Assembly (NCBI RefSeq): GCF_006345805.1
Contig: NC_043002.1
Coordinates: 117,242,001 to 117,306,000 of the forward strand
From: Octopus sinensis
Taxonomy: Eukaryota
Reading direction: 5' to 3'
Length of the DNA stretch: 64,000 nucleotides
Shown: positions 1 through 64,000 of the stretch, one piece after another
Layout of the letters: each line of letters opens with the position of its first letter
Position numbering within the stretch: the stretch's first letter is position 1
Position numbers and translations under genes: made by a program
The notes under the pieces: model-generated
What the model was told of the DNA's origin: nothing
Seen by the model: only the letters and a program-made list of their open reading frames with translations
Database searches by the model: none

Positions 1-99
1 TAGAACTTGTTACATACCTAATTAATAAGCAGCTTTCTCCATTATAGTACAGAAGTACAATTTCAATAAACTCTCATGATTTTCTCTAGTATTTTTTTT

Positions 100-580
100 T
101 TTTGCTTGCTGAATCTGGAGGAAGAGGCAGTGTTTATGGCGTTTACAGGATTTTGAAGAGCAGGGATGCCATTAATGTACGTTGGAAGTTATGTAAGTGA
201 ACACTCGAAAGAAAGACATGAGCAAGCCTGATGTTCTGGGAAGGATGGACTGGGCATAGTGCAGAGCCTGGCAGCATTGGGCAAAACAAGGCTGATGAGA
301 GGAGGAAAGACAAGAGGGTTTAGAAGGCCTGAGTGGAAATGGTGTGAGCCCAATTCACTTCAAGGAACAAAGACCATAATACTACTGATAGGAAAAGCAG
401 AGAGGAAACAGTACACCTGTGAGCTAGAACTGGAGAATATCTGTGAAAGACTTTATGCCAATCATTTAGGTGGCCCATTTCTGGGAGTGTTCTAGGATGT
501 CTGTGAATGCAGCAGCAGTACCATTCCAGATGTGATAGTAATACTCCATTGTAGACCTAGAGTCACGAGAAAAAGTCCTA
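100..580 (-). mobile_element. Decayed L2/Jockey-like LINE fragment (RT C-terminal region) inside a PEX14 intron
   Basis: Minus-strand translation RSTMEYYYHIWNGTAAAFTDILEHSQKWAT*, then AHRCTVSSL in another frame, resembles the post-RT region of L2/Jockey ORF2. All frames contain stops. Confidence 0.5.
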
Positions 581-736
581 AGTAGTTTAAAAAAACAAAA
601 TACAATCTAATTTGAATTTGTATAGAAATTAATTTAAAAACTGTTTTCTAATTTTATTAGATTTTTCAATCAGATAAACACTTTAATAATGTAAAAAAAA
701 AAAAAGGAAAGAAAGACAAATGAAGCTGGTGTTTAC

Positions 737-821
737 CTTTCCGTTTTAAAAATGACTTTTTATGTGCTATGGAAGTGTTCCGTACTTTATTATGATTCAG
801 AAATGATACAGCAGTGTAGAT
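737..821 (-). CDS. PEX14: PEX14 coding exon 3 (Pex14 N-terminal, PEX5/PEX19-binding domain)
   Basis: 85-nt exon with acceptor ttaatttcag and donor gtaaac. Translates IYTAVSFLNHNKVRNTSIAHKKSFLKRK-G, matching the Pex14_N motif (human [29 protein letters not shown]). Phase 0 to phase 1. Confidence 0.9.
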
Positions 822-915
822 CTGAAATTAATAACAGAATTATAACAATAATCTTTTTAAAAATTATTTAAGTATCCTCATTGAAAATGTTTCTCTTGCT
901 ATAATTTTCATTTAA

Positions 916-1132
916 CCCTTTAGCATGTAAATTGGCCATATCTGGTCAAAATATTCTACCTCATTTTATCTTCAAACTGGTCATAGCTGGCCTTTCACAC
1001 CTACCCTACAGAGTCATTTTAAAAATAAACAATCTCATCAAATCTCATAGCTATAAAATAATGCATGACTAATTTTAAAAAATGTGAATACATAAGCATT
1101 ATGTTTAAAACAGTAATCTGAATACTAAAGGG
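916..1132. mobile_element. piggyBac-like MITE (CCC...GGG ends, TTAA flanks)
   Basis: TTAA|CCCTTTAGCA ... TACTAAAGGG|TTAA. Related copies at about 2756-2969, 10863-11072, 41779-41995 and 53722-53942. Confidence 0.6.
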
Positions 1133-2197
1133 TTAAATATTTTTCTCTTTATGTTTTTTTTTACCTTTCAAAAAATCCCATTTTACAAGATTAAATATCC
1201 AAGTTGACAATGTGGTGTCATTTGATGACAATCATTCAGACTGTCTGTGTCTCTCAATCTATCGCATAATTATTTATAAAAGGAAGAATGCATACAACCA
1301 CAAAATGCAAACTACCCAAATATTTAATTTTCACAATATATTAATTTTCACCCTCATCCACCTTATAACTTCATATAAAAAAATCTAAACAAATAAAGAA
1401 AAAGGTTTTATTTGCATGCAAGACAAAATATTGAAAGAACATGCAATTCTACCAAAACTATTTTCTAAACTTTACCATTCTAACCAATTAAAATTCTCAA
1501 TGAAGAAAAAAAAGTATGATGCTGATAGTGATATTATGTGTGAGGAGATTGATAGAAGTGAACTGTACAAAGATGCAAGAATAAATGGAATATGTTGTTT
1601 TAATGAATACTTGGAAATGTGTGTAAGCTGATATATAATAGAGCATGGTCTATATGTAAGAGCATTGAAGGTTTCACGATTATTTAGCACCAGAATAGAA
1701 CCTATAACCTATGTAGGCCACAGCAGATTAGGGAGTCAACTTGAACAGTTAAAGATTAACCCTTTAGCATTTATTCTGGCCATATCCAGACCTGATTTAT
1801 GTTAAAACTGACCAGCTCCAAACTCCATACCACTAAAATCTTGAAACTACAAAATAATGTGTGATTAATTCAAAACAACGTGAATAAATAAGCCATTTGT
1901 TCGACAAAGATATCTGAATGCTAAAGACATAATGTCTGTAATGTTGAACAAGAAATGTTCCAAAAAGACTGAAATTCAAGATAAAGTAAGATTGGGCAAA
2001 TTTAGTGTTAGTTAAGACACAGTATGACTGAACTGGGTGGACTAGAGCCAAGATGGTAGACATGTTGCTAGTTGAAGGCAGCAACAGCATGTACAAATGT
2101 TTGTCAATCAGTTTCATTTCAGATGCAGTGTAAAATATTTACACGAACCAGTATCAAATATGGTGAAGAGCATTAATGGATAGAGAATTCTTTTATT

Positions 2198-2584
2198 CTT
2201 TTACTTGTTTCAGTCATTTTTGATTGCGGCCGTGCTGGAGCATCACCTTAAAGGGGTTTTTTTTGTCAATGAAATCAATCCCAGGACTTATTCTTAGTAA
2301 GCCTAATACTTATTCTATCAGTCACTTTTGCCAAACCAAATTACGGGGATGTAAACACACCAACAACAGTTATCAAGCAATGGTGGGGAATCAAACACAG
2401 ACACACACACACACACATAAATGTATATGATGAGCTTCTTTCAGTTTCCATCTACCAAATCCACTCACAAGGCTTTTGTCGGCCTGAGGTTATAGTAGAA
2501 GATACTTGCCCAAAGTGTCACGCAGTGGGACTGAACCCAGAACCATGTGGTTGAGAAGCAAGCTTCTTACCACACAGCCACACC
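2198..2584 (-). mobile_element. tRNA-derived SINE, family A (internal CA/TA microsatellite)
   Basis: Colinear with the cleaner copy at 46261-46686. Other copies at about 5248-5432 plus 8657-8798 (split by an insertion), 22735-22895, 28190-28470, 33293-33430 (+) and 58260-58385 (+). Confidence 0.7.
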
Positions 2585-4959
2585 TAAAGATTTTTCAGCA
2601 TGAGTTTCCAGTTTTGAAGATGTCAGAAGATCAGAATGTGTCAGATGTACAGGAGTAATTAATAAGGAAAGAACTCGTGAAATTAAACCTGCAGACAACT
2701 CAGATGACTTGTTAGAAGTAGTAAATAGTTAGTGATATGCAGGTGACATAATTAATCCTTTAGCATTCAGATTATTCTTACAAATGTATTGCTTATTTAT
2801 TCACATTGGTTAGACATGCATTGTCTTGTAGCTTCAAAATTTCAATGATGAGATCATTCATTGTTAGAATGACATTGTAGGGCAGGTGTAAGAGGCCAGA
2901 TCAGGTCTGTTTGAACATAAAACAGATAAAATATTTTGGCTGGATGTGACCAGATTAAATGTTAAAGGGTTAAAGCTGAAAGATGATGCAGTGAGATTAT
3001 AATATTAGCAAAGTTAAGAAAAGGATGGAAAAACATTGAGTTGTTAAGTCTTTTGGCAACAAAGAGTTTCTCTCTCTAAGTAAAGGCAATCTATAGGAAG
3101 CTATGTAAGGAATATGGGGGTGCATGGTAGGTAGTAAAACATGGATGATGGATTTTGAATTTCTCCAAAAAGAGAGAAATAATTTGAAAATGTCTGTTGG
3201 ATGTGAAACATTAAAAGAAGTAAAATGGAATTTAACTGTGCTGAAAAAGCTCCAATGAGTTTGTTGAGAAACACTTAAATTGGTGTGGACATTTAGCAAA
3301 TATGAACACCACTGATGAATCAAATCTGTGTATTTTTGGTAGTGAGTACCTGTGGAAGAGATAGCTCATGGAAGCTAGAGAAGGAAGTAATGAGGTATGA
3401 TGTAAGGAGAGAGGTTGCATCTCATAAATATTATCAAGAAAAATTGTAATACATCAACCAATGTCAACTGCAAAGGTTAAGACATCAGTGACGATAATGA
3501 TGATGATGATGGCCCTCATAGACTAATGACTGAAAGAATGCATCAACCTATTTTTACTTTGAAGAATTTAATTAAATTTTTATTTTTGCCATATATAGAG
3601 ACAAAGAATACTGAAGGTGGTGGACGATTATGTTAATACTAACATACTATTTTTTTTTAGCATATAATTACAAGACTTCTCAGAAAACTTACCAAATTTT
3701 CTCGTGGTACTGATGATGAATTTACCAAATTCCCAGAAACCTTTTAAACAAAAATGAAAAAAAATTAATTAAATTTATATAACTGTAATCAATGACATCA
3801 ATTCTAATACAAATATACAGACATAATGTTTAATGAAAATCAGGATGACAATGGTTGTGTATGTAAGGCATCAGTCTCTCACCTCCTTTCAACCAATTAC
3901 ACTGTGTAACATGATTTTTGTCCTTGGGTAGCGACTGTTATTTCTTATTTGCCGACCCCTAGAAAGTATGAAAAATGGCGAATATTTCTTTCAAACTTTA
4001 CCTTTGTTACATTTATTCAAACCACAAGAATCCCTCTCAACTCATGGCTATGATGCTCCCCCACTACTCCTGCTCATCATCAGAGATGTACATATTGTCA
4101 GCCACTAAAGCGATTAAGGCCAAGCAACTGATAAGTAAATCTGTAGTATTGAACAGAATATTTGCTATAACAATATTTCTGCTTCAGCAACTCTGCTGAA
4201 TCTGGCTGAAATGTAATGGAAAATAGGTCAGTTTGAAAACATTGATGACTAGGTCACAAAAGCAAAGTCTGAAGGGATTAGTTGCCTATTCCTTTGATTT
4301 CTAGATAGAAGCAAATAGAAAATAAGACTGAACAAAGACAAAAAAAATTTCAATTTTGTTACACAGTATAATTAGTCTGCTTGTATCTCTTAATGACCCT
4401 CTTAAGCACAAAAGATTAATATAATTGATATTTAACAGAAAAATGTTGTGGAATATGGATACAAAAGATTCTGGGTTTGAGAATTGATTGGCTAAGGTAA
4501 GTAATCTAAGGTTAGACATAGTCATTTACATACACATACATATCTAACTGTTGGGATAGATATTTGTCATTTGTATGGAAAGTCTCCAAAAAAATATTAG
4601 GCCTACAAAGAGACTAAAACTGTAGGACAATGTTGGCTAAAACAAAAGTTAAAGTGAAATAATGAAATACATGTGATTATCGAAATGAAACTAAAATTCA
4701 TTTATTTCTATGAGGTTACCAAATAAATTTTTCTTTTTCTACTTGGTAGTCATCATAATATTTGTGAAAAGAGGTAAAATTTATTCAGATTTCAAAAACA
4801 ATAAAGAAAAGTCTTAGAGAAAGAACAAAGCTATGTAATCCGTAAAATAGTATGATAAAAATATTTTTCATGTTAATTCAAATAACACTGGAAAGGATTA
4901 TAATAAAAGAAAAAAAAAGCGAATTCATCTAATGCAAACATAAAACAAACAATATTTAC

Positions 4960-5022
4960 CAGTTTTTCTGCTGAGTCTTCTTCTGTAAGTTGAGGTTGGC
5001 CATCAGAAGTCACTCCAACAGT
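4960..5022 (-). CDS. PEX14: PEX14 coding exon 2
   Basis: 63-nt exon with acceptor tatttgatttctag and donor gtaaat. The only open frame is TVGVTSDGQPQLTEEDSAEKL (phase 0/0), which joins in frame to IYTAVSFL of the 737-821 exon. Confidence 0.85.
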
Positions 5023-5433
5023 CTAGAAATCAAATAATACACAACATAAAGTGAAGCTATTATAATGGTTCGTTTATTTGATTTTCTTTTGTGCGTTATA
5101 ATTTAATTAAAATATTTCCTGTTTTTACAGGTGCTCTATGTCCACATATCTTTAGGCTAAGATTGAACTCATAATCCTTTATAGAAATCTTTCTCAAGAG
5201 AGTGGCAGGGCTGTGAGGAATGAAAGAGGGGAGGAGGGGATTACTATCTTTTACTTGTTTCAGTCATTAGACTGTGACCATGCTGGGGCACTACTTTGAA
5301 AAATTTTTAGCTGAATGAATCAACCCCAGTACATTTTTTAAAAAAACTTGGTACATAATTCTATGGATTGCTTTTGCTGAACTGCTAAGTTACTGGGACA
5401 TAAACACAGATGCCACTACACACACACACACAG

Positions 5434-5795
5434 TCATCATCATCGTTTAACGTCCGCTTTCCATGCTAGCATGGGTTGGACGAATGACTGAGGGCTGGCG
5501 AACCAGATGGCTGCACCAGGCTCCAATCTTGATCTGGCAGAGCTGGATGCCCTTCCTAACGCCAACCACTCCGAGAGTGTAGTGGGTGCTTTTACGTGCC
5601 ACCGGCACAGGGCCAGTCAGGCGGTAGTGGCAACGACCTTGCTCGAATCTTTTACACATGCCACCGGCACAGGTGCCAGTAAGGCGATGCTGGTAACGAT
5701 CACACTTGGATGGTGTCTTTTACGTGCCACCAGCACAGAGGCCAGATAGCCACTCTGGCAACAATCACGCTCGGATGGTTCTCTTAATACCCTAC
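5434..5795 (-). mobile_element. 3'-terminal fragment of the RTE LINE family (3' UTR plus (GAT)n tail)
   Basis: Reverse complement of the 3' ends of the RTE copies at 8480-8655 and 63470-63663; (CAT)n at 5434-5444. Many similar 3' fragments occur across the window (about 10190-10285, 21980-22200, 28630-28860, 31890-32330, 41200-41695, 49780-49945, 63670-63930). Confidence 0.75.
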
Positions 5796-5830
<35 letters not shown>

Positions 5831-5832
<2 letters not shown>

Positions 5833-8655
5833 GCCAATGTTTGCCAATGTTCTGCGCCGAATTTGCCAATGTTCTGCGCCGTGAGGACCAAAGACTGGAG
5901 GTGTTTCGCGTTGCAAGACAGTGTGTGAGAGAGAATTGTGATGTGGTGGGAGAGAAGTGTGTTCGCATGGAAGATGGTTCACTTGCGCTAAATGAGGATG
6001 CAAAGAGAGAGCTTGGAGACGCCACTATGAAAGGTTGCTGAATAAAGAAAATGAATGGGATAAAGAGAGTCTGCCGAACGTTGACCCAACAGAGGGACCA
6101 GCTATCAGGGTTGATAGTTCCTTAGTAGCTAAGGCAATTAGAAGCATGAAGACAGGGAAAGCCCCAGGCCCATCAGGTATCACTGCAGAGATGCTCAAAA
6201 TATCTGGTAGTGTCGGCTATAGCCTAGTCACCTGTATAGTTAATCAGGTGATACATGAAGGAGTCATACCCAATGACTGGTGTAGCAGCATAATAGTCAA
6301 CTGCTACAAAGGTAAAGGTGATGCCCTAGATACAAATAATTACAGAGGTATCAAGCTGTTGGATCAGGTGATGAAGGTTACAGAGAGGGTCATAAGCCAA
6401 CTAATTAGAGAGAGAGTTAGTTTAGATGAGATGCAGTTTGGTTTCGTGCCAGGGAAAAGTACCACTGATGCTATATTCCTGGTAAGGCAGCTGCAGGAGA
6501 AATACCTAGCCAAAGAAAGATAAGGCCCTGTACCTGGCTTTTGTTGACATGGAGAAAGCCTTCGACAGGGTCCCCCGATCCCTCATATGGTGGTCAATGA
6601 GGAAACTAGGAATAGAAGAATGGTTAGTGAGAGCTGTGCAAGCCATGTACAGGGACGCTGCTAGTAAGGTGAGGGTTGGAAATGAGTACAGTGAAGAATT
6701 CCGGGTAGAGGTAGGGGTCCACCAAGGCTCAGTCCTCAGCTCCCTCCTATTTATCATAGTCCTCCAGGCAATAACGGAGGAATTCAAGACAGGATGCCCC
6801 TGGGAGCTCCTCTATGCTGATGACCTTGCTCTAATTGCTGAGTCATTATCAGAACTGGAGAAGAAGTTTCAGGTGTGGAAGCATGGTTTAGAATCGAAGG
6901 GCCTTAGAGTCAACCTAGCTAAAACCAAAGTCCTAGTAAGTAGGAAGGTAGACAAATCACAAACGCCTTCAGGTAGATGGCCCTGCTCGATCAGTAGAAA
7001 AGGTGTAGGTAGAAACTCTATAAGATGCACCAAGTGTAAGCTATGGACACATAAGAGGTGCAGCAATGTCATAGGAAGGCTAACTAGGAAGATGGTTTTT
7101 GTATGTGGCAGATGCTCGGGAGCATTAACCTCTGAAAATCTGCAGAAAACAACTTCCGTCACTTTCCAGGGGAAAAAACTAGAAGTAGTTGATAGCTTCC
7201 GTTATCTTGGTGACCAAGTCAGTAGGGGGGGTGGGTGTGCTGAAAGTGTAACGGCTAGAGTAAGAATAGCCTGGGCAAAGTTTAGGGAGCTCTTACCTCT
7301 GTTGGTGACTAAAGGCCTCTCGCTCAGAGTAAAAGGCAGACTGTATGATGCATGTGTACGAACAGCCATGCTACATGGCAGTGAAACATGGGCCGTGACT
7401 GCTGAGGACATGCGTAAGCTCGCGAGAAATGAAGCTAGTATGCTCCGTTGGATGTGTAATGTCAGTGTTCATAGTCGACAGAGTGTAAGTACCTTGAGAG
7501 AAAAGTTGGACCTAAGAGGAATCAGATGTTGTGTGCAAGAGAGACGATTGCGCTGGTATGGTCATGTGGTGAGAATGGATGAAGATAGGTGTGTGAAAAA
7601 GTGCCACACCCTGGCAGTTGAGGGGACCTGTGGAAGAGGTAGACCCAGGAAACCTGGGTCGAGGTGTGTGAAGCACGACCTTCGAACTCTAGGTCTCACC
7701 AGGAAATGACCAGAGACCGAGACCTATGGAAGTATGCTGTGCGTGAGAAGACCCGGCAAGACCAGTGAGAACAATCAAAATCAAATCATATATCAGAAAG
7801 CAGGGGTTAAGTGACCATCTGTTCGTGTCCGCTGTCAGCCTCGTCTGGTACCCGTGCCGGTGATACGTAAAAGCACCATTCGCTCATGGCCGTTTGCCAG
7901 CTCTGCCTGGCCCCGTGTCGGTGGCACGTAAAAGCACCATCCGTTCGTGTTCGTTGCCAGCCTCGCCTGGCCCCGTGCCGGTGGATGACACGTAAAAGCA
8001 CCGTCCGTTCGTGGCCGTTGGCCAGCTCTGTCTGGCCCCGTGTCGGTGGCACGTAAAAGCACCATCCGTTTGTAGCCGTTTGCCAGCTCTGTCTGGCCCC
8101 GTGTCGGTGGCACGTAAAAGCACCATCCATCCGTGTCCGTTGCCAACCTCGGCTGGCCCCCGTGCCGGTGACACGTAAAAGCACCGTCTGCTCGTGGCCG
8201 TTTGCCAGCTCTGTCTGGCAACCGTGTCGGTGGCACGTAAAAGCACCATCCGTTCGCGTCCGTTGCCAGCCTTGGCTGACCCCCGTGCCGGTGACACGTA
8301 AAAGCACCGTCCGTTCATGGCCGGTTGCCAGCTCTGTCTGGCCCCGTGTCGGTGGCACGTAAAAGCACCATCCGTTCATGTCCGTTGCCAGCATCGCCTG
8401 GCCCCATGCCGGTGACACGTAAAAGCACCATCCGTTCGTGGCCGTTCGCCAGCTCTGTCTGGCACCTGTGCAGGTGGCATGTAAAAAACACCCACTACAC
8501 TCGCGGAGTGGTTGGCGTTAGGAAGGGCATCCAGCCGTAGAAACACTGCCAGATCTGACTGGGCCTGACGAAGCCTTCCAGCTTCACAGACCCCAGTTGA
8601 CCCGTCCAACCCATGCTAGCATGGAAAGCGGACGCTAAACGATGATGATGATGAT
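5831..8655 (+). mobile_element. 5'-truncated RTE-clade LINE, copy 1 (frameshifted ORF2, 3' UTR with tandem array, (GAT)n tail)
   Basis: ORF pieces 5841-6041, 6035-6523 and 6549-7709 carry RT motifs (KAPGPSG, NYRGIKLL, QFGF, KAFD, GVHQGSVLS, YADD, YLG). An extra A near 6517 breaks the frame relative to the copy at 61771. Confidence 0.92.
7810..8480 (+). repeat. GC-rich ~61-bp tandem array (~11 units) in the RTE 3' UTR
   Basis: CGTAAAAGCACC recurs at about 7866, 7927, 7991, 8052, 8113, 8174, 8236, 8297, 8358 and 8418, with a variant near 8479. Confidence 0.9.
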
Positions 8656-9424
8656 ACGATGAGCTTCTTTCAGTTTCTGAGAACCAAATCCACTCACAAA
8701 GTTTTGGTCAGTAGAAGACATCTGCCCAATGTACCACGCACTGGGACTGAACCCAGAACCATGTGGTTGGGAAGCAAGCTCCTTACCACATCACCACACC
8801 TAAATAAAGTTAAGGTTTTCAACATTTTAAAATTTATCCAACAACATAACAAAAGAAGAACAATTAGATGGATGCAAATTCTATTTTTGTCTCCTAAAGA
8901 TAGAATGTGGGGTACCAAAAATGTCTCAAGTATTTTGAGAAGGATACTGGTATTTGTCAGTTTGGGAAGCACTGCTTTATAGTAATTCAGAGAACAGATG
9001 AATGTATTGGGGTTGATGATGCCAGTGTAATAGATCAATTCTAAACAAGCGAAAAGAAAAACTGCAGATGAATAAGCAACTGAAAGTTTGTAATGAAAAT
9101 GTAACTGAAATGATTTCATTGTAAATTAAAGACAAAACTTATATAAAGAAGAGAGATTATTCTTCATCTTTTACATGTTTCAGTCACTGGATTGGTTCCA
9201 TACTGAGGGAACACCATGAAGGGTTTAGTCAAACAAATGTTTTTTTAAAGTCTGGTACTTATTCTAGCAATCTCTTTTACTGAAACTGCAAAGTTACAGT
9301 TATGTAAACAAATCAACACCAGCTACCAAGCAGTGAGAGAGGGCAAAGAGTGGGGAACAAACACAAACACACATGTATACATATATATATATATATGTAC
9401 ATATATGTGTGCATATACATACAT

Positions 9425-9457
<33 letters not shown>

Positions 9458-9674
9458 CACACATACACATCAACATACACAAGCACAAATATACACATAT
9501 ATAATATATATCACACACACACACATATATATACATGATGTAAAACTCTAATTTCACTCCAGTCAATTTCTCCCTGAATAAGACATTTGTCCAAAACATT
9601 TGATTTTTCCACTTCCCATGGCAAGTTAACTAAATATATATATATATATATATATGTATATATTTACTAAATAT

Positions 9675-9714
<40 letters not shown>

Positions 9715-10335
9715 TCATGCTTATGGAAATTGTAAAGTATCACCACTAATTTCAAGACACTGTAATTTTGCCCTTATGGAACTTTTAAATTTCAAAACGA
9801 CACTCTCATTTTAGCCAAAATGCCACTTCTCAATCTCTTAGTTAAGATCAATGTATAGTTAACAATGACAACAACTATAATCACAATACATATATACATG
9901 CGCACATGTATATTGCGCATATTTTCTGGGGGCTGCAATGAGCCTCTATCAATCAATCAATATAAGACCTATATCCAAGTAGCAGAAAGATCGCCCAAAA
10001 GTGTATATATATATTTAAATGTATTTATATATTCATCTATACACAGATGTATGTATAATGTGTGTGTATATATTTCCATAGAGGTAACCTTTCACTCCAT
10101 ACAAAGTTTTTTAGGACGAATATAAGATCTAAAGTATATACAAGTAGCAGAAAGATCGCCCAAAAGTGTATATAGATATTTAAATCATCATCATCATCAT
10201 CATTTAACGTCCGCTTTCCATGCTAGCATGGGTTGGACGGTTCAACTGGGGTCTGGGGAGCCCGAAGGCTGCACCAGGCCAGTCAGATATATATATATAT
10301 ATAATATATATATATATTATATATATATATATATA

Positions 10336-10391
<56 letters not shown>

Positions 10392-11519
10392 CATCATCAC
10401 AACATGCTGCATCTCAGTTTGTGTTGAACCATTCCATTGAAAAGGCATTTGTTAGCTCAAGGTTATATAGTAGAAGACACTTCCCCAAGTTGCCACCCAA
10501 TAGGACTAAACCTGAAAGCACATAGTTGTGAATCAAACTTTATAACCATACAGTCATGCCTAGTTGCTTGACACCTGTCTCTGTGGAGAGTTTTTTCTAC
10601 TCTTTAGAAAGACAAGTTTATCGTGCATGACTATATTTTTTTTCAGAGCTTCCAAGACTTGTGAAAGGAAGGGAGAGAGAGAGAGGAAGTTATTCTTAAA
10701 CTGTAGATCTAGCCAGGATGCTTGAAACAGAATAAACTCTACTAAAGGCACCTCAAGACCAGATTAATTCTACAAACCGAAAATTCAGAATAGAAAGAAT
10801 AAAATGCTGCAAGGCAGTTTGAGATTCAACCGAATCAGCCAATTCATCATTTATAGAATTAACTCTTTGGTACTCAGATTATGCAGGCAAATGTAATGCT
10901 TATTTATTCATATTTGTTTTGAATTAATCAAGGCTTATCTCATAGCTTAAAGATTTTGATGTAATTGTTTATTTTCAGAATGACATAGCAGGGAGATGTA
11001 AGAGGCCAGATCTGGTAATTTTTAACATAAAACAAGTTCGAGCCAGGTATGGCTGGTTTAAATACTATAGGGTTAAAAAAAAAAGAACACTAAATTTATA
11101 GTTAAAGCAATGTCTGTAGAATCTGAAGACCTGGTCTTCTGTGGCAGCAAGACTGCTAATAATAATAATAGTTTTATAATTATAAGTGCAAGACTTGAAA
11201 TTTTGGAGGAATTATGCTAGTTCATATCATTGACCACAGTACTTGAGCAGTACTTTGTTTTATCAAACGTGAATGGTTGAAAGGGCCTTACTGAAGTTTG
11301 AACTCAGAATAATAGATAACTAGAAGAAATACTGCAAGGCATTTTGTCCAACACTTTAATAATTCTGCCAATCGACGCCGTCATCAACAGTAACAACATC
11401 AATGCTAATGATAACGACACTCTACTACAGATAGTGTGTGGATTTACAATGGGAACAGTTGAGAATTGGATTAGCAAACAAAAATGTGTCAAGGCAACAC
11501 TGAAGATGTGAGATACTAA

Positions 11520-13330
11520 GAATACTATTATCATATAGGATTAAAAAAAAAACTGAGATAAGAAAACTTTAACCAAATAAAGATATACAAATACTTAGTA
11601 ATCAATGATCCTAACAAGGTAGCACACACACAAATGAAAGAAAAGATTAGGATGGAATGTTATAGATACATTGAATCAATACTTAAATGTGAGCTAAATG
11701 AAAAATTAGGTAATAAGGTAATACTCCAGATACCCCAGTTATAATTATAATATTCTAAATTGAATGCTAAATGAACAAGTTTAGAGTACACAGAAAAAAA
11801 AAAAAAAAAAACGAATACATTTAGAATACAACATTAAATATCTGATATTAGTTTCACATTCTGGCAAAAGGCCAGTGATTTTAGGGGAAGGGGTAAGTTG
11901 ATTACATTGACCCAAGTGATTAACTGGCACTTATTTTATCAATCCCAAAAGGATGAAAGGCAAAGTCGACCTCAGTGGAATTTGAATTCAGAACATAAGA
12001 CAGATGAAATGTTACTAAGCACTTTGCCCAGCATGCTAACAATTCTACCAGCTCACCACCTTCATCCGATATCTGGTATTAAAACTATATTTACCATGAA
12101 AAGAAGACAATAGAAACCTTATGTAACTAAAAAGCTATTATAAAGTATCCACTGTAGAGCTCTGAAAATATCTAGTAAAGAATGGAAAATAATTGCAAAT
12201 AACTATAAAACATAAACAAAACAAAACAAAACTGTTCGTCTTCAAAGAAGCTAAAAAATACAAAATGAGCTGAAATGACAGGTAGGCATGAAAAATAGAT
12301 GAAAATGCTGAATAGGATTGAAGTAGACAAGAAAATTTGCAACACTGGCTGAATAGCACAAAAGTCAAAGCTGAAACTAAAGGTTCTTAATTGCAGTAGA
12401 GAAATGAAGCCACTTCACCAGAAACCAGCAAATGCACAAAATGAAGAATTGAATAGAGTAAGTAGTAAGAGCAAGATATGTAAAGATGGAGAAGAAACAA
12501 TCAATCATGTTATTTCTGACTGAAAGTCTTTGTGAAGAAAGAATACATCCTCAAAGACATGACAGGATTTACATACACTGAAAAACTATAGCAGCAGAAA
12601 CAATATGATCACAGATAATGAGAATGTGACCATATTCTGGAATATACCAATACACATAGACAAGGAGATCAAGATTAATCAACCAGATATTGTTATCAAG
12701 GATAAACAAGAAATTGAGGTTTCAATCCAAACAGAAGATAATGTAGCTCTCAAAGAAATGAAGAAATCGCCCAAATATAAAGATCTGGAAATACAGAAAA
12801 AAAACTGAATGCAGCACCTGGAAACTGAAACGATTCCTATGATAAAGGCTATCTTGAGAATGGAAAAAAAGAAAACCTGTAACAAACACATAATCAAATC
12901 CCCAGTACTTACAAATATGCAAAGCATAAAATAAAATGGCACTAGAGGGCAATGAACACAGGAGAAAGCAATGCACATATTCAAAGTGCACACAGCAGTG
13001 ATTAATAGTGCAGTGAAAGTGCCAATAAAAAATAGAAAATCTCATAATACAAAGATCTGGAAATAGAGGTAATCCAAATGTGGTGTCTAAAAACAGAAAC
13101 AATCCTTATAATAATAGGTGCATTAGGTATGATTGAAAAACATACAGACAAATACATAATCAAAACACCAGGACTTACTAATATATATATATAACATACA
13201 GAAAATGGCACCATTAGGTACTGCACACATCCTGTGTAAAGCACTTTCAATATAATGAAAAAAACAACACCAAAACAAACCACAGCACATACCCAAGGCA
13301 CACAGAGCTGCGCTCGGTATTGCAGTGAAA
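11520..13330 (+). mobile_element. Decayed RLE-type (R4/Dong-like) non-LTR retrotransposon with duplicated C-terminus
   Basis: Remnants read ICKDGEETINHVIS (CCHC knuckle region), QPDIVIKDK...KYKDLE (restriction-like endonuclease) and a second YKDLEIEVIQMWCLKTETILIIIGALG...GTAHIL near 13050-13260. A (TAA)n tract follows at 13358-13403. Interrupted by a SINE at about 11860-12060. Confidence 0.65.
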
Positions 13331-13355
13331 GCACATGATAAAAATAAGACTACTG

Positions 13356-13403
<48 letters not shown>

Positions 13404-13986
13404 CCTTTCTACTGGAAGTACAAGGTCTCAAATTTGGAGGAAGGGATTAAGTCAATTACATCAACCCTAATGCATAACTGGTACTTAATTTATTGATCCT
13501 GAAAGGATGAAGGGTAAAGTAGACCTTGGTGGAATTTGAACTCAGAGCGTAGTGACAGGTGAAATACCGTTAAGCACTTCATCCAGCATGCTAACAATTC
13601 TGCCAGCTTGCTGCCTTATATAATAATACTAACAATAATAATAATAATTCATTCTAATTTTGGCACAAGGCCAACGCAAGGGAGGATAAGTGATAAGTTG
13701 ATTATATTGACCCTAGTGCTCAACTGGTACTTATTTTTTGACCCCAAATGGATGAAAGGCAAGGTCAACCTCAGTGGAATTTGAACTCAGAACATAAATG
13801 CTGCTAAGCATTTTTCCAACATGCTAATCCCAATACAATCTATAATCAAAATATTTGATTATTGTATGAAAAATAAAATTGCTCAATGCTTATGTTAATT
13901 TTGTTTTGTTATCTTGTAGTAATAACAATATAAAACAGACTTTAAGAGAGAAAATTGGGAACAGGATACTAATACACCATATAATA

Positions 13987-14219
13987 CCTATTTCTTTACT
14001 ACCCACAAGGGGCTAAACACAGAGAGGACAAACAAGGACAGACAAACGGATTAAGTCGATTACATCGACCTCAGTGCGTAACTGGTACTTATTTAATCGA
14101 CCCCGAAAGGATGAAAGGCAAAGTCGACCTCGGCGGAATTTGAACTCAGAACGTATCGTCAGACGAAATAATACTAAGCGTTTTGCCCTGTGTGCTAACG
14201 TTTCTGCCAGCTCGACGCC
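13987..14219 (-). mobile_element. tRNA-derived SINE, family B
   Basis: Head GGCG..GAGCTGGCAGAA..GTTAGCAC and a B-box-like GAGTTCAAATTCC. Other copies at about 11860-12062, 13410-13616, 13655-13830, 14337-14497 (+), 18120-18297, 19243-19425 (+), 21468-21665 (+), 27931-28136 (+) and 45205-45377. Confidence 0.75.
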
Positions 14220-14913
14220 ATAAACTACCTGATGACAGTGACAGAACAGATGTTGTAATACAGAGAGCCAAAATAGATATGGTGATATGGTGATGTTCAT
14301 TTTATAAACATCACCATTTCACCATATAGATTTAATAAGGCAGCAAGCTGGCAGAATTGTTAGCACGCTGGATGGAGTGCTTAGCAGTATTTCACCTGTC
14401 ACTACGCTCTGAGTTCAAATTCCAACGAGGTCTACTTTACCTTTCATCCTTTCAGGATCAATAAATTAAGTACCAGTTATGCACTAGGGTTGATGTATAG
14501 TTCTTGTAGTGGTCTAAAGTAGCTAAGAAGTAATAGTGATAATACAAAGTATAGACACTGTAACATTTGATAATCTAGCACAAAAACTGGTGATACCAAG
14601 TGATATTAGATATGGCAAGTGGGTGTAGCCAATGTAACATGATAGTAGTTAAGATACCTTGGATAGTAAAACTAAAAGGCTGTGTTTAGTACAGCATATC
14701 AAAGTTGGTAGGATTTTAAATAGATGTTATGAACAGAAACAAACCTACAAAATGATTTTATAATTTCTCAAAACATTTGTTTCAATCACTGGACCACAAC
14801 CATGCTGGAAGATTGCCTTGAAGGATTTAATTGAACAACTTCACCCCACCCCCATATTTACTTATCAAGTCTGGTATTTTATTGGTGTCTGAAGCAGTTG
14901 GTATATGATAGAA

Positions 14914-16885
14914 TTATAAAACTTGTTTTACTCATGACTTATAAAACTTGTTTTGCTCATGACTTATAAAACTTGTTTTACTCATGACTTATAAAACTTG
15001 TTTTGCTCATGACTTATAAAACTTGTTTTACTCATGACTTATAAAACTTGTTTTGCTCATGACTTATAAAACTTGTTTTGCTCATGACTTATAAAACTTG
15101 TTTTACTCATGACTTATAAAACTTTGTTTTACTCATGACTTATAAAACTTGTTTTGCTCATGACTTATAAAACTTGTTTTACTCATGACTTATAAAACTT
15201 GTTTTGCTCATGACTTATAAAACTTGTTTTACTCATGACTTATAAAACTTGTTTTACTCATGAATTATAAAACTTGTTTTGCTCATGACTTATAAAACTT
15301 GTTTTGCTCATGACTTATAAAACTTGTTTTACTCATGACTTATAAAACTTGTTTTGCTCATGACTTATAAAACTTGTTTTGCTCATGACTTATAAAACTT
15401 GTTTTGCTCATGACTTATAAAACTTGTTTTGCTCATGACTTATAAAACTTGTTTTACTCATGACTTATAAAACTTGTTTTGCTCATGACTTATAAAACTT
15501 GTTTTACTCATGACTTATAAAACTTGTTTTACTCATGACTTATAAAACTTGTTTTACTCATGACTTATAAAACTTGTTTTGCTCATGACTTATAAAACTT
15601 GTTTTACTCATGACTTATAAAACTTGTTTCGTTCATGACTTATAAAACTTGTTTTACTCATGACTTATAAAACTTGTTTTACTCATGACTTATAAAACTT
15701 GTTTTGCTCATGACTTATAAAACTTGTTTTACTCATGACTTATAAAACTTTGTTTTGCTCATGACTTATAAAACTTGTTTTGCTCATGACTTATAAAACT
15801 TGTTTTACTCATGACTTATAAAACTTTGTTTTGCTCATGACTTATAAAACTTGTTTTGCTCATGACTTATAAAACTTGTTTTGCTCATGACTTATAAAAC
15901 TTGTTTTGCTCATGACTTATAAAATTTGTTTTGCTCATGACTTATAAAACTTGTTTTGCTCATGACTTATAAAACTTGTTTTGCTCATGACTTATAAAAT
16001 TGTTTTGCTCATGACTTATAAAACTTGTTTTGCTCATGACTTATAAAACTTGTTTTGCTCATGACTTATAAAACTTGTTTTGCTCATGACTTATAAAACT
16101 TGTTTTGCTCATGACTTATAAAACTTGTTTTGCTCATGACTTATAAAACTTGTTTTACTCATGACTTATAAAACTTGTTTTACTCATGACTTATAAAACT
16201 TGTTTTGCTCATGACTTATAAAACTTGTTTTGCTCATGACTTATAAAACTTGTTTTGCTCATGACTTAAAAACTTGTTTTGCTCATGACTTATAAAACTT
16301 GTTTTGCTCATGACTTATAAAACTTGTTTTGCTCATGACTTATAAAACTTGTTTTGCTCATGACTTATAAAACTTGTTTTGCTCATGACTTATAAAACTT
16401 GTTTTGCTCATGACTTATAAAACTTGTTTTGCTCATGACTTATAAAACTTGTTTTACTCATGACTTATAAAACTTTGTTTTGCTCATGACTTATAAAACT
16501 TGTTTTGCTCATGACTTATAAAACTTGTTTTGCTCATGACTTATAAAACTTGTTTTGCTCATGACTTATAAAACTTGTTTTGCTCATGACTTATAAAACT
16601 TGTTTTGCTCATGACTTATAAAACTTGTTTTGCTCATGACTTATAAAACTTGTTTTGCTCATGACTTATAAAACTTGTTTTGCTCATGACTTATAAAACT
16701 TGTTTTGCTCATGACTTATAAAACTTGTTTTGCTCATGACTTATAAAACTTGTTTTGCTCATGACTTATAAAACTTGTTTTGCTCATGACTTATAAAACT
16801 TGTTTTGCTCATGACTTATAAAACTTGTTTTACTCATGACTTATAAAACTTGTTTTGCTCATGACTTATAAAACTTGTTTTGCTC
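14914..16885. repeat. 25-bp minisatellite, about 79 copies (TTATAAAACTTGTTTTRCTCATGAC)
   Basis: Head-to-tail units without spacers, differing mainly by G/A at one position plus rare 1-nt indels. Confidence 0.97.
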
Positions 16886-16989
16886 CCAAGTAAAACAACT
16901 GTAACAATTATCAGCATCTGTATCACAGTCAGGGCTGATAGAGTAACAGAAAGGCTGTTTTTATGAGTCCCTTATGTAGACTATCTTGA

Positions 16990-17800
16990 TAACTGACAAT
17001 GGGTTCTGTAATGCAAATGACCTCATGATTTGCAATATGAACTTCAGGAAGCACCTCAGTGAACATACAAGCCAGATAGACTTTATTCTCATCAAAAGGC
17101 AAGAAATATAGAAACCCCCCAAAAAAGTAAGAAAGACTGTAAATGCCAAATCCTTCCAATGTAAGCATGACAGTAGGGAGAAGAAGAAGAAAAAGACTTA
17201 TAATGTACAGTCAAATTAGTAGTTTTTATGAAACAGTCTACTAAAGTTACAGGCCATATTCATGGCTTGTGCAAGGTCCCAGCTAAATACAAGGTAATTT
17301 GGTGGTAAAACAATACTGTAGACAGTGCCATGATAGAAAAAAGACAAGCTTGGAAAGATTGGAAGAGAGAGGGCAGTAAAGATACCAAATTGTAAAAGAA
17401 AATAAACATCAGGTAGTATACACAGCAAGGGGAGAGGCAGAAAAGGAAGTTTGCATGTGTTCAGCAATATGAGGATCAGAAGCACAAGGTGTTCTGCATT
17501 GCTAGACAATGTACTAGAGAAAGTCAAGATGTTATTTGGGAGAAGTGTATATGAAATGATTATGGCACACTTACTCGCACTGATGCTGATAAGAAGAACT
17601 ACATACAAGAGGCTGTTGACCCAAAAGAGAAATCAGCCATCCAAGCTCAGTAATGATAGCTAGAGCAATAAGGAGGAAAAGTAGCCAGGCATCAGGAATC
17701 GTCCTCAAGATAATTAAAAAATACTGGTAGTGTATGGAATAGTCACTCAAATAATAAATCAAGTAATACAGAAGAGAGTCATAGCCAATGATGGGCACTG
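16990..17800 (+). mobile_element. Old, degraded RTE LINE fragment (endonuclease C-terminus to pre-RT region)
   Basis: SQIDFILIKR-like endonuclease motif near 17070-17100. The 17460-17620 stretch aligns by eye with 5860-6040 of the young RTE. Confidence 0.55.
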
Positions 17801-19559
17801 CAGCATCATTATAAATTACTACAAGGCTAAGGGTAATGCACAAAGGTATCAAGCCAGATTATGAAAGTTACAGAAGAGTATGGAAAATAGCAGAAGAATT
17901 TATATTCTTTTGAGCCACTTAAAGACAGAAAAAACTTTAAAATTTTTTACTGCTTCTAACAATAACAAACTTGTACAAGGAGTTAACAGACAAATGAAAT
18001 ATACAGTGAAAATAAAGTTTGTGATTAAAAGAAAAATTTTGAGAAATCATGAATTATCTATGGATGGTTTAACAGCAGAATATAATAGGTGTCTGAAATA
18101 GCAATCTGTGTAATAGTTTTTTCCATAGACACAAGGCCTAAAATTTTTTAGAGGAAGGCACTAGTCTGTTGCATTAAGCTCAATGCTCAACTGGATGAAA
18201 GGCAAGTTGACTTTGGTGAAATTTGAAATCAGAATGTAAAGATGAAATGCTACAAACATTTTGCCCAGCATGCTAATGATACTGCCAGCTCACCTTAGCA
18301 ATCAGTGTAAAGATAATAAGTAAACAGTGTAAAAATGAGAGCAAAAGGCTATAAAAACAAGTTGATCAATAAATAGAACTTTTACTTTGAGATAAAGAAA
18401 TATGTCAACAACAAAAGAAAAAGTTACAAATTTGCTTATTGAAATCTGGTTAGTAGAGTTGTCATATAGTGTACAGATAACTCTTGGTTTTGAATAAAGA
18501 ATACTTTCAAAACAAAATCTGCATCAATTGGACAAGCTTTCCTGTATGCATAATGCATTGATTTAAAATGTGTATAATATACAGACGGAAAAAGGGAAAA
18601 TAGGAAAGCTTCTAGCAATGCGGAAAGTTTAAGAAAACCTTTATATTTCAGACACAAAGACCCATCCTCAGAAGAAAAACAATCTGGGAAAAGTCTAGTT
18701 ATACAGGTTCTGTTAAACTTGCCACATTGTCAGAAGCTTTCCTATTTTCCCTTTATCCCTTCTTCAATATTACAATGTTTCAAGCGAACTACAACACTTG
18801 TATGATATACATTTAAAATATGTATAATATATTGAGGTCTACCACAGCTGCAAAGCCACTTTTTTCTTGTTGTGAAAGGGATATAAAGATGACCTCAGCA
18901 TGATTTAAACTTAGAATGTAACAGGCCTTATCTATATATTACAAGGTATATTGTGTCACTCTCACAGTTCTCACATTTCCATGGCTTCAAACATGTGCAT
19001 AACAGATTAGTAAACAGAAAATCCATAAACAAAATCCTGTGAATCATTTCACCAACCTTCAGAGATATTTTATGAGACATTCTAAAATTAAGAAAATGAT
19101 CAAACATTGAAGTTTTCTAGAAATCAACATTCTACTGCAACAAAGTCTGAAGGAAACTTTAGTCGTTTCTCTGCAATGAAGCATGAGATTTGGGGATCAA
19201 TTAGACAGATCAGGGTTGTTTCTAATTAAAGCAAGTTGAAAGGCAGTGAGCTGGCAGAATTTTTACAATGCCAGACAAAATGCTTAGCAACATTTCATTT
19301 GTCTAATTATGCTAAATTCAAATTTTGCTGAAATCAGTAAAATAAGTACTACTTGAGCACTGAGGTCAATGTAATCAACTTCCCCTCCCCATAAAATTGC
19401 TGGCCTTGTGCCAAAATTAGAAAAGGAATATAAGTAAATTAAAGAAGACAAAAAAAAAGGTAAAACAAAGTAGAAAATACTTTGAAAGGAAAAGTAAATT
19501 GTAATTAGTTTTTGTTTAGCAAATCAGCTGGGGAAGGAAGGGCAATTCCTATGACATCT

Positions 19560-20600
19560 TTCAGAGTCTCTGAAAGTGGACAGAGGGAGCGAAAAGAGCA
19601 GATCCTTTGACATTTTTAAAGGTCTGGGGGTGGGCAGGGTGTACTATGTAGTATGTGCCTGTGTGTTGGACATTTCTGATAAGGCAGTGGTTGGATGACC
19701 TGATAAGTACAGAGATGATTACAGATCAAAAGAGTTGATACTCTTGATCTCCTTCTTACCTAATGTGAAAGCGATTGAAGGTATCTGGAATGTCTGTACA
19801 TCGATCTGGAATGTGAATAGGAGATAAAACAAGGTGTGAAGAGCTGAGAAAAGCAAATGATCTGGTTTCTGCACCAGAAGCATCAGTGCAGGATTAGTGT
19901 AAGAATAGTTGGTAGTTGTGAGCATTGAAGTCACTGAAGACTTGGGCTGTGGAGTCAGAGTTGGAAACAATTAAGGGGTAGTCCGGGTCGGTAAAACTAT
20001 ACCAACTCCAACTCATGATATCTTTATTCTTTAATATAAACCAGTTACAACGTATAGGCCTACTCAAAGTACAAGTGTATGCATATGCTTTATGAGATAT
20101 GTAGACCAACATCACTTAATTACATAAAGACGAGTTGGAGGTACCAATAGTAGATGAATCGAAGTCAGAGTCAAAGTTTTTTATTTTGACTCCACAGCCT
20201 TGCTGAAGACAATGACTTTGGAATGAGGAGAGTTAAGACAGATATTGACAATGCAGAAGAAATGGTCAAAGAATTGCTTGTGGTTTGAGGAACTTAGATA
20301 GCAATAGAGGGAGCAGATGTATTTAGGAGAATGAAGGAAGGAAACCCTGAGCCACAGAAGCTGAAAGTTATTATTAATGAAATCTAGGGATCTACATATT
20401 CAGAAACATAATCCTTGGGAGTAAAATTTGAATGAGTAAGTATCCTGGGCAATAGAGATGGGTTCATGACAGGGAAGGAGAAATTTGCATTTCTGAGAAA
20501 AACAGGATTGTAGTTTACATAAGAGGGACATGGCAGAAAGAAACCCTTTGAAGTTTAAAATTAGCTGATATTTAGATCTACTTTTTTTTAGAACTGATAG
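19560..20600 (-). mobile_element. Degraded APE-type LINE endonuclease fragment (L2/Jockey-like)
   Basis: Minus-strand DFNAHN motif (GDFNAH-like) near 19915-19935 within a composition-shifted block. Boundaries are approximate. Confidence 0.4.
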
Positions 20601-20826
20601 AACTTTAGGTGATGGTGCCTGGCAAGGTCACATGCTGGAAGTAATTGGTATGTCCTCTTACCTAGGTGAACAAATTAGCAGTAGAGGAGAGTGTTTCACA
20701 AACATAATGACCAGAATAAAAATAGGATGGGAAAAGTCTAGGGAGCTATTACTTCCACTGGTAACAAAAGGGATTCTCTCTTCAAATGAAATATGGATTA
20801 AATGATGTTTGTACACGAAATGTGAT

Positions 20827-21319
20827 TATTTACAATGGGTGGATAGGTGTCCTCACCTTGTTTGTTGTTATCACGTTTCGGCTGATGTACTTTCCAACCT
20901 TCGTCTAGTGTTCTGATGGAATTTCAAACCCAACCCTTTATTTGACTAATGGGGTACACTGTTCTCATTCCTAAGGTATGTTGCTGGTGTTATTTTTCTG
21001 TTGATATTATTTTTCAAGTCCCTGCCTGTGGGCATATAGTGTAGTGGATAAGAGCATGGGCTACTAACCCTCAGATTCTAAGTTCGATCCTAGGCAGGGA
21101 CATGAAAAATAATATCAAAAGGAAAATAACATCAGCAACCATACCTTAAGAATGAGAACAGTGTACCCCATTAGTCAAGTAAAGGATTGGGTTTGAAATT
21201 CCATCAGAACACCTGATGAAGCTGAAATGCTGTGATAACAACAAACAAGGTGAGGACAACAATCCATCCATTGTAAATAATGGATATAATTCCTCATTTC
21301 AAATATATAGAATAGTATT
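20827..21319. mobile_element. Palindromic tRNA-headed SINE (family C) with 12-bp TSD, inserted in an old RTE fragment
   Basis: TSD ACGAAATGTGAT at 20815-20826 and 21320-21331. Inverted arms at about 20825-21027 and 21092-21281. A-box TAGTGTAGTGG at 21037-21047 and B-box GTTCGATCC at 21082-21090. Confidence 0.8.
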
Positions 21320-23522
21320 ACGAAATGTGATGTTGCATTTTAACACAGGAAGAACACATGGACAATGTCCCAGATATACAAAAAGATGGAAAGGCCATGG
21401 TACAACTGCTTTTGATGATAAGTCTGTTCAATCAACGCCTGCTCCAATAATTAATATGTAAGCTAAGGCAGAGAGAGGCTGGCAGAATCAATATGCTTGG
21501 TGTCATTTTGTCTATCTTTACATTCTAAATTCAAATTCTGCAGAGATCGCTTTGTCATTCATCCTTTTGAAGTCGATAAAATAAGTACCAGTTGAGCATT
21601 GGATTGATGTAATTGAGTTACTCCCTCTCTCAAATTTGCTGGCTTTGTACCAAAATTTGAAACCAATAATTAATATGAAAGTTTCCAAATGTCATCACAT
21701 CTTTTAGTAAAATGAAAAAAATCTATTTTTTAATCAATCAAATTATACCATACATTAACAGATATGATGTTTCCTGTATCAATAATGAAATTAAAGTAAA
21801 TTAACTTTAAATTGGTATTAAAATGCCCAGCATAAAAAATTTTAAGCAACTATCTCTTAACTAACATTTAGTTTTGCTCAATTTACTGAGAAATTTTAAA
21901 TTAAGTCCATTCGTAATGAAGAATAGTAGTAGGAAGGTGTTTATGAAATATCAATATATAGCAGCACAAGATTTTGTATGCCACATCATCGTCATCATTT
22001 AGCATCTACTTTCCATGCTGGTATGGGTTAGATGGTTTGACTGAAACTGGTAAGCTGGAGAGCTGCATCAGGTTCCAATCTGATTTGGCATAATATATAC
22101 GGCTGGACGTCCTTCCTAATACCAAACACTCCAAGTGTGCAATGGGTCCTTTTTACCTGTCACTGGCACAGGTGCCAGTGACATGACATCAGCATCAGCC
22201 ACAACTAACAATAAAAAAGATCTTAATCACTAGACATGACAAAAACTCCTGGTTTCAGGTGACCTTCTCTAGAAATTTAGTATCTTGAAGATTATAAAAA
22301 GCACAACAAGATTTGATTTGTTCTTTGAACAATCGAAACACTTCAGCTCTCAGCAAATGTGTATAATATTCCAAATTCCTCAACTGGCACATCTAATATT
22401 GTGCACACTTCCTCCAATCACTGGTTTCCTAGAGTATATTGCAAAAAACAAACCATCTTCCAATTTACTTGATTGGAAACCTTTCTTTATTTCATATTTT
22501 CAATCATAATCCCATCATTATAGTGTTTCAGGAAAAATCAGATGTTGTGATCCTGAGTACTCTACATGTAAGAATTATACAAGTTGGCCAAAGCTGCAAT
22601 GTAGGGCAGAGTTTTTTTAACCAAATGTTCTTTTTGATGCCAACCCTCACCTGTCTCCAAGATAATCTTTCCCCATGAGCAAACATATTTTCATGATGAC
22701 ACTCGTTTACAACTACCATTTGATGTCAACACACACACACATGAGGCTCTTTTAGTTCCTGTCAACCAAATCCACTCACAAACCATTGGTCAGCCAGGGA
22801 CTTAAAGCAGAAGACACTTGCCCAAGGTGCTATGCAGTGGGACTGAACTCAGAACTATGTGGTTGAGAAACAAACTTTTTACCACACAGCCACACCTACA
22901 CCAACCAGTGTATTTATTTATTATGTCCACAAATGTTTAGAAATTCTAAACATGTTTATATAATCAAGCACAGGACATGTTATTTTGTAACATTCAGAAA
23001 CTCAAATAACATAGCATGTTTGTATAGATAAAAAAAGATTTTGTTTCAAATATTGTCTTCCAGGCTAAATTAACATTAGACAAGATTGCATTACCAATTA
23101 GCACATATCACTGGAAGTGGAGTATAATTTTCCTTGATTAGTTTTTAAATTTTTTTCTGAATCATCTTATGAGAAAATAATTCGTTACTTAGACACAAAA
23201 CCTGGGCAAATGAGGATGGCTATGGTAAAATATTTGCTGATATTATTTTTAGCTGTCTAGATAAGATAAACAGACCCAATTGAAGTTTGATAGAGCATCA
23301 CAAAGATATATTAAATGAACTTCATTTATACTCTGCAAAGTTTTAAGTTTACTTTAGTTTCAATTTCTCTATCCAGCAACTTAGGTAAATGTCTTCTATA
23401 GCCTCAGGTTGACCAACACTTTGTGAGTGAAATTTGATAGACAGAAACTATGCAGAAGCCACTTACCTATGCTACTATTATCTAGCTCTCTCTCTCTCTC
23501 TCTTTACATATTCTCATTACCA

Positions 23523-24236
23523 CCTGGGATGAAGTGGTGAAACACAACCTTCGAACATTAGGCCTCACCGAGGCAATGACTAGTGACTGAGACCTTTGGC
23601 AATATGCTGTGCTTGAGAAGACCCGGCAAGCCAAATGAGACCATAACCTCGTGGCCTATGCCAGGAGTGTAACCAGCCCACTTATGTGTACTTTTCCTTC
23701 ATTGGACACTAAACTCTACTTGCGAAGACCTGTCGAGGCAAGTGAAATTGAAATTGAAATCAAATTCGATGACTGGGGCATCCATGCTAGTGGAGCTCTA
23801 AGAGCACCATCTGAGTGTGATCGTTGCCAGAGCAGCTAACTGGCTTTCGTGTCCCAGTGGCACATAAAAAGCACCATTCAAGCATGATCGTTACCAGCGT
23901 CGCCTTACTGGCACTTGTGTTGGTGGCATGTGAAAAACATTAGAGTGAGGTCGTTGTCAGTGCTGCTGGACTGGCTCCTGTGCAGGCAGCATGTAAAAAA
24001 CACCATTTGAGTGTGGCTGTTGCCAGTACTGCCTGACTGGCCTTCATGCTGGCAGCACGTAAAAGCACCCACTATACTCTCAGAGTGGTTGGTGTTAGGA
24101 GGGCATCCAGCTGTAGACATTCTGCTAGATCAGACTGGAGCCTGGTGCAGCCATCTGGTTCGCCAGACCTCAGTCAAATCGTCCAACCCATGCTAGCATG
24201 GAAAGCGGACATTAAACGATGATGATGATGATGATT
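23523..24236 (+). mobile_element. RTE LINE 3' fragment (end of ORF2, 3' UTR, (GAT)n tail)
   Basis: WDEVVKHNLRTLGL-like ORF end followed by the same 3' UTR as 63040-63663. A possible short TSD TCATTAC/TCATTAT flanks it. Confidence 0.75.
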
Positions 24237-25804
24237 CATTATTTTCTCTCTCCCTCTTCTTCCAATACCCTCCTCTCCCTCTCACACCAGTCTATTCTCT
24301 GCAATCATCCCCTCATATTATCCAAAATAAACAGAGACATCTTAGCACTCTGTCATTTAAACTGGCTGTGTCTAACCGAAATATTATACCTGTTCTATGT
24401 TCAAACCAGCCATATCCAGTCTCTCACACCTTTCATACAATGTCATCCCAAAAGCAAATCATATCATGGAAATCTCGAAGCTACAAGATAATGCATAATT
24501 AATTCAAAACAATTTAAATAAATAAGCATTACATTTGCCAGAGTAATCTGAATGCTACTGGATTAGAGTAGTGAGGATCTTGGGACAAGACAACCTCACA
24601 AGCACTGGCATCACAATAAAGTACAACTGATGCATTTAGTAAAGTGGCGGATGAACAAACTGTGACATCTTGGCAGGGACACGACAACCACTCCAATCCT
24701 AGTAGCATAAAAAAATGAGCCCAGCATATTCTATAGTCTCAGATTGACCAACACTTTGTGAGTGAAATTTGATATACAGAAGTTATGCAGAAGCTATTTC
24801 CCTATGCTACTATTATCTATCTTTCTCTCTCTCTGTCTCTCTTTACATATTCTCATTACCAGTCATTACTTTCTCTCTCTCTCTCTCACCAGTCCATTCT
24901 CTGCAGAAACACATAAAATTCAAGAACATAGCCTCACCAGTGTTGGTGCTACAACAATATGCCCAAGTACACACTGTAAAATTCTTAACATTAGGAATGG
25001 TATTGAGCTTTAGAAACAATGACAAGTGAAAATAATGAAAGAGGTGTGGTTCTCTAGCCACACTGAAGAAGGCAGTAATACAAACAAGAACTGACTTAGA
25101 TCGTGAGAGCCCATCCAATCCATGCCAGCATGGAAAGCGGGTACAAATGATATTTATGTATATGCATGCGCGCACACACACACATAAACATGTATAAATA
25201 CACACACACACATAAACATGTATATATACACACACACACACACACACATAAACATGTATACACACACACACACACACATATAAACATGTATACACACACA
25301 TGGCACCTATAGCATAAAGCCACCACAAAACCTTAAGAGGATTTGAAAGATGGTAAGTGAAGTGAAAGAAGCTCGTCATGTGTGTGTGCATGTACAGGTG
25401 TGTACATGTGTTTATGTCTCTTTGTCTTGACATCATGTGATAGTTGTAAACAAGTGTCACCAGCATACAAGCAGTGTTATTTGTTTCCAATCTTCTTTGA
25501 AAACATGTCAATATTACCTTACTTGGAAACAGGTGAGGGTTGGCAATAGGAATGGCATCCAGCCATAGAAAATCTACCTCAAAGAATTCAATCTGACTTA
25601 TGAGAGCAAGCATGGAGAAATGGACATTAAAAGGATTAGTATATTATCATCACTATTTAGATCCATTTTCCATGTTGGTAGACACATACATACATATGCA
25701 TATACACGAGTACATGGTATTACTTAACTATGGTGTTATCTAGTATCCAGTGCAAACTACTTGGTAAGATTGGCTTTGATAGATCTATAACACTGTAATA
25801 TTTG

Positions 25805-25850
<46 letters not shown>

Positions 25851-26993
25851 GCATATATACATTCAAGTAAAGGTTATAAACTCCATTAAGGGATAGTAAA
25901 ATCCACAGAAAATACTGGTTAGTTACCAATCCATAGAGAGTTCAACATAAGGTAACCATATGAACCATGGTTCATATATTTAGTGAATAAGGAGAAATGG
26001 AAAGGTAATTAATAAAATATTATTTATTAATTATAAAATATTGAATCAAAACAGCTGTCAGAGATGTCGTCATATTTTATAATTAATAAATATGTATGTG
26101 TGTCCTATGTAGTTAAATGCACGCTACAATTCTTTACGTGTTAAACTGAAAATAATTCTTAATCGAATGAAAGTATAACTGCAATGAGAAACGTCTAGCG
26201 TTAGTGAAGATTAATTTCAAAAGAGTCAAGGGTGATAACTCTCAAACCGTCAAATTATCAGGAACTAAATGAAGATAATATTCCGAAAGGAATTATGTGG
26301 AAAATATATACTAGGTGGTGGTAACTATTGTCACAAAGCTCTAGATGTTTTGGTCTTATTAAACCTCCTTAACATAGTCATTGTTGCCAACGGATTCTAT
26401 GGAAAAAATAACTGCCAAGGGTGCCTTCAGTATGAAAGAGACATAGTTAAAAGCAGGTTATCATAATTTTGTGAAAAGAAAATATATTTTAATTTCTTTA
26501 ATTGATTAAAAATGTAGTCAACCTTAAGTATATAGCCTGCATTTAACTATATCTCTCTCATACACACCCGAAAAATTTTTCCAATGTGTGTGTTCGCGCG
26601 CGCATGTTTATGTTTACACAGTGTAAAACTCTGGGTTATGTTGTTCCCAGCCTAACTTAGAAACAGGCATCGATGAAATAAATATGTTTGCAATGAATAC
26701 TGAGATCGATATAGTGACTTAACACGAGCGTAGTTCAATGACATAGATCATTACAAGGCATACTACATTTTTTAAATCATTTCAAGGGAACTCCTATTTT
26801 GTATTGCATGAAACAAACGAGTGTTAACTTTCTACGGTTAAGTAGGGTTCTATACTAAATTGGAGCGATCTTTATTTTTTATAAGTGAACGTAAAGCTCG
26901 AGAAGTTCACGTTCAAATAACAAAGAAATGTAATTTATGTAAGATTAATAATTTAATTCTAAGATGCATTCCTATTTTTTACAATTATAGAAG

Positions 26994-27141
26994 CGTATTT
27001 AGTGGTTGCTGTTGTTTAGCCCACAGTTCAGCTCTAGTTCTCCTTGTGACCTTCCTATTTTTTCGTCAGGCAAGGTTTGACATTATTTAATGTCTCCTTT
27101 TATTTAAACTGGTAGGATTTGATTTGAGGGAGATTTGACTG
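26994..27141 (+). repeat. 148-bp inverted repeat, left arm
   Basis: Reverse complement of 29285-29432 with about 7 mismatches by manual alignment. Confidence 0.85.
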
Positions 27142-27752
27142 TTTCTCACAGGTTCAGCGAAACATAGAGATTGTCCAGTAAAACAAGTGTAGATACAAAA
27201 AACTAGAACACATGAAATGAAAAACAAAGGGAGTTTGTCTCAGCTGATTATTATGTAAATTTAAAACAAACGTTGAACGAAGAAATAACTTTCTACAGTG
27301 GATTATTATTAAATTTTGCCTAAACTATTCTGTCTCCTAATAATATAATAAAGGTATTTAAACAGTATGCTATTGCTAATTAAGAAATAAATTTCTTTTT
27401 TAATGACGCAGAACAACATTATTCTCTCTCCTCACATATATAAGAAACGAGAGAAAGTGTTATTACACATTTGCACTTCGACTTGAACAACTTCAACGAA
27501 TTATATATAAGCACACACATCTGCATACCCATGCATAACATGCGTTTACTGGGGACCTGTAAGGTGTAGTGTTTAAAAAAAACTGAAGTGCGTTAAGATT
27601 AATATTAAACATTGAATTTCGTAGTGATTTAGAGACACAATATCAATAACTACATGAGTTCTCTAGACGATTTTAAAAATATTCTATTGACTAACAATTG
27701 TTTTAGTAAGACTAGTTCTTCAGTAGATTTAGTATGATACAAACAAACATGC

Positions 27753-27782
27753 CTGGTTATCGATATCCTCCTCCTCAGCCAT
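27753..27782 (-). CDS. PEX14: PEX14 probable coding exon 1 (MAEEEDIDNQ)
   Basis: ggaagataATGGCT start context in a CpG-containing block. Ten codons end at CAG|GCATGT (GC donor, phase 0), matching the phase-0 exon at 5022. A short acidic first exon fits PEX14 structure. Confidence 0.7.
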
Positions 27783-27900
27783 TATCTTCCACCGGTTGTT
27801 GTTTACATGTCAATCAACTCAGGTGCATGAAATGTATTAACGAACACGTGTTTCCACAGGCAACTAGTTACCTCCCTTGCTCTCATTTCGTGTTTTTATG
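27783..27900 (-). promoter_or_regulatory. Putative PEX14 5' UTR/core promoter
   Basis: Directly upstream of the ATG. CACGTG at 27845-27850. The 26000-28600 region is visibly richer in CpG than the intron. Confidence 0.3.
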
Positions 27901-29284
27901 TTTAAAAGACCAATATTTACCTAAACATTAGGAGGCGAGCTAGCAGAATCGTTAGCACTCCGGACAAAATGTTAAGCGACATTTCGTCCGTCTTAACGCT
28001 CTGAATTCAAATTCCACCGCGGTCGATTTTGCCTTTCATCCCTTCGGGGTTGTTGATAACATAAGTACCAGTTGAGCATTGGAGTCAATGTAATTCACTT
28101 GCCCCTCCACCGAACTTGCTGGCTCTGTGCCAATATTTACCTTTTTGCTGAACTATATTTTGTCGATACCTAGACTTTTATTTGTATCAGTCGTTCGTCT
28201 GCGGCTATGCTGGGGTTCCGCAGTGAAGGGTTTTAATCGAACGTATCGACCCCACTACTTCTTTTAAGAACGTAAACAAACCAACACCTGTCGTGAAGCA
28301 GAAGCACAAACGCAAAAGTGCGTGCGCGCGAAGGGCTTTTTTTAGTTTCCGTCTACCACATCCTTCATTAACAAGGCGTTGGTCGGCCCAGGGCTAAAGT
28401 AGAAAGCATAAAGTGTCACAGTGGGACTGAACCCGGAACCATATGGTCGAGAAGCAAACTTCTAATCAATAATTTCTTCGAATATTGGTGATTATGCATT
28501 TCTATAGATGTGAGGCAAAAGGCCTCACATTTATGGAGTCTGCTTAATTTATTTTAGTGAGCAATAGGTACAAAATGAAAGAATGATCCCAGCGATACAG
28601 AGAATATTATTAAAACGTCTTCACTTTTAGATCATCATCATCATTGTTTAACGTCCGCTTTCCATGCTGGCATGGGTTGGACGGTTCAACTGGGGTCTGG
28701 CAAGCCAGGAGGCTGCATCAGGCCCAGTCTGATCTGGCAGTGTTTCTTCAGCTGAGTGAGTGTAGTGGGTGCTTTTTACGTGCCACTGGCACAGGTGCCA
28801 GACGAGGCTGGCAACGGCTACATTTGGATGGTTCTCTTACGTGCCACTGGCACTGGTATCACAACTACAATTTCCATTTATTTTGATCGATTTCGTTTTC
28901 ACTTGCCTCGACAGGTCTTCACAAGTAGAGTTTTGTGTCCCAAGAAGGAAAGGTATGCATAAGTGGACTGGCTACATCCCAGACAGAGGCCACAGGTCAT
29001 GGTCTCACCCGCCTGCCGGATCCTCCCACGCACAGCATACTTCCAAAGGTCTCGGTCACTAGTCAGACCTTTGGAAGTATGCTGTGTGCGAGAAGACCCG
29101 GCAGGACAAGTGAGACCTATATATTAAATGTAAACCTGTACATCAGGAAATATATAGACAGATAGAAAGAAGGACGCTTCTTTGTTTCCAAGATCACTAT
29201 ACAATGTAAGTATCTATGTTATCAAAAGAATTCGTTTTCCACATCAAGAATTAAAATGAGGTACTATTTTAATGTTCAGTATAT

Positions 29285-29432
29285 CAGTCAAATCTCCCTC
29301 AAATCAAATCCTACCAGTTTAAATAAAAGGAGACATTAAATAGTGCCAAACCTTGCCTGGCGAAAAGATAGGAAAGTTACAAGGAGAACTAGAGCTGAAC
29401 TGTGGGCTAAACAACAGCAACCACTAAATACG
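29285..29432 (-). repeat. 148-bp inverted repeat, right arm
   Basis: Reverse complement of 26994-27141. Confidence 0.85.
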
Positions 29433-29750
29433 TTTTTCTATCAGGGCACACTGGGAAGTTGCCTAGGAACCTAATTTTAATCCATGTAGGATGTGGTTTG
29501 TTGTCAAATGCTGCTTTTGACATCTAGACTCCTTGCAGAGTTTTGAGAGCAGGTGACTCATTCACACATCTCACTTCTTGCCAGGCAGAATATTGAGGTA
29601 GCTGAGGGATATACATCTCCATTTTTGTTATGTCCACCAACTCAAATAGATGATCAAGAACCACCATCACCAAGACGATAGCACAACTGTTTTCATATAT
29701 ATTAGGAAAGCCATATGTTGCCATACCAATAACATGCTGTAAATTCAGAG

Positions 29751-29851
<101 letters not shown>

Positions 29852-31068
29852 CCAGTATGTAATTATTACTGTTGTTAACTGTAAAAGGTATCTTTATGTG
29901 CAATAAGAAATTCTGATGAATGTTTGTGAGTATTGTTCATTTACTTCTTCAGGTAGTCCAAGAAACCTTTTTCATTCATTAATTCAACCCCCTACCACAG
30001 CAGCATTGATGAACTGCTACAATATACTAGTGACATCCAATGACACTGTCTGCAACAACTATGGCACAGCCAAACAACATTCTGATCATTGGTGACAACG
30101 GACATTCATCTCCTCAACATTTGGTAATATTCAACTGAGAAATATCCAGCAAGAGCTGTTAGAAGAGACCTGATTCGTTAAGTGCCAGAACATCAACTCA
30201 TCCTAACAACCACAACAAAAAGAAAAGGTTAAAGGGGGAAAAGGCCATCACATATACAATTCTTAAAGCAATCCTTACCTCAACAAGCTATGTCATTGAG
30301 AAGACCCTTGCTTGAAATAGCATTCAAATCTACCCTTTGGATTTGAGGAAAGTCTCTTCTTCTCCCAAATATGATTCCAGAGTGAAATTTATTCAGGACT
30401 TCCTAGGTTCACTCTAACGGCCAATATTTAATCTTTTCAAATTCTTTCATTGGCATCGTTCCAACAAATTTTCATTTTAAATATGGCAACTTTACATGAT
30501 ATTAAGGATATTTCCTCTTCAAATTCTTCTTACACAGAAGTTTATGCTCTTACTTTCATCTCTTACATTTCCTCTGAATTGCAATTTTTCATAAGATGAT
30601 CAAAGACTTTCAGTCACTGATAGACCAGTGTGTTGGCTCTTTCCTCATTATTTTGTGTGCTCAGTTCTCATGGCTGGGAGCCTTCGAGTTGTTCATTCAA
30701 CACATTGAACTATGCCTTTACAAATTAGCTGCTTAGATGCAGGGACTCATCAGCCTTCTTTTGTCAATAACTCACACTGTTCTAAAAAGGAAGACACTTC
30801 ATCATGTACACCATGCTCCAACTAATGACCAATGCATTATAATCTGACATGAATGAATACAAGATGGCGTAGACTCAGCAAATACTTTTATTATATTTCA
30901 CAGTTTATTGTGAGTACATGGCATATCAAGGGTACTGAAAGATTTCTCCAGAAATAACAGCTAACATGGCCCAAACAGTCATATTTCCCAGCCCAGTAGA
31001 ACAACAAATTACAACCAAACTATTTTGCACACATGACGTTTAGAAAGAGTCTTTCTAGAAATTTTCTG

Positions 31069-31490
31069 GGATCTTTTCGGTTTGAATGGCAGTTTTTAAC
31101 ATAATTTCTAGGTAACTAAAAAATTTAAAACTTCATATACTGGTAGAATGTGTTTATAAAACATCTTTTTCTCTTGGCTTTATTGAGAAAATTCTATAGT
31201 TTGTAAGATATTTGTTGTGTCTTTTTCTTCAATTTCTGAAATTTCAACCAATCAGTGACGTCCATTGAGGTAAAAAAAAAACATTCTGTGCCGTATGAAT
31301 ATGTCCCTCGTTTAAGAAACAGATTGGGTTTATTTACATTTCTGAAGAAAAAAAGATACCCTTCCCCCCACCCCTAACCCTAACCCTAAAACAGATTGAA
31401 ATGCAATAGATCGATTCTAGGGTCATAATTATGGGTGACAATTTCATATGACACTGCAAGAAAAAACTGCCATTCAAACCGAAAAGATCC
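31069..31490. mobile_element. MITE with ~28-bp TIRs and probable 8-bp TSD (hAT-like)
   Basis: GGATCTTTTCGGTTTGAATGGCAGTTTT ... AAAACTGCCATTCAAACCGAAAAGATCC; flanks ATTTTCTG and ATTTTCTA (7/8 match). Confidence 0.7.
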
Positions 31491-33440
31491 ATTTTCTATG
31501 CATGTTTTTGTTTACTTTTTAAAAAAGTAAATAAAATAGGCTTGTCCTGTAAACATCATTCATTCACAAACACTTTTATATCCTTGCAGCAGACATGTCC
31601 AAAGTTAACAATTATTTTTGCAGATTTCAATTGTAGTCAATTCCACACATGCCTGCATATTCCATGGTATTCCATATTCCAGAGCAATAAAACATCATCT
31701 GTGCATCACTTTTATTCAGTGTTCTCATAACTTTCATTTCTAAGAAATATTTTTTCTATTTGCATGTGTTTTGCATCTCAACACAATTTTGCATATTTGA
31801 ACTCTGAGCACAGACATTTTATTTGCTTCCACCTTTTTGAATTTGTATTTTGTATTTCAATATTTGACTTATTTGTTGTATTGATAGTTCATCATCCTCA
31901 TCATCATCATTTAATGTCTGCTTTCCATGCTGGTATGGGTTGGATAGTTTGACATGGAACTGGCCAGACTCCAGTTGTCTGTTGTGGTATGGTTTCTATG
32001 GCTGGATGCCCTTCCAAATGCCAACCACTTAGGAGAGTGTACTGGGTGCTTTTTACATGCCACTGGCATGGGTGCATCTACACAGCACCAGCATGGGTGT
32101 GTTAATGCAGCATCAGAATGGTTAGTTTTTATGTGGCACCAGCACCTGAAAGGACAAGCCTGTACATGTGGAAGACAGTGATTTTACAGCAAATCACCCC
32201 ATCTCCCAGTCCCTTGTCATTTCTTCAGTGAGGCCAACCAGCCAAAGATCCTTTCTCATCACTTTGTCCCATGTCTTCCTGGGTCTACCCCTTCTACAGC
32301 TACCAAAAATTTGGACTTCACTCAAGTCTACATGCACTATTCTCTTTTTAAGTAAATCCTCTTTTTATTGTTTCATTCTCTTACATTTCATGTAAAGAAC
32401 TGGGAGAAGAGTAATTTTACCAGTTATTTGAAACCAAACCATTATGACTGAACCACATGATCAACATAATAAGCAACCAATTAATGTCAAGCTGTTGCAT
32501 GATCTACTCTTCTAGAATATTTTTTTTTGTACCCTATAAAATGCTGCTTTTGGCAACTATCCTTTTTGCAGAGTATTGAAAGCTGCCAGCTCATTCACAC
32601 ATCTCACCTCTTGCCAGGCAGAACGTTGAGGCTACTGGACAATATTTCTCTCCATTCTTGTTACATCAGAGAGCTCAGACAGGTGACCAAGAACAGCTGT
32701 TACCACAAACATAGTACACTTGTTTTCAAATATGCTGGGAAAGCCACATGTTGCCGTACCAATAGCTTGCGGTAAACTCAGAGCAGTAATCCTCTCCCAG
32801 TGTGTAATAATCATAAACTCACAGAAACCACATAATAAGAGTATAAGAGAATACAACAATACTGGCTGACATGCCATGGATGATAATTACTCGTTTATTT
32901 TGTCTGGGTATTCAATCTCTTAAACAACAGACAAGGCATAGCACACTTTATATTAGTTATAGACAAACTGCAACCCAAGGGACGTTCTGAATGTGGTGCC
33001 TAATGAAAAATTACTTGAATTTTTTAAGTAGTGCATTCACCTGATGATAAGTCATATCTTGTGCAGCCTGCTTCTCAAAATATAAAAAATTGCCTGTGCC
33101 TACTTTTTAATATAATTTTCATATGCATGCTTAGAGAGAGAAAGTACCTATACAATATAACAAAAATAATCAAACTGAGATATCATCTTGACAGGCAAAT
33201 GGTACAGTTTGTTCAGTCCAACTAGTTGTTCAATAGCACTGCCCTGTGAAAAGCACCCGGATACATCTGAACACTAATTAACTGAAGCAGGCATGGCTGT
33301 GTGGCAAGAAGCTTGCTTCCCAACCACATGGTTCCAAATTCAGCCCCACTGCATGGCATCTTAGGCAAGTGTCTTCTATGGTTGCCCCAAACTGATCAAA
33401 GCCTTATGAGTGGATTTGATAGAAACCCATTATATATATA

Positions 33441-34991
33441 CAGTACGTCCTGCATTATTAGGCAAATCAATCTTCTCTCTATAGATAAATAAATGTGTAT
33501 TCATTCAAAACCAGTTGTTTTCCCACTGACTGTTGGTGACACCTGTCTGTACACATTCTGTTAAAATAAATCAGATCTGGCAAACGAAAACAAATGGCAG
33601 CCATTATTGTGTTACAGCAACTTTTCTGCTGTCCCAAATTATTAGGCAGGTGCCCAACTTAAGTATCATTATGGGTCAGAAATGTGATCTTATTTCGAAT
33701 GAGAAGTCTACCATCGTGTCAGAGCTTGGAAAAGAAAAACAACTATAAGAATATAAAAAATACTGGAAAGAGATCACCGAACTGTGATGAAATTTGTGCA
33801 GTCTTTTATTTTCCGTTCAGTCAAGGGCAGATAAGGGTAAGTCAAGGGTTGCTTTGAATCATACTTTGTCACATGTGAAAAGGGAAGTTGTGCAGAACCC
33901 ATGTCTGACAGATAGAGAAGTCTTCAAACATTGTGGCAGGGAAGATGTATCGAAAATTACCAGGTGTCTCCTCTTGAAGCAGGCAGCCAAGAATGTTAAA
34001 CCTGTTACAAGGCCTCCCTCTGAAGGCTGTTCATAAGCAGAAGAGACTGAAATGGACTGAAGAATACATTAAGATAGATTTTTCAACAGTTCTGTTCACT
34101 GACGAATGCCATGCTACCTTTGATGGCTGGAGTAAAGGATGGGTATCAATTAGCAGAAACCGCCCTCATCGTTTGAGACTACAGCAGAAGGAGGTTGGGT
34201 CATGTTTCGAACTGGCATCATTGGTGGATGATGGCCAGGCCATGGAAAGTCCCAGATGGCATTAAAATGACATTGAAAACATATGTTACCTTCTTAAAGA
34301 ACTATTTCCAACTATGGTTCAGAAAGCAAAAACTTTCATTCAAGAGAAAGCTGGTCTACATGCAAGCTAATGCCCCATCTCATGCAGCAAAGAATTCTAA
34401 GAAACACCTGCAGCAAATAGGCTTCTCCGGAGGTCGTTTGATGGAGTGGCCACCTTGTTTCTCTGACTTGAATCTGATTGAGAAGCTGTGGAGTGTACTG
34501 GAGTGGCGTGTTTACCAAGATGATGGCAGTTTTCAAGTAAAGTTTCCCTCTAGGATGCTGTTGCTCAAAGCATGACACAAGAAGGTATTATCACCTTGAC
34601 GAATTCAAGGATCAGCATGTAAGGAAGGTTATTACATGTGGAGGATCAAACATTAAGAGCTGTATGACATCATAATCCCATGATTATTTTCATTCAAACA
34701 TATTATTAGGTTTATCGTTAAATCCTTTATGAATAATTTTTTCTTAAGCCTTTACTGTTGAATGAAATAAATCTTTGTTCTGACTCAGTCATCATTTTTA
34801 TTATACTTGCCCAATAATTTGTGACAGTGAAAATGTTGCCCAATAACAAAAATGGGCACCATTTGTTAGCGTCTGCTGAGATCCAATTTATTTTAACAGA
34901 ATGTGTGCAGATAGGTGTTGCCAACAGTCAGTGGGAAAACAACTGGCTTTGAACAAATATTCATTTATTTATTGAGAGGAGGTTGATTTGC
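33441..34991 (+). mobile_element. Decayed Tc1-like DNA transposon with long IR/DR-type TIRs; right end truncated
   Basis: TA|CAGT start. Transposase remnants VLFTDE, QANAPSH and EWPPCFSDLNLIEKLW (DD34E region). Inverted repeats at about 33495-33655 and 34800-34965 with internal ATTATTAGGCA direct repeats. Confidence 0.85.
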
Positions 34992-36753
34992 ATGTAATAA
35001 AAACCTCATAGGTAATTTCTATATACTATATTTACAATTATATACATAATTATATCAAAGGGATCGGAAAACCTCTCCACACACTCGACATAGATGCCAA
35101 ATGGCACTAAAAGCCACCTTATATCTCCTGTAGCGCAGGTTGTAAATGGGCAAATGAAAAATGATAAATACAATTTTCCAACTAATTGTGTATTGGACCA
35201 ATTTCGAGCTGAAAGTAATAAAATACTTACTGCTCTCTTCAGCACAAATATTCTGACGCATATAAGTACAAATATGTATACATACTCATACAAACATTAA
35301 AGCCACATAACCATATACATAAACTTGCACATATATACTAGTGAAAGTTGAATTTACATTTTCCATTTCAACCACATGCTATTTATCAAAATAATGTCGC
35401 AGCAAATGTGATTTTGATTAGCAGTGTAAAAGCCCGTGTGATGCCAGGTAATGAGAATGAGTCTCAGGTACATCACACATCCCTTACAATAAATATAAAA
35501 GAATGATACATATATATGCCAAAGGGAAAAAGAGAGACTCAACCAAGTAGAATGTTTAAGAGAAGATTTATTGATATGCTAACATGTGTGTCTGTGTGTG
35601 TCGTGTATACAGAATAATAGACAGGACATCATGAGTAAGTGTATGTGTGTATAGGCATGGATATGTGCACGTGTGTTAAGGACACATAAGAATAGCAATG
35701 AAGAAGAAGACAATGAAAAGTCTATAATGAGAAGTTAGAAGAATGAGAATACGAGCTCATAGTCAATCATACACAGTAGTTGAAAAATACTGTATCAAGA
35801 AGTTGTAGCCATAATGCTGAGCTGGTTGTGATAGATGTCGTACATGAAGTTGTGGTTATAATGATGCTGCCTGAGTCACTTGGTACAGGAGTTCTCATAA
35901 GTTGTATATTTGCTGTTGATCTATGGTGTTGATTCATGAACAATGAGGTATTGGAACCTGGGCGAGTTGCTTGTTGACTTGTATATATAGAGAAATGATG
36001 TTGACGATGTTATGAAGATGATGGTGGCGATGAAGAAAGAGATCACCATAATGCTACTGTTGGATGAAGTTGGTAAGTCTCAACATGGCTGTGGTGTCAT
36101 CGCTGGAACTGGCTGTGTCTTGTGTGGTCAGAGGCTAGACCTTAAAAGTTCTGAAACCAAAGACGTTGAGACAAGGAAAAACTGGGTTTTTATAAGGAGC
36201 TGTAAGCTCAAATCTGGACTGAGAACAAACTGTCTCACGTGATTTTATTTAGAGGCTCCGATTGGTTATACACTGCAAATTGGCGCAACAGAGTAAGAGA
36301 CAAATTGCACCAATACCAACCAATCAGAGTAATGGACATAATGGGGTCCAAATAGCAGCCAAAGGCTAGCTGTTACTTGCTATGTTCAAATGCATGTAAA
36401 TATAATAAAGGAGAGAGAAGAATTTCACTAGAATGTACGCTACGGAATTATTTCAATTCTTTATATGCTTAAGGATAAAATCACTTCAATGATTTCATCA
36501 AGTGTCCAGCATGTAATAAAAACCTCACAGGTAATTTCTATATACTATATTTATATACATAATTATATCAAAGGGATCGGAAAACCTCTCCACACACTCG
36601 ACATAGATGCTAAATGGCACTAAAAACCACCTTATATCTCCTGTAGCACAGGTTGTAAATGGGCAAATGAAAAATAATAGATACAATTTTCCAATTAATT
36701 GTGTATTGGACCAATTTTGAGCTAAAAGTAAAAAAATACTTACTGCTCTCTTC
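34992..36753. mobile_element. Unclassified element bounded by ~245-bp direct repeats (34992-35240 and 36511-36753)
   Basis: The repeats are about 95% identical by eye and start (A)TGTAATAAAAACC. The ~1.27 kb interior has no long ORF. Confidence 0.55.
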
Positions 36754-36802
36754 CTGTGTCTATATCTAGTGTGTGGAGAGGTTTTCCGATCCCTTTGATA
36801 TA

Positions 36803-39800
36803 AAACTCACAGCGAAGGGTCATATCGGAGTACCCTGCTCAGCAACTTACCTGTAGCTTGTACAGAACCTCAACACATCGAGGGAGTTGCTGAACCAGCC
36901 ACTCATGAATTAATAGCCATCGGAGTGCCAGAAGATGTGGTAGATCTGCAGGCATTCATTGGAAACACAGCTAGGGATCTCAGCTGTGTCCCTCCAAAAA
37001 GTGCTTCCCACCTTGGCCGACCGGGATCCAAACCCAGGCTGATCAGGCTGTTGTTTACGGGCTTTACTGAGGCGGGGACATTCCATCTGGCTGCTGATAG
37101 AGCTCGGCATGACAACATTATCAACTTTAGAACACGTCCTGGCTTACCACCCGATGTACGCCCAAAGCTAAGATATGTAGCTTCCCTAAATCGCAACTCT
37201 GTGCCACAGGAGAGTTTTAGCCTCTGCGATGATGGGCAGATCTGGAAATTTGTCAAGTCTGGTGAGTCGTGGATAAGGGATACCAGTTGGACTGAGCAGA
37301 CTACACCCACAACAACAACTGGCAATGCAAAAATCTTGGGAAACTAACCAAGAACAATCAGCCATCCCCCGTATATCATCATCTGAAATCCAGATATAAA
37401 CTGCTGTCCTTGAATGCCCGTAGTTTATGCAACAAGGTGCATCTTTTTGTCTCCTACGTCAAAAGTATCAACCCAGATTTCATCACAGTCACGGAAACAT
37501 GGGCACACTCTGCACTCTGTGATGGAGTTTTCAGCATAGCCGGCTACAACCTGTTCCGCAAAGACCGCATTAATCGCCGTGGAGGAGGTGTGATGAATTA
37601 TGTTCGATCAAATCTATCGGCAATCCCCTCTGATGATTTGAACCAATCTCAGCAGGAAGTATTTTTCTGCAACATACACATGACCATGTCAACACTTCTG
37701 CTCAGAGTCGTTTACCGTCCCCCAAATTATCGCCAAGACGCACAGCTTTTTGATATCCTCAGAGCTGCTGCCATGAAAACAGCCACGTATGTTTATATTG
37801 CGGGCGACTTCAATTTCCCTGAGATTGACTGGGAGGCCTTCCGTTGGCCGCAAAGTGCAGGCGATTTCCTTGAACTGGTGCTGAATTCAAATTGGTCCCA
37901 AGTTGTTACCTCCCCCACAAGTGGTAACAACACTTTGGATCTGCTACTTACCGCTTCTCCTGAAACAATAATTAGTGTCACTACCGAAGAACCTTTAGGT
38001 GACTCTGATCATTCCATGATCATGGCCGACTTGTCTCTGATTGGTTGTAACAAAAAACACAACCATCTTCAGACTGCCCGCTTTGACTGGAATAAAGCAA
38101 ACTGGAGCTCTTATTGTACTGAGCTGCAACGCCCAAACTGGCACAAATTTTATGCCTCTGGAGATGTGGACACTATACTCCAGAACATTCTGAATTCAAT
38201 ATGGACAGCATGTGCAGCATCAGTACCACGCAAGCACAAAAAACCACCCAATAGTGCAATTTGGGAGACTGTAGCAGTCCTACTTGCCAGGAAAGAACGC
38301 CGTAATGCTGAACAGGAATACAAATTGCACAAATCAGAGAGCAACAGGAAAAAGCGCAATAGGTCAGCCAACCACCTCAAGCAGGTGACAAAAAAGGCAG
38401 TGCTTGAATTTGAACAACGCATTGCAGCTAACCCTGACAGCAAAGTGTTCTGGAAGTATGTGCACTCAAAGCAGAGACCCCACTCTCCAGTTGGTCCCCT
38501 TTGCAATCCCCACACAGGACAGATTACTGGCAATCCCGAAGAATGTGCAGAAATCATTGCTGGATGCTATGCCGGCATCTTTACTGTCGAAGACCAAAAT
38601 GTTCCATCTTCATCACCACTGACATTGGACTCTATATCTATTATGCAATTTACACCAGCAATGCTGCAACACCACCTTAAGAATAAATGCAATTATGCCT
38701 TTCCTGGTCTTGATGGTGTTACATACCTACTTCTCAAACGCGGTGGGTACTTCCTTCTAAGCCAACTTTCTCTATTCTTCCAATTCTGTCTTGACAATGG
38801 TGTTACTCCAGAACAGTGGAAAACTGCCAGTGTCATCCCTCTGTTCAAAAAAGGTGACCGCACATCGCCTGTCAACTATCGCCCCATCAGTCTTACTAGC
38901 TGCATCGCCAAACTGATGGAATCCTGTATCAGAGAAACCCTCTGGAACTGCTGGAAGTCTCACAGCCTCATCCAGCCGTCACAATTCAGATTTATTCCTA
39001 ACTCCAGCTGCCGTAATCAACTCATCGAGTTTCTTGAGGACGTTACCCAAATCACTGATCGCGGATTCTGGGTGGATGTTGTTTACCTGGACTTTGCTAA
39101 GGCTTTTGACTCTGTGCCACACAAAAGACTTATGGTGAAACTCTCTGCATCGGGTTTAAGAGATGATCTCTATAACTGGTTGAAGTCCTTTATTTTCGGC
39201 CAAAAAGAGGTTGTCACAGTTCTAGGACAGCACTCTTCACCCTATGAGATGACATCTGGTGTAACACAGGGATCTGTTCTTGGCCCCCTTTTATTTGTTG
39301 CATATGTTAATGACATAGATGCCAACTTAAAGAAAGCCACAGTACTGAAATATGCAGATGACATCAAGCTGTACCTCGAAATAAAGAGGACAGATCCTGT
39401 ACACTATAGATCTCTATTGCAAGCAGACCTGGACACAATGCAGCAGTGGATCATGGAGTGGCAACTCAAGCTGGCTGTGGACAAATGCATTTTGGGAGGA
39501 GAAACCCAGCGTCTACTTACTCCCTCCACAACACTAGTCTCAAAAAGTCTTCATGTGAACGTGACCTGGGTGTTATTGTTGACAGTGATTTGCGTCGGAC
39601 AAAACACATCGCTAAAATTGTCAAGAAGGCTGAGGGTGTTTTGGCATCACTCACCAAGTCCTTTGTGAGCCGCTCTCCGGCTATCTATCTGCGGCTTTAT
39701 ATAGCTATGGTAAAACCTCATTTGGAATTTGCATCACCGGTCTGGAACCCCTATTTTGCCCAGGATATCAATCGTCTGGAAGCTGTTCAGCGACGTGCAA

Positions 39801-40310
39801 CCAAAAGAATACCCTCCATCAGGCATTTGCCATATCCTGAACGCCTTACTTCCCTGGGCATGGACACATTGAAACTCCAATGTCTGGCAGCTGACTTGGC
39901 AGACACCCATAAAATTATCAACCATCGTACAAACAATAACTCTAAGCACCTTTTCAAACTCCACCCATCTAACACCCGTGGACATATTTACAAAGTCAGA
40001 AAACAGCACAGCTCCCATGACTTCAGGAAACATTTTTTCACGCTGAGAGTTGCTGAAGCATGGAACAAACTGCCGGCATCAGTTGTTAGTTGTCGGAGCA
40101 CTGCATCCTTCAAAACTTCCATGCTTTCTGAGATTCGCCAACACTACACCTGATTTTCTCCCCTCCATACACACACAAGCATGTATCTGACTCATACATT
40201 GTTCGCTTTCCAGACACTTTTACATTACTGCATGTACTTTATATGCACTTTCTGACAAGTTGTGGCGCACCTGAGCACTGTATACAATAATTTCATTATT
40301 AATATTATAA
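36803..40310 (+). mobile_element. Near-intact, 5'-truncated CR1-type LINE (ORF1 C-terminus, APE endonuclease + RT ORF2, ATT-rich tail)
   Basis: ORF1 frame is open from about 36805 to 37347. ORF2 (37410 to about 39490) carries LNARS, GDFN, DLLL, SDH, NYRPISLT, KAFD, GVTQGSVLGP and YADD; it frameshifts near 39490 and continues in the 39446-40153 frame. Confidence 0.92.
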
Positions 40311-40356
40311 TGAGCAAAGAAAAAATAAAATAATCATGTATATAAATGTAAATATA

Positions 40357-40396
<40 letters not shown>

Positions 40397-43309
40397 TAAG
40401 CAAAACTGTCCGAGAAACAGGAATGTGAAACTCTCAGTAACAGATTTTGTGATATTTTTGGTGCTTTTTAATAAAGCATATTACTCTACCTCTGGTATTC
40501 GAGTACTATTTTTTCCACCTTGCTTCGCATTTATGTGCTTGTCCTCCTTCCATGCTGGTATGAGTTGGACGATTTCACAGGAGCTGGCCTGCGCCATACT
40601 TCTGTGTCTGGTTTGGCAAGGTTTTAACAGTTGTATGCCCTTCTTAACACCAACCACCCCACAGAGTGGACTGAGTACTTTTTATGTGACACCAGCACAG
40701 GCGAGGTCTGTTTTGGCATGATTTTTACACCTGGATGCTCTTTCAAATGCCAACCACTTTACTATGTTAACTGGATGCTTTTTAAGTGGCACTGGACACT
40801 GGCAGGGTTACCAAGTAACTTGCAAGACAAGGAATTTTGGGAGGGGAGGGGGCAATGGAGGAGGTGATCTTGTGTCAGATGATGAAAGGTTCATGTGTGA
40901 CAGAGAGACAGAAATAGATGTTTTGCTGTGGAGGAGGTACATGGTTACCCAGCCAGATAATTGCTGACGTGGCCTGATTGGTACTTGTGCCAGTGGAACG
41001 TTAAAAGTACATCCGAACATGGAGTGTAACCAGCCCACTTATGAGTATCCCTCATTCATTGGACAATGAACTTTGCTTGCGAAGACCTATTGAGGCAAGT
41101 GTAAACAAATCAAAATTGCTGATGTGGCCGATGACAGTACCGCCTGAATTGGCACTTGTGCCAGTGGAATGTAACAAGCATATCCGAGCGTGATCATTGC
41201 CAGGGCCATAGATTGGCTCCTATGCTAGTGACACATGAAAAGCACCATTCGAGCATGATCACTGCCAGCGTCACCTTACTGGCACACGTGCCGGTGGCAC
41301 GTGAAAAACATTTGAATGTAGTCATTGCCAGTGCTGCTGAATTGGCTCCCATGCAGGTAGCACGTAAAAGTGTGCAGATAGCACACTTTTGAGCGTGGTT
41401 GTTGCCAGAACTGCCTGACTGGCCCTGGTGCCGGTGGCACGTAAAAAGCACCTACTACACTCTCGGAGTGGTTGGCATTAGGAAGGGCATCCAGCTGTAG
41501 AAACTTTGCCAGATCAGATTGAGCCTTGTGCAGCCTCTGGTTCACCAGTCCTCAGTCAAACTGTCCAACTCATGCCAGTATAGAAAGCAGATCAAGACTG
41601 GGGCCTGGTGCAGCCATCTGGTTCGCCAGCCCTCAGTGAAAACCGTCCAACCCATGCTAGCATGGAAAATGGACGTTAAATGATGATGATGATGAGGGTA
41701 ATGTTTCTATAGAAACAATCAACCAGGTTACTATAGCAACCACGTTTTTATTTTAAAAAGACTCACAAACCAGTTTAACCCTTTAGCATTCAGATCATTC
41801 TGTCAAATGGGATGTTTATTTATTCACATTGTTTGGAATTAATCTGGCATTATCTTGTAACTTTAAAATTTCAATATGATTGATTCTTTTTAGGATAACA
41901 CTGTAGGGTATGTGTGAGGAAGCAAATGTAGCTGGTTTGAACATTTTTACATTAGAATATTTAAGCCGGATATGGCCTCTTTAAATTCCAAAGGGTGAAA
42001 ATAATCACAATGTTTTTATATTCTAAATATTGGAACAAGATAAAGATAGGGAACTATCGAATGCATATTCAGTTTAAATTTTAATCTTTTATCACTTATA
42101 TGTGTCAAGAAGTCAGCTCAAGTAAAAACAACTGTTCCTATCCCCAAGCAATGGTATCTGTGGCTTTTATCTCCAAGGGCCCTTTCTAGAATATTAAGTC
42201 TAGCACTGCATCTTAGATTGAAAAGAAGAAAAATCTTTTTTTTCTGTTTACTTTTTTTTAACTCTCTGCAAAGTAAATACCAACTCTGATAAACAAGTAA
42301 AATGTAAAAGTCCTGACCAAATGAAATTAGTTATTTATAATAAATGTTAATGATAATTTTTGCATTTCATGGTTCTTATGTTCAAAAATATTCCGTTTCG
42401 TTAATCATATATATATTAAAAAAAAACTTCCAATTACCTAAAAAAATAAAATAAAATAAAAACTCATTAGTAGTTTTTATTTCTGTACAAAAAATTGGCA
42501 ATCTGGTGCATCTGAAAATTGAAGTTACAAGATGCAAAAACTAACACAATATTCTGCAGGAAAATCAAGAATTTAGGATTAAATATTCCTTGTGTTGCTT
42601 ATTCTCTTATTCTGATATATTATTACAAAGCTTCCATCGATACGCAACGTTCGTATATTCAAACATGTCGTCAGATGGGAAATTAACACGACCGAATTAT
42701 ATTAAAAATTACTTGTTATTTCATCAGGATTTGATTTTTTTGCATTTTCTAAGCATATTTTGTAATTTCAATCAAATGTCCCAATTTCTTATTTTAAAAA
42801 GTCAGAAAAATGTTAGAAAACGACAGCGACATCCATTCAAAATATTGTTATTCATACTGATACTACTGCCGCTTGTTAGTGCAACCACTTCTATGAGACA
42901 TACTTCTACCACTACCACTCCTTACTGCCGATTGCGAATTTCAAGTAGAAGCGATTCGTTCATGCTATCCTAGTCTTCTTACAACGGAATAACTGTTTTT
43001 CCCTGCCAGTGTAACAAAAGTAACTGAATAGAAGAATAAAGGAGTTATAACCAAAGCTGTATATTCCTGTCGACCTGATTCCACGGTTCTGGAATTTTGG
43101 ATTCCACCAAACCGAGATATCTTTTACTTCATTCTGATTATAAAGGTTGGAGCTTCATTCTCCTCGACTAGTTCGTTTAATTTACTTTTTATCGTAGAAA
43201 TCTGGCCATTTTTTTTTGTGTAATTTTTTTAAGTAACATTTTTTGTATCATTTTTAAAAATCGTTTTAGTGTTATATATAAAAATTTACATATATATATT
43301 TTTACCATG

Positions 43310-43340
<31 letters not shown>

Positions 43341-44149
43341 ACATATATACACACATACTAGAATTATACTTAATATATAGTTATTAATATAAAAGAACAT
43401 GTATTATAGTAATTTTTGTGTATTTTTTGTTTTGACAAAAGGCAAATAAGATTAATGTTTATTTATTTTTTAAAATTTTTTAGTGTATTTCTTTATGATT
43501 ATTTCTGTTGCTCTCTTAACTTTTTGCAGTGCAAACTTTTAACAAGCTATTGAAAAATGTTCTTTGAACATTTTCAGCAAAATAAACTAAACTCCATAAT
43601 CCCAAATTTCAAGCCAGTTCGAGAGATAACATTTTACAAAGTTATGTTCAATTTGTTTTTCGAAGTCAGAGTAAAAAATCTTTTTTTTAATAAAACATGA
43701 AGGTCGAATGCGTGTGATTATGTATGTTGCTTTGGGATTCTTTTTTTTTTGACTTACATTGCAGAATTCGAGCCGGTCACTAGCAAAGTGGCTCTTTTGT
43801 TTAAGTCAAGACAGCTCTTGGGATTTGTGGTTATCTGAATTCGTTGGTGTGGACATAAATGTGTGTGGTTGTCCACCACGTGCGTGTGCAGTGCATGCAG
43901 ATAAGCTTACACTCATGTTGTGAATGTGCGTGTCATGTACGTACGTAAGTTTGTGCGTGCATATATATTCCGTATGTATATGTGATTGTGGGCATGTATT
44001 TAAGTAGGAACCTCAAATGGAAAATCCCTGAAATGTTTTACAAATTTTTGCTGTGTCTCTAATCGATTGTATGTAGAGAATGTGAATCAGTCTGCTTTGT
44101 TCTTTTTGGAGAATCCATCATTTCCAGGTTTTATGCAGATCTCTTGTTA

Positions 44150-45200
44150 CATAACTCAATGTACTTATGATAATAGTAACAAATGAAAATTTATAGCCTG
44201 GATATAAAAGCTGTAGGTTTCTTATGATTTCTTCATAGATGTACTTTTCTCTAATTTTTAGTGAGAGATTTGCATCTATTGGGCAACTATTAGTGCATGA
44301 GAGTTTCTTTCCAACAATATCTGGCCTGTTGAGCTTACACCAGGTTGTTGTTTTAATTGGAATGTTCCATCAGTATTCTTTATTTTTAAAGTTGTGAATA
44401 CTTTCTTGTTCTGGTGTGCTTTATAATAGTTGTCAGGACTATCCTTCCTATGTATAGCATTGCAGATGGTCTTAACAACAATCTGACATCTCATGTGAAG
44501 GTAGTACTTTGCAGACATTTTTGGACAACTGCTGTTAATGTAGGTGATATTTTCCACACTAGTAAGACATGACCCTTACTATCTCAGTATGGTGGTGGGG
44601 TCTAGAGGGACTTGCTTATCTCTTTTGTTGATCAAATTTTTATCTCCTAGTCTTGGATAGGAAAAGCATAGCTTTCTAGGTGAGATGTAATGTACTTGTT
44701 ACAGGTCCAGGAGAGGCTACTATTCCTAGTAATCCTGTTTGGCATTCTCTAACTTGAATGATATATACCCTCACATAACTTATTGTTGACATGGTGAGTA
44801 TTTCTCCTCCAAGCCTCTGTTTAAGTCGGTCAGCTCAGCCAGCCTTAGTTCGCATGGATCAGAGTACCTATTCAGGAGTTTTTCATTTAATCTTATGATG
44901 TTACTACCTTCGCTATTGAGTACACACTAAAAGTACTCCTTTCTTTACTGCTCAATAGTGTTGCCTAAGTGATATGATGCAGCATTCAAAGGCCTGATCC
45001 TATTATGCATCTTCCTCCACCCCTCCATTTTATATAGATCCTGTCATGGGAGTTTAAGGACTTTTCTATCCTGTTTATTCATGAGATATTTTGTAGCTAT
45101 CTCCTACTTTTGGCTTGCAAAACCATAGCTTTCAAGATGTAACATGATGTAACAGTCACAACTCCATGAGAGGCTACACTCCATATCAATACTGATTTCA
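44150..45200 (-). mobile_element. Decayed RLE-type (R4/Dong-like) non-LTR retrotransposon fragment
   Basis: Remnants ITYINSSCPKMSAKYYL (knuckle region), WNIPIKTTTWCKLNRPDIV (endonuclease) and DRIYIKWRGGG. Confidence 0.55.
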
Positions 45201-46260
45201 AATTTTGGCACAAGGCCAGCAATTCGCTGGGAGGGGTAAGTCAATTACATCGACCCCTGTACTCAACTGGTACTTATTTTATCAACTCCGAAAGGAAGAA
45301 CGGTAAAGTCAGTTTTGGCAGAATTTGAACTCAGCATTTCACCTGGCGTGCTAACAATTCTGCCAGCTTGTTGCCTTACTCCATATTGATATTATCATCC
45401 TCTTCTAGGTTACAGGAAACATGTATGTGCATAACCTTTTATGTTGAGTGATTCCCTTCCAGGTCTTCTCTGAGACATGATAGCCTTGCACTTTTGGATT
45501 TGAATGAGAAGTTATCAGGAAGTATTTCCTGAGGAATTCACTACCACAGGATGTTATTCATTTCATTTTCAAATGCTTGGCTGGTCTATTTGTTTTCGCT
45601 GCTATTGTTCAGCAGATACTGTCTGAGTTATTTCATACAGCACTCAGAGGCAGTCTGTACTCTTAAGCTTCTTCCCGCTTTTCTTCTGTGCTAGAATCTG
45701 TCCATATCACTGTTTCTATGGAAATTTGCAGTTTACGTCAAGATTTGCATATTTTAATGTCTGTTGGGTAGATTTTCTGTATAGGTCAACTGCATATTCA
45801 AAAGTTGGTATCAGTACAGGCGGAAAGCACTGACTGCCATATCTTTAGTCTAGTTTATCATTCTTTGATTACTCTGTCCTTCTTCACAGTACCTTTGAAT
45901 GATATATTGTCATTAATATCTGGGTATTGATAGCACCATTCATGCAAAGATTTTGGTTTAAGGAAATAGTCTTTCTACATTCACTTTTTAAATTTGAACA
46001 TTTCTTTTGTTCAGACTACATCTTTGTATCAGTGGAAAGAGTTATGAAAGTGCTAAATCTAGCTATGTTTCAGAATTGTAAATATTTCAAATAAAGATCT
46101 TTAGACTGTCAACATACTATTTATGAGTGATACAAGTGTCTTTTACAGTTTTGCAACCTAAGACATAACCATCTTTCATGAAAGAAATGACAGTGTGATA
46201 GGGGCAAAATAAACAGAAGCACAATGAGATTGTCATCTTGCGTGTGTGTGTGTATATACT

Positions 46261-46461
46261 CTTTTACTTGTTTCAGTCATTTTACTGCGGCCATGCTGGA
46301 GCACCGCCTTTAGTCGAGCAACTCAACCCCGGGACTTATTCTTTGTAAGCCCAGTACTTATTCTATCGGTCTCTTTTTTGCCGAACCGCTAAGTGACAGG
46401 GACGTAAACACACCAGCATTGGTTGTCAAGCAATGCTAGGGGGACAAACACAGACACACAA

Positions 46462-46527
<66 letters not shown>

Positions 46528-46686
46528 TACGACAGGCTTCTTTCAGTTTCCGTCTACCAAATCCACTCACAAGGCATTGGTCGGCCCGAGGCTATAGCAG
46601 AAGACACTTGCCCAAGATGCCACGCAGTGGGACTGAACCCAGAACCATGTGGTTGGTAAGCAAGCTACTTACCACACAGCCACTCC
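46261..46686 (-). mobile_element. tRNA-derived SINE, family A, full-length young copy
   Basis: Head GGAGTGGCTGTGTGGTAAG...GGGTTCAGTCCC on the minus strand, conserved body, and central (TA)/(CA) microsatellite. Confidence 0.8.
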
Positions 46687-46799
46687 ATATATATATATAT
46701 ATATATGTACAAGCAGAGATACCTGGCATCACTTGAGATTAGAAACAGGTGATACAGGAAAGTGCAGCATTGATGACAAAACATTTCAGTTTTATATTT

Positions 46800-47050
46800 G
46801 GCATAGTGGTGAAGAGCACGGGCTACTAACCCCAAGATTTTGAGTTCGATTCCAGGCAGTGATCTGAATAATAACAATAATAATAATAACAACAACAACA
46901 TCGAAAAATACCTTAGGAATGAGAACCCAGATTAGAAATTTCCCCAAGACACCTGATGAAGGCTGGAGGGTATAACAGCCGAAACGTTGTGATAACAACA
47001 AACAAGAGAAGACAAATATCTGTCAATTGTAAATAATATAAATAATGGAC
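46800..47050 (+). mobile_element. tRNA-headed SINE, family C (hammerhead-containing)
   Basis: Head GGCATAGTGGTGAAGAGCACGGGCTACTAACCCC...GAGTTCGATTCC. The body is homologous to 21092-21290. Confidence 0.75.
46950..46991 (+). ncRNA. Minimal type I hammerhead ribozyme motif
   Basis: CAC-CTGATGA-A-GGCTG-(10-nt loop)-CAGCC-GAAA-CG-TT-GTG: both conserved core boxes, a perfect 5-bp helix II, a palindromic AACGTT helix III and a 3-bp helix I. Confidence 0.65.
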
Positions 47051-47059
47051 AGAACATTT

Positions 47060-48616
47060 GTGGAGTAAACGATGGGCTAATTCAACTAAGTGACTTGTCA
47101 TTCGTCTGTTTGGAGTCACGGAAAATTGGTGTGTGTGGTGGGGGTATGTGATTTTTGAATGCACTGAAAAGTTGTCAGTGGATATATTCTCCATTGCAGC
47201 GGAATTTAGCGCTGCATCTAACATGACCCATCATCTGAAGTTTTGACACCTCTTTCCGGTTTGTTGTCTTACATCACTCATAAAGAAAATTTGGAGGAAC
47301 TGTGGTTGTTCATTTGTGGGTAACTGGGAACCATTGAGGTGATTGACTTGCTCTTGAATTTTGAATGTTGGCATAAATCCATGCACCAAACGATGTCATT
47401 TGAAATGCAGAGTTGTATTGTCTGATATTGTTCAGAAAATCCTTTGAGACTGGACGGAAATGCCTTCCAGAAAGGGTTGAGGAGGAACTGGTAGTGCTGA
47501 TAATCTTGCCTGAGCAGCGCATGCCATTAGTTTCATTTGGAAATTTTAAAGCTTTGCACAAATGACAATTTTAGTTTAGCACACCAATTTGGACAAAATT
47601 ATTATTTTTATAAGAATGGGGTGGATCCAGGAATTGTGAAGAACAAATTTGTACATAGTCTGTTTCTGAGAGCTATTCTATTGGACTGCTGTCTAATCAT
47701 TAAAACTTCACATTAAAACACTGTTTCAATGATTCAGCATTAAGTGCTGCAGCATTCCTTTGCTGATCTTGAGAAAGTCTCATCTGTATTGAGAGCCCAT
47801 CTGACATGCTGCAGCATTCCTTTGCTGATCTTGGGAAAGTTTCATCTCCCTTCTTTCTTGAGACTCCATTTGATGTGCTGAAGCATGTGTTTACTGATTT
47901 TGAGAAAGTCTCATCTCCTTTCTGTATTAAGACTCTTGCCTTCAATTTTTTACAATCCTCCTTGCCTTATTCTTGTTTCCGGAGAGATTACATCTTTTCT
48001 TTAGTGGCATATTTGTTTTAATATTGTAAACCAAAAACTATGAACATAGAAGGAATTATGCAGTAATCTCTATTATTGTAAGCAGTTGTATGTATGTAGT
48101 ATGTCTTTATTTTTGTTTGCAGTATAAAATAACCAAATAGAAGCACATGTATGAACTGATAATTTAACAGTAAATTTGCAACTGCTGTGATAATTATTAA
48201 CTAATAATTGAATGGTAAATGTGTATTTGTATATACTTTGGACCTGCCGTTTCATTGTTTTTATGTCCAGTTCATTATGTCAGTCAACACACATACACTG
48301 ACACACCATCCTGCTGTCGTGGCCGTAAAGACAGAGAGTTGCCGATGTGTAATGTTGTTCACATTAAGATATAATTAGAATTAAAAGTGAAACAATATTA
48401 TAGTACGTTACAATATAGATGCTATTCTTTCACTTTTGACATGTAATACCGAACCAGTGCCAATGTTGTATTGTTTTAATCCCGATGAAAAAAAATTGCA
48501 TGTTGACACTTATGGGGTCTGATACTATTACCATGTACAATTTGATTTGATTTGGTTGAGCCGTTTGAGAATGCATTGGGAACAGACAGACAGGCAAAGA
48601 ATTTTATCTATATAGA
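47060..48616 (-). mobile_element. Helitron remnant (5' end and start of the Rep/helicase ORF)
   Basis: 5' end A|TCTATATAGATAAAA...TGTCTGTCTG at 48616. Translation CKALKFPNETNGMRCSGK...KDFLNNIRQYNSAFQMTSFGA then GFMPTFKIQEQVNHLNGS...FLQIFF is typical of Helitron RepHel N-terminal regions. Confidence 0.75.
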
Positions 48617-48821
48617 TTAAATATTTTTAAAGTCCAAGCTATACAAGTTAAAAGAAAATAATTACAGGTCAATGACTGACCTCTACTCTCAGAGAAGTCA
48701 GTTATAAACAATTTTTTCTCAGTAAATTTCCTGAAGAAGGAATCCGAACCCTGAAATATTGAAATATCAGGTTAGTACTAACCATCAATCTGTAATTTTA
48801 ACATTTTTGAACTCACATTGA

Positions 48822-48852
<31 letters not shown>

Positions 48853-49488
48853 ATGTGTGTGTGTGCATGTGTGTGTGCGTGTGTATACAATGGGCCCTGA
48901 ATGCAGATGATGTGCGAAGACTAGAGAGGAATAAAGTTGGTGTGCTTTGTTGGATGTGCAATATCAGTGTACACATGTAATGGAGCACTAGTGTATTGAG
49001 AGGAAAGATAGGCATAAGAAGATTATATGCAGTGTGGAAGAGACGAGACTGCACAGGTTTGGTTATGTGATGTGGATGGATGAGGACAGTTGCATAGATA
49101 AGTGCTCATCACTTAAAGTGGAGGGAAGTTGTGAAAGAGGGAGTCCCTGGGAGATATGGGATGAAATACTGAAGGTTGATCTCAAAATGCTCACCTTTAT
49201 GAAGATGACAGAAGACCAAGTTATTACACACATGTGAGTGAGAACACTTTGAGGTATTTTTGGTATCTAACATATGTCAGATACTGCGAGCGCTGCTTCT
49301 GAATGGTCAATCCATGGTGATGACCCGAGGTCACGGTGACAGCGCTGCCTCTGATTGGTCAATCCATGGTGATGACCTGAGGTCACGGTGACGGCACTAC
49401 TTTTGTCATTCATAAGTTACAACTAAACATGAAGAATTTAGTTATTGGGTTAATAAAATATGGTCGTTTATTCGTGTGTAATAAATAA

Positions 49489-49632
49489 AATACCAAACTC
49501 ATTCCCTATGGATACCGTATTTATTACAACTCGTGGCTTGTAAACGTATCTAACTCGCTTTCGCTCGTTAGATATATTTACAAGCCACTCGTTGTAATAA
49601 ATACGGTATCCATAGGGAACTCGTTTGGTATT
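49489..49632. repeat. 144-nt hairpin-forming inverted repeat (70-nt arms, 4-nt loop)
   Basis: Arms 49489-49558 and 49563-49632 pair except for three TC/TC internal mismatches and CpG-decay-type changes. Confidence 0.9.
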
Positions 49633-50619
49633 CTCTATATATGTGACGCATTGCTGTACTCAGGAAGACCTGCCCACCACAACAGAATTGATATCCTGAG
49701 ACCAAGGTGCCATGTAAAAAACATCGGTGTTGGTGCTGGTGTCATAAAACACGCTGGTGCTGATGCCACATAAAAAGCACTGGTGATAGTGCTACATGAA
49801 AAGCAGTTGGCATTAGGAAGAGCATCCAGCTGTAGAAACCAAACCAAAATAGACTCTGGAACCTTATGTAACCCCTATCAGGCCACCCAACCCATGCCAG
49901 CATGGAAAACGGATGTTAAATGGTGATGACGATGATGGTGGTGGTGATGGGCTCTCCTATCATAATGACAGATAAGGGTTTCATTCTGCAACCAAGAACC
50001 CAAGATCATAGTGAGCCACCAGTTTGCTGAACAACCCATACAGATGATTTGTTTATAATGATAAAATATTTGTGCTCACTTCTTCTATCAAATCAACATT
50101 GTCTGTACAAGTGCACAGTGTTCCACACATCAGATGTCAAAGTTATTGCAAACCAAATTGAGAATATTAGGTTTGTCTACCTTACTGGTCCATAGCCAGA
50201 ATAATATGACATCATTTATGACAGATCAGTCTATGGCTAATTTTTAAATTTAGCTATAGAATCATATGTAGATTAATTATTTGTAAAGGCAGCCCATGTC
50301 TTAACGCTTTACAGGATAGTGGTTTTATTGATAAATTCTTTTATAACCATCCTCCTTCTCAACCATATAGATATAGGAATAGGTCCTGCAACCTTTATAT
50401 GGTTCACCCTGCTTTTCTCTCTAAATGATATGTCAAATATAGATATAAAATTCTTACTTTTATTAAAGAAACACTTTCCCCACAACCAAAGTCATAACAA
50501 AATATTTAACAAATTCAGTTAACATTACTTATTTCTGTTTCCCTAATGTAAAAGCCTATATCAACAATTTAACAAATGCCTTAAACTAGTCCTGGGTGCA
50601 CATGCTGAGATAAATCTAC

Positions 50620-50960
50620 GTGTCCTCTAGGATAGGTTGTTGATATGTCCTCCATTGTTTACAAGGCACAAGTAACAGCAAACAACAACACCAGCTGGAC
50701 AGAAACCAAGCACTATAAAGGATCTGTGGAAGGAAAATTTAAATTCAAATACAACCATCTTCCTTTAGGTACTTCAAGAAGAGACATACCACAATCATCT
50801 CAGCATTTATCTTGAAGATTAAGGACACAGGCATCCTACAACGTCAGCTGGGAGATTCTAGGACCAGATCATGTATTAATGGATCAGAAAGTTGTTCTGT
50901 TGGCTCGCTTATTATACTTTATCATTTTGATGAACTTATAAACCTCCTGGGACTGTATAA
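50620..50960 (+). mobile_element. Decayed Penelope-like element fragment (GIY-YIG endonuclease)
   Basis: Translation VYKAQVTANNNTSWTETKHYKGSVEGKFKFKYNH...YNVSWEIL follows the Penelope GIY-YIG pattern; stops are present. Confidence 0.55.
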
Positions 50961-51735
50961 ATACCAAGAATGAAATTTTTCATGTCCACACTTACCATTG
51001 TATATTTTAGTAGGAATTAAATATAAACCAGCAGGCAGAGCGCAACCAATTAATTTGGTTGCAATTCTATGGAGCTCCAATCAGTGAATATATACCACCT
51101 GTACCATCATTTGTGCAGTGGGATATCCTGTTTATACACCACAAATGCGTGAACACTGATAACTCTTGTAACTTCTATTATTCCAACAACCTTTCCACTT
51201 TTTGTTTTTCCTTTCTGCTTGGTTTATGAAATGTTCACCCCCTGTAAGAACCTATCTTTATTAGATAGATGTTCATTGAATTATCTACCTTTCATCACTT
51301 TGTCTTTTTCAAACTACATGGTCTTATTTAAACTTCTCTTAAATCAAACAGAGTTACTACCCACCATACTGACATTACTAATGTGAAAAATAGTGAAATA
51401 AATTTCATATTCCTCCCAGGAAACCCTGAGTAGCTGAATTTCTCACAGTTTTTGTAATGGATATCCATGTAGCAAATTCACATATAACATCAAACAATAA
51501 ATCCATGGCAATTAAGAGCTCAATTAATAACAGGTTGTTAAACTCAAACCTTATTTCATTGTAGTAAATTAATTCAATTTAAATTAATTATGTATCGCAA
51601 TTATGTAATTATGCGTTTGTTTGGTGTTTATCTTAATGAAACTAAAGCTGAGCACAATTAAAGTATGAATTATATGTGAAATTTATGCTTTCCTGCTTTT
51701 ATATGTATATATTCATACACACGTATGCACACACA

Positions 51736-51774
<39 letters not shown>

Positions 51775-52199
51775 TTGTGTGTATGTATGTCTAATGAATT
51801 GCACATAAGTGCTAAATAATAATGTCTGTCTATGCATTATAATATTATGAATTCATTATAATCATATAATTATTAATATTAACATTTATGTCCATAAAAT
51901 GTATTTATCATGTTGTAATGAAACAATTGTAACTACAGAATTAAAAATAATACCATAAATTCCAGTCTTTGTTTCAATATATACATACTCTGTGGCTAAT
52001 ATACTGGACAAGGAATTTCAACTTGTATGAATAGTTTTCTTCATAATCATAAAATATCTTCAAACAGTTGACAGCTGAGATTTGAGATTTGCAGACATGC
52101 TTCATGATAACAGCTCAGACTGTAATCCCTTTTACTCACACACACACACATGTATGTGTGTGTGCAGGCATGTTTGTGTGGTTAAGATGCTTGCTTTGC

Positions 52200-52553
52200 A
52201 AATAATAATAATGATAATAATGAAGTTATTGCATACAGTGCTCAGGTGCACCACAACTTGTCAGAAAGTGCGTATAAAGTACATGCAGTAATGTACAAAT
52301 GTCTGGAAAGCGAACAATGCATGAGTCAGATACAAGCTTGTGTGTGTATGGAGGGGAGACAATCAGGTGTAGTGTTGGTGAATCTCAGGAAGCATGGAAG
52401 TTTTGAAGGATGCAGTGCTCCGACAACTAACAACTGATGCCGGCAGTTTGTTCCATGCTTCAGCAACTCTTAGCGGGAAAAAATGTTTCCAAAAGTCATG
52501 GGAGCTGTGCTGTTTTCTGACTTTGTAAATATGTCCACGGGTGTTAAATGTGG
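52200..52553 (-). mobile_element. 3' fragment of the same CR1 family, inserted in a family A SINE
   Basis: Highly similar to 39970-40305 (NTRGHIYKVRKQHSSHDF...RQHYT*), with an (ATT)n tail at about 52200-52221. Confidence 0.85.
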
Positions 52554-55473
52554 ATTTAAGTTCAGTGTTGCTGTGTGGCACCTTGCACTAGTGTCTTTTA
52601 CTATAGCTTCAGGCTGACCAATGCCTTGTGAAACAATTTGGTAGACAGAAATTGTGTGGAAGCCTGTCGTATGTGTGTATGCTTACCTCCCACTACCACC
52701 ACCACCTGACAACCAATGCTGCTTTATAACTTCGCAGTTTAGCAAAAGAGATCAATAGAATAAGTACCAAACTTAAAATATAAATGCTGATTATCAGAGG
52801 GTATTAATGCAATAAAATTTCCCATGGAAGCCTGCTGCAAGACAATATGGTATGGGAGCTTCTCTCCCCACATTTATTTTACTGAAATCAGTTTACAACT
52901 ATCAAAACTAAACATCAATTACCTTAACCCTTTTGTATCTTATAATAATTCTGCTTGTTCCACTGTTACTTAACCCATCCGTAATGTTTCCACACGATTA
53001 GTTGAAGGGGGAAGGAGGAAGGGGAGAGATGGTGGGGAGTGAAATGTGTAATTTTTTTAAACTAAGTCTTTTTCTCTGTTACTTAGCCCATCTGTAATGC
53101 TTTCATATGATTAATTGAAGGAAAAGGCAAAGAGTTAGTATTTGAACAAATATTATGACAAATGCTTAAATACCGTATATACCCAAACCCAAGTAAAAGT
53201 TGAGTTTTGCAGACCATTTTTTAAGGCTGAATTTAAAGGGTTGACTATCATGTAGATGCTTCTTTTCCTAGGATTGAATTTCGTGTTAAATTTGCATTGT
53301 AATTTTTGTTGGCAAAAGCCTAGTTTGTGTAAATCATTGCAAAACAAAAATATGAAGATTTATGGAAATTTACTTATAGTAATACACATCATCACATGTT
53401 GTGCTATAAAACCCACATTAATAAATCATTACCATGGCCAATATTTTTAAGTAATAACATGTAGTGATACATTCCAGAAGGCTGGTGTAACTAAAATGTT
53501 TCTTTAGTTCTTTCCTCTGTCTCTGGATTTGTTAGGCTGCCAAAACATGTATGTAATGATTCACTGTATTCATATGCTGAATCAGACCTAATAAATTTTA
53601 GGTTGACTTTTTGGCAAGATCAAATATTACTTGAGTATATATTTTGTACATCAAAATGACAACACTGTTTCTGACAATGATCGGCTGTTAGATCGGTTAG
53701 AGTAAAAGATCTAGTATTTAACCCATTAATATTTAAAGTGGCCATATCCAGCCAAAATATTGTACCTGTTTTATTCTCAAACTGGCCAGATCTGGCCTGT
53801 CTGACCTTACTCTACAATATCATACTAGAACTAAACAATCACATCATTGAAATCTTGAAAGTATAAAATATTGTATGAATAATTGAAAACAACCTGAATA
53901 AATAAGCATTGCATTTGAGAGAGTAAGCTGAATGCTGAAGGGTGAAACGAAGATTGTAGGGTAGGACTCTAGCTCAGCTCAGGAGTGTCACCTAAAGATG
54001 ACCAAGGACAATACTGAATCTAAGATGATGAAAGTATTCCAAAAACAAACGCCAGCAACAACCATCATCATTTATTAATATTCTTTTGTGATTTAAGTAA
54101 GAAAAAATAGTTGTAAGCTAATAAATTAAGGGTGGAGGACAAAAAAAATGATAATGTTTTAACTCTTTTACTTTAAAAATTAAATTTCATGGTTATTCAG
54201 ATGTTATGTGTAAGAGAGAAGATTGCACTGGTTTGGTCATGTGATGCATTTGGATGTGGACAGCTGCACAATGAAGTGCGAGCTCTAATTGTGGAGGGTA
54301 TCTGTGGAAGGAATGTAGACCCAGGAAGACATGGGATGAAGTGGTGAGAAAGGATCTTCAGACACTGGGCCTCATTGAAGAAATGACAAGGGACTGGGAG
54401 ATGTGGGGATTTGCTGTCCTTGGTAAGATACATCAAGCTAAGTAATATCACTGTCTTCTACACATACAGGATTGTCCTTTCAGGTGCTGGATGCACACAC
54501 CCATGCCAGTTGCACATAAAAAAAGCTCCCAGCACACTCTGTTAAGTGTTAGGAAGGGCATCCAGTCATAGAAACCATACCAGCTGGAGTCTGGACAGCT
54601 CCCTGCTAGCCAACTCCATGTCAAACCATCCAACCCATGGAAAGCAGATGTTAAATGATGATGATGATGACTCTAACAATGAGGTTAGATATCTACCAAA
54701 AAATAGAATCGGTATTTTCTGCAAGTTATGTTGCCTCAATAAACTTTACATATTCTCAACAGAAAATAGTTTCAAACATGATGTTCCTCAACAAAAATGG
54801 AGTGGTATATAAAACTACTTTCTGCAGTTTAGGATGATAAAAGTCCTAGTGGATATATCTGTTTTCCATTGGTGTAGCTAATAAAAGAGTACATTTTTCA
54901 AAATTGGTGACCTTTCAACAATTGTTTTTACCTCTTTAATTCGCTTGTGTGATAAAAGTTGATCCTCTTTTTTTTTGTTAATTTCATGGCCTTCAAAGTA
55001 CTTTCTAGAGTCATTACTTTATTTGACTGACCTCCTGTGTTTTTGAACTATCTGCTCAATATCCTGTGATGTGTTGGTGGCTACTGACATCTGAAAAACC
55101 AAAACAAACCCTGTTGTCTTAACCTCTCAACACTGGACAATCCTGTAGAGTTACATCTTTTTCACATCACACCTATATTAGTAGTTGTAAGTTTCATATA
55201 TAATGACATTATTACTGAATCATAAAATTAATGAATGTAGAATACAATTATGTATATTATAACTAATGAAAGATTTCACATAATATAAGGGAAATGGGTA
55301 AAAAAAACTATTTGGTATGTGTCTTGGCGCCTTCTTTTATGTGCTCACTCCACCTAACTTTAGAACTTGGTTTTGAGCACCTCTACTAGAAATGTCAATA
55401 AAAGGGTTAAATATTAAATTTTTGTTTCCTTTGTCTTTCAGAGGTTGCTTGATGTAGGTGTTTTACTTCAAAC

Positions 55474-55582
55474 ATGAGCCAAACTCCTAACCAAAATGCC
55501 AAGGCCTTTAAAATATGGAACAGCGAAAGAACTACGAAAAAACCTGTTGTAGCAAGTAATCTGCAAGATTTAGTTTTAAAGG
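55474..55582 (+). CDS. CIDE-N/Myb-SANT gene, coding exon 1 (CIDE-N N-terminal half)
   Basis: Acceptor tttgtctttcag (exon starts at 55442), in-frame TGA upstream of the ATG, and donor gtaaaa (phase 1). Translates MSQTPNQNAKAFKIWNSERTTKKPVVASNLQDLVLK-G. Confidence 0.85.
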
Positions 55583-57163
55583 GTAAAATATTTTTGTAAT
55601 TGTTTTGTATTCAGTAATTTATTACAATATAAAATCAATAATTAAGCAAGATCTGAGGTGAAAATACATAACTACATATTTCTAATTGTTAAAATTGCAA
55701 ACTTAGAAAACATAAGAGTAGCTGATTTTATTGTATTTATAACACAAATTTTAAAAAAATATCTTAGATTGGTTCTTATTAATTCCTTTGCTAAATATTT
55801 ACATAAACTTGTCCTTCTTCCTCAGAATAAAATTTTGTTCTTGTTAATTTATTCCTGCAACCACAAACTATGAGTTGATCAAGAATATCAGTCATGTAAA
55901 CTTCAACTTCTTGCAAAATTTATGAGGACCATGGACACAGTCCCCTTTCTTCACACCAAACCTTTGAACAAAATGAAAGTACAACAAACATTATTTCTTG
56001 AAACAATATTGATATTGTGTGAAGATGGACCCGGGTCTTGCTAAGACCTAGCCTTGGTGATGCTGCATGATAAATATAGATATAATCTATTGACCCTGTC
56101 ATATTGGTTAACAAAAAGAAAGATAACCATAAAAGCCAAAGATATTGAAGAAATCTTCAAAATACAATCAATGGTTATCGTATCAAAATACATGTAAAGA
56201 CATTTGTGTGAAGTCATATTTAACATATTACGGTACATTTGGATATAAGAAAATCTGTTGTTGTGGAAACAGACACAAGAAGAAATTCTCCTCCTGCACA
56301 GTGAATGGCGTCATTGGTTGATAGGACACATGTGTTTATGTCATTCCACTTTCTCAGCTATGAATGCCAAATCTGTCATTCACAGCTCAATCAGTAAAAA
56401 ATCATTCTTATCAAAACCATATATGGTACATTTGTTGAAGTGTGTAAAGCTTGGTGAGACTAAAATTAGATAAATAATGTCACACTAAGCAGCATTGGAT
56501 AAAATATTTTTGTGTAAAATTATATTTAATACATTTGAATGCATTTGGACATGGAGAAGACTTTCTGCTAAGGAAATAGTCCTGACAGAAAATTCTCTTC
56601 CTAGACAGTCCAACCTATGCCAGCATAGATCACAATTAAAACAATGAAGGAACCTCTAAGTATTTAGTTCACCTACTAGAAATGACAACAAAATGCCCCT
56701 CTTATCACATGTTATCATTAAAAACCAAAAGTGAAGGACATGTTGGATAATGTGTACATATATATATAGTTTCTGAAAAAAAAGAGATGTTATTGATTGG
56801 AAAGCCTTTGATCCTAATTCTGATCGATTTTGTGGTTAAACAACAGCAGCAACCTGTTGAAGCATCACTGAAGCTCATGACAAAGAATATGATTTCATTT
56901 TGAAATATATCAAATCCCATAAACTAAATGACAATGTTGATACAACACAGAATGAAGAAAGTGACTGCAAAAATTGTAGAACATGCAGTATTTACTCTTA
57001 TTCTTACATTTCATTTTCATTCTTTCAAAGTTTGACTTTGTGGTTGAGAAATCCCGGTAATATGCTGTACTCCATTTCATTTATACTTCTTGCATTCATT
57101 AACAATTTTGGCCTTCTACTTAAGGATAAAATTAATATTATTTATTGATCTCTTTTATTGTAG

Positions 57164-57325
57164 GAAAACTTAAACTTGGGTTAACCACTGGGACAGATAT
57201 TCGATTAGTTTTGGAAGCTGATGGAACTGATGTAGATGATGAAGATTATTTTGCTCTTCTTCCTAATGATACAGTATTTGTTCTGTTAGAATCTGATGAA
57301 CGATGGCATTCAGCAAATGAAGGAT
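57164..57325 (+). CDS. CIDE-N/Myb-SANT gene, coding exon 2 (CIDE-N C-terminal half)
   Basis: Acceptor ttttattgtag and donor gtaagg (phase 1/1). Translates KLKLGLTTGTDIRLVLEADGTDVDDEDYFALLPNDTVFVLLESDERWHSANEG, with the CIDE-N signature LVLExDGTxVDDEDYFxxLPxxT. Confidence 0.92.
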
Positions 57326-58943
57326 GTAAGGAATTTACCCATGTAATTATAGTAATATTTATAGTAATATTTATTCATTTAAGATACTATGTTCAACATT
57401 GTGTTCATTTTATTTCTTGATTGATTAATAATTCTCTTAATTTTGAGTCGAGATGTTGAGATGCAACAGCTCAGCTCTTGTACTACCAGCATGTGAATCG
57501 AATGTCATAGGAAGGAATCACAAGAGAGATTCTTTAAATTCTGCCAGTTGGCACAAGACATAGGGGCGGACCCATGAGTGAGTTGGTTGGGTAATGTCCA
57601 TAATCTCAGTTGGTCACACTTGGGAATCTGGCCATGAAATGTAATGAGGGTTGCTTCTGATAGGGTATGATGTGAGGCGTCCAGGAAAATTGGGAGGAAA
57701 AAGTGGATGGATAGATGTTGGTGTAGTTTAATATATATCTTTTCTGGATCTTTGCTATCTCCTGCTAGCTGGACCACCAGCAGTACCTTCTTTGGCCAGA
57801 TGCTCAGTTTACTGCTGTCATGAGAGAGAATCGTGCACCTTCAGGAATCTGAGAGGTCCTTCTTAACCTGTTGACCACATGGTGTAGAGTTTGGGTAATT
57901 TTTTACAAATGTCAGCACCATGTAATTATTGTTGTGTGCCCTTCCTTTTATATGGTCAACCATTTCACTCCCTTCCTTCTGATTACTTTGATTGATGAAA
58001 GTGTATGTCATGGGAAGAGATTCTTTTATGGAAGTAATTCCAGACCTATATTGCTTTTCTGTCTTTAGTATTGACCATAGATACTACATTTTGAAAACTT
58101 TTATTGCACAATGTAAAAGAAAGACACACAGAACACACCTACAGACACCCACATGCACACATGTATGTGTGGGTGTGGGCCCGTATATATGCATATGTGT
58201 TTTTATATGTGTGTGTGTATGACTGTACACATATGTGGCAGTGAGATGCAGACACAGCTGTCAAGTGCAGGTATGGTCATGTAATCAAGCAGCTTGCTTG
58301 ATCTTGGGCAGGTATCTTCTACTGTAGCCCAAGACAACTAAAGCCTTGTGAGTGGATTTGGTAGATGGAAACAGAAAGACCAACACATATATACATTTAT
58401 ATCTTGTCTTGTAATGGCATTCACTCAAAAAATAGGTACCAATAATTTAAACATTTTTGCTTCTCTAAATTCAAATATTATTACTTTAGTACATGGAAAG
58501 TTATTGTTGCTATTTTTACTAGTATCTTACACAACACCATCTAATGTGTTCTTTATTTGAGCAGCAACATAGCAGCTCCCTTTTGAGCTGCCCCCAGTAC
58601 TGTCTTAAGGCACAGGCACACTTGGTAGTTGCCTGGATGCTTCATAGGTTTAGGAACTCAAATCTAATCCATGTCTTGCTCTGTTTTGCTGTCAAATTAA
58701 TACTATTGGGCTCAGTGCATTGATTTCCCCTGGGGCCTATGATGCTGCTGGCTACCCCTATGAAGGACCCACTGTTGAGCACCAAAAATTTATTTAGAAT
58801 TGGATGATACATTACCTGTTTTTCCAGAAAACAATTAGGGAAAAAAATTGTTGGTTTTGGGAATATTTAGAAGTTGTCTAAATTGCCAGACGATTTACAA
58901 AATGTCTTCTATAATTGTTGCATTATTTTGCTGACTTTTTCAG

Positions 58944-59785
58944 ATGGAGGAAAGGATGTCAAAGCAATAAAGAATTCTGCAAAGGATATTAACTCTGATG
59001 TGCCTGTTGTAACATCTGTTACCCAACCAGCTATTTCAGTAGCTTCTGCATCACCAATAGATGTTGCCTCTCCTGCTTTACCTCTTCCTCCAGTCTGGTC
59101 TAATCCACCTTCGACAGTTAGTATTGGAAGTACAACTAATGGCAGCACCCCAATAGCTTCAGAGTCTATCCAACTTCCAGAAGAATCTTCTTTCACATCA
59201 AAGAATGGCATCAATATAGCTGATTTCAAGAAAGATGCATACCAATGGAATGAACAGTCAACAAGGCTCTTCATAGAACTTTATAAGCATTATCATGAAC
59301 TTTTTTTGCAACCTAACATTAAAAAAAAGAATCTTTGGGAAGAAATTTCTAAAAAAATGCTTGAGTATGGGTTTGAAATTAGTGCTCGTCAATGTGAAAA
59401 CAAATGGAAATCACTAAAACTCTCTTTCAAAAAAGTTGAAGAATATAATAGAAACTCAGGATTAAAACGAAAGTGTAGCTTCTATGATGAAATCTCAGAG
59501 ATTCTTGGACAATCAAATGTGATTTCAATTAGTTTGGCTAGTACATCATCTAACTCTGCAACTGAAATTCTTGAGAGTTCCACAGAAAAGGTTCGACGCT
59601 TTAAGCCAAAACGACCGCGTTCTTCAGAATGCAGTACTATGGACATTTTGAACTGGCTTAAAGCAAACAAAGAAGAAGAAAAACGCCAACAAGAAGAAGA
59701 CCGCCTGGAAATGCGTAAAATGCATGAGGAAAAAATGAAAGCTTTCTATAGCTTTTTAGATGTACTTAAGAAATGGAAAAGTTGA
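58944..59785 (+). CDS. CIDE-N/Myb-SANT gene, terminal coding exon (S/P/T-rich linker, Myb/SANT-like domain, basic segment, coiled coil)
   Basis: Acceptor gactttttcag (phase 1, compatible with exon 2) and an 842-nt open frame. WNEQSTRLFIELY...KKNLWEEISKKM...SARQCENKWKSLKLSFKK...SFYDEISEILG is a Myb_DNA-bind_4/trihelix-type motif. Confidence 0.85.
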
Positions 59786-60542
59786 GTAAAATAAACAGAA
59801 AGCAGGGAAAAAAACAATATGTTCACACTAATGTTCTCACCAGAACAAAGAATATCTCATGACATTTTATTTTCATCAGATATATCATACATTTCTGCAC
59901 TGTAGCAGTGTCTTGTGTAAAAATCACATCTTGAACAATGGTTATAAGTTTATGAATTGAAAAAATTAAAAATATATTTGTATTTGAATTACTGCATGCA
60001 TAAAAACAGAGAAATACATTTATATATTTTTATATTTAGTTTTGTTATGTATGTAAATTTGATCTTTCTGAAAAACAATAATAGTTTTGGTCAAATTATT
60101 TTATGAAACTCAGCTATTTTCTATTTATTTTACATCCGTTTTCTTGGATGGTAAATTTAATCTCTCACCCAGTTTAACACCACCATCTGGCTCAGAAAGC
60201 ATATCTAGTGTTATTCATTCTGTTATCACTCAGTTTAAAACCTTCAACTGGTCCTTGGATATCTTTTGCTGAGTCCACTTCGTTGCCACTGAGTTGTACA
60301 CTCCCAGCTGGTCCTGGGATATATGTCTTTAGCAGAGTACACTCTGTTGCAAGTATTCAGATCAGATCCCCAGTCTGAGGTTAACTTCTTTTCTTTTCCC
60401 TAGCAGTCTCAGTGACCCTAAAAAGGGGTTATGGGAATTGTTTTTCTTTTCTTAATGATTCAGTATCATAAAATTAAATAAATGAAAATCAGATATGCAT
60501 GGGAAAGGGACAGTGTTTGGAAATTTGGACACTTGCATTATA

Positions 60543-61417
60543 CAAGATGCATTCCAGAAGTTTTGAGACTTTTTCAGTAGTAAACTGATAGTAGGATCCC
60601 TTAACTTCAATGCAATTGTAAAATTCTGGCCACTTAGTAAAGGCCCCATGGAAGTCCTTCTAAGTGAAGATGTCCATAGCCTCCTTCATCTTCTCAATGT
60701 CTCCAAAATGAGTACCCCTGAAATTCTCTTTTAACTTGGAGAACAGCCAAAAGTCTCTGGGGGGCAAGGTTTGGTCTCTTGGGTGAGTAAGGGACAGTTC
60801 TGATGCTCATCTCTGTCAAGCAGTTGATTACCAGGATGGAGTTGTGAATTGGTGCATTGTCCTGGTGCAGGTGCCATCAATCCAAGTCGAAGAGCTCTGG
60901 TCATTTGCGACAAAATCTCTTCCTGCACTCACTGAAGATCTCCACAAAGTACTTTTAGTTGACCATCTGGCCAGAGAGAATGCAGTGGATATAGATGATG
61001 CCCTCACTGCTGAAAAAGAGGAGCATTTTGAGCTTCCCAGTGGACTTACTTTACCTGGTCTTTTCTACCTGCAAAAATCAGGCACAATTCATACAAGTTA
61101 ATCCATAAGCAATCTAGGGCATTTCATAAGAGTTTGTGGCATTTTTGTACAGTTTAACACAAAACTTTACAGCATAACGAGCTTCTAAATTGCATTCACA
61201 TACCAACAACATTTTGCAAATTAGTCAGCTGTGACAAGCAGTGTTTTGTTGGGTGCATTCAAAATGCTATTACAGCCATTTTCTTCAATCTAGAATAACA
61301 AAAGTTGAAAGAACAGCTTATTAGATGTATTGTAATAACATTAAAATTACACAAATTTAGAACAATTATAACTGATTTTCCAAAAAAGATGTTTCAAAAC
61401 TTCTGGAATGCATCTCA
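60543..61417 (-). mobile_element. Internally deleted mariner-like DNA transposon
   Basis: TA-flanked TIRs CAAGATGCATTCCAGAAGTTTTGAGA / TTTCAAAACTTCTGGAATGCATCTCA. Minus-strand remnants HLHQDNAPIHNS and DFWLFSKLK. Confidence 0.8.
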
Positions 61418-61770
61418 TACCTTCTTGGAGCATCAGTTTTTACAGCTAGGCATCCTTGTTGTTAAACACTCCCTCACGAAAAAGAAGTGATCAGGCTTAT
61501 TTTGTAGTTGATGGATAGATGGAAGCAAATATAATCAATGTTGAAGAACATTTACACAATGAATGCAAAAATACTTGAACTCCTGCTCAAGAGGTCATTA
61601 ATCTACCATATTTACACCATAACTATTGTAATGTACTTCAGGTTGACCACTGCCCTAGGATTGAAATTTACTTGATGGAGGAGACTGTATATAAGCCCAT
61701 TGTATATGAGTATGAATATCCATCCATCTGACTGTGTATGTGTGTGTGTGCACGTATGCATATATATACG

Positions 61771-63663
61771 GAGAGGGTCATAGCCCAACTAATTAGAGAG
61801 AGAGAGAGTTAGTTTAGATGAGATGCAGTTTGGGTTCGTGCCAGGGAAAAGTACCACCGATGCTATATTCCTGGTAAGGCAGCTGCAGGAGAAATACCTA
61901 GCCGAAGATAAGCCCCTGTACCTGGCTTTCGTTAACATGGAGAAAGCCTTTGATAGGGTCCCCCGATCCCTCATCTGGTGGTCAATGAGGAAACTAGGGA
62001 TAGATGAATGGCTGGTGAGGGCTGTGCAAGCCATGTACAGAGATGCCGTAAGTAAGGTTAGGGTTGGCAACATGTACACAGAAGAATTCAAAGTAGAGGT
62101 TGGGGTCCACCAGGGTTCAGTACTCAGCCCCCTCCTATTTATCATAGTCCTCCAGGCAATTACGGAGGAATTCAAGACAGGTTGCCCCTGGGAGCTCCTC
62201 TATGCTGACGACCTTGCTCTAATTGCTGAGTCACTATCAGAACTGGAGGAGAAGTTCCAGGTGTGGAAGGAGGGTTTAGAATCGAGGGGCCTTAGAGTCA
62301 ACCTAGCTAAAACCAAAGTACTAATAAGTAGGAAGGTAGACAATCCACAAATGTCTTCAGGAAGATGGCCCTGCTCGATCTGTAGAAAAGGTGTAGGTAG
62401 AAACTCTATAAGATGTACCCAGTGTAAGCTATGGACACATAAGAGGTGCAGCAATCTCAAAGGTAGGCTAACTGGGAAGATAGTTTTTGTATGTGGCAGA
62501 TGCTCGGGAGCATTGACCTCCGAAAATCTGCAGAAAACAACTTCCGTCACTTTCCAGGGGGAAAAACTAGAAGTAGTTGATAGCTTCCGTTATCTAGGTG
62601 ACCAAGTCAGTAGTGGGGGTGGGTGCGCTGAAAGTGTAACTGCTAGAATAAGAATAGCCTGGGCAAAGTTTAGGGAGCTCTTATCTCTGCTGGTGACTAA
62701 AGGCCTCTCGCTCAGAGTAAAAGGCAGACTGTATGATGCATGTGTACGAACAGCCATGCTACATGGCAGTGAAACATGAGCCGTGACTGCTGAGGACATG
62801 CGTAAGCTCGTGAGGAATGAAGCCAGTACTCTCCGATGGATGTGTAATGTCAGTGTACATACTCGACAGAGCGTTAGTACCTTGAGAGAAATGTTGTACC
62901 TAAGAAGCATCAGTTGTGGTGTGCAAGAGAGACGGCTGCGCTGGTATGGTCATGTGGCGAGAATGGATGAAGATAGGTGTGTGAGAAAGTGCCAATCCCT
63001 AGCAGTTGAGGGAACCCGTGGAAGAGGTAGACCCAGGAAAACCTGGGACGAGGTGGTGAAGCACGACCTTCAAACTTTAGGCCTCACTGAGGAAATGACC
63101 AGCGACCGAGACCTTTGGAAATATGCTGTACGTGAGAAGACCAAGCAGGACAAGTGAGCCCAGCCCACTTATGCATGCCTTTCCTCCCTTGGACACACAA
63201 AGACCTGTTGAGGCAAGCGAAGTCGATATCGAACCTCATCCGACGACAGGCACCCATGCCAACCCCCTTGCTTGCGCAGACATGTTGGGGCAAGCGAAAT
63301 CGAAATCGAATTGAACCAGCCAGGATTCCTGGTCTGGTGGTACGTAAAAAGCACTATCCGACTCATGGCCGATGCCAGCGCCGCCTCGACTGGCTTCCGT
63401 GCCGGTGGCACGTAAAATACACCAATCCGACCGTGGCCGTTGCCAGCCTCGCCTGGCACCTGTGCAGGTGGCACGTAAAAAGCACCCACTACACTCACGG
63501 AGTGGTTGGCGTTAGGAAGGGCATCCAGCTGTAGAAACATTGCCAGATAAGACTGGAGCCTGGTGCAGCCTTCTGGCTTCCCAGATCCCTGGTCAAACCG
63601 TCCAACCCATGCTAGCATGGAGAACGGACGTTAAACGATCATGATGATGATGATGATGATGAT
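61771..63663 (+). mobile_element. 5'-truncated RTE-clade LINE, copy 2
   Basis: RT ORF 61823-62779 stops at TGA where copy 1 has TGG (GSETW) and resumes to 63157. 3' UTR and (GAT)n tail follow. Confidence 0.92.
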
Positions 63664-63980
63664 ATATACTGGTCTGTGCAGGTGGCACATAAAAAGCACC
63701 ATCCAAGCAAGATCGTTGCTAGTGCCGCCTGACTGGCCCTCATGCCAGTGGCATGTAAGAAGCACCCACTATACTCTCAGAATAGTTGGTGTTACGAAGA
63801 GCATCCAGCTGTAGAAACCTTGCCAGATCAAACTGGAGCTTTGTTCAGCCTTCTGGCTTGCTATTCCTCAGTCAAACCATCCAGCCCATGCTAGCATGGA
63901 AAGCAGATGTTAAACGATGATGATGATGTATATATATTTATATATGTATATATATATACATATACATATACATGTATATA

Positions 63981-64000
63981 CTAGCAGCTAAGCCCGCTTT
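63981..64000 (-). mobile_element. Possible Helitron 3' terminus at the window edge
   Basis: The minus strand reads ...GCGGGCTTAGCTGCTAG|T: GC-rich subterminal segment, CTAG end and following T. Only 20 nt are visible. Confidence 0.4.

What the first reader, a model, noticed from the sequence alone, without database searches (positions are those of the whole stretch)
55474..59785. CIDE-N domain spliced in frame to a Harbinger/trihelix-type Myb/SANT DNA-binding domain
Seen in sequence: three exons with canonical GT-AG sites and matching phases (1/1) give an uninterrupted 1113-nt CDS (370 aa). The order is CIDE-N (about aa 8-88), an S/P/T-rich linker, a Myb/SANT-like domain, a basic KVRRFKPKRPR segment and a C-terminal coiled coil (KANKEEEKRQQEEDRLEMRKMHEEKM). 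The ORF is intact in a region where most transposons are decayed. Established: CIDE-N is the interaction/oligomerisation module of DFF40/CAD, DFF45/ICAD, CIDEA-C and fly Drep proteins. SANT plus coiled-coil proteins of this type are the DNA-binding partners in PIF/Harbinger transposons and have been domesticated repeatedly (e.g. NAIF1, MSANTD family). I do not know a characterised protein combining the two. Inference: a domesticated Harbinger-type exon captured by a CIDE gene, giving a sequence-specific DNA binder that could oligomerise through CIDE-N or tether or inhibit the caspase-activated DNase at defined loci. No canonical DxxD caspase site is apparent in the linker.
Basis: partly seen in the sequence, partly recalled or inferred. 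Interest (0 to 1): 0.85.

Follow-up and report, generated by a model that had tools for sequence, protein, structure and literature searches.

The report
Cephalopod CIDE-N–trihelix DNA-binding fusion gene
This is a real, spliced, strongly conserved gene of octopuses, argonauts, cuttlefish and their relatives. It joins a filament-forming CIDE-N module, otherwise known from cell-death DNase and lipid-droplet proteins, to a plant-GT-1-like DNA-binding domain. The gene is already in the databases under misleading or empty names and has never been studied.

Summary
Exons 55474-55582, 57164-57325 and 58944-59785 (+), all GT-AG and phase 1, give a 370-aa protein. It has CIDE-N (Pfam E 4.7e-25), a disordered S/P-rich linker, a Myb_DNA-bind_4 trihelix domain (E 2e-19), a basic cluster and a long C-terminal helix.

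The window is Octopus sinensis chromosome CM016864.1, and the protein is identical to XP_029637809.1 (LOC115213045, "uncharacterized").

Orthologues with the same architecture occur in O. vulgaris, O. bimaculoides, Argonauta hians and two decapodiforms. In the decapodiforms, intron-free ~1.3 kb contigs from 15 sequencing runs carry CIDE-N joined in frame to SANT. Both domains are under strong purifying selection; the linker is relaxed. No in-frame ATG can start the SANT domain on its own.

Among 1.84 billion representative proteins, only this cephalopod cluster combines the two domains.

The C-terminal half is homologous to free-standing ~190-350 aa proteins of limpets, corals, hemichordates and starfish.

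A Harbinger origin found no support: no transposase or TIRs here or beside three standalone relatives. The names "DFFA/DFFA-like" are misnomers, because there is no DFF-C domain.

Best reading: a nuclear, polymerising trihelix DNA-binding factor. Control of the caspase-activated DNase remains an untested rival.

The parts
55474..55582 (+). Coding exon 1 (aa 1-36 plus 1 nt). Holds the start codon and the N-terminal basic half of CIDE-N (K10, K13, W15, K22, K23, K36). The donor GT is at 55583.
   Evidence: the tblastn hit of mollusc DFFA-like proteins ends at this exon's 3' end
55583..57163 (+). Intron 1 (GT...AG, phase 1). The junction position is shared with cuttlefish: transcript L007 carries a 31-nt insertion exactly at this junction.
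57164..57325 (+). Coding exon 2 (aa 37-90). Holds the C-terminal half of CIDE-N, including the acidic patch EADGTDVDDEDYF.
57326..58943 (+). Intron 2 (GT...AG, phase 1). Contains a (TG/CA)-rich stretch around 58130-58230 and repeat fragments.
58944..59785 (+). Coding exon 3 (aa 91-370 plus stop). Holds the linker, the SANT/trihelix domain, the basic cluster and the C-terminal helix. There is no in-frame ATG before M229.
57319..59224 (+). Linker, aa 89-184 (the span includes intron 2). S/P/T/A/V-rich, predicted disordered, dN/dS 0.32-0.38.
59243..59503 (+). Myb_DNA-bind_4 (trihelix/SANT) domain, aa 191-277. Conserved Trp at W192, W222 and W245. The model superposes on the GT-1 DNA-binding domain.
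59588..59620 (+). Basic cluster KVRRFKPKRPR (aa 306-316), a candidate nuclear localisation signal. A basic cluster sits at the same place in orthologues and in standalone relatives.
59636..59779 (+). Long C-terminal helix (aa 322-369) with the conserved motif W/FL...MHxEKM..F..FLDvL. It is shared with standalone SANT proteins and is a candidate dimerisation or partner-binding helix.

Best explanation
LOC115213045 of Octopus sinensis is a bona fide protein-coding gene restricted, as far as can be seen, to coleoid cephalopods.

Its product is most likely a nuclear DNA-binding factor. A GT-1-like trihelix domain reads DNA. A conserved basic cluster probably serves nuclear import. Two self-association modules concentrate many DNA-binding domains on chromatin. 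One is an N-terminal CIDE-N domain that keeps both the basic and the acidic faces used for head-to-tail filament assembly. The other is a conserved C-terminal helix inherited together with the trihelix domain. The design parallels SCAN-, BESS-, PB1- or SAM-containing transcription and chromatin regulators.

The gene probably arose before the octopod/decapodiform split. A CIDE-N gene of the short mollusc DFFA-like kind acquired, through phase-1 introns, an intron-poor 'SANT + basic + helix' gene in place of the DFF-C region.

Shown: the gene structure, the splicing in decapodiforms, the domain identities and folds, retention of the interface residues, purifying selection, and the taxonomic restriction.

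Inferred: DNA binding, nuclear location, polymerisation, and the evolutionary route.
For: - The gene model and reading frame are confirmed.
- The protein is identical to RefSeq XP_029637809.1/XP_036360179.1, and the window is 100% identical to CM016864.1.
- Orthologues with the same three-part architecture exist in O. vulgaris, O. bimaculoides and Argonauta hians (87% identity) and in two decapodiforms (70-71%).
- Intron-free contigs of 1.27-1.46 kb from 14 + 1 runs carry the 5'UTR, CIDE-N, linker and SANT in one frame.
- Purifying selection is strong. CIDE-N has dN/dS 0.04-0.06. SANT has pN 0.04 with synonymous sites saturated, and 0 nonsynonymous against 35 synonymous differences between the two decapodiforms. 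The linker is at 0.32-0.38.
- The AlphaFold model has pLDDT >90 for CIDE-N, for SANT and for the C-terminal helix, with the linkers <50.
- Foldseek matches DREP2 CIDE (TM 0.94, rmsd 0.8 A) and GT-1 (TM 0.70, rmsd 1.1 A).
- The residues that form the DREP2 filament interface are K13, W15, R22, K23 and D56, T58, E61, E64, Y65; K13D abolishes oligomerisation (PMC6292858). In the octopus protein they are K13, W15, K22, K23 and D56, T58, D61, D64, Y65 (ungapped alignment).
- The whole SANT + basic + helix half aligns end to end with free-standing proteins of a limpet, corals, a hemichordate and a starfish.
- The nearest CIDE-N relatives include ~200-aa mollusc CIDE-N + DFF-C proteins.
Against: - No experiment of any kind exists for this protein.
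- Spliced octopus transcripts were not seen directly. The octopus evidence is limited to annotation models and cross-species conservation.
- CIDE-N domains are best known for DFF40/DFF45 control and lipid-droplet fusion, not for transcription factors.
- The C-terminal helix has a weak heptad pattern (8/14).
- The affinity of the CIDE-N domain to DFFA-like proteins is marginal: 70-79 bits for many different CIDE proteins.
- SANT-type domains can be protein- or histone-binding modules rather than DNA-binding ones.
Confidence: 0.55

Rival explanations
1. The protein is a regulator or targeting adaptor of the caspase-activated DNase. Its CIDE-N domain would co-assemble with the CIDE-N of cephalopod DFF40/CAD (or DFFA). 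It would either cap and inhibit the nuclease or recruit it to DNA sites chosen by the trihelix domain. It could be a functional replacement of, or partner for, DFFA in cephalopods.
For: - The closest CIDE-N relatives include mollusc DFFA-like proteins with CIDE-N + DFF-C.
- Two genome annotations name the gene DFFA or DFFA-like.
- Both charge patches used in DFF40/DFF45 and DREP heterocomplexes are kept.
- No canonical cephalopod CIDE-N + DFF-C protein appeared in the profile search. That search was not exhaustive, because it also failed to list the query's own cluster.
Against: - There is no DFF-C domain in the protein, in the window or in the 10 kb downstream. This is the part of ICAD held to chaperone and inhibit CAD (my recollection of the literature, not checked here).
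- There is no caspase-type DxxD in the linker.
- The presence of DFF40 in cephalopods was not verified here.
Confidence: 0.25
2. The protein is a non-nuclear CIDE protein, for example DREP2-like at synapses or CIDE-like at lipid droplets, and the SANT-like domain serves as a protein-interaction module rather than a DNA reader.
For: - The best solved-structure match of the CIDE-N domain is DREP2. [quoted passage not shown]
- SANT domains can bind proteins (PMC9392472).
Against: - The domain matches the DNA-binding trihelix of GT-1, with all three signature tryptophans.
- A conserved basic, NLS-like cluster is present.
- The C-terminal half is fully accounted for by the SANT domain and the helix, which leaves no room for a CIDE-C-like region.
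Confidence: 0.12
3. The fusion is an artefact: a transposon-borne (Harbinger) Myb-like ORF that merely lies downstream of two CIDE-N exons and is joined to them by gene prediction or by chimeric assembly.
For: - The region is full of decayed retroelements and mariner fragments.
- Myb/SANT trihelix proteins are encoded by Harbinger elements and have been domesticated repeatedly (PMC9392472).
Against: - The same contiguous ORF is found in 14 independent decapodiform assemblies plus a cuttlefish one.
- The frame is preserved through both junctions in six species.
- There is no in-frame ATG for the SANT domain.
- Purifying selection is very strong.
- There is no transposase and there are no TIRs.
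- There is a single orthologous cluster rather than many copies.
Confidence: 0.02

Closest known systems
Drosophila DREP2, and the CIDE-domain proteins in general (DFF40/CAD, DFF45/ICAD, CIDEA/B/C-FSP27, DREP1-4)
   Same: The N-terminal CIDE-N domain is a clear family member: Pfam 87.9 bits, 42% identity to DREP2 CIDE, model rmsd 0.8 A. The basic (K13, K22, K23) and acidic (D56, D61, D64) faces that drive head-to-tail filaments are both present.
   Different: Everything after residue ~88 differs. There is no DFF40 nuclease domain, no DFF-C and no CIDE-C. Instead there is a disordered linker, a trihelix DNA-binding domain and a long helix.
Short mollusc DFFA-like proteins (CIDE-N + DFF-C, ~200 aa; e.g. 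Liolophura XP_064599201.1, and those of Haliotis and Crassostrea)
   Same: They are among the best CIDE-N matches, at 44-52% identity. They are the likely type of donor of exons 1-2.
   Different: They carry DFF-C (PF09033). The cephalopod protein does not, and no DFF-C-like sequence lies within the window or the 10 kb downstream.
Trihelix / Myb_DNA-bind_4 proteins: plant GT-1, and free-standing metazoan 'Myb-like domain-containing' proteins (Patella KAK6189100.1, Acropora XP_044183694.1, Ptychodera XP_070552455.1, Patiria LOC119719731)
   Same: The SANT domain, the basic cluster and the C-terminal MHxEKM...FLD helix are all homologous over aa ~185-370, at 24-37% identity. The fold matches GT-1.
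   Different: None of them carries CIDE-N. The cephalopod protein is the only one fused to it.
PIF/Harbinger Myb-like proteins and their domesticated derivatives (NAIF1, MSANTD family)
   Same: They share the general SANT/Myb/trihelix type of domain, and this class has a precedent for recruitment into host genes (PMC9392472).
   Different: No link to a transposase, TIRs or a multicopy family was found for this gene or for three of its nearest standalone relatives. Descent from a Harbinger element is therefore not shown.
Oligomerisation-domain plus Myb/SANT-type transcription factors (vertebrate SCAN-domain ZSCAN20/29, insect MADF-BESS) - analogy from general knowledge
   Same: The design principle is the same: a self-associating module joined by a disordered linker to a trihelix- or MADF-type DNA-binding domain.
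   Different: The oligomerisation modules are unrelated, and no homology is implied. This comparison rests on my own knowledge and was not tested here.

Membership tests
CIDE-N domain family (PF02017) | Sequence match above Pfam's gathering score | tested here: met
   87.9 bits against 23.5, aa 10-85, profile positions 2-76 of 76
CIDE-N domain family (PF02017) | Alpha/beta-roll fold superposable on solved CIDE domains | tested here: met
   The AF2 model has pLDDT >90. DREP2 CIDE gives TM 0.94 and rmsd 0.8 A. CIDE-A, FSP27, DREP3 and DREP4 also match.
CIDE-N domain family (PF02017) | Opposed basic and acidic patches used for head-to-tail assembly | tested here: met
   K13, W15, K22, K23 and D56, T58, D61, D64, Y65 align with the DREP2 interface residues. 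Assembly itself was not tested.
DFFA / ICAD (DFF45) | DFF-C domain (PF09033) C-terminal to CIDE-N | tested here: not met
   No Pfam hit in the protein. tblastn with 35 mollusc DFFA-like proteins finds only the CIDE-N exons; the DFF-C parts reach E >= 0.49 across the window plus 10 kb downstream. No DFF-C appears in the flank ORF scan.
DFFA / ICAD (DFF45) | Caspase cleavage sites (DxxD) between domains | tested here: not met
   DxxD occurs only within the folded CIDE-N acidic patch (aa 56-64) in all orthologues.
DFFB / CAD (DFF40) | DFF40 nuclease domain (PF09230) | tested here: not met
   No hit.
CIDEA/B/C | CIDE-C domain that targets lipid droplets | tested here: not met
   The C-terminal 280 residues are fully accounted for by a disordered linker, the SANT domain and the helix. 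PDB CIDE matches stop at about aa 90.
Trihelix / Myb_DNA-bind_4 (PF13837) | Sequence match above the gathering score, with the three signature tryptophans | tested here: met
   70.2 bits against 27. W192, W222 and W245 are invariant or nearly invariant in alignment A3.
Trihelix / Myb_DNA-bind_4 (PF13837) | Trihelix fold as in the GT-1 DNA-binding domain | tested here: met
   Helices at 194-212, 218-231, 238-262 and 271-282. 2JMW gives TM 0.70 and rmsd 1.1 A. The profile matches GT-1 at 6.8e-18.
Trihelix / Myb_DNA-bind_4 (PF13837) | Sequence-specific DNA binding | not testable with these tools
   Needs EMSA, SELEX or DAP-seq.
PIF/Harbinger Myb-like protein (transposon-encoded or domesticated) | Physical or phylogenetic link to a DDE_Tnp_4 transposase, TIRs and target-site duplications | tested here: not met
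   No DDE_Tnp_4 in 40.2-55.5 kb or 59.8-64 kb. No bracketing inverted repeats. None on the three contigs of standalone relatives. An event older than the octopod/decapodiform split would have lost such marks, so this does not exclude deep Harbinger ancestry.
PIF/Harbinger Myb-like protein (transposon-encoded or domesticated) | Nesting within transposon-encoded Myb-like proteins in a phylogeny | not tested

The most novel reading that the evidence does not exclude
Coleoid cephalopods evolved a sequence-addressed CIDE filament. The trihelix domain would nucleate CIDE-N polymers at defined genomic sites. Those polymers would recruit and activate (or sequester) the caspase-activated DNase, giving programmed, locus-specific DNA breaks or protection from them. 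Alternatively, this gene has taken over the DFFA role after loss of the canonical CIDE-N + DFF-C gene in the lineage.
Probability: 0.1. Interest if true: 0.8.

Novelty: new variant of a known kind. Interest (0 to 1): 0.45.

Why it matters
CIDE-N domains are known as filament-forming switches for apoptotic DNA fragmentation and for lipid-droplet fusion. A version fused to a sequence-reading DNA-binding domain would be a new use of that polymerisation module. This version has been conserved across the octopod/decapodiform divergence and was seen only in coleoid cephalopods.

It offers a clean natural test of whether CIDE filaments can organise proteins on chromatin. It is also a candidate lineage-specific regulator in an animal group noted for genomic novelty.

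On the practical side, the database names 'DFFA' and 'DFFA-like' are wrong for this gene. They could mislead inventories of the apoptosis pathway in cephalopods.

Tried and rejected
1. Harbinger origin. I looked for a DDE_Tnp_4 transposase by Pfam-scanning every stop-free segment of 52 aa or more in 40.2-55.5 kb and 59.8-64 kb. Only a LINE reverse transcriptase appeared. I did the same (segments of 50 aa or more) on three 5-6 kb contigs that carry standalone SANT+helix relatives. I also looked for inverted repeats around exon 3. Nothing supported a transposon context.

2. A hidden DFF-C exon. tblastn of 35 mollusc DFFA-like proteins against the window and the 10 kb downstream flank gave no hit for the DFF-C parts.

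3. Whether cephalopods keep a canonical DFFA. The profile search listed gastropod, bivalve and chiton DFFA-like proteins but none labelled as cephalopod. It also missed the query's own cluster, so the result is inconclusive. Two unnamed ~195-aa CIDE-N proteins (P0056, P0058) come from unidentified runs SRR216764xx.

4. Names for the closest SANT relatives. The last word-indexed search was swamped by low-complexity words and returned only 6 proteins.

5. Literature. There were no papers combining CIDE-N with Myb/SANT or with cephalopods, none citing the gene or protein identifiers, and none citing the run accessions. The one octopus paper that mentions DFF40/45 does so only in a pathway-figure legend.

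I worked around this with stop-free segments.

7. Coiled-coil claim. A simple heptad count was weak, so I describe the feature as a helix only.
Full report
**Observation.**
- Exon 1 is 55474-55582 (109 nt, ATG at 55474, donor G|GTAAAA).
- Exon 2 is 57164-57325 (162 nt, acceptor ...TTTTATTGTAG|G, donor T|GTAAGG).
- Exon 3 is 58944-59785 (842 nt, acceptor ...CTTTTTCAG|A, stop TGA).
- Both junctions are phase 1, and the CDS is 1113 nt (370 aa).

An open frame of this length is expected about 7e-5 times by chance in 64 kb of 37% G+C.

**Domain identities.**
- Pfam gives CIDE-N at aa 10-85 (E 4.7e-25) and Myb_DNA-bind_4 at aa 191-277 (E 2e-19), both far above their curated cut-offs.
- The PDB sequence search gives DREP2 CIDE (7e-17), CIDE-A, CIDE-B, FSP27, DFF45 and DFF40 for the N-terminus, and Arabidopsis GT-1 (3.5e-11) for the SANT part.
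- An AlphaFold model built on a 43-sequence alignment has pLDDT >90 for aa 8-88, 185-282 and 322-369, and <50 for aa 90-181 and 283-319.
- Foldseek superposes the first domain on DREP2 CIDE (TM 0.94, rmsd 0.8 A) and the second on the GT-1 DNA-binding domain (TM 0.70, rmsd 1.1 A).

**Source of the window, and what is already on record.** Window 45474-64000 is 100% identical to Octopus sinensis chromosome CM016864.1 (GCA_006345805.1) from position 117,287,474. The 370-aa protein is identical to RefSeq XP_029637809.1/XP_036360179.1, 'uncharacterized protein LOC115213045'. Near-identical proteins are annotated in O. vulgaris (CAI9723676.1, 'DNA fragmentation factor subunit alpha-like') and O. bimaculoides (XP_014776568.1, 'CIDE-N domain-containing protein' in UniProt). 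An 87%-identical orthologue is annotated in Argonauta hians. The sequence is therefore not new to databases, but it carries no functional annotation or a misleading one.

Four lines of evidence point to one transcript.
- A 350-aa orthologue (P0003, 71% identical) is encoded on ~1.3 kb contigs in 14 independent sequencing runs (SRR276660xx; six were fetched as L001-L006). Each contig has a 5'UTR with upstream stops and an uninterrupted CIDE-N-linker-SANT-helix ORF.
- A second contig (L007, ERR4009645) gives the same arrangement. It matches the Acanthosepion (Sepia) pharaonis genome-annotated 'DFFA' over the shared part. Given the 1.6 kb introns in octopus, contigs of this size that span all three coding parts are most simply spliced mRNAs.
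- L007 carries a 31-nt insertion exactly at the position of the octopus exon 1/exon 2 junction. This indicates a conserved intron position and an alternative, frame-shifting splice form.
- Within exon 3 the first in-frame methionine is M229, in the middle of the SANT domain. The open frame extends only 70 nt upstream into the intron, without an ATG. The SANT domain therefore cannot be translated on its own.

I did not see octopus RNA-seq itself. For octopus the evidence is the annotation models plus conservation of the frame through both junctions in six species.

**Selection.** I made codon alignments of the octopus CDS with the two decapodiform transcripts and applied Nei-Gojobori counting.
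- CIDE-N has dN/dS 0.04-0.06.
- In the SANT domain, synonymous sites are saturated (pS 0.7-1.0) while pN is 0.04. Between the two decapodiforms there are 35 synonymous and 0 nonsynonymous differences.
- The C-terminal helix has pN 0.03-0.10, again with saturated synonymous sites.
- The linker is at 0.32-0.38.

Both domains and the helix are under strong constraint, and the linker is a relaxed spacer.

**How widespread is the architecture?** An exhaustive HMMER scan of 1.84 billion representative proteins returned 2492 hits at E of 0.001 or better. A protein carrying both domains would outscore single-domain hits and rank among the best 150 that the tool lists. In a local re-search of the proteins fetched up to that point, which include those 150, with each half separately, only the cephalopod proteins matched both. 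The full-text library returned no papers for CIDE-N with Myb/SANT, for CIDE-N with cephalopods, or for the gene and protein identifiers.

**Origin of the two halves.**
- The C-terminal half (aa ~185-370: SANT, basic cluster and the W/FL...MHxEKM..F..FLD helix) aligns end to end with free-standing 190-350 aa proteins (24-37% identity). The named ones come from Patella, Acropora/Montipora, Ptychodera and Patiria; others are unnamed metagenomic or transcriptomic sequences. The captured unit was thus a whole small gene, not just a domain.
- The nearest CIDE-N relatives score closely together (70-79 bits). They include ~200-aa mollusc DFFA-like proteins with CIDE-N + DFF-C, arthropod CIDE-N proteins of 400-600 aa, and a sea-slug model with zf-CW + CIDE-N.
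- The Sepia genome model P0005 departs from the transcript right after '...PKSG', immediately before the SANT module. This fits read-through into a phase-1 intron at that point (inference). All junctions would then be phase 1, as expected for exon shuffling.

**Harbinger origin.** I could not support this.
- Every stop-free segment of 52 aa or more in 40.2-55.5 kb and 59.8-64 kb was scanned against Pfam. Only a LINE reverse transcriptase with a PHD-like finger (61793-63157) was found, and no DDE_Tnp_4.
- No inverted repeats bracket exon 3.
- Three 5-6 kb contigs that carry standalone relatives have no transposase either, and one has neighbouring host-like CIP2A/PHD matches.

Harbinger Myb-like proteins are indeed of the SANT/Myb/trihelix type and have been domesticated repeatedly (PMC9392472). 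Deep ancestry therefore remains possible. An event older than the octopod/decapodiform split would have lost its terminal repeats, but nothing found here shows such ancestry.

**Not a DFFA.** The protein has no DFF-C, no DFF40 nuclease domain and no room for a CIDE-C domain. tblastn with 35 mollusc DFFA-like proteins hits only the two CIDE-N exons. The DFF-C parts find nothing better than E 0.49 in the whole window plus the 10 kb downstream. DxxD motifs lie only in the CIDE-N acidic patch. The names 'DFFA' and 'DFFA-like' in two annotations are therefore misnomers based on the CIDE-N domain alone.

**Mechanism.** The ungapped alignment with DREP2 lets the published interface residues be read off directly. 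DREP2 K13, W15, R22, K23 on the basic face and D56, T58, E61, E64, Y65 on the acidic face form the head-to-tail contacts, and K13D makes the domain monomeric (PMC6292858). The octopus protein has K13, W15, K22, K23 and D56, T58, D61, D64, Y65. It thus belongs to the two-patch class (DREP2, DREP4, DFF40, FSP27) that self-assembles, rather than the acidic-only DFF45 class.

These features combine with a GT-1-like trihelix that has all three signature tryptophans (W192, W222, W245), a conserved basic cluster (aa 306-316) and a conserved terminal helix. The most economical reading is a nuclear DNA-binding factor that polymerises or clusters on chromatin. I put this at about 0.55.

The main rival (about 0.25) is that the CIDE-N domain engages the CIDE domain of the caspase-activated DNase or its inhibitor, and so targets or restrains that nuclease. 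A non-nuclear DREP2- or CIDE-like role (about 0.12) and an artefact or transposon ORF (about 0.02) are less likely.

It is a new, lineage-restricted variant within two well-known domain families. It is already present in databases but uncharacterised. It would interest people who work on CIDE filaments and on cephalopod gene novelty, but it does not by itself open a long-standing question. Interest 0.45.

Noticed in passing
window 14914-16885: A very regular minisatellite: a 25-bp unit (TTATAAAACTTGTTTTGCTCATGAC) in about 79 copies with 97% matches.
   Followed up: no
window 6035-7709 and 61793-63157 (+): Two copies of one LINE/RTE-like retroelement family. They show near-identical reverse-transcriptase ORFs with a C-terminal PHD/C1-like zinc finger (RVT_1 E 6e-26). 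The first copy is followed by a 61-bp tandem array at 7814-8486, in 11 copies.
   Followed up: partly
window 37410-40153 (+): A long, nearly intact ORF pair (752 aa and 235 aa). By eye it looks like an endonuclease plus reverse-transcriptase LINE. It was not scanned against Pfam.
   Followed up: no
window 34195-34575 (+) and 60697-60876 (-): ORF fragments that look like mariner/Tc1-type transposase remnants (motifs such as 'QANAPSHAAK' and 'HQDNAPIHNS'). They were judged by eye only.
   Followed up: no
L007 (ERR4009645 contig) about 349-380, corresponding to the window exon 1/exon 2 junction at 55582^57164: The cuttlefish transcript carries a 31-nt insertion exactly at the exon 1/2 junction. 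It shifts the frame, which suggests an alternative acceptor or a small poison exon in intron 1. The called ORF then starts at an internal Met (P0004, 310 aa).
   Followed up: partly
P0005 (Acanthosepion pharaonis CAE1322973.1): The genome-annotated 'DFFA' of the cuttlefish is a mis-model. Its first ~110 residues are translated 5'UTR. It reads into probable intron sequence after 'PKSG' and so loses the whole SANT+helix half.
   Followed up: partly
P0069 (Plakobranchus ocellatus GFO42407.1): This sea-slug protein model combines a CW-type zinc finger (I recall zf-CW as a histone-tail reader; not checked here) with a C-terminal CIDE-N domain. It is another possible CIDE-N fusion to a chromatin module in molluscs, or else an annotation artefact.
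   Followed up: no
window 55425-55473: A polypyrimidine-AG (tttcctttgtctttcag) lies about 33 nt upstream of the ATG. This suggests that the first coding exon begins near 55441 and that one or more non-coding 5' exons lie further upstream. RefSeq lists two accessions with the same protein.
   Followed up: no
window 58909-59274 (-): A 121-aa antisense ORF lies inside exon 3. It has no database support, and I take it to be a by-product of the codon composition of the sense strand.
   Followed up: no
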